Shown: positions 1 to 64,000, numbered from the stretch's first letter. The stretch: 64,000 nucleotides of DNA from an uncultured Saprospiraceae bacterium (GCA_937928045.1 CALFWO010000005.1:162726-226725), one strand, 5' to 3'. Numbers and translations: made by a program. Notes: generated by a model from the sequence alone, not told the origin.

Positions 1-203
1 CTTTCCGAAAAGAAAATTGGGATAGCAATAAGTTGAAGGAATTTTTGTTTGATAAAGGAATCTATACTTCTACGATTTTTCCAACAGCAGCATTGATTGA
101 TGCGCAAAAAAGAGGATTGAAGAGTTTAGTTCGTGCTTCAGTTCACTACTTCAATACGGAAAAGGAAGTTGATCAGTTACTTACAGTGTTGAAGTCGATG
201 TAA
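1..203 (+). CDS. 3' end of a CDS running in from upstream; C-terminus resembles class V aminotransferase / cysteine desulfurase-like proteins (…VRASVHYFNTEKEVDQLLTVLKSM*)
   Basis: In-frame translation from position 1 to TAA at 201-203; the motif RASxHxYNTxEEVD is typical of class-V aminotransferase C-termini. Partial, so weak. Confidence 0.45.
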   Translation, partial: FRKENWDSNKLKEFLFDKGIYTSTIFPTAALIDAQKRGLKSLVRASVHYFNTEKEVDQLLTVLKSM

Positions 204-205
204 AA

Positions 206-1420
206 TTGATTCGAGACATTTTTAAAAATCATTTGATGATCAAAAAAATGGGTGCAGTTTTACTCTGTTTTACATGTTGTTTTGGCACAAGCCAAAACCT
301 AATTCCTAATGGAGGTTTTGAAGATTTAAATATTTGCATTGCTTATCAAGAGGGATGTTTTCCTTCAGCATGGAAAAGTACTTCGCTCAAATTAGCGACT
401 TATCATGGATCTAATCAAAAAGTTAGGACGAAAAATAAAAGAAGTATCTCCTTATTATATCTAGATCTCGCAAGAAATTTCGATCGCAGATTCATTCAAA
501 GTTATTTGCTTTGTCCGATCGAAACTGGTAAACATTACAGCATTAGCTTTGATTACCGATCGAAACTTCCAAGAGCAAAATCGGTTGGATTCTTTTTTTC
601 TGACACATTGATATTCGATAAATCAAATTTTAAATTAGAAAATTTAGATGCGCAGGAAGTTGCGCTAAAAAATGATCATCCAAATGAGTGGCAAACTTAT
701 ACTTTAGATTTTGTCGCGAAGAAAAATGCTGAAGTCCTTGTCATTGGTAATTTTAATTCGGATGATAAAACTGATCAGTTTACCTTGTCCAAAAAAGAAC
801 AAAAGAAATTGGACAATTCTTATGAACCAAAAAATAGAATTTGGATCGAGTTAGACAATCTTAAATTAATTTCAAGATCAGAAATTTTGAATTGCGATCA
901 GATGTCCAAGAAGAAATATATTTATTCTGATAAGGTTAGACACTCTTTTGAATTTGAAACGCCAATAACTCCAATTTTTTCTTCAACGGTACAAAGAGAA
1001 ATTGTATATGATGAAAAACAATCTGTAAAGCCAGTAGAGGAAGTAAATGCAACGCCTATTACGACCTTAAAATTAAAAGTTGGATTAAATCGGCTAGAAG
1101 GCATGGAGTTCGAATTTGGAACAACAGACTTAACGACTAGCGCTCATCAAAAGCTTGATGTAATTGTTCAGTATTTAATTAAAAATGAAAAAACTAAGCT
1201 AAAAATAATAGGCCACACGGATGATGTTGGAAATGAAATTGACAATCATATGTTGTCCGAATCAAGAGCAAACGAAATCAGAAAATACTTAATAACAAAT
1301 GGAATAGCGGCCACTCGGTTATCATCTAAAGGCATGGGAGAGAGTGATCCCATTGCTTCTAATAGAACACCGGAAGGAAGACAAATCAATAGAAGAGTAG
1401 AGGTGGAAATTTACTATTGA
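206..1420 (+). CDS. OmpA-family outer-membrane/peptidoglycan-associated protein
   Basis: 404-aa ORF. The C-terminal ~110 aa carry an OmpA-like domain (GHTDDVGNEIDNHMLSESRANEIRKYL…GMGESDPIASNRTPEGRQINRRVEV). N-terminal hydrophobic signal. Confidence 0.75.
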   Translation: MIRDIFKNHLMIKKMGAVLLCFTCCFGTSQNLIPNGGFEDLNICIAYQEGCFPSAWKSTSLKLATYHGSNQKVRTKNKRSISLLYLDLARNFDRRFIQSYLLCPIETGKHYSISFDYRSKLPRAKSVGFFFSDTLIFDKSNFKLENLDAQEVALKNDHPNEWQTYTLDFVAKKNAEVLVIGNFNSDDKTDQFTLSKKEQKKLDNSYEPKNRIWIELDNLKLISRSEILNCDQMSKKKYIYSDKVRHSFEFETPITPIFSSTVQREIVYDEKQSVKPVEEVNATPITTLKLKVGLNRLEGMEFEFGTTDLTTSAHQKLDVIVQYLIKNEKTKLKIIGHTDDVGNEIDNHMLSESRANEIRKYLITNGIAATRLSSKGMGESDPIASNRTPEGRQINRRVEVEIYY

Positions 1421-2070
1421 GGATTTTCATCTTGCTTCTTTTTCTTTCCTTTTTTTGTATTAAACTGATTCATCGCACGTCCCAATCCAATACTTGCGAA
1501 AGCCATGATAGCATCTGCAGATTTTTTAATGACCTCCGGCAGCGCCTTTTTTTCTTCATCCGACCATTCTCCTAAGACGTAATCTACCTGTCTTCCCTTG
1601 GAGAACTCGGCGCCAATCCCTACTCTCAATCTTGGATAGTTGTTTCCACCACACAATTGATCAATATTCTTTAATCCATTATGGCCTCCATCTGCGCCTT
1701 TTCCGCGCATTCTTAGAATGCCAAAAGTGAGGTTCAAGTCATCGAGCACAACTATGATTCTTTCTTTCGGAATTTTTTCTTTTTGCATCCAATAACGAAC
1801 TGCTTGTCCAGAGAGGTTCATATAAGTGGAAGGCTTGATCATTACTAGAGTTCTACCTTTATGCTTGATTGTAGCTACGGAAGCTTTGCTATCAGATTTA
1901 AAAGAAACATCTTTTTGCGCCGCCATGTATTCGACGATCTTGAAACCAATATTGTGACGAGTGTCTTCATATTCGGCTCCTATATTACCAAGGCCGACAA
2001 CTAAATATTTCATAGGATCTTCCTGAACTTCTGATTGAAAAAAAGATTGGATAAACGTCCAAAAGGACAT
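1414..2070 (-). CDS. pth: peptidyl-tRNA hydrolase
   Basis: MKYLVVGLGNIGAEYEDTRHNIGF…HNGLKN motifs are diagnostic for Pth. The true start is probably the internal Met at 2013 (MKYLVVGLGN); the 19-aa N-terminal extension to 2070 is doubtful. Lys-rich C-terminal tail. Confidence 0.9.
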   Translation of the reverse strand: MSFWTFIQSFFQSEVQEDPMKYLVVGLGNIGAEYEDTRHNIGFKIVEYMAAQKDVSFKSDSKASVATIKHKGRTLVMIKPSTYMNLSGQAVRYWMQKEKIPKERIIVVLDDLNLTFGILRMRGKGADGGHNGLKNIDQLCGGNNYPRLRVGIGAEFSKGRQVDYVLGEWSDEEKKALPEVIKKSADAIMAFASIGLGRAMNQFNTKKGKKKKQDENPQ

Positions 2071-2482
2071 AATTTCGAGAGTTTGTGAATTGCAAAGGTA
2101 ACAACAATACCGGCAAGGGAGAAATTAGAAAAATCTCCCTTATGCCGATATCAGGTCAGAAGTATATCGTGGTCTGAATAGGACATTGAATTGTCTATTC
2201 TACTAAATTTTTAGTGTCTTAACTGTAAGGTAATCGGCGGAGGGAAGTGGGATTAGGTGGGAAGGTATTACAAATATACCCTTTTTGAGGGCGGTATACA
2301 AGGGAATAATTACCAAGATGGAGGTAATGAGAATGTTTTTGATCTTTTTTAAAACATTTGTGCAATTAATATTTTTAATACAGTGATAACTTATCTCAAA
2401 CACTTGATGTAAGTTTGTTATAGGAATAAAAAAAATATCTTCGTCTCCGTATTTATTGGGAGGTGTATAGTACCTTGAGCGC

Positions 2483-3505
2483 ATGGCTTATTACAAAGCA
2501 GACAGTTTAAATTTTATTCGAAAGCAAACCTTTCGCCGTTTGTGGAACGCTATCAAAGTGGTTAGTTCTTTTTACGTAACCAAATGGTTAAAAAAGCCTG
2601 TTCAGTGGGGAATGCCGATGACGATCAGCGTTGAACCTACCACAGCCTGTAATCTTCGATGTCCGGAGTGTCCTAGTGGTCTTCGTCAGTTTACAAGACC
2701 GACAGGTAATTTAAAAGCCAACTTTTTCCAACAAACAATTAATGAAATTCATCGAGAGCTGATGTATCTCATTTTTTATTTTCAAGGAGAACCGTATATA
2801 AATCCTGATTTTCTAAATATGGTCAAATATGCTTCTGATAGAGGAATATATACCATAACCTCTACTAATGGTCACTTTCTTAATGAAGAGAATGCTCGAA
2901 AAACAGTAGAATCTGGACTTGACCGAATTATTATTTCTGTGGATGGAACTACGCAGAAAGTATATGAAAACTATCGTAAGGAAGGAAAGTTGGAAGCTGT
3001 ACTTAAAGGAGCAAGCAATATCGTTAAATGGAAAAGAAAGCTTGGCTCTAAAACTCCCCATACTATTTTTCAATTTTTAGTGGTCAAACCAAATGAACAT
3101 CAAATCCCTGAAATCTATCGATTGGCCAAGGCTATGGGCATCGATGAGGTCAGGCTAAAGACAGCTCAGGTTTATGATTATCAAAATGGAAATCCGTTGA
3201 TTCCCGAGAATGAGGTTTATTCTCGTTACAAGAAACAGGATGATGGTACCTACGCTATAAAAAATGAATTGTTGAATCACTGCTGGAAGTTATGGCACTC
3301 TTGTGTCGTTACTTGGGATGGAATGGTTGTTCCTTGTTGTTTCGATAAAGACGCGACCCATCGCTTGGGTGATTTAAAGAAAGCTTCGTTTAGCGAAGTT
3401 TGGTACAATGAGGAATATCATCGTTTTCGTACCCAATTACTCCAAGGAAGGGACAAAATTGACATTTGCCAAAATTGCACAGAAGGCTGTAAAGTCTGGG
3501 CCTAA
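2483..3505 (+). CDS. radical SAM / SPASM-domain protein
   Basis: CNLRCPECPSG is the CxxxCxxC radical-SAM cluster motif. C-terminal Cys-rich region (CVVTWDGMVVPCCFDKD…CQNCTEGC) is typical of a SPASM/twitch auxiliary cluster domain. Confidence 0.8.
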   Translation: MAYYKADSLNFIRKQTFRRLWNAIKVVSSFYVTKWLKKPVQWGMPMTISVEPTTACNLRCPECPSGLRQFTRPTGNLKANFFQQTINEIHRELMYLIFYFQGEPYINPDFLNMVKYASDRGIYTITSTNGHFLNEENARKTVESGLDRIIISVDGTTQKVYENYRKEGKLEAVLKGASNIVKWKRKLGSKTPHTIFQFLVVKPNEHQIPEIYRLAKAMGIDEVRLKTAQVYDYQNGNPLIPENEVYSRYKKQDDGTYAIKNELLNHCWKLWHSCVVTWDGMVVPCCFDKDATHRLGDLKKASFSEVWYNEEYHRFRTQLLQGRDKIDICQNCTEGCKVWA

Positions 3506-3792
3506 CAAAGTTAAAACGCATTTTTTAGCACAAAAGCTGACGAAGTTCTAATTTTTTCTTGTAAAATCCAAATAAATTATTGAACTTTGAAGTCCTTTCC
3601 TAATACTTTTAAGGAGGCCTAAATCCCATTTGCATTCGGATATCGTATGATAATCTTACACATGTGAGAGAAGCTCGAATCTGAGTCATAATTGATTTCA
3701 ACTTGCGTTGATTTCTTTTTTTGCTCTAAGCTGAATGGAAGGGGTTTTAAAAACATATAGAGTTATTGTTTAATAAACACTAACTCTAAATC

Positions 3793-4800
3793 GTGAATCA
3801 AATGATGACTTATAAGACAATTTTTAAAGGACGATTAGACTTCGGTAACGAAAAGAGTTATGAAAAGGTGTTGAAGATGTTTCAACACAGAGTAGAGAGT
3901 TATTACAAGTCCGATATTCTTTTAGATGAAGAAGAGATCTTCGACGAGGGTACAAAATCTTTAATCGTACCTAGAACAATTACACAAGGATCAAAGAAAA
4001 GTTGGAGCAATACTATTTCGGTATTGGAGTATGTTGCGCAATTTGCTGTTGCAGGTGAAATGGGTGCATGGATGACAGAAAATGGGAAGATTCTGGATCA
4101 TGGTTTTGTAGAGCCTAATTCCGAGCGAGCGGCTGTGCAAGCATTTATCAAAGGAAGGAGTTTAGTTGAGGAAACAGGTAAAGAAAACGAGGCTGTTGAG
4201 GCATTGAATAAAGCGATTGAGAAGTACGAAAAGCATTCAGAGGCATATGAGCGAAGAGCATTTGTAAAAATGCAGCTTAAGGATTATAAAGGTGCATTGA
4301 AAGATTATACGAAATCAATTGCCGGAAACCCTGTAAACAGCAGAGCTTATTATGGGCGTGCAGAGGTGAAAAGAATTTTAGAAATTGAAGAAGGTCGTTT
4401 GGAAGATTTGGAAAATGCTGTTAAATCAACAATTCCATTACAACCATTGTTTTGGCAAGCAAGAAGAAAGAAAGCAGAATACTTTCTAGAAAGAGGTGAT
4501 TCGAAAGGAGCGCTTTTGGATCTTCGTCTTTTCTGTCATAGACAATTCAAAGAAGACAATCCAAATTTTGGTTTCAAGAAATATATGTTATTCGAATACG
4601 GAAAGGCATTGGCTGCTACAGATTCTCCAAAGGAAGCTGAGGAAGCTTTTACTAAAGCCATGCTTATTGAAGATTGCGACCGAATTTCTACTCTTGAAGT
4701 TTTGAAAGAACGTGCGAAAGTTCGTGGTGAGCATAAATTCACCGGAGCAAAAAAAGATCTAAAGACAATCAAAGAAATGGAAAAAGCACTGGCTAAATAA
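3793..4800 (+). CDS. hypothetical protein with TPR-like helical repeats
   Basis: 335-aa ORF with TPR-like segments (AYERRAFVKMQLKDYKGALKDYTKSI…AYYGRAEV). Strong hairpin terminator immediately downstream. Confidence 0.5.
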   Translation: MNQMMTYKTIFKGRLDFGNEKSYEKVLKMFQHRVESYYKSDILLDEEEIFDEGTKSLIVPRTITQGSKKSWSNTISVLEYVAQFAVAGEMGAWMTENGKILDHGFVEPNSERAAVQAFIKGRSLVEETGKENEAVEALNKAIEKYEKHSEAYERRAFVKMQLKDYKGALKDYTKSIAGNPVNSRAYYGRAEVKRILEIEEGRLEDLENAVKSTIPLQPLFWQARRKKAEYFLERGDSKGALLDLRLFCHRQFKEDNPNFGFKKYMLFEYGKALAATDSPKEAEEAFTKAMLIEDCDRISTLEVLKERAKVRGEHKFTGAKKDLKTIKEMEKALAK

Positions 4801-4824
4801 TTCCATTCAGATTGAAATAAAAAT

Positions 4825-4862
4825 AGCGGCATCAATTTACAATTGATGCCGCTTTTTTTATT
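4825..4862. terminator. bidirectional rho-independent terminator between convergent genes
   Basis: AGCGGCATCAATT-tac-AATTGATGCCGCT forms a perfect 13-bp stem. T-runs on both strands (…TTTTTTTATTT on plus; AAAAATA preceding). Confidence 0.6.
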
Positions 4863-4874
4863 TCAATGTATTCA

Positions 4875-5516
4875 CTATTTGCATTCCTTTTTAATCATTG
4901 CCATCTCGTCGTCATTAGCGACCATCTTAGCTGTTCCATCTTCCAAAAGAACATCAACGGGATAATTTAAATGAAACTTGTCTTCTGAATCAGGATTTGC
5001 TGTATACCAAGACTTGATTGCACTCCAGTCTTTGTCATCGCTCATCGTAACTGTAGTGCCATCAGGCATCGTCCAAGTTATTGGATAGACCAACTCAAAG
5101 CAATCCTTTTTTTCTTGATCGCAATATTTTTTAGCAATTACCATCTCTTCCTCATCAGCTATGGTTTTTACATAATCTTCTTTCCATTTAATATCTACTG
5201 GATAATTCAAGCTTGGTTTTTCGACTGAATTGGGATTCGATTCATACCATGATTTCAAGGCATCCCAAAGTGCTGCTTTATCACCTGTGATTGAAGTTCC
5301 ATCAGGCATCGTCAAAGTGATTGGAAAAACTAGCTGAAAGCAATCTTCTTTTCCTTTGTCCTCTTCTTTAAAATCTGCATCAGAAGTTTTGTCATCGCCA
5401 ATAACCAAGGCTTGAATAGAACTTTCATTGTCTATTGCAGAGTACTTGATGTTTTCTTGATTACAGGAGTTGAGTACTAAGAAAGCCACAAATAGCAGGA
5501 GAATGTTCGATTTCAT
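4875..5516 (-). CDS. lipoprotein with two tandem ~75-aa internal repeats
   Basis: Signal peptide plus lipobox (LVLNSC). Two clearly homologous modules (DCFQLVFPITLTMPDGTSITGDK…NPNSVEKPSLNYPVD / DCFELVYPITWTMPDGTTVTMSDD…NPDSEDKFHLNYPVD), each followed by a DEEMxxxKKxC stretch. Confidence 0.6.
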   Translation of the reverse strand: MKSNILLLFVAFLVLNSCNQENIKYSAIDNESSIQALVIGDDKTSDADFKEEDKGKEDCFQLVFPITLTMPDGTSITGDKAALWDALKSWYESNPNSVEKPSLNYPVDIKWKEDYVKTIADEEEMVIAKKYCDQEKKDCFELVYPITWTMPDGTTVTMSDDKDWSAIKSWYTANPDSEDKFHLNYPVDVLLEDGTAKMVANDDEMAMIKKECK

Positions 5517-5679
5517 AAGCCAAGAATTTGATTTATTGATTTCTCTTCAAAAATAGAGAATTATTTTAACAGTTTTAAAGCTAGAAGCCCTTTTGACCTT
5601 TAATGAAAGCTTCGCTCAAAAGAGTTATCAGTATACCTGTTTTACTCAAAAGAAATTATTTTGTTTTAATCTTTTCAGT

Positions 5680-6351
5680 TTACTCTGAACTCTGTATTAA
5701 GTTCAATTTTGCGCCCAACTCCAAAAAGAGTACAACCGATTTAAATACTAAGAATGAATTTTCAACACCAAGCTTAGCGATCAAATCGAACTTGTCACTC
5801 ATTGGAAATTCAACAATCGGTGCAAAAGACAAACCAAAGTATGTATAACTTTTTACATCAATGGCTACTCCAAAAATTGTATTTCCTTGTAAATAAAAAT
5901 TGTATTTATTAGTGCTATGAAATTTATATCTAAGGCCTGTTCCCAAAGTGAATATATTCAAATTTGTTAATCTATTAGGCAAAGAAATTTTATCGCATGC
6001 GTGGCAAAAACAAATTACATTTTCAGGCCTTCTGTTAAATTGGAGATTGCCAATCAAATGCAATTTGTAAGATAGTTTCTTTCCTGCCAATAATCCGATT
6101 CCAAAATTAAGACCAGTCCAATGCTGTTTTATTCCCTCTATTTCTTCCGTAGGGTCAGATAGCAAATTACTAAACCTCGAATGCTCTAAATAGTTTGATT
6201 TCAAAGTATTGCCAGATCTTATCGATAATTCTAAATAGTAGTTCCCGGTTTGTTGGGTAACCTGAGCGGAAGAACTATTAAAATAGAGAAGGCTAACGAA
6301 TAAAATTAGAGTTATCCTAATTCCAACATTGTCGAAGATTGATAATTTCAT
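5680..6351 (-). CDS. hypothetical secreted protein, possibly outer-membrane beta-barrel
   Basis: Signal peptide ending SSSAQ. Alternating hydrophobic/aromatic beta-strand-like pattern. No recognisable catalytic motif. Confidence 0.4.
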   Translation of the reverse strand: MKLSIFDNVGIRITLILFVSLLYFNSSSAQVTQQTGNYYLELSIRSGNTLKSNYLEHSRFSNLLSDPTEEIEGIKQHWTGLNFGIGLLAGKKLSYKLHLIGNLQFNRRPENVICFCHACDKISLPNRLTNLNIFTLGTGLRYKFHSTNKYNFYLQGNTIFGVAIDVKSYTYFGLSFAPIVEFPMSDKFDLIAKLGVENSFLVFKSVVLFLELGAKLNLIQSSE

Positions 6352-6426
6352 TGTTAGCTAATTTGATCAACGGCGAAATTCAGCATCGATAATACCTATT
6401 TTGAATCGAATCCACGAGTACTAAAA

Positions 6427-7605
6427 TTGAAATATTCTATTTCCCAGAACTCTATTATCTTTCCAGTTGTTAAAACAAAAATTGGTTTAGAAGTATTGTC
6501 CATGGATTTTATAAAAGTCAAAGATTGGGGGGTTGATTTTGATGTAAAACATCAATTGTTAATAGCAGGCCCGTGTAGTGCTGAGACAGCGGAGCAAGTG
6601 GAAAAGAGCTTTGAAGGTGCTTTGAATGCAGGGGCAAATATTTTCCGAGCGGGGATATGGAAGCCTAGAACGAGGCCTAATTCTTTTGAAGGAGTTGGGG
6701 AGATTGGTCTTCCTTGGATTATTCAAAGTGCTAAAAAATTCAATCGCCCGGTTGCTATTGAAGTCGCAAAGCCCAGTCATGTGAAAGCTGCATTGAAAGC
6801 CGGTGTTCAAATGCTTTGGATTGGTGCTAGAACAAGTGTGAATCCATTTGCCGTTCAAGATATTGTTGATGCTTTAGAAGGTCAGGATATTCCAATTTTT
6901 ATCAAAAATCCAATTAATCCAGATCTTGAATTATGGATTGGAGCGATTGAAAGGTTTTATAAGAATGGGCATCGGAAAGTCGCCGGTATTCATCGTGGTT
7001 TTTCTGTAAGCAATGCTGCCCCTTACCGAAATGCTCCAATGTGGGGAATTCCTATTGAGTTAAAACGTAGATTTCCAAGCCTGGATATAATCGTCGACCC
7101 AAGTCATATTGCAGGAAAAAGAAAATGGCTGCCAAGTCTCTCTCAGAAGGCAATAGATTTGGAATTCGCTGGCTGGATGATAGAAACACATTGTGATCCT
7201 GATAACGCCTGGAGTGATGCTGCACAGCAGTTAAAAGGAGAGGATTTGAAAAAAATGTTGGATACTTTAATCTATAGGGATAGTTCATCCACTAATCCAG
7301 AATTTTTGGCAAATCTAGAAGCGCTTCGCTACGATATTGATCAATTGGATGCAGAAATTATTCAATTGCTTGGTAAGCGAATGGAAGTAGCCCAAGAAAT
7401 AGGGAAGTACAAAGACCAAGCTGGGATAACCATCTTGCAAATGGATCGATGGAAAACAATATTTGATAAAAGGGTAGCCGCTACGAAGGCGGAAAGATTG
7501 TCAGATGATTTCTCGACTGAGTTTATTAGATCGCTTCACGACGAATCCATTCGCCAGCAAGCCTCAGTAATGAATTCTAGTAAAATAAAAAAGCCCGCTG
7601 AATAG
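6427..7605 (+). CDS. bifunctional 3-deoxy-7-phosphoheptulonate (DAHP) synthase / chorismate mutase
   Basis: N-terminal KDO8P/DAHP-synthase-like domain (LLIAGPCSAE…, IVDPSH). C-terminal AroQ chorismate-mutase helices (LRYDIDQLDAEIIQLLGKRMEVAQEIGKYK). Start may be the internal Met at 6502. Confidence 0.85.
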   Translation: MKYSISQNSIIFPVVKTKIGLEVLSMDFIKVKDWGVDFDVKHQLLIAGPCSAETAEQVEKSFEGALNAGANIFRAGIWKPRTRPNSFEGVGEIGLPWIIQSAKKFNRPVAIEVAKPSHVKAALKAGVQMLWIGARTSVNPFAVQDIVDALEGQDIPIFIKNPINPDLELWIGAIERFYKNGHRKVAGIHRGFSVSNAAPYRNAPMWGIPIELKRRFPSLDIIVDPSHIAGKRKWLPSLSQKAIDLEFAGWMIETHCDPDNAWSDAAQQLKGEDLKKMLDTLIYRDSSSTNPEFLANLEALRYDIDQLDAEIIQLLGKRMEVAQEIGKYKDQAGITILQMDRWKTIFDKRVAATKAERLSDDFSTEFIRSLHDESIRQQASVMNSSKIKKPAE

Positions 7606-7639
7606 TCAGCAGGCTTTGATTACTTTCAATGTTTTTCTC

Positions 7640-10165
7640 TTAATGTTTTACGATTAATCGTTTTGTGATTGTGCGATGACTGGCGGTTCCTTTCAGTAAA
7701 TATACCCCAGGAGCGTAACTGCTCAGGTTGATTTCTAATGAACTGCCCTTGCCTAAATTCATCTGCGAATTTTGATAGATCAGTTTCCCATTCACATCAA
7801 AAATATTAATGGTTCCAATTCCACTTAATTTTCCGGAATTGATGATTGACAAATGTTTACTAGCGGGATTTGGAGCCAAAGTAATGTTCCAATCTTCGTT
7901 GCCAATAATTTTGGCAGAAACTATAGTCGAAAGCGTTGTTCTTCCATTAAAATCTATTTGACTCAAGCGATAATAATATGTTTGATCTGTCGCGGCATTT
8001 CGGTCATTGAATTTGTAAATATTGGTCGTTGAATTTTCTCCAGCATCAACCCAGCCTATTTTTTTAAATTCACTAACACCATTTTCCGATCTCCAAATTT
8101 CGAATCCCCGATTATCTATTTCAATTGCTGTTGACCAATCTACCTCAATATAATTTTCATATGCGGTTGCCTTTATATTTACTAATTCAACTGGAAGAGG
8201 AACAAAGGGTTCAATTGTAAAATCTATATTGGATAAATCAAAAAATACGTTATCACTACAAACGATTTTTACTCTTGCAGTAGTACTCGATAAATCTGGC
8301 ACTTGAATAGAATGACTACCATCATTGGTTACGCTACTCGCTAATGTGATTGGGAAGGTAACACCGCCATCTGTTGATAAAAGAATATCAACATTGGTAC
8401 AACTTACTGGCGACATGTTGGTATTGGCAACATCCCAAGTCACTAGTTCATTGGAAAGTCCAGTCCATGTAACAGCGGTGTTTGGAGCCAAGACTAAAAA
8501 TGGTCCAGAGGAAGCATCCACTGTCATGGAAATTTGATCATAGTCCACACCACCTCCACCAAGTTGGTTATCTCTTACAGTCATTCTGAAATTCATATTT
8601 CGGCCATATGAAGGAAGGATCTCTCCAATCGTTTGCGTATTATTCAACAAATCTGACTCTTGAGGAAAAGTTCTGGAAGGAGAACTGGTAGCAGGAAATG
8701 ATCTAAAAATAGGCGCATTACCGGAGGGGTTATTAGGATTTCCCGCCGGACCAAGATCATATTGTTCCCAATTGTAAGTCATTGGATCACCATCAGGATC
8801 TGTTGCTGATCCAGTCAAAGTAAAAGGTGTGTTTATTGGAATAACATATCCACCTGCGCCTGCATTTGGAACAGGAACACCATTATTGGTTGAAGTGACC
8901 ACAGGGCAGTTATTTCCGCTTCCTGTGGTAGAATAGGCTACCATTTGATCAAAACTATGTGTATGGAAATAGTCATCACTATTGTTCTGCGTATTATGTG
9001 ATCCACATATTCCGGCGTATGCTTGAATAGTTGTACCACTACCTGGCTCATAGGAATTCGAGCCGGAACCATTTGCTCCACAGCTTCCTGCTGTCCCATT
9101 AAAAGTATGACTTCCTGCAAATTGATGTCCAATTTCATGTGCTACATAATCGACCCAGAATGGATCGCCAGTCGGAGACGGCAAACCAGTAACGCCATCC
9201 GCTTTTCTATTATTTCTGCAGACTACTCCAAGTCCTGCCAGGCCCCCACCTCCTGTACTAAATACATGTCCAATATCGTAACTGGAATTGCCAATTGCAT
9301 CATCTAAAACATCTTGGTTCGCATTGATCATTTGAGATGCACTACTGTTGTTGTAAGGGTCGCTACTACTATTGGTAAAAATCAAGAGATCATTATTGGC
9401 CACAAGTTCTAGTCTAATCGCCAATTCCATTTCATAGATTCCGTTAACTCTGTTGTAGGCAGTAACGATGGCTGCCTGCGCGGATGCTACTGTCCCTCCG
9501 TGAAATGCTGTATACTCTCCAGTAGCAGCATTAGCTAGTCTATATGTCCTTAATTGTGTTCCAGAGGGCGCAGATTTTTGCGACGCTCGATTTTTCAAGA
9601 GCCTATTCATTTCTTCTTTTACCTCAGGTTCAAAAGGTTTTGGATGACATGGAGGCAAGTTGAACTGTTCTACCGTAGGTTTTAAATCCCCTTTAAAGTA
9701 GGATTGGTATTTGGTGTTGTCATTTTTATAGATTGGATCTATATAAACCGTACCATTTGGAGAAAAAATGATTCCATGAAAACCTGCTGGAGTATAATCC
9801 AATCTTCCGACAGCAAATCTATTGTCAATACCTTGTGCTGCATAAGTTTTGATCTCTGGGTATTTATTGGCAAGTTTTTCAGCCATAATCGGATCGTAAG
9901 CAATGCTGAATTTTTCCAACTTACCAGAGGGCATAGGAACTTCTAAGATAAAGTCAGAATCTTTTGCTTGAAGACCTGGGGCTTGATTGACTTCGTAAAG
10001 AAAGTCTTCTAATTCATCATTTTGTAAACCGAATGCTTGATAGGTTTGAGGTGATATAAGCCTTTGTTCTGATTTTATTTGGTCATTCGAAATGTTGGTC
10101 CACATTTGAGCGTTAGACTTTACTGCGCATAAAAGGAGTAAAGCCAAGGAGATTACAAGTCTCAT
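7640..10165 (-). CDS. secreted zinc metalloprotease (reprolysin/M12B-like HExxH) with T9SS type-A C-terminal sorting domain
   Basis: Signal peptide. HEIGHQFAGSHTF is a HExxHxxGxxH zinc motif. C-terminal ~80 aa match the Por-secretion tail (…APNPASKHLSI…IFDVNGKLIYQ…PGVYLLK…). Confidence 0.8.
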   Translation of the reverse strand: MRLVISLALLLLCAVKSNAQMWTNISNDQIKSEQRLISPQTYQAFGLQNDELEDFLYEVNQAPGLQAKDSDFILEVPMPSGKLEKFSIAYDPIMAEKLANKYPEIKTYAAQGIDNRFAVGRLDYTPAGFHGIIFSPNGTVYIDPIYKNDNTKYQSYFKGDLKPTVEQFNLPPCHPKPFEPEVKEEMNRLLKNRASQKSAPSGTQLRTYRLANAATGEYTAFHGGTVASAQAAIVTAYNRVNGIYEMELAIRLELVANNDLLIFTNSSSDPYNNSSASQMINANQDVLDDAIGNSSYDIGHVFSTGGGGLAGLGVVCRNNRKADGVTGLPSPTGDPFWVDYVAHEIGHQFAGSHTFNGTAGSCGANGSGSNSYEPGSGTTIQAYAGICGSHNTQNNSDDYFHTHSFDQMVAYSTTGSGNNCPVVTSTNNGVPVPNAGAGGYVIPINTPFTLTGSATDPDGDPMTYNWEQYDLGPAGNPNNPSGNAPIFRSFPATSSPSRTFPQESDLLNNTQTIGEILPSYGRNMNFRMTVRDNQLGGGGVDYDQISMTVDASSGPFLVLAPNTAVTWTGLSNELVTWDVANTNMSPVSCTNVDILLSTDGGVTFPITLASSVTNDGSHSIQVPDLSSTTARVKIVCSDNVFFDLSNIDFTIEPFVPLPVELVNIKATAYENYIEVDWSTAIEIDNRGFEIWRSENGVSEFKKIGWVDAGENSTTNIYKFNDRNAATDQTYYYRLSQIDFNGRTTLSTIVSAKIIGNEDWNITLAPNPASKHLSIINSGKLSGIGTINIFDVNGKLIYQNSQMNLGKGSSLEINLSSYAPGVYLLKGTASHRTITKRLIVKH

Positions 10166-10327
10166 CTTGGTTATTTTAGATAATTAGAAAAACAGGCTTT
10201 TAGAGTAGTGTTCTTGTTCGCTGCTATTCAAAAGATTAGCAGTAAACGTGCTTTAGGATTTGAAAAGTCGATAAGTGGATTAGCTGGTTAAAGATATAAA
10301 AGCAAAATAAATTTTTCTTTTATCAGG

Positions 10328-10636
10328 CTATTCTGGTTCATTAAAATTTCTAATTGCCGACAATACGGTCTGTATTCTTTCGTAGTTGATCGTGTAGTGT
10401 CTGAATTTCCCTTCTTTTTCGGTGTCTACTAGTCCGGCGCTTCTCAAGATTCTCAAGTGTTGAGAAGTGATGGATTGCTCAAGCTTAAGCGTATTATAAA
10501 TTTTGTTAACATTGATCGTATCATTCTGATCTATAAACTGTAATATTTTGAGCCTCAAAGGATGGGCTAATGCGCGCAAAATTTCACTGCCAAAATCTAA
10601 CTTATCCTGATGAATCAGGGTAGATGACTTTTTCAT
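10328..10636 (-). CDS. ArsR/SmtB-family transcriptional regulator (paralog 1)
   Basis: Winged-HTH (ALAHPLRLKILQFI…LEQSITSQHLRILRSAGLV…EGKFRHYTI). Confidence 0.8.
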   Translation of the reverse strand: MKKSSTLIHQDKLDFGSEILRALAHPLRLKILQFIDQNDTINVNKIYNTLKLEQSITSQHLRILRSAGLVDTEKEGKFRHYTINYERIQTVLSAIRNFNEPE

Positions 10637-10770
10637 AGTTATTCGTTTTCTTTTGAAGAACTGGTATAAAAATTCCGGTCAATTCGGGAGGTGGGATTAC
10701 AAAATGAAGCTTGGTGTGACTGTCACTTAGCGATCAAATATGAGAATTTTTATTATGAAAACAAAATATA

Positions 10771-10807
10771 TAAGTAAAAAGCCGTACGACCAATTGGTCG
10801 CACGGCT
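10771..10807 (-). terminator. rho-independent terminator of the ArsR paralog 2 gene
   Basis: On the minus strand GCCGTGCGACC-AATT-GGTCGTACGGC forms an 11-bp stem with one mismatch, followed by TTTTTAC. Confidence 0.55.
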
Positions 10808-10882
10808 AAGTAAATTTTCGGCTTATTTCTTAATGTTTTTTGAGTCGAAATTTTTAGGAGATAGAGAGAAGCATTTTTTTAA

Positions 10883-11248
10883 TTAAGCGGCAAGTTCTTC
10901 AACTAGTCTTGAGATTTGGCCCAATCTTGATTTGTCAATACCGTAGAAAATAAATTTTCCTTGTCTTTCGGTAATAACTACTCCTGCTCTTCTGAGAATA
11001 GCAAGATGTTGTGACGCCACTGATTGTTCTAATCTTAGTTTGATATAGATATCAGTAACTGTCATTTTATCATTTTCTTCTAAAAGGTCGATGATATTCT
11101 GACGTAATTTGTGATTTACAGCGCGGAGGACGAGAACAGCCTTTCTCAATTCTGCATAATCCAATTCGATATCAGTAGAACCCTTCCCTAGGACTACTGT
11201 TTCGTTTTTCTGCTTTCTCATATTTAGTATGTGTTTTTGATGAATCAA
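10883..11248 (-). CDS. ArsR/SmtB-family transcriptional regulator (paralog 2)
   Basis: Same fold signature as its neighbour (LRAVNHKLRQNIIDLL…LEQSVASQHLAILRRAGVV…QGKFIFYGI). The two share the LEQSxxSQHLxILRxAG…GKF core. Confidence 0.75.
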   Translation of the reverse strand: MIHQKHILNMRKQKNETVVLGKGSTDIELDYAELRKAVLVLRAVNHKLRQNIIDLLEENDKMTVTDIYIKLRLEQSVASQHLAILRRAGVVITERQGKFIFYGIDKSRLGQISRLVEELAA

Positions 11249-11407
11249 TACGGGACAAAAAGGCCAAAAACTATACCAAAGTGAAGGATAATAGTTTATC
11301 GTACTCTATAAAAGTACTGGAATTGAGAGAGATATAAAAATGAAAAAACAAACTTCGTTAATTCTATTAATATGAAAAAATAATATTTGTTGCGTAAATA
11401 GACGGTT

Positions 11408-12106
11408 TTATTTCCATATTGGTCTTGGAACTGTGATGTTTGGCGGTTTAAGATACAGTGGTTTGAAATAGGCCAAATCTGCAAATAGCTCTTTTTCATA
11501 GGATTGTAAGGCCAAAGTCGCTAGATGACTAGCCGAGCATCCAATATCCAATAGAATGACCCGATCATTGTCAATCAAGGCCTTGGCCTTTGTAGCCCCA
11601 TTGCCACCTAAAAAAAGTTTTCCTCGGTCAGGAATTTCGTTGGTTAGCAATTCTTTTGTTAAAATAATTGCTGCCGGATTTTGTGATCCCAAGGCATCAT
11701 TGTCATAAAGGGCTCCATACACTTCCAATCTGCGCGCATCGATCATTGGAAAAGATCGATCCTCCTCCTGAAATTGAGCGCCTAATGAATTAACCATAGC
11801 TTCACTTAACGCCTGCAGGGTATCTATAGCTATGAGCGGAATTTCTTGACCATAGCAGATTCCTTTCGCTGTAGCAGCTCCAACCCTAAGCGCAGTGTAT
11901 GATCCAGGTCCTTTACTTAATCCCACTGCATCCAATTCGGAAATATTCCAATTGGCCTTTTTCAATGCCTTTTGAATCAACAGCGTTAAATGCGTTGTAT
12001 GCGACATGGGATCAACCGCAGCTTCTAGTGCAACTATTTTTTCCCCATCCAATAATGCAACAGAGCAATCTGCAGTGGAGGTCTCTATCAATAATATTTT
12101 CGACAT
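11408..12106 (-). CDS. tsaB: tRNA threonylcarbamoyladenosine biosynthesis protein TsaB (YeaZ)
   Basis: MSKILLIETSTADCSVALLDGEKIV…GPGSYTALRVGAATAKGICYG is the Kae1/TsaB-family inactive-paralog signature. Confidence 0.85.
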   Translation of the reverse strand: MSKILLIETSTADCSVALLDGEKIVALEAAVDPMSHTTHLTLLIQKALKKANWNISELDAVGLSKGPGSYTALRVGAATAKGICYGQEIPLIAIDTLQALSEAMVNSLGAQFQEEDRSFPMIDARRLEVYGALYDNDALGSQNPAAIILTKELLTNEIPDRGKLFLGGNGATKAKALIDNDRVILLDIGCSASHLATLALQSYEKELFADLAYFKPLYLKPPNITVPRPIWK

Positions 12107-12275
12107 GTAATCTTATTCTGTCCACGAAAGTAAGGGCTTTTATCAATATGAGAAGTAAAAAAATGTCAATTGTTTTAAGGAACATTTCCATTTATTTTGG
12201 TGTTAAATTAGTGAACAGTTTTGTTTGGAAATAGTAGAAAAGAAATAGATATCTTCGCAATTAAAACCAAGAATT

Positions 12276-12791
12276 ATGCTCTCGAAAACAATGCAAGATG
12301 CGCTCAATGCGCAGGTACTGATAGAAGGTCAATCATCACAAGTATATTTAGCAATGGCCTCATGGGCTGAAATTCAGCCAGGAATAGATAATATAACTTC
12401 ATTTTTCTATAGACACAGTGACGAGGAGCGTGAACACATGCTTAAGTTGATTCATTTTATTAATGAAAGAGGAGGCTTTGCGGTGATTCCAAGTTTTGAG
12501 CAACCTCAATTAACCTTTCCTTCAATTTCTCACGCTTTTAAAACCTTATTGGAACATGAGATTATGGTTTCAGAGAGCATCAATAATTTGGTAGATATTG
12601 CGCTTAAAGAAAAAGATTATGCCACTCATAATTTCTTGCAATGGTATGTAGCTGAACAAATTGAAGAAGAAGCTTTGGCTCGTAATATTAACGACAAGTT
12701 GGAATTGATTGGGAATGAAAAATCTGGTTTGTATCTTTTGGACAGAGACATTTTAAATGTATCAGTCGGTGGTCCCACGCCACCTCAGTAA
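12276..12791 (+). CDS. ftnA: non-heme ferritin
   Basis: Ferritin-like four-helix-bundle signature (LNAQVLIEGQSSQVYLAMASWAE…HSDEEREHMLKLIHFINERGG…NFLQWYVAEQIEEE). Confidence 0.85.
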   Translation: MLSKTMQDALNAQVLIEGQSSQVYLAMASWAEIQPGIDNITSFFYRHSDEEREHMLKLIHFINERGGFAVIPSFEQPQLTFPSISHAFKTLLEHEIMVSESINNLVDIALKEKDYATHNFLQWYVAEQIEEEALARNINDKLELIGNEKSGLYLLDRDILNVSVGGPTPPQ

Positions 12792-13249
12792 GTTTGGACT
12801 TTACTTGTTCGAAAATTTCTTTGACCAATTCTTTTTGTTTGAAAATTATTCAACAACCTACACGACCGATAATTTGGGTTGCGACTGTTGAAGAAGAATA
12901 AAAAATTTTTATTGGGAAAAAGTGTCGAGAGCATTATTTTCCTTTAGCAGCAAATGCTTTCTCCGTACTTGAAATTGAATCTTTTTACAAAGTAAGAATG
13001 TTAGGAAAACTACCTTAAGTTGTTAGTAACTTAATTTAGACGAACTCAGTTTTTGTCCTACCTTTGTGTCGTTCACCATAGCTTTTACCGACATCTCCCT
13101 TTACTTAAAGGGTGCCCTGAAGGGCATTATGAAACACTTGCCGCCTATCCTGTTCATCAGATCTGGGCTAACTATTAATATATAGTTTACAATAAATAAA
13201 TCCCACGAAAGTATTTTTGTCAAATTATTTTAATCAAACAACTTAGAGT

Positions 13250-15844
13250 ATGAAAAATGTTTACTTATTCATTTTCATGATTTTTGCGGGCACAATCTGT
13301 GCGCAGAATGTCGTGACTGGTAAGATCATGGATGATGTTGATCCATTGATTGGAGCCACTGTAATTATTAAAGGAACGACCAATGGAACAATCACAGATT
13401 CTGATGGTAATTTCAAACTAACAACTGACGCTTCAAGCGGAATGTTGGTAGTATCATATGTAGGATATGAGACAATGAATCTTGCATTTGGAGCCGAGGC
13501 TGGTATGGACCTTGGAACAGTAGTCATGGGAACTTCTGCTTTTGGTTTAGGTGAAGTTGTAGTAACTGGAGTAATGGATATTGTTCAAGATAGAAGAACT
13601 CCTGTTGCAGTATCGACTATTACTGCTCAAGAAATTCAAGCAAAAGGAGGAAACGTTGAGTTTCCTGAATTAATGAAATCTACCCCCTCTATCTATGTAG
13701 CAAATCAATCTGGTGGATATGGAGACTCTGAAGTTTTCACTAGAGGATTTGACCAAACAAACACTGCGTTCTTATTAAATGGTCAACCGATTAACGGTAT
13801 GGAAGATGGAAAAATGTATTGGTCAAACTGGTCAGGAATGTCTGATGTTGCCAATGCGATTCAAGTTCAAAGAGGATTGGGTTCTTCTAAGTTGGCGATT
13901 TCTTCCGTTGGTGGAACGACGAACATCATTATGAAAGCTACTGAGCAAACAAAAGGTGGTTCTGTTGGATTTCTATATGGAAACGATAACTACATGAAAG
14001 CTACTGCAAGTTACAGTACTGGAATGTTAAATGACAAATTTGGAATTACAGTATTGGCTACTCACTGGCAAGGTGATGGATGGGCTGAAGGTACTCAAGG
14101 TCAAGGTCAAAACTATTTCTTATCTGCTGGATACAAGGTAAACGATCGAAATACAATAAACTTTTTGATTACTGGTGCACCGCAATGGCACGATCAAAAC
14201 TTCACGAAGAGTATTGCCTCTCATTTTGACGAAAATGGAGAAAATTTCAACATTAAGTATAACAACAACTGGGGACTAAGAAATGGTGAGTATCAAACGC
14301 TAAGAAGAAACTACTATCATAAGCCTGTTGCAAACTTGAACTGGGATTTTCAAATTAATGATAAATCAAAATTCTCTGCTGTTGCCTATGCTTCTTGGGG
14401 GCGTGGTGGAGGAACTGGAGATAGAGGAGACCGTTCCAACAGATTCTTTACCGACGATGGGTATTATGACTGGGATATGATCGAACAGGCTAACAGAGAT
14501 TCAATGGGATCTGCAGAATGGATTATTCGTGCTTCTGTAAATAACCACTCTTGGTATGGATCAGTTTTGAACTATGAAACTGAGCTTTCTGATAACTTGA
14601 CATTAAGTGTTGGTGGTGATCTAAGGACTTATTCAGGTTCTCACTTCCGTCAGGTGGTTGACCTTTTGGGCGCACCTTCATTTACTCAAAGAGGTTCGGC
14701 TAGATTCCCTGATGGCAGAGAAGTTTCTCAAACATTCGAAGCTAATCCATGGTCTGCATTATCAAATTATGCAGATTTAGATCAGCAAATTCACTACTCA
14801 AATGATGAGACCATTAATTACGCTGGAGCTTTTGGTCAATTAGAATTTAACAACGAAAAGGTAAGTGCTTACTTCCAAGGTGCGCTTTCTAATCAATCTC
14901 ACATTAGATTTGAGAAGAGAAATGAAGTTGAGGCTACTGAAGCTTCAGAAAAAGTTAATAACCTAGGGTACAATGTAAAGGGTGGTGCAAGTTATTCATT
15001 TGATGAAAGTAACATCGGATTTATAAATGCTGGTTATTACCAGAGACAACCTTTCCATGATAATATTTACTTGAACTTTGGAAATACTGTTAACCCAGTA
15101 ACTGTTCCTGAAAAGATTTTAGGATTAGAAGCTGGATACAAATTCACGAACCAAAATTTTGCTGCTAATGTGAACCTTTACCGTACTTCATGGAAAGATA
15201 GAGCAACGACTAGAACCTTAGATCCAGATTCTCCGCTTCCAAACGGTGATACTTTGAATTCTGAAGGATTTAGAAATACTTTGCAGAATCAATTGCATCA
15301 AGGAGTTGAGTTAGATTTCTCTTACAAAGTTATGAGAGATTTAAGAATTAAAGGTTATGCTTCTGTTGGAGATTGGGCTTATGAGGGAACTTTAGACAGC
15401 CGTTTTTACAATGAAGACAGAGAATTGGTTTTAGAAAGTGAAGGTGATGATGTAGATGGTGTTAAAGTTGGTGGTGCAGCTCAGACTTCATTTGGTCTTG
15501 GAGTTGATTATAACATTACCAAAGACTTGAGAATTGATTTAGACTATAACTACTATGCTAATCTATACTCTAATATTGGAGTTGGCACGGAATCATTGCA
15601 GTTACCTTCTTACGGAATTCTTGATTTGGGAGCTTCTTACAACTTCAAATTGGCAAACAATCAATTGTTGACATTAAGAGCGAATGTATTTAACCTAACA
15701 GGTACTCAATACATTTCAAGAGCATTCGATGCAATTGAAGCTGATGCAGATGATGCAAATAACTGGAACGGAATTAATAGAGCTAATCGTGTTTCTTTTG
15801 GAAAGACGACAACTTGGAACGTTTCGGCGAAGTACTCATTCTAA
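13250..15844 (+). CDS. TonB-dependent outer-membrane receptor (CarboxypepD_reg-like N-domain + plug + beta-barrel)
   Basis: Signal peptide. Carboxypeptidase-regulatory-like domain (VVTGKIMDDVDPLIGATVIIKGTTNGTITDSDGNFKL). Plug domain. 864 aa ending in the aromatic …KYSF. Confidence 0.85.
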   Translation: MKNVYLFIFMIFAGTICAQNVVTGKIMDDVDPLIGATVIIKGTTNGTITDSDGNFKLTTDASSGMLVVSYVGYETMNLAFGAEAGMDLGTVVMGTSAFGLGEVVVTGVMDIVQDRRTPVAVSTITAQEIQAKGGNVEFPELMKSTPSIYVANQSGGYGDSEVFTRGFDQTNTAFLLNGQPINGMEDGKMYWSNWSGMSDVANAIQVQRGLGSSKLAISSVGGTTNIIMKATEQTKGGSVGFLYGNDNYMKATASYSTGMLNDKFGITVLATHWQGDGWAEGTQGQGQNYFLSAGYKVNDRNTINFLITGAPQWHDQNFTKSIASHFDENGENFNIKYNNNWGLRNGEYQTLRRNYYHKPVANLNWDFQINDKSKFSAVAYASWGRGGGTGDRGDRSNRFFTDDGYYDWDMIEQANRDSMGSAEWIIRASVNNHSWYGSVLNYETELSDNLTLSVGGDLRTYSGSHFRQVVDLLGAPSFTQRGSARFPDGREVSQTFEANPWSALSNYADLDQQIHYSNDETINYAGAFGQLEFNNEKVSAYFQGALSNQSHIRFEKRNEVEATEASEKVNNLGYNVKGGASYSFDESNIGFINAGYYQRQPFHDNIYLNFGNTVNPVTVPEKILGLEAGYKFTNQNFAANVNLYRTSWKDRATTRTLDPDSPLPNGDTLNSEGFRNTLQNQLHQGVELDFSYKVMRDLRIKGYASVGDWAYEGTLDSRFYNEDRELVLESEGDDVDGVKVGGAAQTSFGLGVDYNITKDLRIDLDYNYYANLYSNIGVGTESLQLPSYGILDLGASYNFKLANNQLLTLRANVFNLTGTQYISRAFDAIEADADDANNWNGINRANRVSFGKTTTWNVSAKYSF

Positions 15845-15911
15845 ATTTATTTAGCTAGAATTAAAAAAGGGGATACTCCATTGGAGCATCCCCTTTTCTT
15901 ATGGGGCAATA

Positions 15912-16184
15912 TCAATCCCATAATTCATCTTGGATGTTTGCCTCTTTATTTTTTGGGACAATATCAAAGTCCGTGGTCAATATTTCATGTACTGGTTTTA
16001 AAACCAGAATCATAACAATTGCTAAGCTGAGGATTAGGGCTACAGCTCCTTGAATAACTCCTAGAATAAAGGAACCAAAAACCAATATCAATAGTGCCCA
16101 AGTAACGATTTGCCAATACTGGTTATAGATCGTTTTTCGGAAGTTTAATATTGAACTTAAGGGTTTGATATAATTTGAATGCAT
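15912..16184 (-). CDS. small 2-TM membrane protein (paralog pair member)
   Basis: 90 aa with two hydrophobic helices. Shares NYWQ…KP(V/I)…LLxTD motifs with the adjacent ORF. Confidence 0.45.
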   Translation of the reverse strand: MHSNYIKPLSSILNFRKTIYNQYWQIVTWALLILVFGSFILGVIQGAVALILSLAIVMILVLKPVHEILTTDFDIVPKNKEANIQDELWD

Positions 16185-16202
16185 GTCAAAAAAATGAAGT
16201 TT

Positions 16203-16466
16203 TTAGTGTTTCCAAAAAGTAAGTCCTTCTAAATCTACTTTATAGTCAGTATTCAATAAATCATAAATAGGCTTACCTATCATGGCTATGATAATCGTGC
16301 AAGTAAAAAGTATAGTTGCGGAGCCAGTCATCAAATTTAAAATGTAACCTGCGACAACTAAGAATAAGACAGTCGTTAAGCCCACTTGCCAATAGTTAAT
16401 TCGCAAAGCTTTTTTTTCAGTATCATTTGAAAGACTAATAGTAGGAAGTGAAATTCTAGAATTCAT
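16203..16466 (-). CDS. small 2-TM membrane protein (paralog pair member)
   Basis: 87 aa. Same architecture and motifs (INYWQVGL…GKPIYDLLNTDYKVD) as 15912-16184. Confidence 0.45.
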   Translation of the reverse strand: MNSRISLPTISLSNDTEKKALRINYWQVGLTTVLFLVVAGYILNLMTGSATILFTCTIIIAMIGKPIYDLLNTDYKVDLEGLTFWKH

Positions 16467-16553
16467 GATGTTCGTATTTTAAGGTTTTTTGTAAATATTG
16501 TTTTCGACTTTTTGTCTGATACAAAGAAAGGGGCATTATCCAGTTTGGGGTAC

Positions 16554-16590
16554 ACCCACATGGGTGAAAGCTACTCACCCATATGGGTGA
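16554..16590. promoter_or_regulatory. two near-identical palindromes CACCCA-N2-TGGGTG, 23 bp apart
   Basis: cacccaCAtgggtg at 16554-16567 and cacccaTAtgggtg at 16577-16590 (the latter a perfect palindrome). They lie ~90-125 bp upstream of the minus-strand small membrane gene and downstream of the giant gene stop. Confidence 0.3.
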
Positions 16591-16737
16591 TTTTGAGCTT
16601 AGTAGATTTCAAAGGAATTGATCATATAAAGAAAGGTTTCGGTTTTCTTAGGTCTAAATATTTTCATATTTAGTCAAAAAAAGGGCCGTCAAAAAATGAC
16701 GACCCATTCTAGTTTCTCAAATTAGTAAGTACAGGAT

Positions 16738-19700
16738 TTATTCTGTTTTTAAAAACATTTTGCTGAATTCCAACCCTAAGTCTCGGCTAACTAGAAAATA
16801 ATTTCCAGGCGGCAAATATCCAATATCTATCTTGGTACTTATTTGTCCTTTCTCTTTATTAGTGCGATGTCTTAGTAGTGTCTGCCCCATTATATCTATG
16901 ATTAAAAATTCCGGATTATTTCTTGGACTCTCGCAAATAACATGCAAACTAGCATTATCGCCCTGTACCGGATTGGGATAAATTTCAATACTACTTCTTG
17001 GTTCTTCGCAGTCAAACAAAACACTTGCTATCTTGGAATAGGCAATGGAACCATCCTGATCAACCATCTTCAATCGGTAGTAGGAATTTCCATTAATTGC
17101 ATGATCATTCCAAGAATATGATGCTCCGCTAATGGCTCCTTTTGAATCAATAATATCAGTAGGATTAAAGTTTATTCCATCTCTACTTTTTTCTATTATA
17201 AAATGATTGAAGTTTTCTTCAGAGCTGGTGAACCACTCAAGTGTCGCTTCACAATCTTTTTCATTTGCTGTGAATTCGCTTAATTCGGTAGGTAAAACCG
17301 CTGACATGGCTATGACTGCTGTTCCTCCCGAAAAGCCAGGTAAACCTTCAAATCCAATATAGTTTTTTCCATTTCCTGAGACCGTTGTATCAATAGCCGC
17401 TTCTCCTGAAGCCATATTTACTGATGCAGTAGCTAAACCAGATATGTCAACCATATTGGGAATGCTGTCTGCAGTAATGTCAGAAGGATTAAAACTAATA
17501 TTTCCTCCTTGGTCAGCCTTAAACCATTTTAACTGAGGGTTACCATAGCCCACCAAACCATTTGACTCATCCATCAAGGCAACAAATTCTGCAGGATCAA
17601 AATAGTATTTGATATCAAACATTGCATTTGGTTCTGCCTCCCTTTTAAATACTACGTGCCAATCTCTTGCCATCACTAATAGTGCGTTATTACCATTGTA
17701 TACAATTCGATCTGAAACGTCTGCATCTAATCTTAATTCAATGTAATCAACTAATTCGTTGATTGGTATTGTTCCTAGATTACTTTCATTGTATTTTATC
17801 GCAAACAAAATATTCGTAGGTTCCAAAGGATTGTAATAATAAAACCATCCCTCGTTAGAGCAATAGGTTGTAGCTCTTATTGCACCGGTGTTGGCATTCG
17901 CTTCATGCTTTCCAGATGCAGAATTGTATGAATAACTAACTAATGAACCTCCCATTTCTGATATCGCGTAGTAGGCTGACTGCGTACCACATTCGATCAA
18001 TTGATCTCTGTAATCCGGTTGATTTAAATTGTCCCCTCCATTTTCAGGAAGCAGTAGTAATAAATTATCAGAGAAAAGCGTTCCGGCATCTATTCCATTA
18101 TTACCATTGATATCTTCTGCTGGATTACCTTCCCAAGAAAATATAGAAGGGTCGTTATCTGAATTATCGTAGATGTCGAGTAAGCCGTCACCATCAGCAT
18201 CATCTCCGGATGGATCAGAGATGTTATCAGCTCGGGAATCCCCATCATATAATCCATCCCATGCTTCCTGCCAGTCAGTAATGTTGTCGTTATCTGAATC
18301 TGTGTCTAAGTAGTCTGGTTGATCTTCAGTATCATGATTGTAAGGATCAAAACCATTTGATGTGACTAACGGAGAATCTTTATCGAAGGCGTTGTCGATT
18401 CCATCATTATCATCATCCATCCCTATAGCAGCTAGAAAATTTCCGGTCTCTTGGGCTTCATAGATATCATAGATTCCATCATTATCGGAATCCACATCAA
18501 GAAAATCTAAGACATCGTCTTCGTCACTATCACCAGTACCTGATATTGAAGAATATTCTGGGCGTGTATTAAGATCTGCGGGATCATCTTCAGTAGCTAC
18601 AAAGTATGGATTTCCTCCATCTGCAGGATCAAGTCCATTACTGTATCCATTTGTTCCGACTGGATCTGAAATCATTCCGTCATTATTTGAATCAGTTCCT
18701 CCTGCTTCAATAATATCTAAAATTCCATCGTCATCAGCGTCTAAGTCTAAATGAGCTGGTAGCCCATCTCCGTCAGGGCTACAATTTCCAATACAAATTT
18801 CTATAGGTGTTCCATCACCGCTATCAGCACCAGTTAGGTAATGAGGGATTCCTTCATTGCTTCCAGCATTTGATTCATTAGATGGGTCATAAAGATCAAC
18901 CAGACCATCAGTATCACTATCCGTCAGGTTATCTACTATTCCGTTTCCATCGGCATCCACTCCTCCCAATTCTAATAAATCAGGAATACCATCATTGTCG
19001 GCATCTAAATCAAGAAAATCGGGAACCAAGTCATTATCTGTATCTGCAATAACCAGGGAAGTACCTTCATTAACCCCAGGATTTAGTGCATTTGCATCGT
19101 CATAAAGATCGACTAGACCATCATTATCGCTATCTGTTAAAGAATCGACCAGACCATCTGCATTGACATCAGTTCCACCTGCCTCTATTAGATCCGGAAT
19201 ACCATCGTTGTCTGAATCTAAATCTAGATAATCATAGTAACCATCGCCGTCAGAGTCTTTGATAGTGTAAGGGTAGTCGGCATCCAAATAGTTTGGAGTA
19301 CCATCACCGTCCAAGTCAAAGTCCGGGTCTGGAATCCCATTGCTACAATCCCAGCCATTTACACCTTGAAATACAGCCATACAAAAATCAGGATCGATAT
19401 AATCTGGCGTTCCGTCATCATCATGATCTCCAGAAAATACTTCTTTTAAATCTGGTATTCCATCATTATCTTCATCTAAATCAGTCACTGGGTCCGGTAA
19501 AACTAACAGATAAGCTGTAGCCTGAGTGCATACTTCATTTGGCGATTCAAATTCCAATCCCCAAGAATTTAAAACTCCAACATCTCCTTCTGCATTGTCA
19601 GTAATGGTTAAGGTCCAAATTCCAGCGCTATTTTCTCCATCAAAAATTGAGAGCAAACCATTTAGAGCTTGGTAAATGCCTCCGCTGTTTAATTCGCTGC

Positions 19701-22578
19701 AAAATGCGACAACTGTACCTTCGTCATCAACTGTAATGTTGTATCCTGGTTCATTATTGCCACAAAAGTTATTGAATAATGCGACAGTTGTATTTGAAGG
19801 ACTGGTTAAAGAAATAGCCAAATCGCCCATCCAACTATGGCTTACAACTAAGTTGGTTACATTGAGATCATTGATTGTAACTCCATTAGAAATATTGATT
19901 GTGGAGGTTATCGTGTTGTCATTAATATTTATAGGAATATCCGTTGATGAGTAATTAGTAACGATGTCATCTCCTACTCCAGATAAACAAGATTGATAGA
20001 CAAATTGATCGGGGCCAGTATAAGAAGTGGTTGGGGTATAAGAATATGAACCATCATTGTTTATTGTTACTTGACCGTTTGTGGGAGCGTTAATAGGGGT
20101 AGTAGTGATTGTTCCCCCGCCAGAATCATTGGTAGATAAATTTCCTGCAACCGCTGTATTGATATTGGTTAGATTAAAGTCATCACCTGCATATGGAGCA
20201 TTAATGGCATCTCCATTAAGGTCTGGAATAACATCGATTACAACTACTGCTCCAGCACAAGCTTGAGGAATTCCGTCATCACATACTTCATACGAAAATT
20301 GATCTTGACCTGCAAAACCTTGATTTGGATTATAGGTAAAATCTCCGTTTGCGGCTAATGAAACTGTACCACTAGTTGGATGAGATGTCGGAGTAATATT
20401 TACTATTAGATTGTTACCATCGACATCTGCATCATTTGCTAATACATTAGCTGAAATTGAAACGTCTATGTTTGTGATCCCTTCATCCGCATTTGCAATG
20501 ACTTCATTGTTTGAAAATGATGGAGCGGAAGTAACGGTAATGACTACTGTCGCTGTATCACAGGCGGAAGGAGTTCCATTATCACAAATTATATATTCAA
20601 ATTGATCTTGGCCGACGTAGTCAGAGCTAGGATTATAGGTGTAAGATCCATCGTTAGACAAGTTTACGGAACCATTTGCTGGGTCAACATGGGGAGTTAA
20701 AGTCAAACTGATAACATCTCCTTCATTGTCAACATCATTCGTTAGAACATTTCCGCTAATCCCTTGATTGATTAAAGTATTATTGTCGTCGTTAATTGCG
20801 GTAATTCCATTAATGAAAATAGTCACCCAAGTATCATCGCAAATTGGCGGAGTACTGGCATCGCAGACTTCATACCAGAAACGATCCTCTCCTGTAAATC
20901 CGGAGGCAGGCGTATAAGTAATCTCGCCGGTAATTGAATTTATAGATGTCATTCCATTTTCTGGAAGTGTAGTAACATTTACTGAACCTTGTACAAGACC
21001 TGTACCTTGATCATTGGTTAGTACATCTATTAGGACAGCTGTGTTCAAAGCAGTGTGCGATGTATCTTCTGCTGCAGTCGGAACGCACCACGGAATGTGA
21101 ATATTTGCAGCAGTGCTGGTATGTGAAATCCACCAAGTGTTGATGGTATTGACATTGCCGTAGTCAAAATTGGTCCAAGAATGGCATGGAGAAGTACAAC
21201 CATCTAATTCAATTTGACTTGCTCCATTTCCTGGCACAAAGGGAATTGATGTATCATCGTAGTATAATTTATCAACAAAAACACTAGATGAAGGCCTTAC
21301 AATATCTATTGAATATCCATCAACTACATACTCTACATCGTATGAAGCATAATGTGTAACTCCTTGTTGTAATTTAAGAAATACATCTACATCAGAACCT
21401 AAATTTACTGCATTCCCAAAACCGTTTAGACCATTCCAAGAAACACATCGTCGATAAGGCGCTTTTTCGCCTGGTAAGGCAGATATACATTCTAAAAGTA
21501 AAACATCTTCTGAGTTGAGATCATATTTTCCTGCTCCGCTTGTACTATTAATATCTAATAATATTTCTACCTGTCCTTCCAGCGATGTTTCAATCCAAAT
21601 ACAAGCTTCATTTTGATTACAAATGTTGACTTCAGGATCTGCAGTGATTGTTCCAAGTGTACCATCTGGATATTCTACTGGATCAGGATCATTAAAGAAT
21701 ATTTTATATTGTGGTGCGACACTATAAGAATCTGGAACCGATTTTCGATCTGCTGCTACATCTCCCGTTGATCCGGTACCTAGTGCATTAAAGGCAATTG
21801 TAAAAAACCAACCTCTAAAACCTGAGTTCGCAAAGTCAATTTTGTTAACAAATCCATCATCTGTATAAGCATACACCACTCCATTGAAGCCGCGATCAAA
21901 ATTACCATATGGTGAAGAACTGGAGTTGATTGTAGGAGTAGTTTTAAAGGCCCAGTTGTAAGACCATAGTCGTCCGTCTATAGCTGCCGGAGTAGCTCCT
22001 GAATTATCCGCAACAGTTATGTCAAAAAATGGAATATCAATTATGGTTGTTGAAATTGCAGCTGCATTATCACTAAATTCTATGTAGTAATCCCCCGCGG
22101 TCATTCCACTAGGGTCAAATATGAAAGGAGAATAACCTCCTGCTCCAGCAACTGGCGCAGGTCCAGCAATGGCATCTGCTCTTGAGTTCACGTTGGCAGA
22201 GCTTGCATCTATTAAGGTAGGTCCGTATACAATCGTACCAGAGGGAGATACAATCCGGAAGTAGTATTCTTGAGTGTAGGAATCTCCCAGATAAGCAAAT
22301 GTATTAGGGTCTAAATTTTCGATTGCTCCAATTGACAATCCTAAGTAAACCAATTCAGTACTAGGGTCCGCAATATGAATAAACATTCTAGAATTAATGG
22401 CTCCACCATATTCAGCAAAAGAACCATAACTCGCATTATTGGTCATTAATTTGGTGTAGTCAGTAGGATTAGGATCTAATTGTTTTGTTCCCTCTGCGAA
22501 TGATGGACTCTTACAAAATAATAAGATTAGGCATAGAAATAGGAATCGAAAATTCTTGGGCAGCAGTTGTAAATGCAT
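16738..22578 (-). CDS. giant secreted multidomain protein (1946 aa): tandem cadherin/VCBS-like domains, proprotein-convertase P-domain, long thrombospondin-type-3 Ca-binding (DxDxDG) repeat tract, T9SS type-A C-terminal domain
   Basis: Signal peptide. About 5 repeats of a ~95-aa cadherin/VCBS-like module (…NDVDNEGDVISLT…GSYTYNPSSDYVGQDQFEYIICDNGTPSACDTATVVITV). P-domain-like segment (VSHSWMGDLAISLTSPSNTTVALFNN…). Dozens of DSDNDGIPD/DLDADNDGIPD motifs. C-terminal IEIYPNPVQGD…GNYFLV tail. Confidence 0.85.
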   Translation of the reverse strand: MHLQLLPKNFRFLFLCLILLFCKSPSFAEGTKQLDPNPTDYTKLMTNNASYGSFAEYGGAINSRMFIHIADPSTELVYLGLSIGAIENLDPNTFAYLGDSYTQEYYFRIVSPSGTIVYGPTLIDASSANVNSRADAIAGPAPVAGAGGYSPFIFDPSGMTAGDYYIEFSDNAAAISTTIIDIPFFDITVADNSGATPAAIDGRLWSYNWAFKTTPTINSSSSPYGNFDRGFNGVVYAYTDDGFVNKIDFANSGFRGWFFTIAFNALGTGSTGDVAADRKSVPDSYSVAPQYKIFFNDPDPVEYPDGTLGTITADPEVNICNQNEACIWIETSLEGQVEILLDINSTSGAGKYDLNSEDVLLLECISALPGEKAPYRRCVSWNGLNGFGNAVNLGSDVDVFLKLQQGVTHYASYDVEYVVDGYSIDIVRPSSSVFVDKLYYDDTSIPFVPGNGASQIELDGCTSPCHSWTNFDYGNVNTINTWWISHTSTAANIHIPWCVPTAAEDTSHTALNTAVLIDVLTNDQGTGLVQGSVNVTTLPENGMTSINSITGEITYTPASGFTGEDRFWYEVCDASTPPICDDTWVTIFINGITAINDDNNTLINQGISGNVLTNDVDNEGDVISLTLTPHVDPANGSVNLSNDGSYTYNPSSDYVGQDQFEYIICDNGTPSACDTATVVITVTSAPSFSNNEVIANADEGITNIDVSISANVLANDADVDGNNLIVNITPTSHPTSGTVSLAANGDFTYNPNQGFAGQDQFSYEVCDDGIPQACAGAVVVIDVIPDLNGDAINAPYAGDDFNLTNINTAVAGNLSTNDSGGGTITTTPINAPTNGQVTINNDGSYSYTPTTSYTGPDQFVYQSCLSGVGDDIVTNYSSTDIPININDNTITSTINISNGVTINDLNVTNLVVSHSWMGDLAISLTSPSNTTVALFNNFCGNNEPGYNITVDDEGTVVAFCSELNSGGIYQALNGLLSIFDGENSAGIWTLTITDNAEGDVGVLNSWGLEFESPNEVCTQATAYLLVLPDPVTDLDEDNDGIPDLKEVFSGDHDDDGTPDYIDPDFCMAVFQGVNGWDCSNGIPDPDFDLDGDGTPNYLDADYPYTIKDSDGDGYYDYLDLDSDNDGIPDLIEAGGTDVNADGLVDSLTDSDNDGLVDLYDDANALNPGVNEGTSLVIADTDNDLVPDFLDLDADNDGIPDLLELGGVDADGNGIVDNLTDSDTDGLVDLYDPSNESNAGSNEGIPHYLTGADSGDGTPIEICIGNCSPDGDGLPAHLDLDADDDGILDIIEAGGTDSNNDGMISDPVGTNGYSNGLDPADGGNPYFVATEDDPADLNTRPEYSSISGTGDSDEDDVLDFLDVDSDNDGIYDIYEAQETGNFLAAIGMDDDNDGIDNAFDKDSPLVTSNGFDPYNHDTEDQPDYLDTDSDNDNITDWQEAWDGLYDGDSRADNISDPSGDDADGDGLLDIYDNSDNDPSIFSWEGNPAEDINGNNGIDAGTLFSDNLLLLLPENGGDNLNQPDYRDQLIECGTQSAYYAISEMGGSLVSYSYNSASGKHEANANTGAIRATTYCSNEGWFYYYNPLEPTNILFAIKYNESNLGTIPINELVDYIELRLDADVSDRIVYNGNNALLVMARDWHVVFKREAEPNAMFDIKYYFDPAEFVALMDESNGLVGYGNPQLKWFKADQGGNISFNPSDITADSIPNMVDISGLATASVNMASGEAAIDTTVSGNGKNYIGFEGLPGFSGGTAVIAMSAVLPTELSEFTANEKDCEATLEWFTSSEENFNHFIIEKSRDGINFNPTDIIDSKGAISGASYSWNDHAINGNSYYRLKMVDQDGSIAYSKIASVLFDCEEPRSSIEIYPNPVQGDNASLHVICESPRNNPEFLIIDIMGQTLLRHRTNKEKGQISTKIDIGYLPPGNYFLVSRDLGLEFSKMFLKTE

Positions 22579-23007
22579 TTTTTCGTTATTTAAATTTTAT
22601 CAAATAACTTCCATAAATGAAAGCTGGAAAATAGGAGACAACCAGTATTCAAATTTCTTTTTTAATTATCAGCAACTTGCGTAAAGTGCCGAAAAGAATA
22701 ATTAGCAAATCTGGAATTCTGTGACGATTTTGAAAAATATATTATAAAGGATAGTACTATGAGTTAAAACGAATAAAAGTGGTTTTCCATTCCATTAATA
22801 CTATATTCGGAAAGCGTCAAATCAAAACATCATTAATGATTATTTTTGGAAAAATGAGTTACTTTTGCCTTTGAAATGGTAAAGAAACATTTACATACAG
22901 GAACTATTGAACTTCAATCTTTGGATTGTCATAAGCATCTGGAACTTCAGGTCGCAATAAACCTTTGTATGTACCTAATATAATTTTAGGAGACAAATAA
23001 TTCTTTA

Positions 23008-23050
23008 AAGCGTCCAATGATTCATTGGACGCTTTTTTTGTGATTTTTTT
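23008..23050 (+). terminator. strong rho-independent terminator
   Basis: AGCGTCCAATG-att-CATTGGACGCT forms a perfect 11-bp stem, followed by TTTTTTTGTGATTTTTTTT. Confidence 0.6.
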
Positions 23051-23421
23051 TAAAATATTTTATGCATAAATAATTAGAAATAGAAAATTAGTCTTTGAAA
23101 GAAAAGCATTTGATAGACAGGCATTTGTGATTTTCAATTTATCTACTTCATGGTGGACGGATTTTTCTATGTCCAAAATCAAACTTAATGTATTGATTTT
23201 TAGTTGATTGAAATGGTTTCTTGTTTGGAAAAGTGAATTAATCAATATAAGTTTGCATCGGCAATTAAAATTAATAATGATGTTAGAATTACTAAATATA
23301 AACTTACAAGATCTCCATCAACTTCATCAAGAAGTTCTGGAGCAATTGGATCAGGAACTGATTCTAGATTGGAAGCAACTACATTTTGAGTAGCTAAGAA
23401 ATAATTATTTCTAGTTCAGAA

Positions 23422-23457
23422 AAGCAGCTTCCATATTTTGGGAGCTGCTTTTTTTAT
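23422..23457 (+). terminator. rho-independent terminator upstream of tRNA cluster
   Basis: AAGCAGCTTCC…GGAGCTGCTT stem with one bulge, followed by TTTTTTTATT. Confidence 0.5.
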
Positions 23458-23500
23458 TGGGATTAATGACTTTAGTCTCAATTTTTTCTGGAAAAATAAT

Positions 23501-23573
23501 AGTGCTGTAACTCAATGGCTAGAGTACTCGACTGTCTATCGAGAAGTTGCGGGTTCAAATCCCGTCAGCACTG
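23501..23573 (+). tRNA. tRNA-Asp (anticodon GTC)
   Basis: Manual fold: acceptor AGTGCTG/CAGCACT, D-stem ACTC/GAGT, anticodon stem CTCGA/TCGAG with loop CTGTCTA, T-arm GCGGG-TTCAAAT-CCCGT, 73 nt. Non-G first base and U37 are slightly unusual. Confidence 0.7.
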
Positions 23574-23578
23574 CAGAT

Positions 23579-23650
23579 GCTCCGTTGGTATAATGGCTAG
23601 TACGTCCGACTTTCCATCGGGAGATAAGGGTTCGATTCCCTTACGGAGTA
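23579..23650 (+). tRNA. tRNA-Glu (anticodon TTC), CCA encoded
   Basis: Acceptor GCTCCGT/ACGGAGT (G1·U72). Anticodon stem TCCGA/TCGGG with loop CTTTCCA. T-arm AAGGG-TTCGATT-CCCTT. Discriminator A followed by genomic CCA. C37 is atypical. Confidence 0.65.
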
Positions 23651-23745
23651 CCAAATATGCATTGAAATAATCCTATGTTGTAATGGTAGCAAATCAAAAT
23701 TTGACTTTGACAGAATAGGTTTGATTCCTGTTAGGATTTCAACAA

Positions 23746-23819
23746 GCGGGGGTGGCGAAAATGGCAAACGCGTCTGATTTAGAATCAGATTTCTGAGGGT
23801 TCGAATCCCTCTCCCTGTA
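23746..23819 (+). tRNA. non-canonical tRNA-like gene: Leu-type anticodon loop (UU-UAG-AA) but class-I (short variable arm) architecture and G·U-rich acceptor; possible pseudo-tRNA
   Basis: Acceptor GCGGGGG/TCCCTGT pairs only with three G·U wobbles. D-arm has a 3-bp stem and 11-nt loop (class-II-like). Anticodon stem TCTGA/TCAGA with loop TTTAGAA. Variable region is only TTTCT. Canonical T-arm GAGGG-TTCGAAT-CCCTC. Confidence 0.4.
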
Positions 23820-23837
23820 CAATTTTAAATTCAATAT

Positions 23838-23911
23838 GTTGACTATAGTTTAATTGGCGAGAATACCTCAATGTGAATGAGGAGGATCGGGTTCGAATCC
23901 CGCTAGTCAAC
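23838..23911 (+). tRNA. tRNA-His (anticodon GTG) with encoded G-1 and genomic CCA
   Basis: 8-bp acceptor including G-1:C73 (G-TTGACTA / TAGTCAA-C). Anticodon stem CCTCA/TGAGG with loop ATGTGAA. T-loop TTCGAAT. CCA follows the discriminator. Confidence 0.75.
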
Positions 23912-23925
23912 CCATTTTTTAACCA

Positions 23926-26523
23926 TCACCTCAACAAAGTCAAATCTCCAAAAATAGTTCGTGTCGTTCCGTCTTTCAATTCTAATTCCAAACGATAGAT
24001 ATAAACTCCGGTATCTCCGATTTGACCATTGATTTTTCCATCCCAAAAATCTCCAAAGAAATCGGGATCAATATTTCCTTTAGAAAAGACATTGGCACCC
24101 CAGCGGTTGAATACATCTATTTTCTTAATATTAAATATTGCGCATCCCGGGAATATTTGAAAAACATCGTTTTGGCCATCATTGTTAGGACTAATCGCAC
24201 TAGGAGTATAAAGTAAATTTTCAGTATCTAGTAGAAATCTGACGGCAGAAGTATCTGTGCAGTTGTAATCATTGGCGACTACAAGTTTATAATAAGGATC
24301 AAAAGGGATCAATATTTCCGGTGTTGGGCAGTTGTAACAAGTTAAACCTCGCTGAGGAATCCATTCATAAATCACATTATTGTCGCCACTGATTTGTGGT
24401 TCTATTTTCATGGAATAACACATATCTGTTAGAATGGTATCTGGTAAAATTATCGTTGGAGAAGGAAGTAATTCTATATTTAGAAAATTGCTATCAGAAC
24501 ATATTCCATTATTCAATATGAGATTATATTGACCGGACTGCGCTGAGGACATCGAAGCCACATTCAATTCTCGATCAAAACTTTGATCTCCGTTTGGATC
24601 TCTCCAAATATAAGTTTTAATATCTCCATTGCCTTCTGCGATCAGATTCATTGGTTCTCTTTGGCAGTACTCTTTTTTTCCAATGATTTCAGTTTGAATA
24701 TCTGGGGCCACTTCTACTTCAATAGTTCTAATTTGCTCACAAAATCCTAAACTCGCAATCATGTTATAAGTGCCACTGTTTATTGGCTGAGCATTTAAAA
24801 GAGAAGTCTGAAAATCATTGGAACTTAAGCCGGGTCCATCCCATTCAATCGTAGAGCCTGGAGAAGCCTCGGCGATAAAAGTCAATGTTGAATATGCACA
24901 GACTGGACTATTACTCTCAGCTGATGCAGCCAACAATTCATTGGGTGCGACGACATCAATGGTTGTATCTTTCATTTCAAAGCTGCAGTTACTACTTTGG
25001 GGGGTAATTGCAAATAGGGTGTATTCTCCAGGAAGAATATTTTGAATTGAAAAAGAATTCGAATTGTCAATATCGACTATCCATGAATTTTCTTCGTAAT
25101 TTTCATTCCTTAGTTTGACTTCATAGGTTTCATTAGGAATAAAAACTGGAGAAGAAAGTTGTACAATGACGTCATCAACATCGAAGCAATTTGATGGTTG
25201 TGTTACATTAATTTGAAAGTCATTTAATATTTGTGCGTTGCCAATTACTGTCGTTGGATCTCCGATAGTTCCGCTTGTTCCAGGGTCGTCAGAAGGAAGT
25301 ATATTTCCAAATCTGTCTGGTAAATTTAGTAGAAAGGCTTGGTTGTCTACGAAATCTATTGGAATATCATTAACTAAAATATCAACATTGATGTTGATAA
25401 CGCCACCTATCGGAATTTGAAGATCCTCGATTTCTAAATTTGAGAATCCTATTCCAGTGCCTGCCCGAATATTTCCATCGAAATTGCCAGTAATATTTTC
25501 AATGATCATTCCTTGAGGAAAGCTATCTTGAAAAAAAACCTCGGAGATACCAAGTGGGAATCTATTTACAATGCTAAAGTTATAGGTGATCTTTGAATCA
25601 GTGCAAAGCACATCTTTTGGATTAACATTGCATTGGAAAGTTAGGGTGTATGGGCAAGAGCAACCATCACTGGTTAAGGCAGTAGGTCCGTTCCATGGGA
25701 AAACTGAAGAGGAACCAGTGAATTTGTCAATTTGAATTAATTTATTTTGTCTTAGAATCAATCCGGATTCGGTAGAACCGTAGCCGAAAAGATTCCCTTC
25801 TACATCGAAAAAAAGACTTCCGATTTTACGTACTTCGTTAGTTGATAATTTTCCTACGGGAGTAACCATTCCAAAATTTGGGTCATTGGGATTTATGTTA
25901 ATCCGATGTAAAAATCCTCTAGTTGATACCGGTTCTAAATCCGTGGTAATGTAGTTCCCTTGATAAGCATAAGCAAAATTTGAATTGGTAGGGTCAATGG
26001 CGAGATCTCCAAGTTTTGCTGTGAATGTTCCGCTATTAATAGATTCTGAATCCCAGAAAAGTTCTTCGCTTTTCACAAGTTCGAATGAGTTGATCACATC
26101 AAATATTAAAATTTGATCCAAGTTGTTTTCTATACATAAATATTGGCCGGTGGGTGTGCAATCCCCCGCAGTAATATCTGGTGAACTTACGACTGCTGGA
26201 TCTCCAATAATCTCAAAACTTTCGTCTGCTTTTAGTCGAACAATATTATTACTGATTTGATCTATTCCATAGATGTAGTTGTCGACTAAATTGTATCCTA
26301 AGGCATCAAATTGTCCTCCTTGAAAAGATTTTATGGGATCAAAAAAGAGTGTTCCAAATGGTCCAAAATTTACCTTGCTTGTTTGGTTAAATGCGGCATT
26401 TTGATTGTAAGATATGAGAAGATTGCCATCACAAGAAAATGTTTGACAAATTAGGCTTGTTGTATAAAGACTAAACACTAGAATATAAAAAACACATCTC
26501 ATCATTTTCACAAATCTGATCAC
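23926..26523 (-). CDS. large secreted protein (865 aa) with Ig-like/beta-sandwich repeats and T9SS type-B (gliding-motility-associated, CHU_C-like) C-terminal domain
   Basis: Signal peptide. C-terminal …YTPSAISPNNDGQNDVFQIF…VFNRWGANVF…WDGKINGQIGDTGVYIYRLEL…GDLTLLR matches the type-B sorting domain pattern (PNGDGxND…NRWGxxVF…WDG…GVYxY). Confidence 0.8.
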   Translation of the reverse strand: MIRFVKMMRCVFYILVFSLYTTSLICQTFSCDGNLLISYNQNAAFNQTSKVNFGPFGTLFFDPIKSFQGGQFDALGYNLVDNYIYGIDQISNNIVRLKADESFEIIGDPAVVSSPDITAGDCTPTGQYLCIENNLDQILIFDVINSFELVKSEELFWDSESINSGTFTAKLGDLAIDPTNSNFAYAYQGNYITTDLEPVSTRGFLHRININPNDPNFGMVTPVGKLSTNEVRKIGSLFFDVEGNLFGYGSTESGLILRQNKLIQIDKFTGSSSVFPWNGPTALTSDGCSCPYTLTFQCNVNPKDVLCTDSKITYNFSIVNRFPLGISEVFFQDSFPQGMIIENITGNFDGNIRAGTGIGFSNLEIEDLQIPIGGVININVDILVNDIPIDFVDNQAFLLNLPDRFGNILPSDDPGTSGTIGDPTTVIGNAQILNDFQINVTQPSNCFDVDDVIVQLSSPVFIPNETYEVKLRNENYEENSWIVDIDNSNSFSIQNILPGEYTLFAITPQSSNCSFEMKDTTIDVVAPNELLAASAESNSPVCAYSTLTFIAEASPGSTIEWDGPGLSSNDFQTSLLNAQPINSGTYNMIASLGFCEQIRTIEVEVAPDIQTEIIGKKEYCQREPMNLIAEGNGDIKTYIWRDPNGDQSFDRELNVASMSSAQSGQYNLILNNGICSDSNFLNIELLPSPTIILPDTILTDMCYSMKIEPQISGDNNVIYEWIPQRGLTCYNCPTPEILIPFDPYYKLVVANDYNCTDTSAVRFLLDTENLLYTPSAISPNNDGQNDVFQIFPGCAIFNIKKIDVFNRWGANVFSKGNIDPDFFGDFWDGKINGQIGDTGVYIYRLELELKDGTTRTIFGDLTLLR

Positions 26524-26623
26524 CTAAGATACAAATTTACACGAAAAGATGATGAGCTGTGTTAAGGTTGATAGTTTTGACTGGAATTAACATTTGATGA
26601 AAAGTCCATTTTGCGATTGTCAG

Positions 26624-27847
26624 TTACTGAACTTTAAAGATTTGATCTCGGCCAAGTAATCTGCCTGAATCATCGAAAAGTCCAAGCCAATAATTTCCTA
26701 TCTCCAATAGACTTAGGTCAATGTAATTGCCTACTTTTTTACCTGAAGCGACCTTATGGCCCAAGTTGTTGTATATGATATATTCTGTAAAGTCTACTAA
26801 TCCTTCTATCGTTAATTGATCACGAACAGGATTTGGATAAAGATTTAACTGTTGTAATGATATTTCATTATTGCGAGTGGTGGCGATTTCATATTTCACT
26901 AATCCCATGGAACTTGCCATCCATAAATTTCCTGCCTGATCACATTTCATTTGCCTAATATTCGCAGTAGGAAGTTCTGAAACAAAAGGGAGAAAATGGG
27001 TAAATGAGTTTTCTTCAAAACTACTAAGTGCATTATATTCAAAACCACCAATCCATATTTTATCATTGTTATCAATAGCGATCTTTGAAGGACTATTAGA
27101 GTGAATATCCGAATTATCCATGTTGTAGATATCAAAGTTATCGATACCATCAAAATGTAAGAGACCTTGGTCCTCTTGGACCAACCAAACATCTCCATTA
27201 CCATCTGTAACAAGGTCAAGAATATCTCCAAAAGGGATGTTGGTATTATTAGGATCAAACTTAGTGATGATATTGTCTTTGATTTTATAAAGTGCTGAAT
27301 TTCCACCAACCCAGAGTGTTTGATTTTGATGATCAAAGATTGACGATTTTGAAAATTTAACTTCGCTCAAATTATTCCAGCTCGTTCCGTCAAAGGATTG
27401 CATTTCATTCCCTGAGCCAAGACCGACATAAAGAATATCATTTTGATTGTCTTTTGCCATGGTTAGAACTGCATCAACTGTCATATCAGAATTCTGACTG
27501 GTCCATGTTTCAAAACTTTCATTGTTATAATCAATACGACTCAGTCCTCCATAGCTACAAACTTCAACAATCCCATCATTGGCGACCATATCAGTGGCGC
27601 GTCCCTGTAAGAGCCCCAGATCATTAGCATTAAGAACGGTCCAGTCTTCATTTTCAAGGAAAGCTATTGTCTCTCCAGTGGAGGTTGCATTTGTGCCAAC
27701 CCAAATAAGCCCAGTACTTTGATCTATGGCTAAAGCTTGTAAAGAATTATCCATATCAGGATTATTGTAATTGAAAAATTCTTGTGCATTAATAACTGAG
27801 CTAAAAGCTACTAGGAAAATTGCAACTAGTGTAAAAGTTGATTTCAT
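26624..27847 (-). CDS. secreted beta-propeller-like protein (two-component-regulator-propeller-type repeats) with T9SS type-A C-terminal domain
   Basis: Signal peptide. Repeated …LWVGT/LWVGG…, ILYVGL, IWIGG, LWMAS strands. C-terminal LNLYPNPVRDQLTIEG…GNYWLGLF tail. Confidence 0.7.
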   Translation of the reverse strand: MKSTFTLVAIFLVAFSSVINAQEFFNYNNPDMDNSLQALAIDQSTGLIWVGTNATSTGETIAFLENEDWTVLNANDLGLLQGRATDMVANDGIVEVCSYGGLSRIDYNNESFETWTSQNSDMTVDAVLTMAKDNQNDILYVGLGSGNEMQSFDGTSWNNLSEVKFSKSSIFDHQNQTLWVGGNSALYKIKDNIITKFDPNNTNIPFGDILDLVTDGNGDVWLVQEDQGLLHFDGIDNFDIYNMDNSDIHSNSPSKIAIDNNDKIWIGGFEYNALSSFEENSFTHFLPFVSELPTANIRQMKCDQAGNLWMASSMGLVKYEIATTRNNEISLQQLNLYPNPVRDQLTIEGLVDFTEYIIYNNLGHKVASGKKVGNYIDLSLLEIGNYWLGLFDDSGRLLGRDQIFKVQ

Positions 27848-27965
27848 TGTTTTTTTAACAAAGGAAATAGATTCACCTTGTTATTTATTAGACGATGAGA
27901 TTATTGGTAAATTCCATTGGAGGAAAGGCAGCAAATAGTTATTAGGGAGAAATGAGTAACTATTC

Positions 27966-28454
27966 TTAATTTTTCTTTGGAACCCATGTGCTGTGCATCA
28001 TTCTCAATCGCCAACCATCTTTAGTAGGAATTGCCAATGCTGATTCCAACCATTGAGCGTTACCTACAAGACTATCACCCTGAGTAAAAGTAGCATAGTT
28101 GTGATAGGCTATATTAATGGCATGGCCTTGTTTTTCTAGGGTCAGAAAGTCCATCTTGTTTTCTCTATGAGGTCTATCATTATTTGACAAACTTCTTTTC
28201 ATGAAGTTTCTTATTTCTTGGTTGGTCCATACTTCTCCGTTTTCCAATATGTAGAAATTTTCCGTATGGTATTTTAATATCTTTGTTGAATCCATTCCAG
28301 CCCAAAGGTCATCAAATGAACCCTGAATGAGCTGCTTGGCTATTCGAATTTCTTCAGTTGTGATTTCTTTAGCAGAATTGTCAACGACTTGCTTTTGGCA
28401 AGCAGCTAAAATTACAATTAAGGAGATTAAAAGGAGGGAAAATAGATTTGGCAT
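27966..28454 (-). CDS. lipoprotein, NTF2-like/SnoaL-like (DUF4440-like) fold
   Basis: Lipobox LAAC. 162 aa with a pattern compatible with the NTF2-like superfamily. Weak. Confidence 0.45.
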   Translation of the reverse strand: MPNLFSLLLISLIVILAACQKQVVDNSAKEITTEEIRIAKQLIQGSFDDLWAGMDSTKILKYHTENFYILENGEVWTNQEIRNFMKRSLSNNDRPHRENKMDFLTLEKQGHAINIAYHNYATFTQGDSLVGNAQWLESALAIPTKDGWRLRMMHSTWVPKKN

Positions 28455-28531
28455 ATAAATTTGTTTTCTTTCTTAAATGTAATTGAAAATAATTACTTCT
28501 TTGTGTAATTCTATCTCTTAACTAGCTTGAT

Positions 28532-29533
28532 ATGAATCGTTACTTGTTGCTTATGCTTTTGTCTTTTTTAGGGAATCTGTTATTTGGGCAGAAAAATATT
28601 GATTCCTTAACTTATGAAAAGGCAATTGATGAATTCAATTTTGATAATACGCTGGTTTTGATTGGTGAAGCTCATGAAGTTGAGGGTACCTATGGTTTAG
28701 AAACCTTTATTCTATCAGATTTATTATCAAAAGGGTACGAGCATATTATTTATGAGGGTGGGGTTTCGGAAGCGATATTGTTAAACGAATATTTGGAAAC
28801 TGGAAACGAAGCAGTCCTGGATTATACTAGAGCCAGAGGTAAACATTATAGAAATTATATGAAATCGCTTTTCAACTTGAAATTGAAATTCCCAAGCTTT
28901 ACAATTACCGGAGTAGATTTCGAACGAGCGGTTTGTTTAGAAAAAGTATTTTCTAATTGGTTTGTAAATTATAATGATAACAATGAAATGCTTCTTGATT
29001 TGATTCAAATCACTGGCAAAACAAAACCCAAAAAAGTAAAAGAAATAATTCTTAGGGTTCGTGCTAGTTGGAATGAAAATGTGGAAATTTATAGAGAAGT
29101 GTTAGGATCAAATTTGAAACTATTTCGGGCCATTATTTTTAATCCAGTTTTTCAGGCAGACTTTGGAATGTCTTCAAAGAAAAGAGATGAAGCAATTCAT
29201 AACCATTTGAAAGCATTCGACCAACTATATTTATCTAAGTCGGTTGTAATATTTGGGAGTAACCATTTTACGAATCCTGACTATTTTTGGAGCGCTTATG
29301 CGCCAAGCTTAAAAGATAAATTGAATTGTGTTTTGATACTATTGGCTTATCAGAATTGTAATAATCTAATGAAAAATGGGAAAAAGTATTCTTCGGTAGA
29401 ACCACTCTCTAATTTCTTTTTGAGTAATTATAAAGTCGAAACTGCTATAAGATTTGAGGTAGTGAAAGATTCAGAGATTTCTCCGTTGGATACCAATAAC
29501 AAATTTATTATTGCCAAACTTATAAATCAATAA
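28532..29533 (+). CDS. hypothetical secreted protein (possible TraB/GumN/ChaN-like fold)
   Basis: Signal peptide. LIGEAHEVEG and FGSNHF motifs are reminiscent of GxxH…H Tiki/TraB-family patterns. Speculative. Confidence 0.35.
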   Translation: MNRYLLLMLLSFLGNLLFGQKNIDSLTYEKAIDEFNFDNTLVLIGEAHEVEGTYGLETFILSDLLSKGYEHIIYEGGVSEAILLNEYLETGNEAVLDYTRARGKHYRNYMKSLFNLKLKFPSFTITGVDFERAVCLEKVFSNWFVNYNDNNEMLLDLIQITGKTKPKKVKEIILRVRASWNENVEIYREVLGSNLKLFRAIIFNPVFQADFGMSSKKRDEAIHNHLKAFDQLYLSKSVVIFGSNHFTNPDYFWSAYAPSLKDKLNCVLILLAYQNCNNLMKNGKKYSSVEPLSNFFLSNYKVETAIRFEVVKDSEISPLDTNNKFIIAKLINQ

Positions 29534-29555
29534 TTATAAATCTTGTCGATTGTAA

Positions 29556-31316
29556 TTATTTGCGCTTGGGAATATCAAATTCAAAGGATACACCTCCTAA
29601 GGAACTGTCAACCACGCTTATTTTCCCTCCATATGTATTGACGATTTTTTTACTTAATGCCAATCCCATTCCTGTGCCGGTGTAATCTACTTTGTCTAAT
29701 CGCTTGAAAAGCTCAAAGACCTTACTTCTGAATGCTGGTGCTATTCCAATTCCGTTGTCACTGATTAGAAAGTTGAATGCTTTCTTTGTTTCAATTATTT
29801 CAATCTTGATTTGAGAAGGCTCCTCCTTTTTACAAAACTTGATGGAGTTCCGAATCATGTGATCTAAAATAAGATAAATGTGTTTTGGATGTATCTTAAC
29901 TTTTGGAAGGTCTTTGAAAATTATATTAGGCCAGGCTGAAGTTTTATTTTCCCTTTCAAAATTTGTTTTGATGGTATTAATTATTCCTTCAATATCAACT
30001 GGATAGAGCTTTCCAGAAATTTTTTCTACCGAGGTATACCTTAGTAACTCGTCTAGCATCTTATGCATTTGTTTAGCGCTGTCGACTACTAAGTTTAGAT
30101 GTTCTTGATTTTTTGCGTCTATCTTTTCTTTGAAGTTGTTTAGAAACAATCCACCAAAATTTGAAATATTTGATAATGGAGTTTTCAAGTCATGCGCAAC
30201 GATATAAGCGAATTGTTCAATTTCTTGCTTCTGCAATTGCATTTCGCGATTTTTCTCTTGTAGCGTAAGTATTTCTTTTTCTTTACTTTCTAAGACTTTG
30301 GTTATATTAATTGCTTTTGTTTTTTGGTCGTATTCTTTTCTATTCTTAATTAATAATTTGCTATACTTTAATCCATTTCTGAAATCACCCAGCAATTCAC
30401 AAACATTTATCATTTTGTCATACCATCTGTTAAGCTCGGTATGCAAAGAAAAGTCCGAGCAAAGTTTAGTCTCTTGATCGAATATTTCTGTAAATTTTGA
30501 ATACTGTTTTTTCTCAATGTAGTATTCACTTTTTACTAAGGCAGCAGCAGTTCTAATTTGATTTAAGTTAAATCTATCTGAAATAGGAAATACTTGGTCA
30601 AGCAATGGAATGACTTTCTCCATTTGTCCTAACGTCAAATGACATTTTGCTAAAGCTGTGAGCATATGCCCTAAAATGAAACTATAACTAAACTCACCCT
30701 CTAATGCAATTCCTTTCTTGGCTGTATTAATTCCTAATTGATAGATACCAATTGCTTCGTTTACTTTTCCCATTTGAACAAACATCTCAGCTTTGTTCTC
30801 ATAGATAAAACTTAAAACATTATAGTTATTAGTCTCGGTATTAATTTTTTCTCCTATTGCCAAGTACTTTGCGGCTAGGTCAAATTGTTTGGTACAAATA
30901 AAGGCATATGCAATACTTGGATAAAGTCTTGTATTTGTTTCTGGAATGTCTAAGCTTAGGCATTTGTAAAAGTATTCTATGCCGATTGCATAGTCCTTGA
31001 TGCCATCAATATATATAGAACCAAACTCTCGGTAAATCTCTGCCAGTAAAGATTTATCTTCTATAGCATGAGTGTTTAGAAGTCGGTAGGCATGATTTAG
31101 CCTTTCTATGCAACCGAATACGTTGCCCTGTTTTCTAAGTTGGTTAGACAATTCTGTATTAATAGATATGGCCAACTTATAGTCACCTTTCTCCTCCGCT
31201 AGTTTGATGGCTTCGAATGCCAGTTCTAATCCTTTTTCAGGAGAAGATTTAGCCGTTTCTAAAGCTCTGGCGTACAGCTCCTTAGGGCAGACTTCAATAG
31301 TGTAGGATACATTCAT
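29556..31316 (-). CDS. cytoplasmic TPR-repeat sensor histidine kinase (HisKA + HATPase_c), no transmembrane segment, no adjacent response regulator
   Basis: N-terminal ~330 aa of TPR-like repeats. Coiled coil. H-box FAYIVAHDLKTPLSNI. C-terminal ATPase (N, G1 DNGIGI, G2 GTGMGLAL boxes). Confidence 0.85.
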   Translation of the reverse strand: MNVSYTIEVCPKELYARALETAKSSPEKGLELAFEAIKLAEEKGDYKLAISINTELSNQLRKQGNVFGCIERLNHAYRLLNTHAIEDKSLLAEIYREFGSIYIDGIKDYAIGIEYFYKCLSLDIPETNTRLYPSIAYAFICTKQFDLAAKYLAIGEKINTETNNYNVLSFIYENKAEMFVQMGKVNEAIGIYQLGINTAKKGIALEGEFSYSFILGHMLTALAKCHLTLGQMEKVIPLLDQVFPISDRFNLNQIRTAAALVKSEYYIEKKQYSKFTEIFDQETKLCSDFSLHTELNRWYDKMINVCELLGDFRNGLKYSKLLIKNRKEYDQKTKAINITKVLESKEKEILTLQEKNREMQLQKQEIEQFAYIVAHDLKTPLSNISNFGGLFLNNFKEKIDAKNQEHLNLVVDSAKQMHKMLDELLRYTSVEKISGKLYPVDIEGIINTIKTNFERENKTSAWPNIIFKDLPKVKIHPKHIYLILDHMIRNSIKFCKKEEPSQIKIEIIETKKAFNFLISDNGIGIAPAFRSKVFELFKRLDKVDYTGTGMGLALSKKIVNTYGGKISVVDSSLGGVSFEFDIPKRK

Positions 31317-31451
31317 TTGAACAAAAGAGTTTTTCAGTTAAAGTGGACTGAACACCTTGTGAATTCAAAAATTATACCATAAATAGGGTATAAAAGCGGT
31401 TTCGTACTAAAAATAAAAAAAAGAGGCTAGAGCAGTTGCCCTAGCCTTTTA

Positions 31452-32549
31452 TTATTTGGAATTTGAAAATACCAATTTCAATTGTTCGAGTAACTGACCA
31501 CCTCCAGAAAGAGATAGCGTGCCAATGTTTTCAGCAATTTTCTCTACATATTCCATCTCTTTAAGCTTATAAAGCATCTCATTATTCTCCATGAGCTTTG
31601 CAGTATTCATCAAACTTCTAGTGGAAGCAGTTTCTTCTCTGCGCATGATCACATTAGCTTGAGCCTTTTTTTCTGCAATCAATACTTGATTCAAAATCTC
31701 CTTCATGTCTCCTGGAAGAATAATGTCCTTTATTCCCGCAGCAAAAAGTGAAATACCCATTTCTGACGATGCAATTTTAACAAAGTCCATTACGTAATTT
31801 CCAGCTTTAGACTTGTTTGCCAATAGTTCATCTAAGGTAAGTTGCCCAACGTATTCGCGAAGACCTAATTGGATCAATGAATACAATTGTTTGGTCACCT
31901 CTTTAGTATCAATTAGGGCTTTTTCAATATTGACCAATTGATATTGCGCTTGAAAGTTAATTCTAATATTTGCTTTATCCTTGGTCAATAATTCTTGGCC
32001 AGAAATGTCAATGACTTGCTTTCTCAAATCTCCCTTTAAAACCTTCACGGCTTTTGAACCCTTCCAATAATGGTAGATACCGGCTTCTATTGTTTTAACA
32101 AATTTTCCATCAATGAACAAAAGTCCTTTTTCATAAGACTCCACAGTTTCAACTGAGCAGTGTTGTTTCATCGAATAGGACTGAAGTAATTTTCTGCTTA
32201 CAGCTGCAGGAATTTCAACTTCATCCATATTGTAAATGAATGTCTTGATATCCAAAACATCTTTCCAGTAAACGTAAATTCCAGCAGTCAATATTTTACT
32301 GAAAATCCCACGAGTGAATTGTAGAGCAATTTGATTGTCCTTTACTTCAACAACATCCACCAGAGTTTGTAACTTAGGATGCTGAAGCAATAGTTCAATA
32401 GCAGGATCTTCTAAGGGTAAAGTCATAAATTTAATCACAACTTTGTATCCCCAGCCAATCCAGTAGCGACCTTCTGTATAAACATCGTACAATGCACCAC
32501 GCTTATATACCAATGCCACTTGATAGGCATTTACATGTAATCTTTTCAT
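31452..32549 (-). CDS. SPFH/band-7 (slipin-like) domain protein with duplicated N-terminal module
   Basis: C-terminal half shows the band-7 signature (…GIKDIILPGDMKEILNQVLIAEKKAQANVIMRREETA…). N-terminal half has two related modules (TAGIYVYWKD… / EAGIYHYWKG…). No obvious membrane anchor. Confidence 0.7.
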   Translation of the reverse strand: MKRLHVNAYQVALVYKRGALYDVYTEGRYWIGWGYKVVIKFMTLPLEDPAIELLLQHPKLQTLVDVVEVKDNQIALQFTRGIFSKILTAGIYVYWKDVLDIKTFIYNMDEVEIPAAVSRKLLQSYSMKQHCSVETVESYEKGLLFIDGKFVKTIEAGIYHYWKGSKAVKVLKGDLRKQVIDISGQELLTKDKANIRINFQAQYQLVNIEKALIDTKEVTKQLYSLIQLGLREYVGQLTLDELLANKSKAGNYVMDFVKIASSEMGISLFAAGIKDIILPGDMKEILNQVLIAEKKAQANVIMRREETASTRSLMNTAKLMENNEMLYKLKEMEYVEKIAENIGTLSLSGGGQLLEQLKLVFSNSK

Positions 32550-32894
32550 GATTCGTATGTGATTTATAGGTTTAAAAAAAAACTTGTTTCACTTTTTGCC
32601 TGGATATTATTTCCCTTTTAGGGCAATATTTTGTCAGGCATTTAAAAAAAAATTATCGAGCCAAAATTCAAATTCTGACACCTGTGGAATTTCTTTTAAG
32701 TCAGTTGATTTGAATTTTCAAATTGAATTTGAGCCTCAGGAACCTATTCAATAAAAATTTTCAAAAACAACATGGCGGTATCCAAAAAATTCAGACAATT
32801 GTTGAATTTCAAAAATTGCAAGCAATTTCATTTTAGAAAATTGGCTCGACAAACTGAGATCATTTTTGTGAGTGATCTGCTCGTTAAATGGAGT

Positions 32895-33035
32895 GGAAGT
32901 CCATTGCTCTACCAACTGAGCTACATCGTCTCTACGATGACGGGAATCGAACCCGCGCTTTCGAATTCCTACGTTCTAACCGGACTGAACTAAATGCTCT
33001 TTGAGCATTGGAGGAGTCGAACCTCCGACCTTAGG
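32895..33035 (-). other. block of scrambled tRNA-like modules (tRNA-Gly(TCC)-like 5' portion, Asp-like D-arm, two canonical T-arms) that do not assemble into canonical tRNAs
   Basis: Minus strand reads GGAGG-TTCGACT-CCTCC | AATGCTC-aaa-GAGCATT | TA-GTTC-AGTCCGGTTA-GAAC | …| GCGGG-TTCGATT-CCCGT | CATCGT-agag-ACGATG | TA-GCTC-AGTTGGTA-GAGC-A-ATGGA-CTTCCAC-TCCAT… Each 3'-acceptor-like strand is immediately hairpinned onto the following 5'-acceptor strand. The Gly-like unit lacks a downstream T-arm and the Asp-like unit lacks an anticodon arm. Confidence 0.4.
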
Positions 33036-33405
33036 ATTATATTGAACATTTTGAGTGTTCTGGCAGTCTCACCTCGTTTTCCATCAGAATATGTTGACTT
33101 ATTAGCCACACACTTCAGTGCTATACAGAAACACTAGACGCGGATGGAGGAACAAAAGCGTAAACTTTCTTTATGTATTTTAATAGCGCTGAAATTTTTT
33201 GAAAGAGCGCTTCGAAAGGGTTCGGGACGACTTGTTGAAGTTAATTTATTTGTTTTTGAACCTGGTCTTCACAATAAAAATTCATTTTACTATGAAACTA
33301 GCGTCACACCGTTGGAAAAACTTGTTTTCTCCAACACAAATTTCAATAAACTTCAACGGTAGGTGCATAGCACCACCTTTCAACAAATTTCAACTGACAT
33401 TTTAA

Positions 33406-33951
33406 TCAGTAGGATTTCAAAAGCAGCTTAGTGGGCTCCCCCTTTTTCGGAAGAGCCCCTTTCTTCGCTTTCTTGCACTTCTGCTTCAATCGTTTCACCT
33501 CGCCATTGAAATAATCGTAATCAAATTGGCCTGCAGAAAGTAAACGTCCTCTTTTGTTTTCTTTGATGGCTTCTTTGATTTTTCCCTTGGCTTCCAGCAC
33601 TGTTGCTTTTCGCTTGATCATAACCAATTTCGGCATTCCAAGTTTGGTCATTCCTTTATCGATTAGTGAATTTGCTTTGTCCAGTTCTCCCATCCATATT
33701 AACAATAAACTATAGAATTTATAGGTGTCAACATAGTTAGGATCTTCAACTAAAGCTTGTTCAAAGCAGTGCTTGGCTTCTGAGAATCTTTTCAATTTTT
33801 CCATGAGTAAACGACCCATCAGGCAATTAGATGCTGGATGCATTTCATCGTAACTCAAAGCATAATTCAAAGACTCTACAGTTTGTTCTACATCATAGGC
33901 ATAGTTATCCGATGCTTTCAAGAAGTACTGATCTGCTAAAGTTAAACTCAT
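33406..33951 (-). CDS. tetratricopeptide-repeat protein
   Basis: 181 aa with TPR-like helices (…AKHCFEQALVEDPNYVDTYKFYSLLLIWMGELDKANSLIDKG…). Basic C-terminal tail. Confidence 0.5.
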   Translation of the reverse strand: MSLTLADQYFLKASDNYAYDVEQTVESLNYALSYDEMHPASNCLMGRLLMEKLKRFSEAKHCFEQALVEDPNYVDTYKFYSLLLIWMGELDKANSLIDKGMTKLGMPKLVMIKRKATVLEAKGKIKEAIKENKRGRLLSAGQFDYDYFNGEVKRLKQKCKKAKKGALPKKGEPTKLLLKSY

Positions 33952-34920
33952 GATTAGTGAATTAAATGGTTTTAAAAAATGGTTTTATTAAGACATGCAA
34001 CTCCCGCTTAATGAAAGTCAATTCATTTAATGAGCACAGACAAATCAATTCTTGTCAGTTCAAGACATAGTTTGACTGTTCAACATGGAGCATCATGTTG
34101 GTTTATATTTATGAAATAAATTTTAAGAAAAGCTGAGTTAGAAGCTAGTTATACTCAGCGAAAGGAAGTTGTATTTTCGCTTCGTACTTCTAAAGTTTCA
34201 AATTCCGCATTTCTCAATTTTACAATTTATCCACATGGGCAATTGATTAATTTAAAAATTTGTAATAATGTATTCCTGCAGTATTCAGCGACAATACATT
34301 GATTAATTCGTGCAAAAGCACTATAAATAAAGACAACTGAGAGAAAAAGTGTAGATTCTTGTAGTTGTCTTTGACAACCACAAGTAAAAAGAGTGGTTAT
34401 CTGAAATGAAAGACGGTTCTAGGATTTCCTAGTTCCACTTGGAAACATCTTTGGTCTTGATTCGACCATAATGCTGTGTTATATGTATATATATTAATCA
34501 TTTCAATGACAAAGTTATGACAGTTTATTGGATATGCAAATAGATCGAGGAAATTTTATTATTTATTTTCTGATTAGGAATTGATTTCTTCTTTTAATGC
34601 GCTAATGTATTTTTTGAAATAAACTATTAGGATTCGATTTAATTCGAATACGGAATTCATTTTTTGAATGATGTATTGAAAGCTTTTTGAATTTCATTTC
34701 AATTGAGGGTGCCATCATCTTTAAAATCATCAAAAGCTGTTGATATTATTTAATTCTTTAATGTAATTTCAATCCCACTTTAAATAGGAGGTTTAGCATA
34801 TTATGAAATCAATAAATAAGTGATTAATGTTAAGTTAATTGCCTAGTTCTGGCATTAATATTGAAGTGTTCCGGATGTATGTATATCATACTTTTCGCCT
34901 TTCTCCCATAAAATGTTCTG

Positions 34921-37900
34921 ATGGACTCAAACAAATTCTTTGAAGGATGTAAAGTCTTTATGACTTTGTTGATATTCCTATGTCTTAGCATCATCAAAGT
35001 TGAGTGTCAATCAATCGAAAACGGTTGTAATGCAGCAAGTTTTGGTGTTGATGCTGATCAATATGCGAATAGTAATTCATTTGGTCAAAATGCTAACGAT
35101 AATAATTATTCGGATGATTGGTTTTTTAATCCAGCAGTGAGTAATGGTTTGGGTATTGGAGTTATTGACGTATCAAATGCCGAGAATCTTCAGCAATCTT
35201 TGCAATCAGGTGATAATCTTTCATTAATCTACGACATGTCGATTCCATTCAATACTGTACATCAAGGCGTACGGCTATTGGATGCTATATATGGACGAGA
35301 CTTTTACGGAGGTACACAGAATACAGACTACACCTCTTATATTCAAGCCAGTAAAAATGGGGAGGATCCAGCCATTTGGGATACGGGACCTGCTAATGTC
35401 ACTCCCAAGAATGATCTTATTGATTGCTTTGCTCACTTAAGACGGGATGGAATCAATGGTGATGATGACCTATGGTTATTTGGAGGATTTTCTAGAATCT
35501 CAAATATTGGAAGTAGTTATTTGGATATGGAACTGTATTCGAAAGATATACAATATACTCCCTCCTCTGGTTTTACTTCTGCTGGAAATGATGAAGGTCA
35601 TACTGCTTGGACATTTGATTCAAACGGAAATTTGACTAGAACAGGAGATATTGTTGTTTCCTATAATTTTTCTACAAACGGGGCACCAGAAATTGAATTA
35701 AGAATTTGGGTGGCACAATCGGATTTTCAGAATACTTCACCGACTACTTTTAGTTTTGGTTCAGAATTCGACGGAGGTACGAATAACTCTAATTTTGGTT
35801 ATGCAGATATCCTTCCTCCAAATAACGGAATTTATTCTTGTGGTTTAGGAAATCCTTCAACCACATTTGCCCCGCCTTGGGGGACATTAAACTCTAACGG
35901 AAACTATAGCTACAACTATGAGGGAGGTCAATTTGCAGAATTCGGATTGAATTTAAATGCCTTTGGAATTGATCCATCAGTAGTTCTGTCTTCCGGTGCT
36001 GGTATTTCTTGTGATATTCCTTTTAGCGCAGTTCTTTTTAAAGCTAGGGCTTCGCAATCATTCACCGCTCAGTTAAAAGATTTTGCTGGGCCATATCCTT
36101 TTGAAATCCCATTAACCATTCCTTCCGACATTGTAGGAGATACCATTGATTGCATTAATGCCGCAGTAACCCTTGGTCCAGAAATTGTGATTCCAGACGC
36201 ATCTTATATCTGGTCAACTAGCGATGGAAATATTATAGGGACAACTGATAGTGCATATATTTTAGTAGATCAGCCGGGTACCTATTCATTGGATGCATCA
36301 TCTGCTCCGGGATGTCTGGTAAACACTTCTTCTTTTTATGTTCCGGAATTATATAACTATCCTACAGCAGATATACAAGCAGATACTATTTTTGATTGTG
36401 GAGTCTCTGCTAGTCTAACTGCATGGCCGGCGGGGCATGTCTATGAATGGTCTGGCCCATTTAATTTTCAATCTGATCAGCAACAAATTAGTGTTCAAGA
36501 TGAAGGAATGTATATAGTTTCCGTAATGGATCCAATTTCACAATGTATGGCTCTGGATTCCATATATCTTCCCGGTGGACCTTGTCAAAATATAGATTTA
36601 TCAGAATTGCCTGGAGACGGAAATCAAGTGATTATAATTGATAATGAGCCACCGATGGTAAATTGGCCCGATGATATTACGCTTTCTTGTTTAGATGATT
36701 TTCTAAATCTTTCATTAACAGGAACGCTTGGTCAAATAACAGATAATTGTCCTGAAAATTTACCTGCTCCTTTTTATTTGGATTTGTCTTCAAACGGAAT
36801 TTGTTTAGGCGAAGTTGTTTATAATAGACTTTGGTATGTTACTGATTTCTGCGGAAACTTAGCTTCCCATTCGCAGGTAATAACCTTGGTAGATACTATT
36901 CCTCCTTTTTTCATTGCACCAAATGATGTGACAATTGATTGTTCGATAGATGTAAATGATCTAGGTGATCTTGGAGATGCTACAGGAGAGTATGATGATT
37001 GTGATTTTTCTATCGGAGAAGCATTTTATCAAGATAGTATTGCTAGTGGAGTTTCTTGTACAGGAAATGATGTAATATATAGAGTTTGGACATTAGTTGA
37101 CGGTTGTGGAAATGAAAATATACAAATTCAAACTATTAATTTTGCAGATAGTGAGGCCCCAACATTTACTGTTCCAAATAATATTACTATTTCTTGTTCT
37201 GATGACGCGAATGATTTAGGGTTGACTGGAACTATTGAGGACACTTTGGATAACTGCAGTAATACACTTTTGACTATTAATTATTGGGATCAGATTGTTG
37301 TAGATTCGAATTGTGTATCAAATTATCTGATCTATAGGAGTTGGTTGGTTACAGATGGTTGCGGGAATGATAGCCTAGCTATTCAAGAAATAACAATCGA
37401 AGATATAGCGGCTCCTACATTTACTGCGCCAGAAGATATTACAGTTGCTTGTGATGTCGCTGAAAGTGATTTAATAACTTTAGGAGATGTCATCAATGAA
37501 TATGATGATTGTACTGCTAGTATTGCCAATGCTACTTACACAGATGTTATCATTGCTAGTGGTCCATGTCCTTCAACAAAAACGATAGAACGTACTTGGT
37601 CTCTTTCGGATGATTGTGGAAATATTACTTCTATTATTCAATTGATTGAATTTGAAGATACCAGCAATCCAACGTTTACAGTACCTGAAGACGTTACCAT
37701 AGAGTGTCATGAAGATCCTGCTAATCTATTATTGACTGGGAATGTATTTGATGAAGCAGATAATTGTAGTGAAAATGGATTAGAAGCCACTTATATTGAC
37801 GACGTTACTTCCGGAATACCTTGCAATGGAAGTACTATTATTCAAAGGACCTGGACACTGGTTGATGATTGTGGAAATACCTCATCTGCAATTCAGCAAA

Positions 37901-40900
37901 TAACCTTGGAAGATAATACTCCGCCATCTTTTTCTATGGTGGCTGTAGATCCACAAGTTTCTTGTGATGTCGTAATTCCTACACCTCAGATTGGTGTTGA
38001 TCTTTTTATCACGGATGCTTGCGATACTAGCTTGAACATTTCCTTTTATGAAGAACAGACTAATATTACATGCCCCGATGTTTATGTTTTAAGAAGGGTA
38101 TGGATTGCTGAAGATAATTGCGGGAATATTGATTCATTGGTGCAAGAAATAATGGTTGAGGATTCGGGTGATCCAATTATTTTAGTCTTTCCTCCTGATT
38201 TGACAGTTTCTTGTGATTCAATAATTCCTCCAGGAGGAGCTGTTGTAGATGATAACTGTAGTTCGTCTATTACTGTAAACGTCAATGACTCTATAGTCGA
38301 TGGATCATGTGATTTTAATTATGCTATAATTAGAATTTGGTCATGGGAAGATGATTGTGGAAATGTTAATACAGCAGAACAAACAATTACAGTTGTTGAT
38401 GAAAATAGCCCTAATTTTATTCCACCTTCAGATACTTTGATTGGATGTGATGCTAACTTGTCAGATATAAATCAAACTGGATCTATTTTAAATCCCATAG
38501 ACAATTGTGATCCAACTGTTTTAAATACAACTTATCGCGATTCCGTTTTGAATGGATATCCATGCGAAGGTTCCCAAAGAATAATTAGGATATGGATGGT
38601 GTCGGACACCTGTGGAAATGAAAATGAACATGTACAGGTTATCGACATGATTGATACTGTTTCTCCTACTTGGACATTACCTTCAGATATAACAATTACC
38701 TGTGAAACCGACTTGGCAGATCTTTCAATAACAGGTAACGTAGTTTCTATTGATGACAATTGTGATACGAGTCTTGATTTGCCGACCTATACAGATTCTA
38801 TTGTTCAAGATACATCTTGTTTAAATAGTTCAATTATTTATAGAAACTGGTCTGTTTCAGACGCATGTGGAAACACGATTTCAGGAATTCAAACAATCGT
38901 AATCTCAGATACAATTGCTCCATCATTTACTGTTCCTTCAGACATTACACTAGATTGTTCTGAAAATGTTAATGATTTAAATTTAACAGGATTTGTCATT
39001 GATGAAAGTGATAATTGTCAATCTATAATCGGAGATCCAATCTATATGGACTCAGTTGTTGTTGATCAATCTTGCAGCGGGAATTCGGTAATATATAGAA
39101 ATTGGATTTTAGAGGATGCTTGTGGAAATTCCATTAGACAAGTTCAACTGATTGTAATTCAGGATACCATTGCTCCCACTTTCATAACTCCCAATGACGT
39201 TACATTAGACTGCTCTGAAGATATAACAGACTTGTCAATTACTGGAAGTGTTACTGCAGTTCTTGATAATTGTTCTCCATTTTCTATTGTTTCTTCTCAT
39301 AGAGATAGTCTTGTTGCAAATGCAGGATGCGAAGGTCAATTCACTGTTATTCGGATTTGGACAGTACAGGATATGTGCGGGAATAGTAGTGAAGCGTGGC
39401 AACATATTTATCTGGTTGACAATACTCCTCCATTTTTCGTAGTACCCCCGGATATTACCCTTGATTGTGATGCCGACGTGTCGAATGTAACGCTTACCGG
39501 TTTTCCAGATAGTTCCTTGGTGGATAATTGTTCTTCATTAAATTTGAATATAAGTTATGTTGATTTAATTCGAGATTTAGGAAAATGTGGAGCAACTAGA
39601 AATGTAGTTAGAACTTGGCTAGCAGTAGACGATTGTGGAAATCAATTCTCTGCCATTCAAAACATTTCTTTAATTGATACAATTGCTCCAGTATTTATTG
39701 CACCACCGACGATTGTTATTTCATGTACTGATGATCCTAGTGATTTAACAATAACTGGCGAGGTAGATACTATGCAGATTGCAGAAGCTTGTGGTATTAA
39801 CGATGTCACTATTTATTATGTGGATTCTATTAGTCTGCTGAATAATTGCAGCTCGAACTATGAACTTTTGAGAACATGGTATTTAATCGATGATTGTGAT
39901 AATCAATCATCTGCTGTTCAAGTCATTTCCATTGAAGACCAAATTGGCCCAACTTTTTCTGCACCTGATGATATTACAATTGATTGTGATTTGGATATTA
40001 ATGAATTGATTATTACCGGAGTTCCAGATTCTATTCAAGATGAATGTTCTATTAATTTTTCAACACCGACTTATAGAGATAGTATTGTTGACCAGGGTAG
40101 TTGTATCGTTGAAGTAATTTATAGGACTTGGGAAGTTGTAGATGAATGTGGAAATATTTCCAGAGAAATTCAAACCATAACACTTCAGGATACAATTCAA
40201 CCTGTGTTTTTCTCACCTGCTGACACAACGCTTCATTGTTCACAAGATCCATTAGATTTTTCAATTACTGGACTTCCTTTCATGCCGGATGATAATTGTG
40301 ATAATAATCTAGGACAGATTATGTTTAGCGATAGTTTAGTTGTAAGTGATTCCTGCGCAATACATCGTGCGCTATATAGAACATGGTCTCTTTCTGATCA
40401 ATGTAACAATCTTGCATCTTATTTACAGATCATTTATTTGTTGGATACCCTTGGGCCAAGTTTTACAGTGCCTCAAGATGTGACATTGAATTGTGAAGAA
40501 AATTTAGATAATTTGTCCATTACTGGAAATGTGGCCAATGAATTTTTTAACTGCGAAAATCAAGTTGGATTAACTACTTACCAAGATAGTTTAGTAGTCT
40601 CAAGTAATTGTAACGAAATAATTGTACATCGACTTTGGAACTTATCAAATAATTGCGGCTGGGATACTAGCCAAGTTCAATTAATAACTTTGATAGATAC
40701 ATTGGCTCCTACATTTATTAACCAACCCGCTGATTTGACTTTATCATGCGGTCAAGCACTTCCAGTATTCACTCCAAATGTCATAGATGCTTGTTCATCA
40801 AATCCTATCATATTATCAAGTTTGGACACTTTGGCAGGTGATTGTTTTAATGAAATAAATATTGTAAGAACATGGATGGCCACAGACAGTTGTGAAAATG

Positions 40901-43377
40901 CTGACAGCATTCAACAGCAAATTCTTGTCGAGGGATGTGCTCCAGATCTTGAATTGGTTATGCCAAGTTCTTTGACAGAATGTTTTGGCGCTGAAGTTAC
41001 AATGCAAGTTAATATACAGGCTCAAGTCTCGTCAATATTTTTTCAATGGCAAGTATTTTTAAACGGACAATGGACTAACATAGATGGAGCTGATCAGGCA
41101 ATATTCACAATTGCCTCAGCCGAAACAAGTGATGAAGGAGTCTATAGATGTATTGCAGCTGGACAATTATTGGACATTGGTAATGAGGACTGTCAGATAA
41201 TTAGTCCAGAAATTGATCTCTCAATAACATCTCTACCAATTCCGGTTATCTCATACTTAACATTTTGTGAAGGAGATACTATAATTATTAATAATTTAAT
41301 AATTACCACTCCTGGAACTTTTTTGGATACAATAAATATTCAAAATGGTTGTGATAGTCTAATACAGTTGGAGATTGAAATGCTCTTACCAACTTCAAGC
41401 CAAGAATTTATTAATATTTGTGAAGGAGATAGTGTAAATTATAATGGCAATTGGTATTCTCAACCTACTAGTTTTTATGACACACTAACGAATGTATCTG
41501 GTTGCGATAGTATACATGCGATCAACATAGAAGTTGGACAATATACAACTGAGGAAAGATTGGTCCAAGTCTGTTTAGGAGATAGTTTATTTGCCGGTGG
41601 AGCATGGCATTCAGATCCGGGAGTATTTTTAGATACTATTAACGGAAGTAGTGGTTGTGATACGATACTTTCTACAACACTAAGTTTTGTAAATTATATT
41701 GAAAATTCGATAACCTCTAATTTGTGTTCTGGCGATACAATAATTTGGAACGGAAATCTTATTTATTCTGCAGGTGTTTGGAGGGATACAATATTAAACG
41801 CACTAGGGTGTGATACAATCTATATTCATAATGTTGTTGAAATTCCAATAGTCAACACAAACGAAAATTACATTTTATGTGAAGGCGATTCTGTTTTTGT
41901 TGCAGGAAATTGGCGATATGAAAATGGCTTTTTTGTAGAAACGTTTTCGGGCAGTTCTAGATGTGACAGCATAGTCAATAGTACTGTTGTTTTTAACCCA
42001 TCATATAGTTTTCAAGATACCGTTTTATTGTGCTTTGGAGATTCTATAGCGATAGATGGACAAATCATTACTACCGCAGGTAGCTATGCGAATTCTATGA
42101 CTTCAGTTAATGGATGTGATAGTATTATTAATTATGTTGTTGAATTTAATTTGCTAGATACTATTGAATTAGTAGAGCAAATTTGTTCCGGACAATTTTT
42201 TAATTTTAATGGGACTGAACTTTCTATTGCTGGAGACTATCAAGAGATCTTTCAAAATCAGTACGGATGCGATAGTATTGTTAATTTGACTCTTGTAGTA
42301 GAGGATGATATCGAAGTTGAATTAGAATATTTGATTTGTCCTGGAGATTCGGTTGAAATAAATGGATCTTGGTATTTTGCTAATTCAGATCTGTTTTTTG
42401 CAGATCTTGCTCAAAATGGAGGCTGCGATAGCCTGACGAATGTATCTGTTATTCTGGCTGAGGTTTATCAAGATACAAGTAGATATCAGATATGTCAAGG
42501 AGATAGTATTTCACTTTTTGGCAACTTTTATGCGGTACCAACTGAAATTATTGAAACTTCTCAGTCTGTTGATGGATGTGATAGTAACATTGTTCATATT
42601 TTAGAAATAATAGATGTTACACAATTAATTGTAGATGACGCTTATATCTGTAGAGGTGAAGGCGTAGAACTTTTTGTTGAAGGTGCAGTGGAAGTAGAAT
42701 GGTCCCCTTCGACAGGATTAAGTTGTACAAATTGTCTAAATCCAATCGCTTCACCCAATCAATCTACAACTTATACGGTATCATCCAGTTCATGTTTAGG
42801 GGAATCAGTTGAACAAGAAATAACTGTATATGTATATGAATTGCCAACCGTAAGTATTTTGGGCAATGCAAATGTTACCCCTGGTGATACACTGGAATTG
42901 ACTTATGAGGTATCCGACACCACTGCGCAATTAATGTGGTTAGATGCGCAAGGAGATACACTTTGTAATGATAATTGCCCAGATACACTTTTTGTTATTG
43001 CAGACTACAATTCAATATATACTATAGCAGCAATCGATGAAGATGGATGTAGAGCTGAGGATGAAATAGTAGTTCGAATTAATGATAAATGTGAAGATGC
43101 CAAATTGTTCTTTCCAAATTTTATTACGCCAAATGGAGACGGTAAAAACGATGAATATGTTGTGACTTACGAAGATGTAAAGTCTATTGCATTGTTAAGG
43201 ATATTTAATAGATGGGGAGAATTGATTTTTGAGACTTATGATGTAGACAATGACCACTGGGATGGAACATTCAGAGGTGTACCTGTAAACGTTGGGGTTT
43301 ATGTTTATTATTTGGAAGGGGTATGTCTTAATAATGTAGATTTTATAGAAAAAGGAAACATAACGATTATAAGATAA
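34921..43377 (+). CDS. giant SprB-like cell-surface adhesin (2818 aa): ~19 tandem HYR-type ~95-aa domains, ~12 tandem ~38-aa CxGDS…GCDS modules, Ig-like domain, T9SS type-B C-terminal domain
   Basis: Signal peptide. Repeated unit DTxxPxFxxPxDxTxxCxxxxxDLxxTGxxxxxDNCxx…YxDSxxxxxCxGxxxIxRxWxxxDxCGNxxxxxQxIxxxD recurring from ~aa 570-2050. Then repeats such as ICEGDSVNYNGNWYSQPTSFYDTLTNVSGCDSIHAINIEV. C-terminal FFPNFITPNGDGKNDEYVV…IFNRWGELIFE…WDGTFRGVPVNVGVYVYYLEG tail. Confidence 0.85.
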   Translation: MDSNKFFEGCKVFMTLLIFLCLSIIKVECQSIENGCNAASFGVDADQYANSNSFGQNANDNNYSDDWFFNPAVSNGLGIGVIDVSNAENLQQSLQSGDNLSLIYDMSIPFNTVHQGVRLLDAIYGRDFYGGTQNTDYTSYIQASKNGEDPAIWDTGPANVTPKNDLIDCFAHLRRDGINGDDDLWLFGGFSRISNIGSSYLDMELYSKDIQYTPSSGFTSAGNDEGHTAWTFDSNGNLTRTGDIVVSYNFSTNGAPEIELRIWVAQSDFQNTSPTTFSFGSEFDGGTNNSNFGYADILPPNNGIYSCGLGNPSTTFAPPWGTLNSNGNYSYNYEGGQFAEFGLNLNAFGIDPSVVLSSGAGISCDIPFSAVLFKARASQSFTAQLKDFAGPYPFEIPLTIPSDIVGDTIDCINAAVTLGPEIVIPDASYIWSTSDGNIIGTTDSAYILVDQPGTYSLDASSAPGCLVNTSSFYVPELYNYPTADIQADTIFDCGVSASLTAWPAGHVYEWSGPFNFQSDQQQISVQDEGMYIVSVMDPISQCMALDSIYLPGGPCQNIDLSELPGDGNQVIIIDNEPPMVNWPDDITLSCLDDFLNLSLTGTLGQITDNCPENLPAPFYLDLSSNGICLGEVVYNRLWYVTDFCGNLASHSQVITLVDTIPPFFIAPNDVTIDCSIDVNDLGDLGDATGEYDDCDFSIGEAFYQDSIASGVSCTGNDVIYRVWTLVDGCGNENIQIQTINFADSEAPTFTVPNNITISCSDDANDLGLTGTIEDTLDNCSNTLLTINYWDQIVVDSNCVSNYLIYRSWLVTDGCGNDSLAIQEITIEDIAAPTFTAPEDITVACDVAESDLITLGDVINEYDDCTASIANATYTDVIIASGPCPSTKTIERTWSLSDDCGNITSIIQLIEFEDTSNPTFTVPEDVTIECHEDPANLLLTGNVFDEADNCSENGLEATYIDDVTSGIPCNGSTIIQRTWTLVDDCGNTSSAIQQITLEDNTPPSFSMVAVDPQVSCDVVIPTPQIGVDLFITDACDTSLNISFYEEQTNITCPDVYVLRRVWIAEDNCGNIDSLVQEIMVEDSGDPIILVFPPDLTVSCDSIIPPGGAVVDDNCSSSITVNVNDSIVDGSCDFNYAIIRIWSWEDDCGNVNTAEQTITVVDENSPNFIPPSDTLIGCDANLSDINQTGSILNPIDNCDPTVLNTTYRDSVLNGYPCEGSQRIIRIWMVSDTCGNENEHVQVIDMIDTVSPTWTLPSDITITCETDLADLSITGNVVSIDDNCDTSLDLPTYTDSIVQDTSCLNSSIIYRNWSVSDACGNTISGIQTIVISDTIAPSFTVPSDITLDCSENVNDLNLTGFVIDESDNCQSIIGDPIYMDSVVVDQSCSGNSVIYRNWILEDACGNSIRQVQLIVIQDTIAPTFITPNDVTLDCSEDITDLSITGSVTAVLDNCSPFSIVSSHRDSLVANAGCEGQFTVIRIWTVQDMCGNSSEAWQHIYLVDNTPPFFVVPPDITLDCDADVSNVTLTGFPDSSLVDNCSSLNLNISYVDLIRDLGKCGATRNVVRTWLAVDDCGNQFSAIQNISLIDTIAPVFIAPPTIVISCTDDPSDLTITGEVDTMQIAEACGINDVTIYYVDSISLLNNCSSNYELLRTWYLIDDCDNQSSAVQVISIEDQIGPTFSAPDDITIDCDLDINELIITGVPDSIQDECSINFSTPTYRDSIVDQGSCIVEVIYRTWEVVDECGNISREIQTITLQDTIQPVFFSPADTTLHCSQDPLDFSITGLPFMPDDNCDNNLGQIMFSDSLVVSDSCAIHRALYRTWSLSDQCNNLASYLQIIYLLDTLGPSFTVPQDVTLNCEENLDNLSITGNVANEFFNCENQVGLTTYQDSLVVSSNCNEIIVHRLWNLSNNCGWDTSQVQLITLIDTLAPTFINQPADLTLSCGQALPVFTPNVIDACSSNPIILSSLDTLAGDCFNEINIVRTWMATDSCENADSIQQQILVEGCAPDLELVMPSSLTECFGAEVTMQVNIQAQVSSIFFQWQVFLNGQWTNIDGADQAIFTIASAETSDEGVYRCIAAGQLLDIGNEDCQIISPEIDLSITSLPIPVISYLTFCEGDTIIINNLIITTPGTFLDTINIQNGCDSLIQLEIEMLLPTSSQEFINICEGDSVNYNGNWYSQPTSFYDTLTNVSGCDSIHAINIEVGQYTTEERLVQVCLGDSLFAGGAWHSDPGVFLDTINGSSGCDTILSTTLSFVNYIENSITSNLCSGDTIIWNGNLIYSAGVWRDTILNALGCDTIYIHNVVEIPIVNTNENYILCEGDSVFVAGNWRYENGFFVETFSGSSRCDSIVNSTVVFNPSYSFQDTVLLCFGDSIAIDGQIITTAGSYANSMTSVNGCDSIINYVVEFNLLDTIELVEQICSGQFFNFNGTELSIAGDYQEIFQNQYGCDSIVNLTLVVEDDIEVELEYLICPGDSVEINGSWYFANSDLFFADLAQNGGCDSLTNVSVILAEVYQDTSRYQICQGDSISLFGNFYAVPTEIIETSQSVDGCDSNIVHILEIIDVTQLIVDDAYICRGEGVELFVEGAVEVEWSPSTGLSCTNCLNPIASPNQSTTYTVSSSSCLGESVEQEITVYVYELPTVSILGNANVTPGDTLELTYEVSDTTAQLMWLDAQGDTLCNDNCPDTLFVIADYNSIYTIAAIDEDGCRAEDEIVVRINDKCEDAKLFFPNFITPNGDGKNDEYVVTYEDVKSIALLRIFNRWGELIFETYDVDNDHWDGTFRGVPVNVGVYVYYLEGVCLNNVDFIEKGNITIIR

Positions 43378-43413
43378 TTTTGAAAAAACGTACCTCCCAA
43401 TACGAATTTTGCC

Positions 43414-44460
43414 ATGAAAAAATATTTAGTATTATTTGCAGTGATTCAATTAGTAATTACTCTGCAAGCGCAGGATGTTCATTTGTCGCATATTCATGCT
43501 TCACCGATTCATTTGAATCCGGCGATGACAGGTGTATTTCAAGATGGATATTTAAGATTGATCGCTAACTCAAGGTTGCAATGGGAGACATTTACAAAAG
43601 GTTATAAAACTGTAATGGCTTCTGCTGATTTGAAGTTAGTGAATTTAAATAATAGTTCCATTCTTAGTGGTGGTATTCAAGTTGCTTCTGACAAAGCTGG
43701 AGATTTGAATTTTTCTACAAATACAGCCTCAATTAATTTTTCAGTTCAAAAATCTTTTGATCGTCAAAGTAAGAATGTAGTTTCTTTTGGGTTTCAAGGA
43801 GCATTGATTAATCATAGAATAGATTTTTCAAAAATGATTGGTTATGAAATTGAGACTGAACTAATAACTGATGCACCTGAAACCATTAATGCCTGGGACG
43901 TTAGCACTGGGGTGACGTGGTTTCATTCTTTTTACCCTAAGAATCATTTTTATATTGGAGCAGCTCTGTTTCATTTGAATCAGCCATCCATTAGCTTCTT
44001 CGGAGATTTAGATCTTTACGAATTACCTTATGATGAAGTGGGAAAAATACTCTATAGAAAATTTATAATTCATGGAGGAGGAAAAATTGGTATTCATAAA
44101 AATATTAGTCTTTTACCAAGTTTTTTAATTGCAGATCAGGGACCACATCGAGAAATGAAAATGGGTACATTTTTTAAATATGAAAACAGAAGATCCAGAA
44201 AAGATAATGATTATGCAGTGTATTTGGGAGGTTGGGTCAGATGGTATTTAGAAAAAGATTTGATTGGAACTGATGCTATAGATCTTTCACTGAGAATTGA
44301 TCATGAATCAACCATTTATACTTTTTCGTTTGATGTTAATATTTCTAAACTGACAAGAGTTAGCCAAGGTTTGGGTGGCCCAGAACTTTCAGTGATTAAA
44401 ATATTTGACAAGAAGAATACCAAGCGTAAAAAATTCAAAGTAAAATGTCCAGCACTCTAA
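43414..44460 (+). CDS. T9SS outer-membrane protein, PorP/SprF family (cognate partner of the upstream type-B cargo)
   Basis: Signal peptide. N-terminal SHIHASPIHLNPAMTGVFQDGYLRLIANSRLQWETF parallels the PorP/SprF consensus (…QYMFNPLxLNPAYAG…RxQW). Beta-barrel-like remainder. Starts 37 nt after the type-B CTD adhesin. Confidence 0.8.
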   Translation: MKKYLVLFAVIQLVITLQAQDVHLSHIHASPIHLNPAMTGVFQDGYLRLIANSRLQWETFTKGYKTVMASADLKLVNLNNSSILSGGIQVASDKAGDLNFSTNTASINFSVQKSFDRQSKNVVSFGFQGALINHRIDFSKMIGYEIETELITDAPETINAWDVSTGVTWFHSFYPKNHFYIGAALFHLNQPSISFFGDLDLYELPYDEVGKILYRKFIIHGGGKIGIHKNISLLPSFLIADQGPHREMKMGTFFKYENRRSRKDNDYAVYLGGWVRWYLEKDLIGTDAIDLSLRIDHESTIYTFSFDVNISKLTRVSQGLGGPELSVIKIFDKKNTKRKKFKVKCPAL

Positions 44461-44573
44461 GAAATGATCATTTATGCAGCGGTATAAATTTAGGTTTTTA
44501 TAATTTATAGATGAAGTTCATTCGTTTGTTGACTTTAAATAAATTCATTAATTTGCAACAAATAAAATGAATC

Positions 44574-45257
44574 ATGGCTAAAGTTACACATCTAGATAAA
44601 TCGGTTTTTACGTTTTTGAAAAAATTGGATAAAAACAATAATCGAGAGTGGTTTGCGGAGAATAAATCCAAATACATTGCAGCACATGAACACTTCAAGG
44701 CGTTTGCTGCTGAATTGAATTCAGAAATGGAAAAGTTTGACAATATCGAAAAAATGAAACTTTTTCGAATTTATAAGGATGTGCGTTTTTCTAAAGATAA
44801 AACACCGTACAAGAAAAGTTTTAGCGGAGGGTTTTCAAGAGCTACCACTGCTCTTCGGGGTGGTTATTATTTTCATTTGGAACCTGGCGGCAATAGTATG
44901 GTGGGTGGTGGATTTTGGCAGCCAGAGCCCAAAGATCTTAAACGAATTAGACAAGAAATTGCAATGGATGATAAACCATTGCGAAAAATTATCAACTCGG
45001 CATCTTTCAAAAAACATTGGGGGCAGATAGAAGGAGATCAAGTCAAAACGGCACCAAAAGGATATGCCAAGGATCACCCAGCTATAGATTTGCTGAGATA
45101 CAAGTCATTTATAGTAACCCATAGTTTCACGGATAAAGAAGTGACCACTCCAGGCTTTGTCAAGGAAGTGTTCAAATACATGAAAGCTACCCGCCCATTC
45201 TTTAATTATATGAGCGAAGTTTTAACAACGGATATTAATGGAGTCCCATTAATTTAA
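44574..45257 (+). CDS. DUF2461 (TIGR02453) family protein
   Basis: N-terminal FTFLKKLDKNNNREWFAENKSKYIAAHEHF…FRIYKDVRFSKDKTPYK matches the conserved DUF2461 pattern. Confidence 0.7.
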   Translation: MAKVTHLDKSVFTFLKKLDKNNNREWFAENKSKYIAAHEHFKAFAAELNSEMEKFDNIEKMKLFRIYKDVRFSKDKTPYKKSFSGGFSRATTALRGGYYFHLEPGGNSMVGGGFWQPEPKDLKRIRQEIAMDDKPLRKIINSASFKKHWGQIEGDQVKTAPKGYAKDHPAIDLLRYKSFIVTHSFTDKEVTTPGFVKEVFKYMKATRPFFNYMSEVLTTDINGVPLI

Positions 45258-45268
45258 GATCAGAGGTT

Positions 45269-45550
45269 TTACCAGCCTTTTTCGTTGCCTAATGCCTTGA
45301 TTGCTCCTTTGAATTCTTTCCAATCAAGTTGATCATTCTTGTCTTTGTCAAATTTGTCAATGATTTGACTAGCCGCAAGTGCCGAAATCCATCTATTCAC
45401 ACCAGCCTCTTTCAGTAAATCAACTACCTCACTTTTGTCTAGGTATAAATTACTGTTCTTATCGAAATAGTTAAAAGCATCTTCATCTGTATTGAATCTT
45501 CGGGTAATCAGAATTTTCAATTTTCCTAGTATCTCTTTCTTTGAAGCCAT
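45269..45550 (-). CDS. small EF-hand calcium-binding protein (two canonical EF loops)
   Basis: DKNSNLYLDKSE and DKDKNDQLDWKE each fit the 12-residue EF-hand loop (D1, D/N3, N5, x7, D9, E12) and are flanked by helices. Confidence 0.6.
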   Translation of the reverse strand: MASKKEILGKLKILITRRFNTDEDAFNYFDKNSNLYLDKSEVVDLLKEAGVNRWISALAASQIIDKFDKDKNDQLDWKEFKGAIKALGNEKGW

Positions 45551-46033
45551 TTTTTTATTTCAAAGATAATTATTTATGATGCTGAAATAGAAAATAACAT
45601 TGTAAACTCCGAAAACAGCTTGTTGTCTCTAATGATGGAAAATAGCGGACATTTTAATCATTAATCTTGTTAGTTTATGACAATAAAATATCTATAACTA
45701 GCGGACAGTCAAGCAATGGCGAAGAAATTTCAAGCTATTATCGTTCCGTTTTGCTGTTTAAGATCATCTTTTTCTAAACATAAAAGGTATTAACTTTGTG
45801 TTGCATTAACACGAAAGGAATTGGGCTCTTATAGGTCCATTACTCTTTCTTAGCTCCGTTTCATAAATACTTAAGAACAAAATTGGATTATAGTAACCTA
45901 TAAGTGTATCACTTGTGATAGTACGATGTTGCTGATTATCAAATGTTTAGGGAGTGTATCCTTAGAAATATATTGATAGTAAGAATAGACTTACAAATTA
46001 CACTTCTACTAGAATTGTTGATTTGTAGGGTCA

Positions 46034-46061
46034 AAGAATGGGTTTTATTAAGGCGTGTTTT
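46034..46061 (+). repeat. 28-bp direct repeat copy 1 (AAGAATGGGTTTTATTAAGGCGTGTTTT) followed by a hairpin terminator
   Basis: Exact 28-nt match to copy 2. Followed by GGAAGTCGTC-gcat-GACGGCTTCC + TTTTTT (46062-46092). Confidence 0.6.
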
Positions 46062-46474
46062 CAGGAAGTCGTCGCATGACGGCTTCCTTTTTTAAAACCC
46101 GAATATTATAACAAGGTAAAAGCAAATGTTTATTCTTTTGCTAGTTGGTATTGGATTAGTGCAAAATTGACCTTATATTAACCACTGAAAAAATTTGAAT
46201 TGCAGGCTGCAATCCATTGATTATAAGAAGATTCGATGTGTAAATGTAACTACTATTTACCAAAGAAAACAAGTTTTAGGCTTTGAAATTCTATATGTAA
46301 TGGACTATTTGATACTAAATATCGTGTATTGAAAAAAGGTAAATTTTGAACAAGTAAACAATAGGTGATAAAAGAAATTAGGCATAGTACATTTCGCTAA
46401 GTCAAGTGAATTGGTTTATGTCGAAAAATATAAGGATTCGATGGTCATTTTAATTGATAGATGAATATCGAATA

Positions 46475-46502
46475 AAGAATGGGTTTTATTAAGGCGTGTT
46501 TT
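46475..46502 (+). repeat. 28-bp direct repeat copy 2 followed by a different hairpin terminator
   Basis: Identical 28-mer. Followed by AGAGAGTTG-tctttggg-CAACTCTCT + TTTTTTATTT (46505-46540). Confidence 0.6.
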
Positions 46503-46629
46503 TAGAGAGTTGTCTTTGGGCAACTCTCTTTTTTATTTAATGATCTAGATCTCTAATTTTGAATAATAGTCAGGCATCCATTATTAAGAGGACTTCGTAT
46601 TAGATTACAGAACCTTCAACCATAGAATT

Positions 46630-47262
46630 ATGAAAAATCTAATTTTATCCATTTCGATGTTATTGGGTTTTGTAGCTGCCAATGCTCAGAACGCTTTAAT
46701 AATTCCTGATTATTTTGACCCAATATATCCAGAAGAATTCTGTAATAATTGCTTTACAAATATTGAGTTTAGCTCAGGCGTCAAGTATTCAATAGGAATA
46801 GGATTAGTTAAACCCGTTAGTGAGCGGTTTGATTTGGTGACAAATTTAGGATTTGGATATTGGAACTACGAAGTGACAATTCAAACCTCTGGAGGAATTT
46901 GGTATGAAGGATTTTATGATCAATACAAAGAGAAAATGAGCCTATTTAATTTTTCAGTTGGAGAAAGATTTCATCTTTTTCAATTAAAAAATTCTTCATT
47001 CTATTCAGGGCTAAACTTTAATGTTCAATTGTATACCCAAGATTTGCAAAAGAACGCAGGTCTGAGTATTGAGCCTACTTTTGGATGGAGAAAATCTTTG
47101 ACCACGAAGAGTGAACTGTTTATTGCGGTGGGATACGATCAGCATTTGACATCTTATTCCGAGATTTCAAATAGACGACCAGGAAAATTGGCTTTTAATT
47201 TGGGATACAACATAGTATTGCAAAGCAAGAAGAGGGATAGTGAAGATTTAATTAAAAAATGA
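46630..47262 (+). CDS. secreted hypothetical protein, tandem paralog A (possible small outer-membrane beta-barrel)
   Basis: Signal peptide. Clear homology with the next ORF (GIGLVKPVSERFDLVTNLGFGYWNYE…FHLFQLKNSSFYSGLNFNVQL…FIAVGYDQHL…RRPGKLAFNLGYNIVL). Confidence 0.5.
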   Translation: MKNLILSISMLLGFVAANAQNALIIPDYFDPIYPEEFCNNCFTNIEFSSGVKYSIGIGLVKPVSERFDLVTNLGFGYWNYEVTIQTSGGIWYEGFYDQYKEKMSLFNFSVGERFHLFQLKNSSFYSGLNFNVQLYTQDLQKNAGLSIEPTFGWRKSLTTKSELFIAVGYDQHLTSYSEISNRRPGKLAFNLGYNIVLQSKKRDSEDLIKK

Positions 47263-47294
47263 TAAACTTCGATGCTTAAGGTAAATCCATTAAT

Positions 47295-47888
47295 ATGAAA
47301 TATTTCATCAGTTTAACTATCGCGATTGTAATAAGTGTTACAACTCAAGCACAAAGTGGTTTAGAATTGGTTCCACCAGATAATGACTTTTGTTATAATT
47401 GTGAAAATGGGTATGGTATTGATATAGGGACCAAGATGCAAATTGGTATTGGCGTAGTAAAAGAAATCAAACCAAAATTCGATCTCGTTTCAAATTTAGG
47501 CTACGGATATTGGGCCTACCAGCAAACATTGAAGAATGCCGAAGGTATCGTCCTAGATCAATTCAAGACCACTGAACATCTAATGTTCTTGTCGCTTGGC
47601 GAAAGATTACACCTTTTTAAATTTGAAAATTCTTCTTTCTATACTGGGGTGAATTTTAATCTTCAATTAAATGTTGACAAAGTAGTTCATAAAGCAAGAG
47701 TGACCATTGAACCTTCAATAGGCTGGAGATATACAACAAGTAGAAAAACTGAAATATTTATCGCGGCAGGTTATGATCAACAACTGAATAGATACATTAG
47801 AGACCAAAGACCTGGGAAAGTTACCTTCAACCTAGGTTTCAATTTTGTATTGAAAAAGAAAGATGAGCATTCGTCCGAGGAGATATAG
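47295..47888 (+). CDS. secreted hypothetical protein, tandem paralog B
   Basis: GIGVVKEIKPKFDLVSNLGYGYWAYQ…LHLFKFENSSFYTGVNFNLQL…FIAAGYDQQL…RPGKVTFNLGFNFVL aligns with paralog A along the full length. Confidence 0.5.
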   Translation: MKYFISLTIAIVISVTTQAQSGLELVPPDNDFCYNCENGYGIDIGTKMQIGIGVVKEIKPKFDLVSNLGYGYWAYQQTLKNAEGIVLDQFKTTEHLMFLSLGERLHLFKFENSSFYTGVNFNLQLNVDKVVHKARVTIEPSIGWRYTTSRKTEIFIAAGYDQQLNRYIRDQRPGKVTFNLGFNFVLKKKDEHSSEEI

Positions 47889-47891
47889 TAA

Positions 47892-48434
47892 CTATACTGA
47901 CTTTGTATAAGCTAATTTAATCCATTCTTTCAACTCTTTATCTACTTCGCTTGCTTCATTCAGTTGAACGCGATGCGTACACATAGTTCCAAAAGGTCCG
48001 GAGTTTCCGAGTCGATCCGTAGTTGGAAAATCCTTTAATTTAAATCCCAAATCGATTCTAGTCTTCGTAGCTGGTTTAATCAATATAAACTGTCTTTTTC
48101 TAATGATACTAACGCTTCCTTTTTTAGGAGTAATCGTAATATCTTTTCCTAGTGTGCTGACATATTTAATAATGGCCTTGTAAATTGGCAACAATACTTC
48201 CTTCCCTTTATATTGATTTGAGAGGAGATCATTAGATGCGTTATTCTCTTCCTTGGAAAGCGTCACAATAGTATTTGCAAAACCATGTGTAATGCCATGC
48301 TCAGTTTTTAAATATTTGACGCCTTCAGAATGTTTTGCAAATGCCTTTTTCGTCAAAATCTTTTTCCATTCCTCCAGAGATTTTCCAGTTTTCTCTGGCA
48401 TATTAGCAATCATTGTTTGAAGCGCCTGATCCAT
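47892..48434 (-). CDS. DUF4287-like protein
   Basis: MDQALQTMIANMPEKTGKSLEEWKKIL…HGITHGFANTIV is typical of DUF4287. The longer ORF to 48605 would overlap the upstream oxidoreductase start, so the start at Met 48434 is preferred. Confidence 0.55.
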   Translation of the reverse strand: MDQALQTMIANMPEKTGKSLEEWKKILTKKAFAKHSEGVKYLKTEHGITHGFANTIVTLSKEENNASNDLLSNQYKGKEVLLPIYKAIIKYVSTLGKDITITPKKGSVSIIRKRQFILIKPATKTRIDLGFKLKDFPTTDRLGNSGPFGTMCTHRVQLNEASEVDKELKEWIKLAYTKSV

Positions 48435-48453
48435 AGTTGTTCTTCTACTGAAA

Positions 48454-49617
48454 TTAAAATTTTGTCCACTTTGATTTTGACTTTCCGCTAGCCACCACTT
48501 TCTCAATGAACTGCATACCTCGAACACCATCTTCAATTGTAGGAAAATCTGAGAATTGTTTCTTTGGTTTTTTACCAGCTTGATAAGCTCTAACGCTTTG
48601 TGCAAAATTTAAATAAATGGTAGCAAAAGCTTCCAAGTATCCTTCCGGATGACCAGCTGGAATTCTTGTAGCGTTTGAGGATTCTGGATAGATACCAGCA
48701 GACCCGGTTCTTAACAATTGCACTGGTTTGTCCAGCCATCGAGCTGTCAGGGTATTGGGTTCCATTTGGGACCAGTCTAGTCCTCCTTTTTCACCATAAA
48801 CTCTAATTCTAAGATTGTTCTCTTCTCCTGCCGAAATTTGAGAAGCCATCAGAACTCCTCGTGCGTCATTGTCAAATTTTAAAAGGACCGAACCATCGTC
48901 ATCCAATCTACGTCCTTTAACAAAAGTGTGCAAGTCCGCACAAAGGTGAGTGATTTTCAAACCTGTAATATACTCAGCAAGATTTTCGGCATGCGTTCCA
49001 ATATCTCCCATGGCTCCAGCAGCTCCAGATTTTTTAGGATCTGTTCTCCATGCAGCTTGTTTTTGATCACTAGCTTCTAACCTAGTGCTCAGCCATCCTT
49101 GTGGATATTCAACAACAATTTTTCGAATTTTTCCCAGTTTTCCTTTGGCGATCATGGCCTTAGCCTGTTTGACCATTGGATAGCCTGTATAGTTATGAGT
49201 CAGGGCAAAAACTAACCCTGTCTTTTTTACAATCTTTTGTAAAGCTTTGGCTTCTTTTAAATTGAATGTTGCAGGCTTATCACAGATTACATGAAAACCA
49301 TTTTCAAGCGCCATTTTCGCCGGAGGAAAATGAACATGGTTGGGAGTAACGATCGCCACAAAATCCATTCGCTCGGTTACGGGCAATGTTTTTTCCTTCT
49401 TAATCATCTCCTCATAGGAACCATAAACACGATCAGCTGGCAAAAAGAAATCTTTGCCAGAAAGTTTAGACTTCTTAGGATTGGAAGAAAATGCTCCGCA
49501 AACTAACTCTATTTGACCGTCAAGGGCTGCCGCCATTCTATGTACAGCTCCGATAAATGCTCCTCGGCCGCCGCCAATCATACCCATTCTAATCTTTCGC
49601 ATGTTTTTTTTGTGCAA
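48454..49617 (-). CDS. Gfo/Idh/MocA-family NAD(P)-dependent oxidoreductase
   Basis: Rossmann GxGxxG at the N-terminus (IRMGMIGGGRGAFIGAVH). EKP motif region (ICDKPATFNLKEAKAL). C-terminal α/β domain. Confidence 0.85.
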   Translation of the reverse strand: MHKKNMRKIRMGMIGGGRGAFIGAVHRMAAALDGQIELVCGAFSSNPKKSKLSGKDFFLPADRVYGSYEEMIKKEKTLPVTERMDFVAIVTPNHVHFPPAKMALENGFHVICDKPATFNLKEAKALQKIVKKTGLVFALTHNYTGYPMVKQAKAMIAKGKLGKIRKIVVEYPQGWLSTRLEASDQKQAAWRTDPKKSGAAGAMGDIGTHAENLAEYITGLKITHLCADLHTFVKGRRLDDDGSVLLKFDNDARGVLMASQISAGEENNLRIRVYGEKGGLDWSQMEPNTLTARWLDKPVQLLRTGSAGIYPESSNATRIPAGHPEGYLEAFATIYLNFAQSVRAYQAGKKPKKQFSDFPTIEDGVRGMQFIEKVVASGKSKSKWTKF

Positions 49618-49634
49618 GATAATAAGATGGAGAA

Positions 49635-50198
49635 TTACAACAAAGCTTCATAGACCAAGAAAGAAACGTAAATTAATTTGAAAGACCAGAGAAGTGTCCG
49701 AATCCAATTTCCACGAATCAAACTTTTGATGACCCCGTTATCTTTTCCGGCCGATAATTTGTTGTGTTGAGGGACTTGAATAAAAAAGGTGCTTAACCAA
49801 ATTGATAAGACAATCATAAATGGAAGGAACCAATCTCCATTGACACCAGATCTCATAACAAGCCAGCCATTGAGACCAAACTCTACCAACATGAGAGGCA
49901 TTACAATCCATAATACAAAACCCGTGTATTCGTTGTGATATCTGTTCCAATTTTCTTCGCTGAGCCATCGAAATCCTGGATAAACTACTAACTGAACCAT
50001 CCATATAACTCCGAAAAGGGTGGCGCTAATGATAAGATTTAAGATAAGTTCTGTTTGAGAGATGTATTCCATAAAGTGTGACAAAGGTGGTGATAATTTT
50101 TTGCTATTCAAAAGATGTTTATCAATTGAAATTGTTCCAAAACCTATTAATAAGAAGGTCATTGAAGATATTAGAATTTTATGTTCAAATTTCATCCT
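49635..50198 (-). CDS. integral membrane protein (DUF1772-like), start trimmed to internal Met
   Basis: Multiple TM helices (…LIISATLFGVIWMVQLVVYPGF…FVLWIVMPLMLVEFGLNGWLV…). The ORF extension to 50399 would overlap tag on the opposite strand. Confidence 0.45.
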   Translation of the reverse strand, partial: RMKFEHKILISSMTFLLIGFGTISIDKHLLNSKKLSPPLSHFMEYISQTELILNLIISATLFGVIWMVQLVVYPGFRWLSEENWNRYHNEYTGFVLWIVMPLMLVEFGLNGWLVMRSGVNGDWFLPFMIVLSIWLSTFFIQVPQHNKLSAGKDNGVIKSLIRGNWIRTLLWSFKLIYVSFLVYEALL

Positions 50199-50221
50199 TT
50201 TGTTAACTTCACATAAAAAAA

Positions 50222-50818
50222 ATGAAAAAAGGGTTGATAAAAAGTGCTGATGGAAAAGTTCGTTGTTGGTGGCCCGCCGAACATGAAGATTATCTGAAGT
50301 ATCATGACACTGAATGGGGTAGACCAGTCCATGACGATATTCGTCTATTTGAAAAAATCTGTTTAGAAGGATTCCAATCGGGCTTATCTTGGTTAACAAT
50401 TCTGAGGAAAAGGGAAAACTTTAGGAAGGCATTTAAAAATTTTGATTTTAATAAGGTTGCTCGTTTTAATGAGAAACATGTCGAAAAATTACTTCAGGAT
50501 GCAGGGATCATTCGTCACCGTGGCAAGATAGAAGCATCAATAAACAATGCTAAAAGGGCGAAGGAAATGGTGAAAGAATTTGGATCATTGTCAGAATACT
50601 TTTGGAAATTTAAACCACCCGCAAGTGAAAGACCGAAGGTTTTGGATTACGAGGCCGCGATGAAATTGAATAAAACGCCGTCTTCAATAAGCTTGAGTAA
50701 AGATTTGAAAAAAAGAGGTTGGAAGTTCGTAGGACCGACTACCGCTTATGCTTTTATGCAAGCGATGGGTTTAGTAGATGATCATTTAGAGGGATGCTTT
50801 TGTAAAGGGAAGAAATAA
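50222..50818 (+). CDS. tag: DNA-3-methyladenine glycosylase I
   Basis: CWWP…YHDTEWGRPVHDD…FEKICLEGFQSGLSWLTILRKRENFRKAF plus C-terminal CxxxxC-type zinc-site remnants (HLEGCFC) match the Tag family. Confidence 0.85.
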   Translation: MKKGLIKSADGKVRCWWPAEHEDYLKYHDTEWGRPVHDDIRLFEKICLEGFQSGLSWLTILRKRENFRKAFKNFDFNKVARFNEKHVEKLLQDAGIIRHRGKIEASINNAKRAKEMVKEFGSLSEYFWKFKPPASERPKVLDYEAAMKLNKTPSSISLSKDLKKRGWKFVGPTTAYAFMQAMGLVDDHLEGCFCKGKK

Positions 50819-50825
50819 TTTTTTA

Positions 50826-51944
50826 CTAAATATCTACCTTTTCAAAATAGGCTCGCTCAGTTAAATCTGACCATGGGCGACCTTTACTTCTAAAGGATTG
50901 ATAAGAAGCGTAAATTTTTCTACACATCTCATCGGATTCCGCTAACTCTTGAATTACGTCTTCGGTATACTTTTTCAATTGAATCATCACTTCATCAGGA
51001 TACGATCGAATTTCAGCCGAAGATTCTTTCTTAATTTTAGCTAAATACTCTCCATTCTTAGCATCGAACTCAGCCAGCATCCATTGATTCAATCTTTCAG
51101 CAGCGCATCTAACAATAGCTTGGAGGTCTTCTGGCAAGCTTTCAAATTTTTCTTTATTGAAGATCATTTCCAGAGCTGTACCAGGTTCATGCCATCCCGG
51201 AGTGTAATAATATTTCGCAATTTGATGAAAGCCCATTTTGTAATCATGGTATGGACCAATCCATTCAGTAGCGTCGATGATTCCTCTTTCTAAGCCCGTA
51301 TACAATTCGCCGCCTGGAAGCAATACTGCGGTACCACCTGCTTTGGCAAGAACCTTTCCGCCAAGGCCAGGCATGCGCATTTTTAATCCTTGAAGATCGT
51401 CAACAGAATTTATTTCTTTATTGAACCAACCGCCCATTTGTACACCGGTATTCCCACCGGGCATAGGAATTAGGTTGAATGGAGCATAGAGTTCTTCCCA
51501 TAGCTGAAGGCCGCCGCCACAGTATAACCAGGAATTTAGCTGTTGGGCATTCATTCCAAAAGGTATGGAGCCGAAGAACTGCGCTGCAGGAGATTTTCCA
51601 GCCCAATAATAGGCGGCGCCACTAGCACATTCTGCGACCTCATTTCTTACAGCATCAAAACAATCCAAGGCAGGGACCAACTCTCCACCTCCATAAACCT
51701 CTATTTCCAAACGTCCACCACTCATCACCTTGACCCATTCAGCCCAAAGTTTAGCGCCTTCTCCTAATACCGGAAAATTCGGTGGCCAAGTGGTTACCAT
51801 TTTCCATTTGTATTTCTTTTCGGTATGAATGGCTGCGGTGTTGCTGTTTTGCTGAGCAATCGGATCTCCTCCACAAGATCTTATAACAAGCGGTAGAGAA
51901 ATAGTACCTAAAGCCAATCCCTTGAAAAATGTTTTCCTTTTCAT
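50826..51944 (-). CDS. periplasmic solute-binding protein, probably TRAP-transporter DctP-like, with Tat-like signal; no adjacent permease genes
   Basis: KRKTFFKGLALG resembles an RRxFLK Tat motif. The α/β periplasmic binding-protein-like pattern (…WKMVTTWPPNFPVLGEGAKLWAEWVKVMSGGRLEIEVYGGGELVPA…) resembles DctP-family proteins. No DctQ/M nearby. Confidence 0.45.
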   Translation of the reverse strand: MKRKTFFKGLALGTISLPLVIRSCGGDPIAQQNSNTAAIHTEKKYKWKMVTTWPPNFPVLGEGAKLWAEWVKVMSGGRLEIEVYGGGELVPALDCFDAVRNEVAECASGAAYYWAGKSPAAQFFGSIPFGMNAQQLNSWLYCGGGLQLWEELYAPFNLIPMPGGNTGVQMGGWFNKEINSVDDLQGLKMRMPGLGGKVLAKAGGTAVLLPGGELYTGLERGIIDATEWIGPYHDYKMGFHQIAKYYYTPGWHEPGTALEMIFNKEKFESLPEDLQAIVRCAAERLNQWMLAEFDAKNGEYLAKIKKESSAEIRSYPDEVMIQLKKYTEDVIQELAESDEMCRKIYASYQSFRSKGRPWSDLTERAYFEKVDI

Positions 51945-52327
51945 TTAATGAAGTTAATAAAACTATTGACAATGCATTAAAATTAACTTATTCAGTTTGT
52001 GCTATTTTAATTCTAGAAAAGCCCAACGTCGAATTCATTAATATTGAATTATTTAAGAGAAATTACAGAAAGCCTCGGTCATTCTATCTTGGGCGCCCGA
52101 TCATCAACAGATTTTCTTGAATTAAAAATGATTTGGGTGAGCCCGTTGGGCCGGGTCATTCGCTCCATCCTGACTTTTTGTCAGTATCCGCTGCTACCCC
52201 TCTCACGTTCCACAGTAGTGCGCTGTGATATTAATTTATGGTAAACTAGGTCGCTCAGTTGAACTTTACAAAAGTAAGTTCCAATTGACGAAAGTGGTTA
52301 AGAGAAATGCTTCTGGGAATTGGAAGG

Positions 52328-54991
52328 TTACCAATAAAACTGAATGTTGAGATTAGGAGTTATTCCAAGATCTGTTTTATTTGTATAGTTCAAACGAATT
52401 TTTTCGTCTGGTTTTTTATCAATAAAAAAGGAACGGTAAATAAAATTTTTTTGATTGTAGATGTTCAAAATGGAAAATCCAATTACTGCTTTCCATTTAC
52501 GTGTTTCAGAAGCAGGAATATTGTATAGAATTGTTGCATCCAGTTGATGTCTAAATGGCAATCTTCCACTGTTGTATTCATTTACAATTGGAACTATGGT
52601 TTCTTTGGTTCCGGGTCCATTGTTAGTTGTTCTAACTTCGAAGTTTTCAATAAGGGAAAACGGTGTTCCCGATGAACCTTTCCATCCTATTGAAAAATTA
52701 AAGTTTTTCAATTTATACAAATGTACCCATTGTAAAATATGAGGTTGTTCAATGTTCGCTGAAAATTCCAAGTCAAAAAACCTAGGAAATGAATGATCAA
52801 TTTGACTAAGCGAATAACTGGCCCAAGATTGATAATTGAACCATCTTTTTTTGATAAGGAAATCGAATCCTTTTATTTTAGCAGTCCCCGGCTTGTAATT
52901 GCCTTGGATCATTTCATCGAAGCCGGTAGCCAATGATGACAACCCATCTATGGTTTTATAATATCCTTGTAATTCAACGGTCCAGCGATTTTTCATAAAT
53001 ACACCGCCTATTTGAAATTGATTAGAACTTAAGACTGGCACTTCTTGGTTTCCTGCAAGTACCCACACTGGAGTTTCGATGCTAGAATTGTCACCTGCGA
53101 TTTGGATCAACTGGCTTAGGAATTGTTGATATCTTCCAGCTTTGAAATTGAATTGTAATAAGTTATTTGGTTGATACCAAAGCCTCAATCTCGGCGAGAA
53201 ATAATTTGATTTCTCCTTTTCGAAATAGCTATATCTAATTCCTAGATTAAATCCAATCTTTTTTCTAGTGGATGAATTGAAACTGGTGTATGTAGCATGA
53301 ACATTGGAAGTTAAATCCCGTTGAACATCATCCTGAGGATTATTTTGCAACTGATTAATGATCTGATGGCTGACATTATATCTAGTCAACTGATAACCTA
53401 ATTTAATTTCAACAATTGAATTTTCATAAATGTCTTTTAAGGAATAGTTGTTACTAAAATGCAGTTGTTTCTCATTGATTTTTGAACTTTTAATTCCATT
53501 TTTTCTATTTCCGTTCTCATTCTGACTTTTAACTTCATAGTCGTAGTCATAGAAATAATCAGAAGAAAGAAACGAAATTGATGATTGAAATTTGGAATTC
53601 CATAAATGATTCCATTTGATTTTAGTCCCAGAATTTTTAAGATATAAACTATCGTTTTGAAGGCTTTTTTCCCTGGTGTTGTCAATGGTTGATTTAAAAT
53701 CATTATTACCATAAAGCCATGCGATCTCGAGATTATCGCTGTTTGATAAGTTTACATTTGCACTTACGTTTGCATCTAGAAAATTAAAGTCTTCTTCAAT
53801 TATTAGGTCTTTAGGAATTCTTCCAGGATTTTCAAGCTCAAGAAGAATACCTTGCTGAATCCTACGTGTGATACTGTTGTAGGTAGGTGAACGCCAGATT
53901 TCAGAGATGGATCTTCTGACAGAGTAGATAATGTTTAGTTTATTTTCCAGAAGAGAAAGATTTCCATGTGCTGAAGCATTAATGAAATTTAATCCAAGAC
54001 CAAAGTTCTTTTTCCTATCAATATTATTTTTAGACTTTAAATCTATTAATCCCGAAATTCTGCCACCATAGTCAGCTCCAAAACCTCCGCGGAAAACTCT
54101 TGCCTGATCCATAATTTCTGGATTTAGCGCAGAGATCATTCCGAAATAATGCGCTGAATGATATAGCGGAATATCTTCCCACAAAATAAGGTTTTGGTCA
54201 GAAGAACCTCCTCTAATACTTAGACTAGCAGAAGAGCCATCAGTAGAAGTAACACCTGGCAAAAATTGTATGCTATTCAATACATTACCGTCTGATTGCC
54301 CGGGTAAAGTTTTTAGTTTTTGTGGATGTACATCAGTGAAATCACCATTCTTCCTAAGTGAAATTCCATCCGTTATATAATCGGTAACAACAACAAGGCC
54401 TTGCTCAATTTCATTAAGTTTCAAATATATTTCTGAACAGTCACCATTACTAATATCACTGGCTTTTAATATTTTATCTTGGTATCCTATATAGCTAATT
54501 ATTACTTGGTCAGATAATTCTGCCTCTATTTGATATTTGAATTTTCCTTCTAAATCCGCAGCAATACCTTTTTTTCTATTAGGAATGAAAATGTTCGCAA
54601 GTACTAATGGGTCACCAGTTTTTTCGTCAAGTATTTGTCCACAGAATGTAAGTGATGGTAAAGAAATACCAGATTCTTTTAATAGCTTATCATTTATTTG
54701 GTAAATTAAAACGTAGCGATTTTCAACTACTTCAAAATCGAGTTCTTTGTTTAAAAGTAATTGAGCTAAAAATTCGTTTATTGAGGTTGAGTGAAAAGAT
54801 CCACTTATCCTGATGCCATCTATTGCTGTTTCAGGGTAAGAAAATAGAAATCCATTTTCTTTTTCTATTTGAGAAAAAACATCAACAAGCGAGGCATTCT
54901 CTACTTCAAGATTAATCGGATATGTTTGTCCAGATGCGAATATCGTCAAGAACAAAAATGAAAGAACAACAAGGCATTGTTTAAAGTACAA
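52328..54991 (-). CDS. TonB-dependent transducer (STN signalling domain + CarboxypepD_reg-like + plug + barrel) of a FecIRA-type cell-surface signalling system
   Basis: Signal peptide. N-terminal STN-like domain (LVDVFSQIEKENGFLFSYPETAI…FLAQLLLNKELDFEVVENRYVLIY). Plug and 22-strand-sized barrel ending …NIQFYW. Immediately downstream of the FecR gene. Confidence 0.85.
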   Translation of the reverse strand: MYFKQCLVVLSFLFLTIFASGQTYPINLEVENASLVDVFSQIEKENGFLFSYPETAIDGIRISGSFHSTSINEFLAQLLLNKELDFEVVENRYVLIYQINDKLLKESGISLPSLTFCGQILDEKTGDPLVLANIFIPNRKKGIAADLEGKFKYQIEAELSDQVIISYIGYQDKILKASDISNGDCSEIYLKLNEIEQGLVVVTDYITDGISLRKNGDFTDVHPQKLKTLPGQSDGNVLNSIQFLPGVTSTDGSSASLSIRGGSSDQNLILWEDIPLYHSAHYFGMISALNPEIMDQARVFRGGFGADYGGRISGLIDLKSKNNIDRKKNFGLGLNFINASAHGNLSLLENKLNIIYSVRRSISEIWRSPTYNSITRRIQQGILLELENPGRIPKDLIIEEDFNFLDANVSANVNLSNSDNLEIAWLYGNNDFKSTIDNTREKSLQNDSLYLKNSGTKIKWNHLWNSKFQSSISFLSSDYFYDYDYEVKSQNENGNRKNGIKSSKINEKQLHFSNNYSLKDIYENSIVEIKLGYQLTRYNVSHQIINQLQNNPQDDVQRDLTSNVHATYTSFNSSTRKKIGFNLGIRYSYFEKEKSNYFSPRLRLWYQPNNLLQFNFKAGRYQQFLSQLIQIAGDNSSIETPVWVLAGNQEVPVLSSNQFQIGGVFMKNRWTVELQGYYKTIDGLSSLATGFDEMIQGNYKPGTAKIKGFDFLIKKRWFNYQSWASYSLSQIDHSFPRFFDLEFSANIEQPHILQWVHLYKLKNFNFSIGWKGSSGTPFSLIENFEVRTTNNGPGTKETIVPIVNEYNSGRLPFRHQLDATILYNIPASETRKWKAVIGFSILNIYNQKNFIYRSFFIDKKPDEKIRLNYTNKTDLGITPNLNIQFYW

Positions 54992-54996
54992 TTAAA

Positions 54997-55944
54997 TTAA
55001 TTTTTAGAAAGTTTAACTTTTCTATTCTGTAGTATATTAAACTTTATTCCTAGAGGGGAGAGGGTCGTTTTTAAAGCCAATTCTAGATTATCCTTTTGAA
55101 AGTTACAAGTAATTACTTCATTAATATTAATGTCAGTATTATCAATATCAATATTGAATTGTCTTTCCAGTTCCTGTAGCACTTCTTTTAATGCAACTTT
55201 TCTAAATTTAAATATTCCGTTCGTCCAAGCAGCTTGATTGGTGTTACCTATATCCCATTTTTTAGTCTGGATTCCTGAGGAGATTCGAACGGCTTCTCCC
55301 GCAGATAATTCTACCATTTTTTTTCCTAACTTATTCATAATCGCGACCTTTCCTTCCTGACAGCTTACCTCTAAATTTTGATCTCGAGCATAAACATTAA
55401 AATGAGTACCCAAGACCAAAACAGATCCACTGCTCGTATAAACTTCAAAGGTTGACCCTTTTTTTACTTCGAAATACGCTTCGCCTGATAAGTTTAATTT
55501 TCGTTCTTTTAACCAATTTTTGTCGTCAAAAGAAATCTCACTTTCCGCATTTAGAATAAATGTAGACTGATCAGGCAATACGCCAGTTTTGTTTTCTCCT
55601 TTTGATATTTTGTAGTTGGTTACAGTAGAAGATTTGGGCCAAAAAAAGATTCCAATCAAAATTAAAGCAGTAGCCGCTAATCCATATTTTAACCAAGGTG
55701 ATAAAAAATCTTTTCGACTGCTATTTGTTTGATTATTCTCTTTCTTAGCAACCGATTCCGCCTTCTTATGGTTCAAAATATTATGTAGCATGCTAGTCTT
55801 GTCAAACTGAGGTGCCATCAAATGCTCCGTTTGTTTATACAACTCTAGCAAAGATTTATATTCTGGTCTAGCTTGAAAAATTTTCAATTCTTCGTCAGAA
55901 ATGCTTCCTGCTATCCATTTATGTAAAAGTTCGTCATTTTCCAT
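54997..55944 (-). CDS. FecR-family anti-sigma factor / signal relay protein
   Basis: Cytoplasmic N-terminus, single TM (LAATALILIGIFFW), then a periplasmic FecR-type domain (…LPDQSTFILNAESEISF…SGEAYFEV…). 60 nt downstream of the ECF sigma gene. Confidence 0.85.
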   Translation of the reverse strand: MENDELLHKWIAGSISDEELKIFQARPEYKSLLELYKQTEHLMAPQFDKTSMLHNILNHKKAESVAKKENNQTNSSRKDFLSPWLKYGLAATALILIGIFFWPKSSTVTNYKISKGENKTGVLPDQSTFILNAESEISFDDKNWLKERKLNLSGEAYFEVKKGSTFEVYTSSGSVLVLGTHFNVYARDQNLEVSCQEGKVAIMNKLGKKMVELSAGEAVRISSGIQTKKWDIGNTNQAAWTNGIFKFRKVALKEVLQELERQFNIDIDNTDININEVITCNFQKDNLELALKTTLSPLGIKFNILQNRKVKLSKN

Positions 55945-56004
55945 TTTTAGTTGATAATTATTACTTCCGATCTAAATACAGCCGAGTTCCTTAAAGACCT
56001 ACCT

Positions 56005-56517
56005 TTAAGGAATTAATTTGGAGACTTTTCTTAAACTATTTAAAGCATTATACATTCTCTTTTCTACAGCTTGCTTGCTAATTCCGAGGAGACTTGCTAT
56101 TTCTTTATAAGTTTTTTTGTCGATTCTACTCATTAAAAATACAACTCGCTGCTTCTCGGGTAATTCAGAAATCGCTTGTTCTAGTTGTCTTTGGAATTCT
56201 TTTTCTTCGATAATAAATTCAGGATCTTGAATATTGATGTTATTGGTTGAACGTTGTTCAAAGGCCAAAACCACCTTCTGATGACTAATTTGATTGAGCA
56301 TTAGATTTTTGGCAGTTTTAAAAACATATCCTTTGGCGGTAGCAAAAATCACTTTTTTGCAATTCTGCCAAAGTTTTACGAATGCTTCTTGAGTGAGATC
56401 CTGTGCTAAATTTTTATTCCCCGTTTTGTAAAAGAGGTAGTTATGAAGCGAAATCGCATACTCGTCAAAAACTTGGGAGAAAGTGGCCTCGTCACACAGA
56501 GAAATTGGTTTACTCAT
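56005..56517 (-). CDS. ECF (sigma-70 family group IV) RNA polymerase sigma factor
   Basis: Region 2 (LAQDLTQEAFVKLWQN) and region 4 HTH (KTYKEIASLLGISKQAVEKRMYNALNSLRK). Confidence 0.85.
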   Translation of the reverse strand: MSKPISLCDEATFSQVFDEYAISLHNYLFYKTGNKNLAQDLTQEAFVKLWQNCKKVIFATAKGYVFKTAKNLMLNQISHQKVVLAFEQRSTNNINIQDPEFIIEEKEFQRQLEQAISELPEKQRVVFLMSRIDKKTYKEIASLLGISKQAVEKRMYNALNSLRKVSKLIP

Positions 56518-56655
56518 AATTATTTCGAATTTTTCTTCAAAACAAAGTAGGTCTTTTGTAAAACGCCCTGTCTTTATATTAAAGAGACGAATTCGCCTGC
56601 AAATTACGGATAACAGTTGATTTTGTTGTGTTCTATAATTATATATCTGAAGCCG

Positions 56656-57867
56656 ATGAACAAGAAAAATGTAGAAGATATTTTAGCACGAAGAGAAATT
56701 TTATTGCTGCTATTGATATTGATTGGATTTACTTCTTGTGTTCCGGACAATAATCTAGGTAGTGATACAATTGATATAAATACACTTGATCCAAACAACG
56801 GAACAAACTCGAATAGTACCTCAATGGTGGAATTGGGTAGGCAATTGTTTTGGGATCCAGTATTATCTGGTGGAATGGATGTGGCTTGTGTAAGTTGTCA
56901 TCATCCTGATTTTGCTTATGCTGATGGTAGGGCATTGCCTATTGGCGTTGGAGGACAAGGACTGGGGCCACAAAGAATTGATGCAGTAAATGACAACATT
57001 GGTTTGGTAGGAAGAAATTCTCCAACTATCCTTAATACGGCATTTAACGGGCTGGATGAAAATGGAAATTTTAATCCAGTAACCGCGCCTATGTTTTGGG
57101 ACAATCGGGCGCAAAGTTTGGAATCTCAAGCTATCCAACCTTTGCTATCATTTGAAGAAATGCGGGGTCATGCCTTTGATGAAACGGTGGCCATAGATAG
57201 TATTGTAGCGCGTCTTGAAGCGATACCAGAATACGTCTTAAATTTCAACAATGTTTTTGGGAATAATTCTTCCATTAATTCTGATAATATTGGTACTGCT
57301 ATAGCCGCTTTCGAACGGACCATTTTAGCAACGGATAGTCCTTTTGATCGATTTCAAGCAGGCGACAATAGTGCTTTGACAAATGCTCAGATTAGAGGAA
57401 TGAATACCTTTCAAAGAGTTGGATGCGAAGATTGCCACAGTGGCTCAATGTTTTCAGATTTTGAATTACATACTATTGGTGTGCCGGATAGTCCACTTTT
57501 AAATGAAACAGATTCTGGTGCCAATGGGAACTATGAGTTTCGAACTCCAACTCTAAGAAACCTTCCGCAAACAGGCCCTTATTTTCACAACGGAGTTGCA
57601 GGTTCATTGGAAGAAACAATTCGATTCTATATAACTGCAAGAAATTTCGCAAACAACAATGGAAATGGTGGACCAGAAAATTTAAAGATTAACCCTAATG
57701 TAAACAGAAATCAATTGGACAACGATATTAGAAATCTGGGCCCAATAAATAATAACAATGTTCAAGATATTATCCAGTTTTTACATGCATTGAACGACAC
57801 GAATTTTGATAAAATAATTCCTACTTCGGTTCCAAGTGGATTGAATCCCGGTGGTAATATTAACTAA
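56656..57867 (+). CDS. di-heme cytochrome c peroxidase (CcpA/MauG family) lipoprotein
   Basis: Lipoprotein signal (LILIGFTSC). Two heme-binding CxxCH motifs (CVSCHH, CEDCHS). Family-typical spacing and the PxFHNG region (GPYFHNGVAGSLEE). Start placed at the internal Met (MNKKN…). Confidence 0.85.
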   Translation: MNKKNVEDILARREILLLLLILIGFTSCVPDNNLGSDTIDINTLDPNNGTNSNSTSMVELGRQLFWDPVLSGGMDVACVSCHHPDFAYADGRALPIGVGGQGLGPQRIDAVNDNIGLVGRNSPTILNTAFNGLDENGNFNPVTAPMFWDNRAQSLESQAIQPLLSFEEMRGHAFDETVAIDSIVARLEAIPEYVLNFNNVFGNNSSINSDNIGTAIAAFERTILATDSPFDRFQAGDNSALTNAQIRGMNTFQRVGCEDCHSGSMFSDFELHTIGVPDSPLLNETDSGANGNYEFRTPTLRNLPQTGPYFHNGVAGSLEETIRFYITARNFANNNGNGGPENLKINPNVNRNQLDNDIRNLGPINNNNVQDIIQFLHALNDTNFDKIIPTSVPSGLNPGGNIN

Positions 57868-58012
57868 TTAACTAATTAACTGCTTAATGCTCAAGGACGC
57901 TTGAGTGTGAATCTTAATTTAAAGCAATGCTTTAAGTAGGCCCCTTTTGTCAATTTTCAAAATTGTACTCGTACTGAAGAATATTTATTCAAATAACTAA
58001 AAACATTTAAAT

Positions 58013-60163
58013 ATGGCACTCCCAATCAGAAAATTAGATTTACGATATTTTGAATTACCTCTGAGTTTTGGAATATTGATATTTATCTTATTGTTAGTCG
58101 GACTAGATGCTTCTTATGCTCAGAACACCCCGTCAGAAAATGAAATTAAAATTTATGGAACAAACTTTCAAACTTTTAAACATATTCCTAGAATCAAAAA
58201 CAGCAATCGTTCTGTTTGTAGTCATCAACCTAATCGTACAATTGATGGTACCTGTAATAATATTGTAAATACCAGTACTATGGTTTGGGGTGCTACAGAT
58301 ATTCCTTTGTTCCGTGAGATGCCTTCAGCTTACGGAGCTCCTGACTTTTATAATGATATGGCAGGGCAATGCAGATTGTCACCTAGAGTAATTTCAAACT
58401 TGGTTGTTGCTCAGGATGGTGATTTACCAAGCCCGAGAAATTTATCTTCCTTGGTATTTACTTGGGGACAATTCCTAGATCACGATATTGATCTTACACC
58501 AGAAGGTGAAACAGAATATGTACCAATTTTACTTTCTGCAAATGAACCACTTTTTACACAGCCAATTCCTTTTTTAAGATCTGAACCTTTTCCAAATTCG
58601 GGTGTGAACGGTCCAAGAGAGCAGGAAAATATAATTACTTCATGGATTGATGCTTCTCAAGTGTATGGTTCAGAAGAAACGAGGGCTATGTGGTTGAGAA
58701 CATTTACTGAAGGTAAGTTAAAAACTTCTGAAGGGAATCTACTGCCCTATAATACAGTTGATGGTAATCTCGATAGCGCAATCGATCCAAACGCTCCAAG
58801 TATGGCCGGTGACAGTGATGGCACAGTTAAAGTTTTTGTTGCTGGAGATGTTCGAGCGAATGAACAACCGGGACTAACATCTATGCATACTTTGTTTGTA
58901 AGAGAACACAATCGTCTTTGTGATCAGATTAACAATGAACCAGGTAGTAATTTTTCCGATGAGGAAGTATACCAGCAAGCTAGAAAACTTGTTGGAGCAT
59001 ATATGCAAAACATTACCTACGAACACTTTCTTCCTGCTTTAGGGGTTGAATTAGAAAATTATAATGGTTACAAACCTAATGTTCAACCTGATATCAGTAA
59101 TATATTCGCTTCTGCGGCTTATCGATTAGGTCATACAATGGTCACAGATGAAATTCCCTTGATTGCTGAAGATTGTGAATTAGTTGATGATGGTTTCATT
59201 GCTTTATTGGATGGATTTTTTAATCCTACGGTAGTACAAGAAAATGGGATTGAACCACTTATTCAGGGTTTGGCAAGTCAGATTCAACAGAAAGTGGATG
59301 CTAAGATTGTAGACAACTTAAGAAATTTTTTATTTCCAGTACCTGGATCTAATCAAACCTTTGGATTAGATCTGGCTTCTCTGAACCTTCAAAGGGGCAG
59401 AGATCACGGATTGCCGGATTATAATGCAGTACGAACTTTTTACGGCCAAGAATCCGCAAGTGGATTTGAGGATATAACCACTGATCTTGAGTTACAAACT
59501 GCGCTGTCAAAAGCCTATGGCTCAGTATATGATATGGACCTCTGGGTAGGCCTATTGTCAGAAGATCCAATGTCAGGAACTTCAATTGGTCCAACCTTAA
59601 ATGCAATTCTCTCCCAGCAATTTGAGATTTTGCGGAATGGTGATTATTATTTTTATCAAAATGACCCTGTGTTGAGTAATCAGGCTAAAGAGCAAATTAG
59701 ACGTACAGATCTCGCTGAAATCATAGAACGCAATACATCAATTTCAAGAATTCAAAATAATGTGTTTTTTGCAAGAGATTGTGGTGATTCACCCGGAGGT
59801 GGCAATGGACCCGGAGGGCCAGGTCGACCTAATCGTCCTAGAAATGATGGTGGAGTAAATCAAATAAACATTAATTCGAGTGTTGACAACAACTTCAATA
59901 CTTCAACTTTAAATTTATACCCAAATCCGAATCAAGGTCTTTTTGAGATTAATTTCCTAAAGGAAGAGCTTACTCAAAATGTTCGAATGAATATTGTTGA
60001 TATCAATGGTCGAATAGTGTACAACGACGAGTTAAATACAACTGAAAAAAGTATAAATTTTAAACTTGATATGAGTCATCTATCTCCAGGATTGTACATC
60101 GTAAAAATAAGTTCAGGAGATGCTGTTTATACCCAAAGAATGATGATTAATAAAAAGGAATAG
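58013..60163 (+). CDS. animal-type heme peroxidase (peroxidase-cyclooxygenase superfamily) with T9SS type-A C-terminal sorting domain
   Basis: Signal peptide. Distal-His/Ca motif region (TWGQFLDHDIDLTP). Proximal region (MHTLFVREHNRLC). …LPDYNAVR…, Gly/Pro-rich linker. C-terminal LNLYPNPNQGLFEINF…PGLYIVKI tail. Confidence 0.8.
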   Translation: MALPIRKLDLRYFELPLSFGILIFILLLVGLDASYAQNTPSENEIKIYGTNFQTFKHIPRIKNSNRSVCSHQPNRTIDGTCNNIVNTSTMVWGATDIPLFREMPSAYGAPDFYNDMAGQCRLSPRVISNLVVAQDGDLPSPRNLSSLVFTWGQFLDHDIDLTPEGETEYVPILLSANEPLFTQPIPFLRSEPFPNSGVNGPREQENIITSWIDASQVYGSEETRAMWLRTFTEGKLKTSEGNLLPYNTVDGNLDSAIDPNAPSMAGDSDGTVKVFVAGDVRANEQPGLTSMHTLFVREHNRLCDQINNEPGSNFSDEEVYQQARKLVGAYMQNITYEHFLPALGVELENYNGYKPNVQPDISNIFASAAYRLGHTMVTDEIPLIAEDCELVDDGFIALLDGFFNPTVVQENGIEPLIQGLASQIQQKVDAKIVDNLRNFLFPVPGSNQTFGLDLASLNLQRGRDHGLPDYNAVRTFYGQESASGFEDITTDLELQTALSKAYGSVYDMDLWVGLLSEDPMSGTSIGPTLNAILSQQFEILRNGDYYFYQNDPVLSNQAKEQIRRTDLAEIIERNTSISRIQNNVFFARDCGDSPGGGNGPGGPGRPNRPRNDGGVNQININSSVDNNFNTSTLNLYPNPNQGLFEINFLKEELTQNVRMNIVDINGRIVYNDELNTTEKSINFKLDMSHLSPGLYIVKISSGDAVYTQRMMINKKE

Positions 60164-60183
60164 AACATCAAGCGTATGATATT

Positions 60184-60231
60184 AAAAGTCGTCACTTAAT
60201 TCTTAAGTGGCGACCTTTAATATCATTTTTT
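60184..60231 (+). terminator. rho-independent terminator of the heme peroxidase gene
   Basis: GTCGTCACTTAA-ttc-TTAAGTGGCGAC forms a 12-bp stem with one G·U, followed by a T-run. Confidence 0.55.
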
Positions 60232-61029
60232 AATAAAAATAGGTATGTAAGAATGAAAGGAAAGCAAGAAAGGTTTTTTACCACATTTCGATTGCTCTTT
60301 AGATTAATTAGATAAGTGTAATCAAAGATTGATTTTTGAAAACAATGTGTTTGATTCTGCGGATTGTCATATGTTAGTCAGTTTGTTGGAATCTTTACAG
60401 ATATTTGGTTTGAAGAAATTTGCAATCAAGGAAGTATTCGCAATAAACTTCGGGATAAGAGCATTTTCAAAATGTATTTTGCAAAGACTTTCAATCATGA
60501 ATATTTAGACAAATTTGCTAAGCCTATTCGTTTATATTTTCCTGAAATAAAATAAATAGATACGTGCAGTAATTTCTTTTGATGTAATATCTTTTTTTGA
60601 TATGCGAAAATTACTGTCTTTTAAATATAACTCTCTTTCCAACTATCCATTATTTATTCCTACCTTTGCTTTTAATGAAAGAACTAATACATCAGCAAGC
60701 AGGAGACTTTATTTTTTGGAAAATGGAAGATAACTACAGTATCATTCTACTAGCTGGTATCAATCGTAAGAAAGAAAAGGAATTTAAGCTTAATGAAACC
60801 GAGAAGAAGCATTACCTAGATCGTGGTATGGCTTACATTCGTGAGTTGGTAAAAAAGAAAGGATAAATAATGTTATTTGTGTCTGAAAAGTCATTTGCTA
60901 ACAAATTTTGTTATTCCTGTTATATAATGTCATTGCAATAGACTTAAGAATTTTCTCCATTAAAATTGCATCAGTCGTTTAAGCGATAAACTGAGAACCT
61001 AAAAAAGTTCAGTTGTTGTTCATTCCGGT

Positions 61030-63753
61030 TTACATTGTAAGGCCAGTTTCTTTCTTATTTCTACCCAACCTGTACTTTATACCCGCCAAAAAGTAGCGTG
61101 TCAAGGTATTGAAACGCTGTTCAAATACTCCATTTAGGCCACCAGATCTTGAAAGGCCAACATTTTGCTTGAGGATATCATAGGCCTCAAGGCTAATTTG
61201 CCACTTATTTTCTTTAAAACTCTTAGTCAAGCTAGCATTCCAGAGGTTGTATTGGATGCCTTCCGAAAATATTTCATTGGAGTAATTATGAAAGTCATAT
61301 GAACTGGATAAGGTCCAATCTTTAGTGATAAACCAATCGGCCTCTATGAATAACTTATAGTTAAGAAATTGTTGGTTAAAATTAGATTCTAGAGCATAGG
61401 CCCTCGTATTGTAATTGAACTGAGTACCAACAGCGATATCCAGTTTTTCTTTTTTGCGGTTCTCCAATACAAAACTTAAGCCCATGGATTGCTCCTCAAC
61501 AGGACTTTTCTGTTCGTTCAGAAATCCTTCGTAAGTGGAATAGCTATAGTTGACATTTGCTCTAAATTTTATCTTAAGTGGACGAATTGGAGCATTGAAT
61601 GTGAGCCTTCCTATTAGACGTAAGTGCTGATCTAAGTTAATTGGTGAAAATGTTTTTAGAAAATTTTCATCAATAGTCACTTGATCGTTAACCCAATTGT
61701 TTGTTAATTCTGCAATTGAGTAAGCGAATAGATTTGTGAAATTGAATTGATCGATGATGCTAAATCTTGCTTGAATTTGATGTTTGTATGCTGGTTCCAA
61801 ATTCGGATTCCCTTTAAAAAGAATATTGGGATTACTATTGTCTGGCAACGGAGCAAGCTGATTTAAACTTGGTAAGTCAATCTGAGTCGTGTAGTTAAAA
61901 CTAAGCTTTGAAATTTTTGTCAATGTATGTTCAATTGACAGCGATGGCAAAATGTAAAAATTTTGATTTAAGATAGATTCTTCTAAACTTGAAATAGCTC
62001 CTTTAATTTTTGCCCATTGCGAAGTAATTCCGGCGTTAAGTTTTATTTTTTTTGTATTTCTTCTGATTGATAATTGTGCTTTTTGAATTGTATTCGTTTT
62101 TGTAAATTGATTCGAAAAGTCTTCATTAAAAATTTGCGAGGAATTGATAACATCATAGAATTTCTGAATCGGAAGTTCTTCTTCGTTTTCAAAATTATAC
62201 GAACCAGATAAATAGGAATATTTACCCAATGGCTCCGTGTAGACAGAGCGAAGTTCTACTTTGTTATTGGTAAATCGAAAATCTTGAAGTTGTGTGATCA
62301 CAGTTCTAGGAGTAGTTAATTCTAATAAGTTATTCAACTCCCTATCTTCTGTTAGACTTCCCAACTGGTAGTTTATTCTGTTAATCCAATTTCTACCTTT
62401 CTTTTGGAATTTTTTTCGCAACTGGATATTGCCATCGATTCCCAATTGATCATTATTTTGCATGGTCAATCTTTGGGTTAAGCCTGTAGCGAGTTCGTTG
62501 GTAAAAAATTGAGTGGTATCCTTGTGAACTTCGTTGTTATCAGCAATACTCAAATTATTTGTCCACTTCCACTGAATGAATGGAGAAGGTTTAAAATCTA
62601 ATTTTACCTGAACACGATGTTGTTGATTGCTTTGAGTTAAGTTGGATGAAGAGTTTGTTGAAAAATTTTCACTACCTGTGAATTCTTTGCTAAAGGTATT
62701 TTCTTGAATAGATTGATCGTTGTTTAATAGAAAGTAATGGCTACGTATTATAAACTTTGAAGAAAAATCATAGTTGAAATTAATTCCTGTTGAAATGTTT
62801 TCAGTCAAACCTCTAGGAGCGGAACCTTGCCCAAATTCTCCAAAATTTATTAAGCCATTGTTGCCAGCAATCGCATTTCCAATGCCACCCATTAATTGAA
62901 TGTACTCGTTGAACGAAAAAGCTTGCTTGTTGATATTATTCGCGTTGGCGATAATTGCAGCTTGCATCTTCGGATTGAATCGATTGTAATTTAATTTTCC
63001 ATTGAATCGCTCCTCGGTCCCTGCTTGTAACTCTAAAGCACCAAACCCTCCTTTCTTGTATTCTTCCTTTAGCTTTAGGTTAATTGTTTTTTCATCTGCT
63101 CCATCATCAATTCCAGTGAATTCGGCGATCTCAGATTTTTTGTCAAATACTTGCACCTTGTCTACAGCTTCGGCTTCAAGATTTTGAGTGGCAATCTTGG
63201 CATCTGATCCAAAAAATTCTTTTCCATCTACCAATACATTTTCAACATCCTCTCCCATCGCTTTGATAGTTCCGTCTCGAGTAACTTCGACTCCTGGTAA
63301 TTTTTTAAGCAAATCTTCAACAGTGGCGCCTGGCCTTGTTTTGAAAGCAGAAGCGTTGTAGTTAATAGTATCTCCGTCAATTCCCATGGGTATGTGCTCC
63401 GCCTTAACTTCCACAATTTGCAAGACTTCTTCCTCAGATTCCAATTTAAATATTCCCAAGTCTTGTACTTTGTTTTCTGCATTGACTGTTATCGCTAATT
63501 CTTGATTTGAAAAAGAAACAAAACTCAATTGAAGCACATAACTTCCCTCGACTATATCTTCCAATTTGAATTTTCCGTTGTGATCCGAAATGGCAAATGC
63601 GACCATGGAGGAATCTTGAATTTCTAACAAGACGACGGTAGTACCTTGTAAATTTTCTCCGTCGGTATCTTGAATTATTCCGTGGAGCACTCCTTGAGCC
63701 AAAGTGGTTCCAGCGGTAAGTATGAATAATAGAGAGATCAATACAGTTTTCAT
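61030..63753 (-). CDS. TonB-dependent receptor / outer-membrane beta-barrel family protein (CarboxypepD_reg-like + plug)
   Basis: Signal peptide. N-terminal VLHGIIQDTDGENLQGTTVVLLE…DHNGKFKLEDIVEGSYVLQLSFVSF. Plug region (DGDTINYNASAFKTRPGATVEDLLKKLPGVEV…). 907 aa. Confidence 0.75.
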   Translation of the reverse strand: MKTVLISLLFILTAGTTLAQGVLHGIIQDTDGENLQGTTVVLLEIQDSSMVAFAISDHNGKFKLEDIVEGSYVLQLSFVSFSNQELAITVNAENKVQDLGIFKLESEEEVLQIVEVKAEHIPMGIDGDTINYNASAFKTRPGATVEDLLKKLPGVEVTRDGTIKAMGEDVENVLVDGKEFFGSDAKIATQNLEAEAVDKVQVFDKKSEIAEFTGIDDGADEKTINLKLKEEYKKGGFGALELQAGTEERFNGKLNYNRFNPKMQAAIIANANNINKQAFSFNEYIQLMGGIGNAIAGNNGLINFGEFGQGSAPRGLTENISTGINFNYDFSSKFIIRSHYFLLNNDQSIQENTFSKEFTGSENFSTNSSSNLTQSNQQHRVQVKLDFKPSPFIQWKWTNNLSIADNNEVHKDTTQFFTNELATGLTQRLTMQNNDQLGIDGNIQLRKKFQKKGRNWINRINYQLGSLTEDRELNNLLELTTPRTVITQLQDFRFTNNKVELRSVYTEPLGKYSYLSGSYNFENEEELPIQKFYDVINSSQIFNEDFSNQFTKTNTIQKAQLSIRRNTKKIKLNAGITSQWAKIKGAISSLEESILNQNFYILPSLSIEHTLTKISKLSFNYTTQIDLPSLNQLAPLPDNSNPNILFKGNPNLEPAYKHQIQARFSIIDQFNFTNLFAYSIAELTNNWVNDQVTIDENFLKTFSPINLDQHLRLIGRLTFNAPIRPLKIKFRANVNYSYSTYEGFLNEQKSPVEEQSMGLSFVLENRKKEKLDIAVGTQFNYNTRAYALESNFNQQFLNYKLFIEADWFITKDWTLSSSYDFHNYSNEIFSEGIQYNLWNASLTKSFKENKWQISLEAYDILKQNVGLSRSGGLNGVFEQRFNTLTRYFLAGIKYRLGRNKKETGLTM

Positions 63754-63780
63754 GAAGTGAGCATTTATAGGGAAAATATT

Positions 63781-64000
63781 TTAACCTCGAATTATTATAG
63801 TTTCATCACCGCCTAGTTCTCTTTGCAGTTCTTTTGTTTTTTCTTCAACTATTTGATCATATTCTTCTGCAGTTACTTTCTTGCCTTTTTTTGGAAGCTC
63901 AAATATTTCATCGTCAAGAGATTTTAGGTTAACGGCAGTCGCTTTGATTTCTTTTTTACCATCGTTTTTGGAAATCATAAGAATAGCACCAGGTAATTGA
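63781..64000 (-). CDS. hypothetical protein, probably 3' part of a CDS continuing beyond the window edge
   Basis: The reading frame is open upstream of the listed Met through position 64000. Lys/Glu-rich sequence with no recognisable domain. Confidence 0.3.
   Translation of the reverse strand, partial: QLPGAILMISKNDGKKEIKATAVNLKSLDDEIFELPKKGKKVTAEEYDQIVEEKTKELQRELGGDETIIIRG

Follow-up and report, generated by a model that had tools for sequence, protein, structure and literature searches.

We found that the peroxidase gene at positions 58013..60163 of the window, the 64,000-nucleotide stretch of DNA from an uncultured Saprospiraceae bacterium analysed here, belongs to a conserved five-gene module. 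It and the gene for a MauG-type di-haem lipoprotein immediately upstream are divergent to a cassette in which an ECF sigma factor, a FecR-family anti-sigma factor and a TonB-dependent receptor are encoded together. To judge from its sequence, the product of the peroxidase gene is a haem b peroxidase resembling lactoperoxidase. Taken as a whole, these observations are probably explained by a lactoperoxidase (LPO)-like peroxidase that a type IX secretion system (T9SS) exports and that is induced, along with the MauG-like gene, through ECF/FecR/TonB signalling. A first-pass annotation had described the sequence features of the protein, all of which are present, with a wrong label on one of its motifs; the operon and the regulatory context were not mentioned in it.

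The peroxidase and its export features

The reading frame has exactly the boundaries given in the first-pass annotation, on the plus strand, and encodes 716 amino acids. The gene and its parts are as follows:

58013..60163, plus strand: haem peroxidase gene, ATG to stop, 716 aa, with a predicted signal peptide, An_peroxidase domain, Gly/Pro linker and type-A T9SS C-terminal sorting domain (CTD)
58013..58120, plus strand: predicted Sec signal peptide, aa 1-36, consisting of MALPIRKLDLRYFE, the hydrophobic core LPLSFGILIFILLLVGL and then DASYA/Q (the slash marking the cut), read by eye
58235..59767, plus strand: An_peroxidase (peroxidase-cyclooxygenase) catalytic domain, aa 75-585, from the HMM match and the alignment to 8S6C
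59783..59902, plus strand: Gly/Pro/Asn-rich linker, predicted disordered, about aa 591-630, from the sequence and AlphaFold pLDDT
59915..60148, plus strand: type-A T9SS CTD, aa 635-712, from PF18962, TIGR04183 and AlphaFold

The call of an animal-type haem peroxidase was borne out by the Pfam search that had been proposed as a check: PF03098 (An_peroxidase) matched over its full length (profile positions 2-530 of 530; E = 6.5e-142; 474.2 bits against a cut-off of 25). In a sequence search of solved structures, the best match was CyanoPOX (8S6C; E = 4.4e-135), followed by myeloperoxidase (MPO), LPO, EPO and peroxinectin at about 1e-65 to 1e-70. All haem, catalytic and Ca2+ residues of CyanoPOX, with their roles taken from PMC11776367, were found in the window protein when it was aligned to 8S6C. 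The superfamily is defined by the signatures X-G-Q-X-X-D-H-D-X and X-R-X-X-E-X together with a proximal His/Asn pair, the distal signature comprising a halide-binding Gln, an ester-bond Asp, the catalytic His and a Ca2+ Asp (PMC4420034). Here, the distal signature reads WGQFLDHDI (aa 151-159) and contains the QFLDHD motif that had been recognised as the distal His/Asp site (aa 153-158): Gln153 is present, Asp156 is the first ester-bond residue, His157 is the distal His (CyanoPOX His81) and Asp158 is a Ca2+ ligand (CyanoPOX Asp82). The second signature is VRANEQ (aa 280-285), in which the distal Arg281 and the second ester-bond residue, Glu284, align to CyanoPOX Arg199 and Glu202. The proximal His374 (YRLGHT) aligns to CyanoPOX His294, and Asn458 (LNLQRGR), its hydrogen-bond partner, to CyanoPOX Asn376. 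Arg371 and Arg461 correspond to the haem-propionate contacts, and the residues Thr209, Trp211, Asp213 and Ser215 of the Ca2+ site TSWIDAS (aa 209-215) align to CyanoPOX Thr140, Trp142, Asp144 and Ser146. In an alignment of 18 homologues (alignment A1), these key residues, including both signatures and the proximal His/Asn pair, were invariant except for Thr209 and Trp211, the latter being at least 90% conserved; C81, C303, C388 and C590 were also invariant, and C69 was at least 90% conserved.

The mislabelled motif is HTLFVREHNR (aa 292-301), which had been taken for the proximal His region. It is a conserved helix that closely follows the distal Arg/Glu motif and aligns to MPO 'MHTLLLREHNR'; the proximal haem ligand is instead His374 in AAYRLGHTMV, which aligns to MPO 'AFRYGHTLI'. 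In MPO, Met243, directly after the ester-forming Glu, forms a sulfonium link to the haem. This Met is absent from the window protein, which has Gln285 where MPO 'SSEMPELTSMHTL' has its Met (MPO 'SSEMP' against window 'ANEQP'), and efficient chloride oxidation is therefore not expected. The Gln after the ester-forming Glu (RANEQ) is an LPO-like feature. With LPO, EPO and MPO (family 1) the window protein shares the fold family (E of about 1e-63 to 1e-70) and the catalytic and ester-bond residues; unlike them, it has shorter loops and neither a propeptide nor heavy/light chain processing, and is predicted to undergo bacterial T9SS export.

CyanoPOX, from Cyanobacterium sp. TDX16, and LspPOX are short bacterial members of the peroxidase-cyclooxygenase superfamily, and LspPOX, a related cyanobacterial enzyme, has been grouped with the family 6 'peroxidockerins' (PMC4420034). 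CyanoPOX shares the full catalytic domain with the window protein, and the distal Gln/Asp/His/Asp, the Arg/Glu, the proximal His/Asn, the propionate Arg and the Ca2+ ligands are identical in the two. Both are single-domain secreted-type bacterial enzymes with a C-terminal sorting signal (predicted in the window protein). However, the tail of CyanoPOX is of the PEP-CTERM type (PMC11776367), whereas that of the window protein consists of a Gly/Pro linker and a T9SS type-A CTD; CyanoPOX also lacks disulfides, whereas Cys is conserved at several positions of the window protein. The substrates that CyanoPOX oxidises include iodide (kcat 885 s-1), guaiacol, ABTS and 2,6-DMP (PMC11776367). An AlphaFold2 model computed from the 18-sequence alignment had a mean pLDDT of 49.8, with a poor catalytic domain and only the CTD usable, so that the catalytic fold is assigned through sequence homology to 8S6C alone.

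For the signal peptide, inspection by eye suggested a basic n-region, a 17-residue hydrophobic core and the cleavage site SYA/Q; Gln37 is at least 90% conserved in the 18 homologues and is preceded by Ala in the consensus. The Gly/Pro-rich linker noted in the first pass corresponds to the stretch GGGNGPGGPGRPNRPRN at aa 595-611, and AlphaFold pLDDT was below 50 for aa 586-630. The type-A Por-secretion tail was recovered above the cut-off both by PF18962 (Por_Secre_tail; E = 1.5e-15; 57.7 bits against 27) in the Pfam search and by TIGR04183 (51.2 bits against 23) in the NCBIfam search, the latter having been suggested as a check. These matches reach about aa 635-713 of 716, i.e. the extreme C-terminus. 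The scores for PF03098, PF18962 and TIGR04183 greatly exceed what chance would give. Both the catalytic His, Arg and Asp residues and the CTD match, the points on which the first-pass annotation had said that it could fail, are present. AlphaFold modelled the CTD as seven beta-strands (aa 632-712, pLDDT 70-86), and the fold expected of such a domain is an Ig-like seven-strand beta-sandwich (PMC10202324, a review that also describes the processing route of type-A CTDs).

In its predicted Sec signal peptide and its flexible linker to an Ig-like CTD of about 80 aa (PF18962/TIGR04183), the protein resembles generic T9SS type-A cargo, as it does in having other cargo and PorP/SprF genes nearby; it differs in that the passenger is a haem peroxidase. 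Besides a PorP/SprF gene (43414..44460), the window contains four further genes for cargo with a CTD, and core genes such as those for SprA/Sov and GldK-N are absent from it. Cadherin-like and Ig-like repeat proteins are the products of the neighbouring T9SS cargo genes there. T9SS export of the peroxidase is supported by these predicted features, and the PorP/SprF gene and the other cargo genes in the window add backing. The word 'peroxidase' is absent from a T9SS effector review of 2023 (PMC10202324), and in the literature searched, we found no paper joining T9SS with a haem peroxidase, or the superfamily name with type IX secretion.

The MauG-like gene, the regulatory cassette and a promoter-like motif

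The other genes of the module and the candidate transcription signals are the following:

52328..54991, minus strand: TonB-dependent receptor gene, 887 aa, with a putative signalling-type extension at the N-terminus, starting 5 nt after the FecR stop
54997..55944, minus strand: FecR-type anti-sigma/signal-transducer gene, 315 aa (PF04773, E = 6.9e-18; PF16344, E = 9e-07)
55972..56002, minus strand: predicted ECF-dependent promoter, copy 2, GTAGGTCTTT-AAGGAACTCGGC-TGTATTTAG, with 2 mismatches
56005..56517, minus strand: ECF sigma factor gene, 170 aa (Sigma70_r2 and Sigma70_r4_2)
56547..56577, plus strand: predicted ECF-dependent promoter, copy 1, GTAGGTCTTT-TGTAAAACGCCC-TGTCTTTAT, 78 nt upstream of the MauG-like ATG
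56656..57867, plus strand: MauG-type di-haem lipoprotein gene, PF03150; the ORF opens with TTG at 56617, and the likely start is the ATG at 56656, giving 403 aa
60188..60214, plus strand: terminator-like hairpin with a 12-bp stem, 25 nt past the peroxidase stop, from a consensus scan only

The di-haem protein matched PF03150 (CCP_MauG) with E = 2.1e-45. Numbered from the ATG, it has a lipobox Cys28, CxxCH motifs at C78-H82 and C257-H261, and Trp148; Tyr325 aligns to MauG Tyr294, which corresponds to MauG-type (His/Tyr) ligation. A classical cytochrome c peroxidase (CCP) was considered as the identity of this gene and was rejected because the Met-ligand position holds the MauG-type Tyr. The best solved-structure match of the C-terminal half was MauG (3e-8). 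In six motif-associated homologues of two subtypes (alignment A2), C78/C81/H82, C257/C260/H261, the inter-haem W148 and Y325 were invariant. The protein missed the NCBIfam equivalog cut-offs for MauG (TIGR03791, 159 against 443.85) and MbnH (TIGR04039, 156.3 against 362.85), and none of the scanned neighbours matched a Pfam or NCBIfam model for an MbnP or MADH partner.

The ECF sigma factor scored 126.1 bits against a cut-off of 126.4 for TIGR02985 and exceeded the cut-off for TIGR02937. In the TonB-dependent receptor, the Plug and CarbopepD_reg_2 domains were above the Pfam cut-off, and about 70 extra N-terminal residues (aa 30-97) gave sub-cut-off matches to STN (18.7 against 28.4 bits) and FecR_C (20.9 against 24.4 bits); its orthologues in L118, L121 and L122 carry unmarked FecR_C matches. 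Searched against solved structures, the receptor returned nothing at E < 0.01, and no FRAP/NPNL haem-receptor boxes were seen in it by eye. In combining an ECF sigma factor, a FecR-like sensor and a TonB-dependent receptor with a putative N-terminal signalling extension, the cassette resembles FecIRA-type systems and MbnIRT. As in MbnIRT with MbnP/MbnH and SACCP/MopE of methanotrophs, the triad has as its neighbours a di-haem enzyme of MauG-like type and a partner-type protein that is secreted. It differs from these systems in its Bacteroidota host, in the absence of methanobactin genes and MbnP, in a di-haem enzyme that falls under the MbnH/MauG equivalog cut-offs, in a partner slot that holds variable T9SS cargo (here, the haem peroxidase) and in a conserved, defined promoter-like motif. 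The literature searched contained nothing relevant that joined MauG-like enzymes with TonB, anti-sigma factors and Bacteroidetes.

The bipartite motif GTAGGTCTTT-N12-TGTCTTTAT occurs twice in the window, compared with 0.02 occurrences expected by chance. Copy 1 is directed at the MauG-like and peroxidase genes, and copy 2, which occupies the gap separating the stop codon of the ECF gene from the ATG of fecR and ends 27 nt before the latter, is directed at fecR and the receptor gene. The same two-copy geometry was observed in all 12 related loci with both sides of the sigma gene on the contig (L001, L006, L015, L085, L116, L117 and L119-L124), and in L015, L119, L122 and L123, separately placed MauG-like genes are preceded by additional copies at a distance of 26-69 nt. 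No match with three or fewer mismatches was found in 76 unrelated peroxidase loci (1.02 Mb). The N12 spacer is unconserved, a pattern expected of -35 and -10 elements, and the TGTC block is similar to (C/T)GTC, the core found in -10 elements of ECF promoters. A metagenome motif scan returned 35 stretches, of which about 28 were chance matches in unrelated ORFs, about the number estimated for an 18-base pattern; only L082, L085, L090, L095, L109, L110 and probably L086 belong to the cassette. We read the motif as an ECF-dependent promoter, presumably that of the sigma factor encoded beside it.

A consensus scan found no terminator-like site between the MauG-like and peroxidase genes, and their 145-nt spacer contains no TAnnTTTG Bacteroidota-type box; it is from these two observations only that we infer co-transcription of the two genes. 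A scan for sigma-70 promoters gave 22 matches, no excess over the 17.5 +/- 4.6 obtained in shuffled sequence.

Distribution and gene order in related loci

The peroxidase architecture is shared by 109 of the 120 best database matches, and at least 428 reference-genome loci, mostly from Saprospiraceae and Chitinophagales, encode relatives. The design of a T9SS-exported haem peroxidase is thus common and already auto-annotated, and the protein annotation alone is ordinary. We clustered all ORFs of 80 reference-genome loci and found that the commonest neighbour occurred in only 12, so that there is no family-wide operon partner; that candidate was rejected, the link holding only in the ECF-cassette subclade. 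A di-haem CCP gene lay within 8 kb in 7 of the 80 loci. The orthologous ECF cassette was present in only 3 of the 80, which limits this form of regulation to one subclade.

The ECF/FecR/TonB cassette is kept in at least 15 related loci, and L001 shares five-gene synteny with the window. Two layouts recur on the side divergent to the ECF gene: the MauG-like gene followed by the peroxidase-CTD gene (L001, L120 and L121) and the peroxidase-CTD gene followed by the MauG-like gene (L015, L123 and a 4.8-kb Logan contig). The MauG-like proteins fall into subtypes 61-65% and about 29% identical to that of the window, and both are paired with a peroxidase behind the same motif. Other secreted proteins occupy the same slot in L090 (DUF6923-CTD) and L086 (YHYH-CTD), and L006 has a peroxidase with no MauG-like gene in its 17.6-kb locus. 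When ECF cassettes were sampled regardless of the peroxidase, the divergent target was usually a MauG-like gene alone (L082/L110, L116 and L124), which indicates that the peroxidase is an accessory rather than a core member of the regulon.

Proposed mechanism, alternatives and meaning

In the mechanism that we propose, the precursor would pass the inner membrane via Sec, its signal peptide being cut at SYA/Q, and the peroxidase would fold in the periplasm and take up haem and Ca2+. The C-terminal beta-sandwich would be recognised by the T9SS and the protein translocated, after which the CTD would be cleaved and the enzyme released or anchored at the cell surface. Outside the cell, H2O2 would give rise to compound I, and this may turn small anions into hypohalous or hypothiocyanous oxidants or may oxidise phenolic substrates; what CyanoPOX and LPO use suggests, by analogy, that the anions are likely to be iodide, bromide and thiocyanate. 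The surroundings of the peroxidase gene contain no gene for an enzyme that generates H2O2. Expression would be non-constitutive, with the peroxidase as the second cistron of a two-gene unit with the MauG-type di-haem lipoprotein gene, driven by a promoter that the divergently encoded ECF sigma factor would recognise. Binding of an extracellular ligand by the adjacent TonB-dependent transducer would cause the FecR-type anti-sigma factor to free the ECF sigma factor. It appears that the peroxidase and the MauG-like enzyme are switched on together, through a sensor in the outer membrane and a dedicated sigma factor. The purpose is most likely a cue-induced extracellular oxidant or peroxide-handling response, and candidates for the physiological role are hypohalite production, peroxide handling and MauG-like protein modification.

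The two enzymes might serve in peroxide defence only, the peroxidase at the surface and the di-haem enzyme in the periplasm scavenging exogenous H2O2, e.g. from algae or photochemistry, with oxidation products of no dedicated role. We consider this possible but unlikely. Both enzymes consume H2O2 by the chemistry of their families, their genes share one promoter motif, and in L122 the cassette has msrA and msrB (methionine sulfoxide reductase) about 4 kb away. However, a TonB-dependent transducer senses a bound ligand rather than H2O2, and OxyR- or PerR-type sensors are normal for peroxide regulons; moreover, the conserved module is without a catalase, AhpC or similar gene, the Tyr-ligated di-haem type differs from a classical scavenging CCP, and LPO-type enzymes do not detoxify H2O2 but make more reactive oxidants from it. 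It is more doubtful still that the di-haem enzyme is a protein-modifying oxidase, in the way that MauG acts on preMADH and that has been proposed for SACCP with MopE, and the co-regulated exported peroxidase its client; the peroxidase would then be oxidatively modified in the periplasm ahead of T9SS export and would not be an effector in its own right. Such maturation would fit the Tyr at the MauG Tyr294 position in place of the Met ligand of classical CCPs, the match of the C-terminal half to MauG, and the invariance of that Tyr, both CxxCH motifs and the inter-haem Trp in six homologues of two subtypes. It would also fit the pairing of both subtypes with a peroxidase behind the same motif and the other secreted proteins in the same slot (L090 and L086), and MbnIRT with MbnPH and SACCP with MopE are published cases in which a FecIRA-like triad goes together with a MauG-like enzyme and a partner protein (PMC3621798). 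Yet L082/L110, L116 and L124 have the MauG-like gene with no adjoining exported partner, L006 has the peroxidase without the MauG-like gene, the di-haem protein is below the MauG and MbnH equivalog cut-offs, and an MbnP-like gene is absent. In addition, the homologue CyanoPOX shows activity when E. coli produces it by itself (PMC11776367), which makes a helper unnecessary for basic activity.

The motif itself could be something other than a promoter, namely a pair of inverted repeats on either side of the ECF gene, as in an invertible segment or at a mobile cassette's ends, or the binding site of an unrelated transcription factor, and the peroxidase would then stand outside the control of this sigma factor. 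The two constant copies are inverted around the ECF gene, 29-48 nt from its ATG and within about 50 nt of its stop, and the start of the downstream target lies at widely differing distances from copy 1, from 47 to about 385 nt. Nevertheless, this reading is improbable: within one locus, the 12-nt spacer differs while the flanking blocks are kept, whereas repeats that serve recombination should be alike over their whole length; third copies, oriented in the same way, lie directly upstream of MauG-like genes (L015, L119, L122 and L123) and of the YHYH-CTD gene (L086); several copies show promoter geometry, 26-35 nt before a start codon; and the TGTC block has the likeness to ECF -10 elements described above. 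Lastly, a catalytically inactive peroxidase might act as a surface adhesin, as discussed for peroxinectins, family members with adhesion roles (PMC4420034). Many T9SS cargo proteins are adhesins, and the neighbouring cargo in the window is cadherin-like or Ig-like. Retention of all haem, catalytic and Ca2+ residues, nearly all of them invariant in homologues, the high activity of CyanoPOX as the closest characterised relative, and the lack of any adhesion domain or integrin-type motif in the Pfam search make this highly improbable.

Bacterial lactoperoxidase relatives are sought as robust, easily made halogenating or antimicrobial biocatalysts (PMC11776367, PMC10204396). Saprospiraceae and related Bacteroidota routinely build such peroxidases as T9SS cargo, which implies that the enzymes would work outside the cell. 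Under the preferred reading of an exported, LPO-like peroxidase induced by cell-surface signalling, the ECF/FecR/TonB-transducer cassette and its sharp promoter-like motif provide an experimental handle on the occasions and reasons for which a bacterium makes use of an extracellular haem peroxidase, and its repeated association with a MauG-type di-haem enzyme suggests that two unrelated haem enzymes that both use peroxide are functionally linked. The regulon, rather than the protein annotation, is the part worth following. A bolder proposal, to which we give little credence at present, is a ligand-triggered extracellular oxidative system, in which the transducer would sense a prey, algal or environmental compound and the ECF sigma factor would induce a secreted halogenating peroxidase together with the MauG-type enzyme, the latter maturing the exported protein or processing the imported ligand. 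If true, this would be a counterpart, in bacteria and under cell-surface signalling, of the oxidative burst that animals base on peroxidases, and the first link of MauG-like protein-oxidising chemistry to T9SS cargo.

Predicted exported haem peroxidase and its active site

The peroxidase gene occupies exactly the interval proposed in the first-pass annotation (58013..60163, + strand), running from ATG to stop and encoding 716 aa. Its domain architecture was established by a full-length match to Pfam An_peroxidase (E=6.5e-142, profile 2-530/530, aa 75-585), a Gly/Pro-rich linker (stretch at aa 595-611) and the predicted type-A Por-secretion tail, which was recovered both by Pfam Por_Secre_tail (E=1.5e-15, aa 635-712) and by NCBIfam TIGR04183 (51.2 bits against a cut-off of 23).

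A phmmer comparison of the protein with solved structures placed 8S6C first (E=4.4e-135), ahead of myeloperoxidase (MPO), Dictyostelium peroxinectin A, eosinophil peroxidase and lactoperoxidase (LPO) at ~1e-63 to 1e-70. 8S6C is CyanoPOX, a cyanobacterial 'lactoperoxidase' whose active-site residues have been described and which oxidizes iodide (kcat 885 s-1), guaiacol, ABTS and 2,6-DMP (PMC11776367). All catalytic and haem-ligating residues were found in the alignment with 8S6C, along which we counted the following correspondences.

Table. Active-site residues of the peroxidase and their CyanoPOX equivalents
Gln153: residue 77
Asp156: Asp80, first ester-bond residue
His157: His81, distal His
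Asp158: Asp82, Ca2+ ligand
Thr209, Trp211, Asp213, Ser215: Thr140, Trp142, Asp144, Ser146, Ca2+ site
Arg281: Arg199
Glu284: Glu202, second ester-bond residue
Arg371: Arg291
His374: His294, proximal ligand
Asn458: Asn376
Arg461: Arg379

These residues carry all the signatures of the superfamily, namely X-G-Q-X-X-D-H-D-X, X-R-X-X-E-X and an Asn-bonded proximal His (PMC4420034), and their conservation was established across 18 aligned homologues, in which only Thr209 and Trp211 vary. The distal site had been placed correctly in QFLDHD (aa 153-158), which holds His157. HTLFVREHNR is likewise present (aa 292-301), but its label as the proximal His region was wrong: it aligns with MPO 'MHTLLLREHNR', just past the distal Arg/Glu motif, and the true proximal ligand, His374, lies 75 residues beyond it in AAYRLGHTMV. 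With this one residue assignment corrected, the earlier observation and its interpretation hold. Because a Gln follows the ester-forming Glu, replacing the sulfonium-forming Met at the aligned position of MPO, the enzyme is predicted to be LPO-like rather than MPO-like.

By inspection, the N-terminus has the features of a Sec signal peptide (basic n-region, 17-residue hydrophobic core, SYA|Q), and the A-Q junction at the predicted cleavage site is kept in aligned homologues. In Bacteroidota, substrates of signal peptidase I typically carry a Gln right after the cleaved bond. In the AlphaFold model, built on a shallow alignment that left the catalytic domain poorly predicted (mean pLDDT 49.8), aa 586-630 formed a disordered linker, and aa 632-712 a confident seven-strand beta-sandwich in agreement with the fold described for type-A CTDs (PMC10202324). 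CyanoPOX ends in a PEP-CTERM sorting motif (PMC11776367), whereas the present protein ends in a T9SS C-terminal sorting domain (CTD); the surface-sorting tag attached to this peroxidase domain is therefore lineage-specific, with PEP-CTERM used by cyanobacteria and the T9SS CTD by Bacteroidota.

Besides a PorP/SprF gene (43414..44460), the window encodes four further cargo proteins with a CTD; the source organism is therefore predicted to use the T9SS.

Table. Other T9SS features of the window
7640..10165, - strand: reprolysin-like M12B metallopeptidase with Por_Secre_tail
16738..22578, - strand: 1946-aa Big_9/cadherin-like/P_proprotein protein with Por_Secre_tail
23926..26523, - strand: DUF6923 protein with CHU_C
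34921..44460, + strand: 2818-aa HYR_4C protein with type-B CTD (CHU_C), then the PorP/SprF gene

The HYR_4C/CHU_C gene lies directly 5' of the PorP/SprF gene, as in a typical pair of type-B cargo and cognate PorP/SprF.

PF03098 and PF18962 occurred together in 109 of the 120 best matches from a 5.8-billion-protein collection, in which the sources name the proteins 'peroxidase family protein' or 'T9SS type A sorting domain-containing protein'. When each species was represented by a single genome, at least 428 loci encoded relatives, and the best 80 of these were nearly all from Saprospiraceae, Chitinophagales, Lewinellaceae or Puia MAGs. The peroxidase-CTD architecture is therefore routine in this lineage. 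A large sister group in Saprospiraceae (~1150-1170 aa, including the homologues P0012 and P0003) has two tandem An_peroxidase domains and a T9SS CTD.

Conserved five-gene module and directional motif

The genes around the peroxidase gene are arranged as follows.

Table. Neighbourhood of the peroxidase gene
52328..54991, divergent side: TonB-dependent receptor with N-terminal extension
54997..55944, divergent side: FecR-type anti-sigma factor
56005..56517, divergent from the MauG-like gene: ECF sigma factor
56617/56656..57867, + strand: di-haem CCP_MauG protein, directly upstream of the peroxidase gene
60597..60866, + strand: 89-aa ORF between the peroxidase and 907-aa protein genes, without a family match
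61030..63753, - strand: 907-aa CarboxypepD_reg and OMP_b-brl_3 outer-membrane protein, convergent to the peroxidase gene

No neighbour is conserved family-wide across the related peroxidase loci; a homologue of the 907-aa protein was nearby in only 1 of 80 (L009). Among the closest relatives, the five-gene layout is repeated in locus L001, and in L006 and L015 the ECF/FecR/receptor cassette is directly divergent to the peroxidase gene. Scans of the 145-nt spacer between the MauG-like and peroxidase genes returned neither terminator-like sites nor TAnnTTTG boxes, and a terminator-like site was located past the peroxidase gene at 60188-60214.

By comparing the otherwise unalignable intergenic regions, we found a bipartite motif with fixed spacing, GTAGGTCTTT-N12-TGTCTTTAT.

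Table. Motif copies in the window
56547-56577, + strand: copy 1, 0 mismatches, pointing toward the MauG-like and peroxidase genes
55972-56002, - strand: copy 2, 2 mismatches, in the interval that separates the ECF stop from the FecR start, toward fecR and the receptor gene

By chance, 0.02 matches at ≤3 mismatches would be expected in the window. Both copies also occur in L001, L006 and L015, the last of which has a third copy directly 5' of a separate MauG-like gene, and 76 unrelated peroxidase loci (1.02 Mb) gave zero matches at ≤3 mismatches. The motif was at the expected positions in 10 of 10 further loci found via ECF sigma orthologues (60-71% identity); in three of these loci (L119, L122 and L123), MauG-like genes at separate positions were preceded, at a distance of 26-69 nt, by additional copies. 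A motif scan of metagenomes recovered, amid chance matches, the cassettes L082, L085, L090, L095, L109, L110 and probably L086.

The two blocks are conserved and the 12-nt spacer is variable, a start codon lies 26-35 nt downstream of several copies, and the orientation is always that of the downstream gene. We therefore read the motif as the predicted promoter recognized by the divergently encoded ECF sigma factor, with GTAGGTC as the -35-like and TGTC as the -10-like element. Transcripts would then begin ~6-10 nt past TGTCTTTAT, at ~56584-56588 on the + strand and ~55962-55966 on the - strand. The copies might instead be inverted repeats flanking the ECF gene; this reading is disfavoured by the spacers, which differ between copies, and by the existence of third copies. 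As a putative promoter, the motif sits ahead of fecR and the receptor gene and ahead of the divergent targets. No copy precedes the sigma gene in its own orientation (window 56005..56577), and the sigma gene would therefore need another promoter, within ~30-50 nt of copy 1. In L006, the interval separating the motif from the start of the ECF gene includes an extended, near-perfect palindrome (GTTACGTAACTCGGATTGTTGATCCGAG...CTCGGATCAACAATCCGAGTTAC, ~7530..7590) that the other loci lack.

Predicted targets of the cassette and the di-haem enzyme

We counted layouts only where the divergent side of the cassette was visible.

Table. Divergent genes by locus
MauG-like gene followed by peroxidase-CTD: window, L001, L120, L121
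Peroxidase-CTD followed by MauG-like gene: L015, L123, 4.8-kb Logan contig
Only a MauG-like gene, or one accompanied by a small unknown gene: L082/L110, L116, L119, L122, L124
Peroxidase gene alone: L006
Different T9SS cargo gene: L090 (DUF6923-CTD), probably L086 (YHYH-CTD)

Ten ECF orthologues agreed with peroxidase matches in the length of their longest contig, which made them candidates for sharing it, and three were checked. A shared contig was confirmed outright for P0150 and P0145; for P0215, another contig of 14.2 kb was retrieved (L121), likewise with a peroxidase gene beside the cassette. From this tally and the shared contigs, the MauG-like enzyme is the predicted core target, and the peroxidase a frequent accessory one that accompanies between roughly a third and a half of the cassettes.

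The divergent slot on the 2.3-kb contig L090 holds neither peroxidase nor di-haem enzyme; its motif-associated gene is as follows.
L090 901..1977, + strand: 358-aa DUF6923 protein with Por_Secre_tail
In L086 (2465..4911, - strand), an exact motif copy sits within the 45 nt separating a CCP_MauG gene, whose product is 29% identical to the window MauG-like protein, from a YHYH (PF14240)-T9SS CTD gene; the ECF cassette was not found on this 10-kb contig. In L119 (5808..7543, - strand), a 495-aa MauG-like gene preceded by two motif copies overlaps a 91-aa ORF matching Por_Secre_tail, which may represent a frameshifted or genuine fusion of di-haem enzyme and T9SS CTD. In L122 (1186..2318, - strand), SelR/MsrB and PMSR/MsrA genes lie ~4 kb from the MauG-like gene of the cassette; these methionine sulfoxide reductase genes could indicate an oxidative-stress link or a coincidence.

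As a whole, the di-haem protein matched classical bacterial CCPs (~1e-33) slightly better than MauG (~1e-25), and the best match of its C-terminal half was MauG. Its Tyr in RFY aligns with MauG Tyr294, an axial ligand in place of the Met of classical CCPs. Across six homologues that are associated with the motif and belong to two subtypes, this Tyr never varies, and neither do the two CxxCH motifs, the inter-haem Trp or the lipoprotein Cys. The protein is accordingly predicted to work like a MauG-type enzyme. Since it scored below the NCBIfam equivalog cut-offs for MauG and MbnH, and no MbnP gene is present, it is not assignable to either. The nearest described system-level parallels are the MbnIRT triad with the MbnP/MbnH pair, and SACCP/MopE (PMC3621798).

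Proposed role of the peroxidase

Ligand binding by the TonB-dependent transducer would induce transcription from the ECF promoter, with the peroxidase as second cistron behind the MauG-like gene. The precursor would be exported via Sec, fold in the periplasm and be loaded there with haem and Ca2+; it would then be translocated by the T9SS, lose its CTD and be released or attached to the surface. Outside the cell it could oxidize iodide, bromide, thiocyanate or phenolics, driven by H2O2. As its physiological role we favour a cue-induced response based on extracellular oxidant or peroxide handling; pure peroxide defence ranks second, and MauG-like maturation of the exported protein is less probable.

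In the literature searched, we found no mention of a T9SS-linked haem peroxidase, and no description of the ECF/FecR/TonB-transducer module, its promoter-like motif or its MauG-type partner; the word 'peroxidase' is absent from a 2023 review of T9SS effectors (PMC10202324). The moderate interest of this system rests not on the very common protein architecture but on the conserved module, the sharply defined motif and the MauG-type partner.
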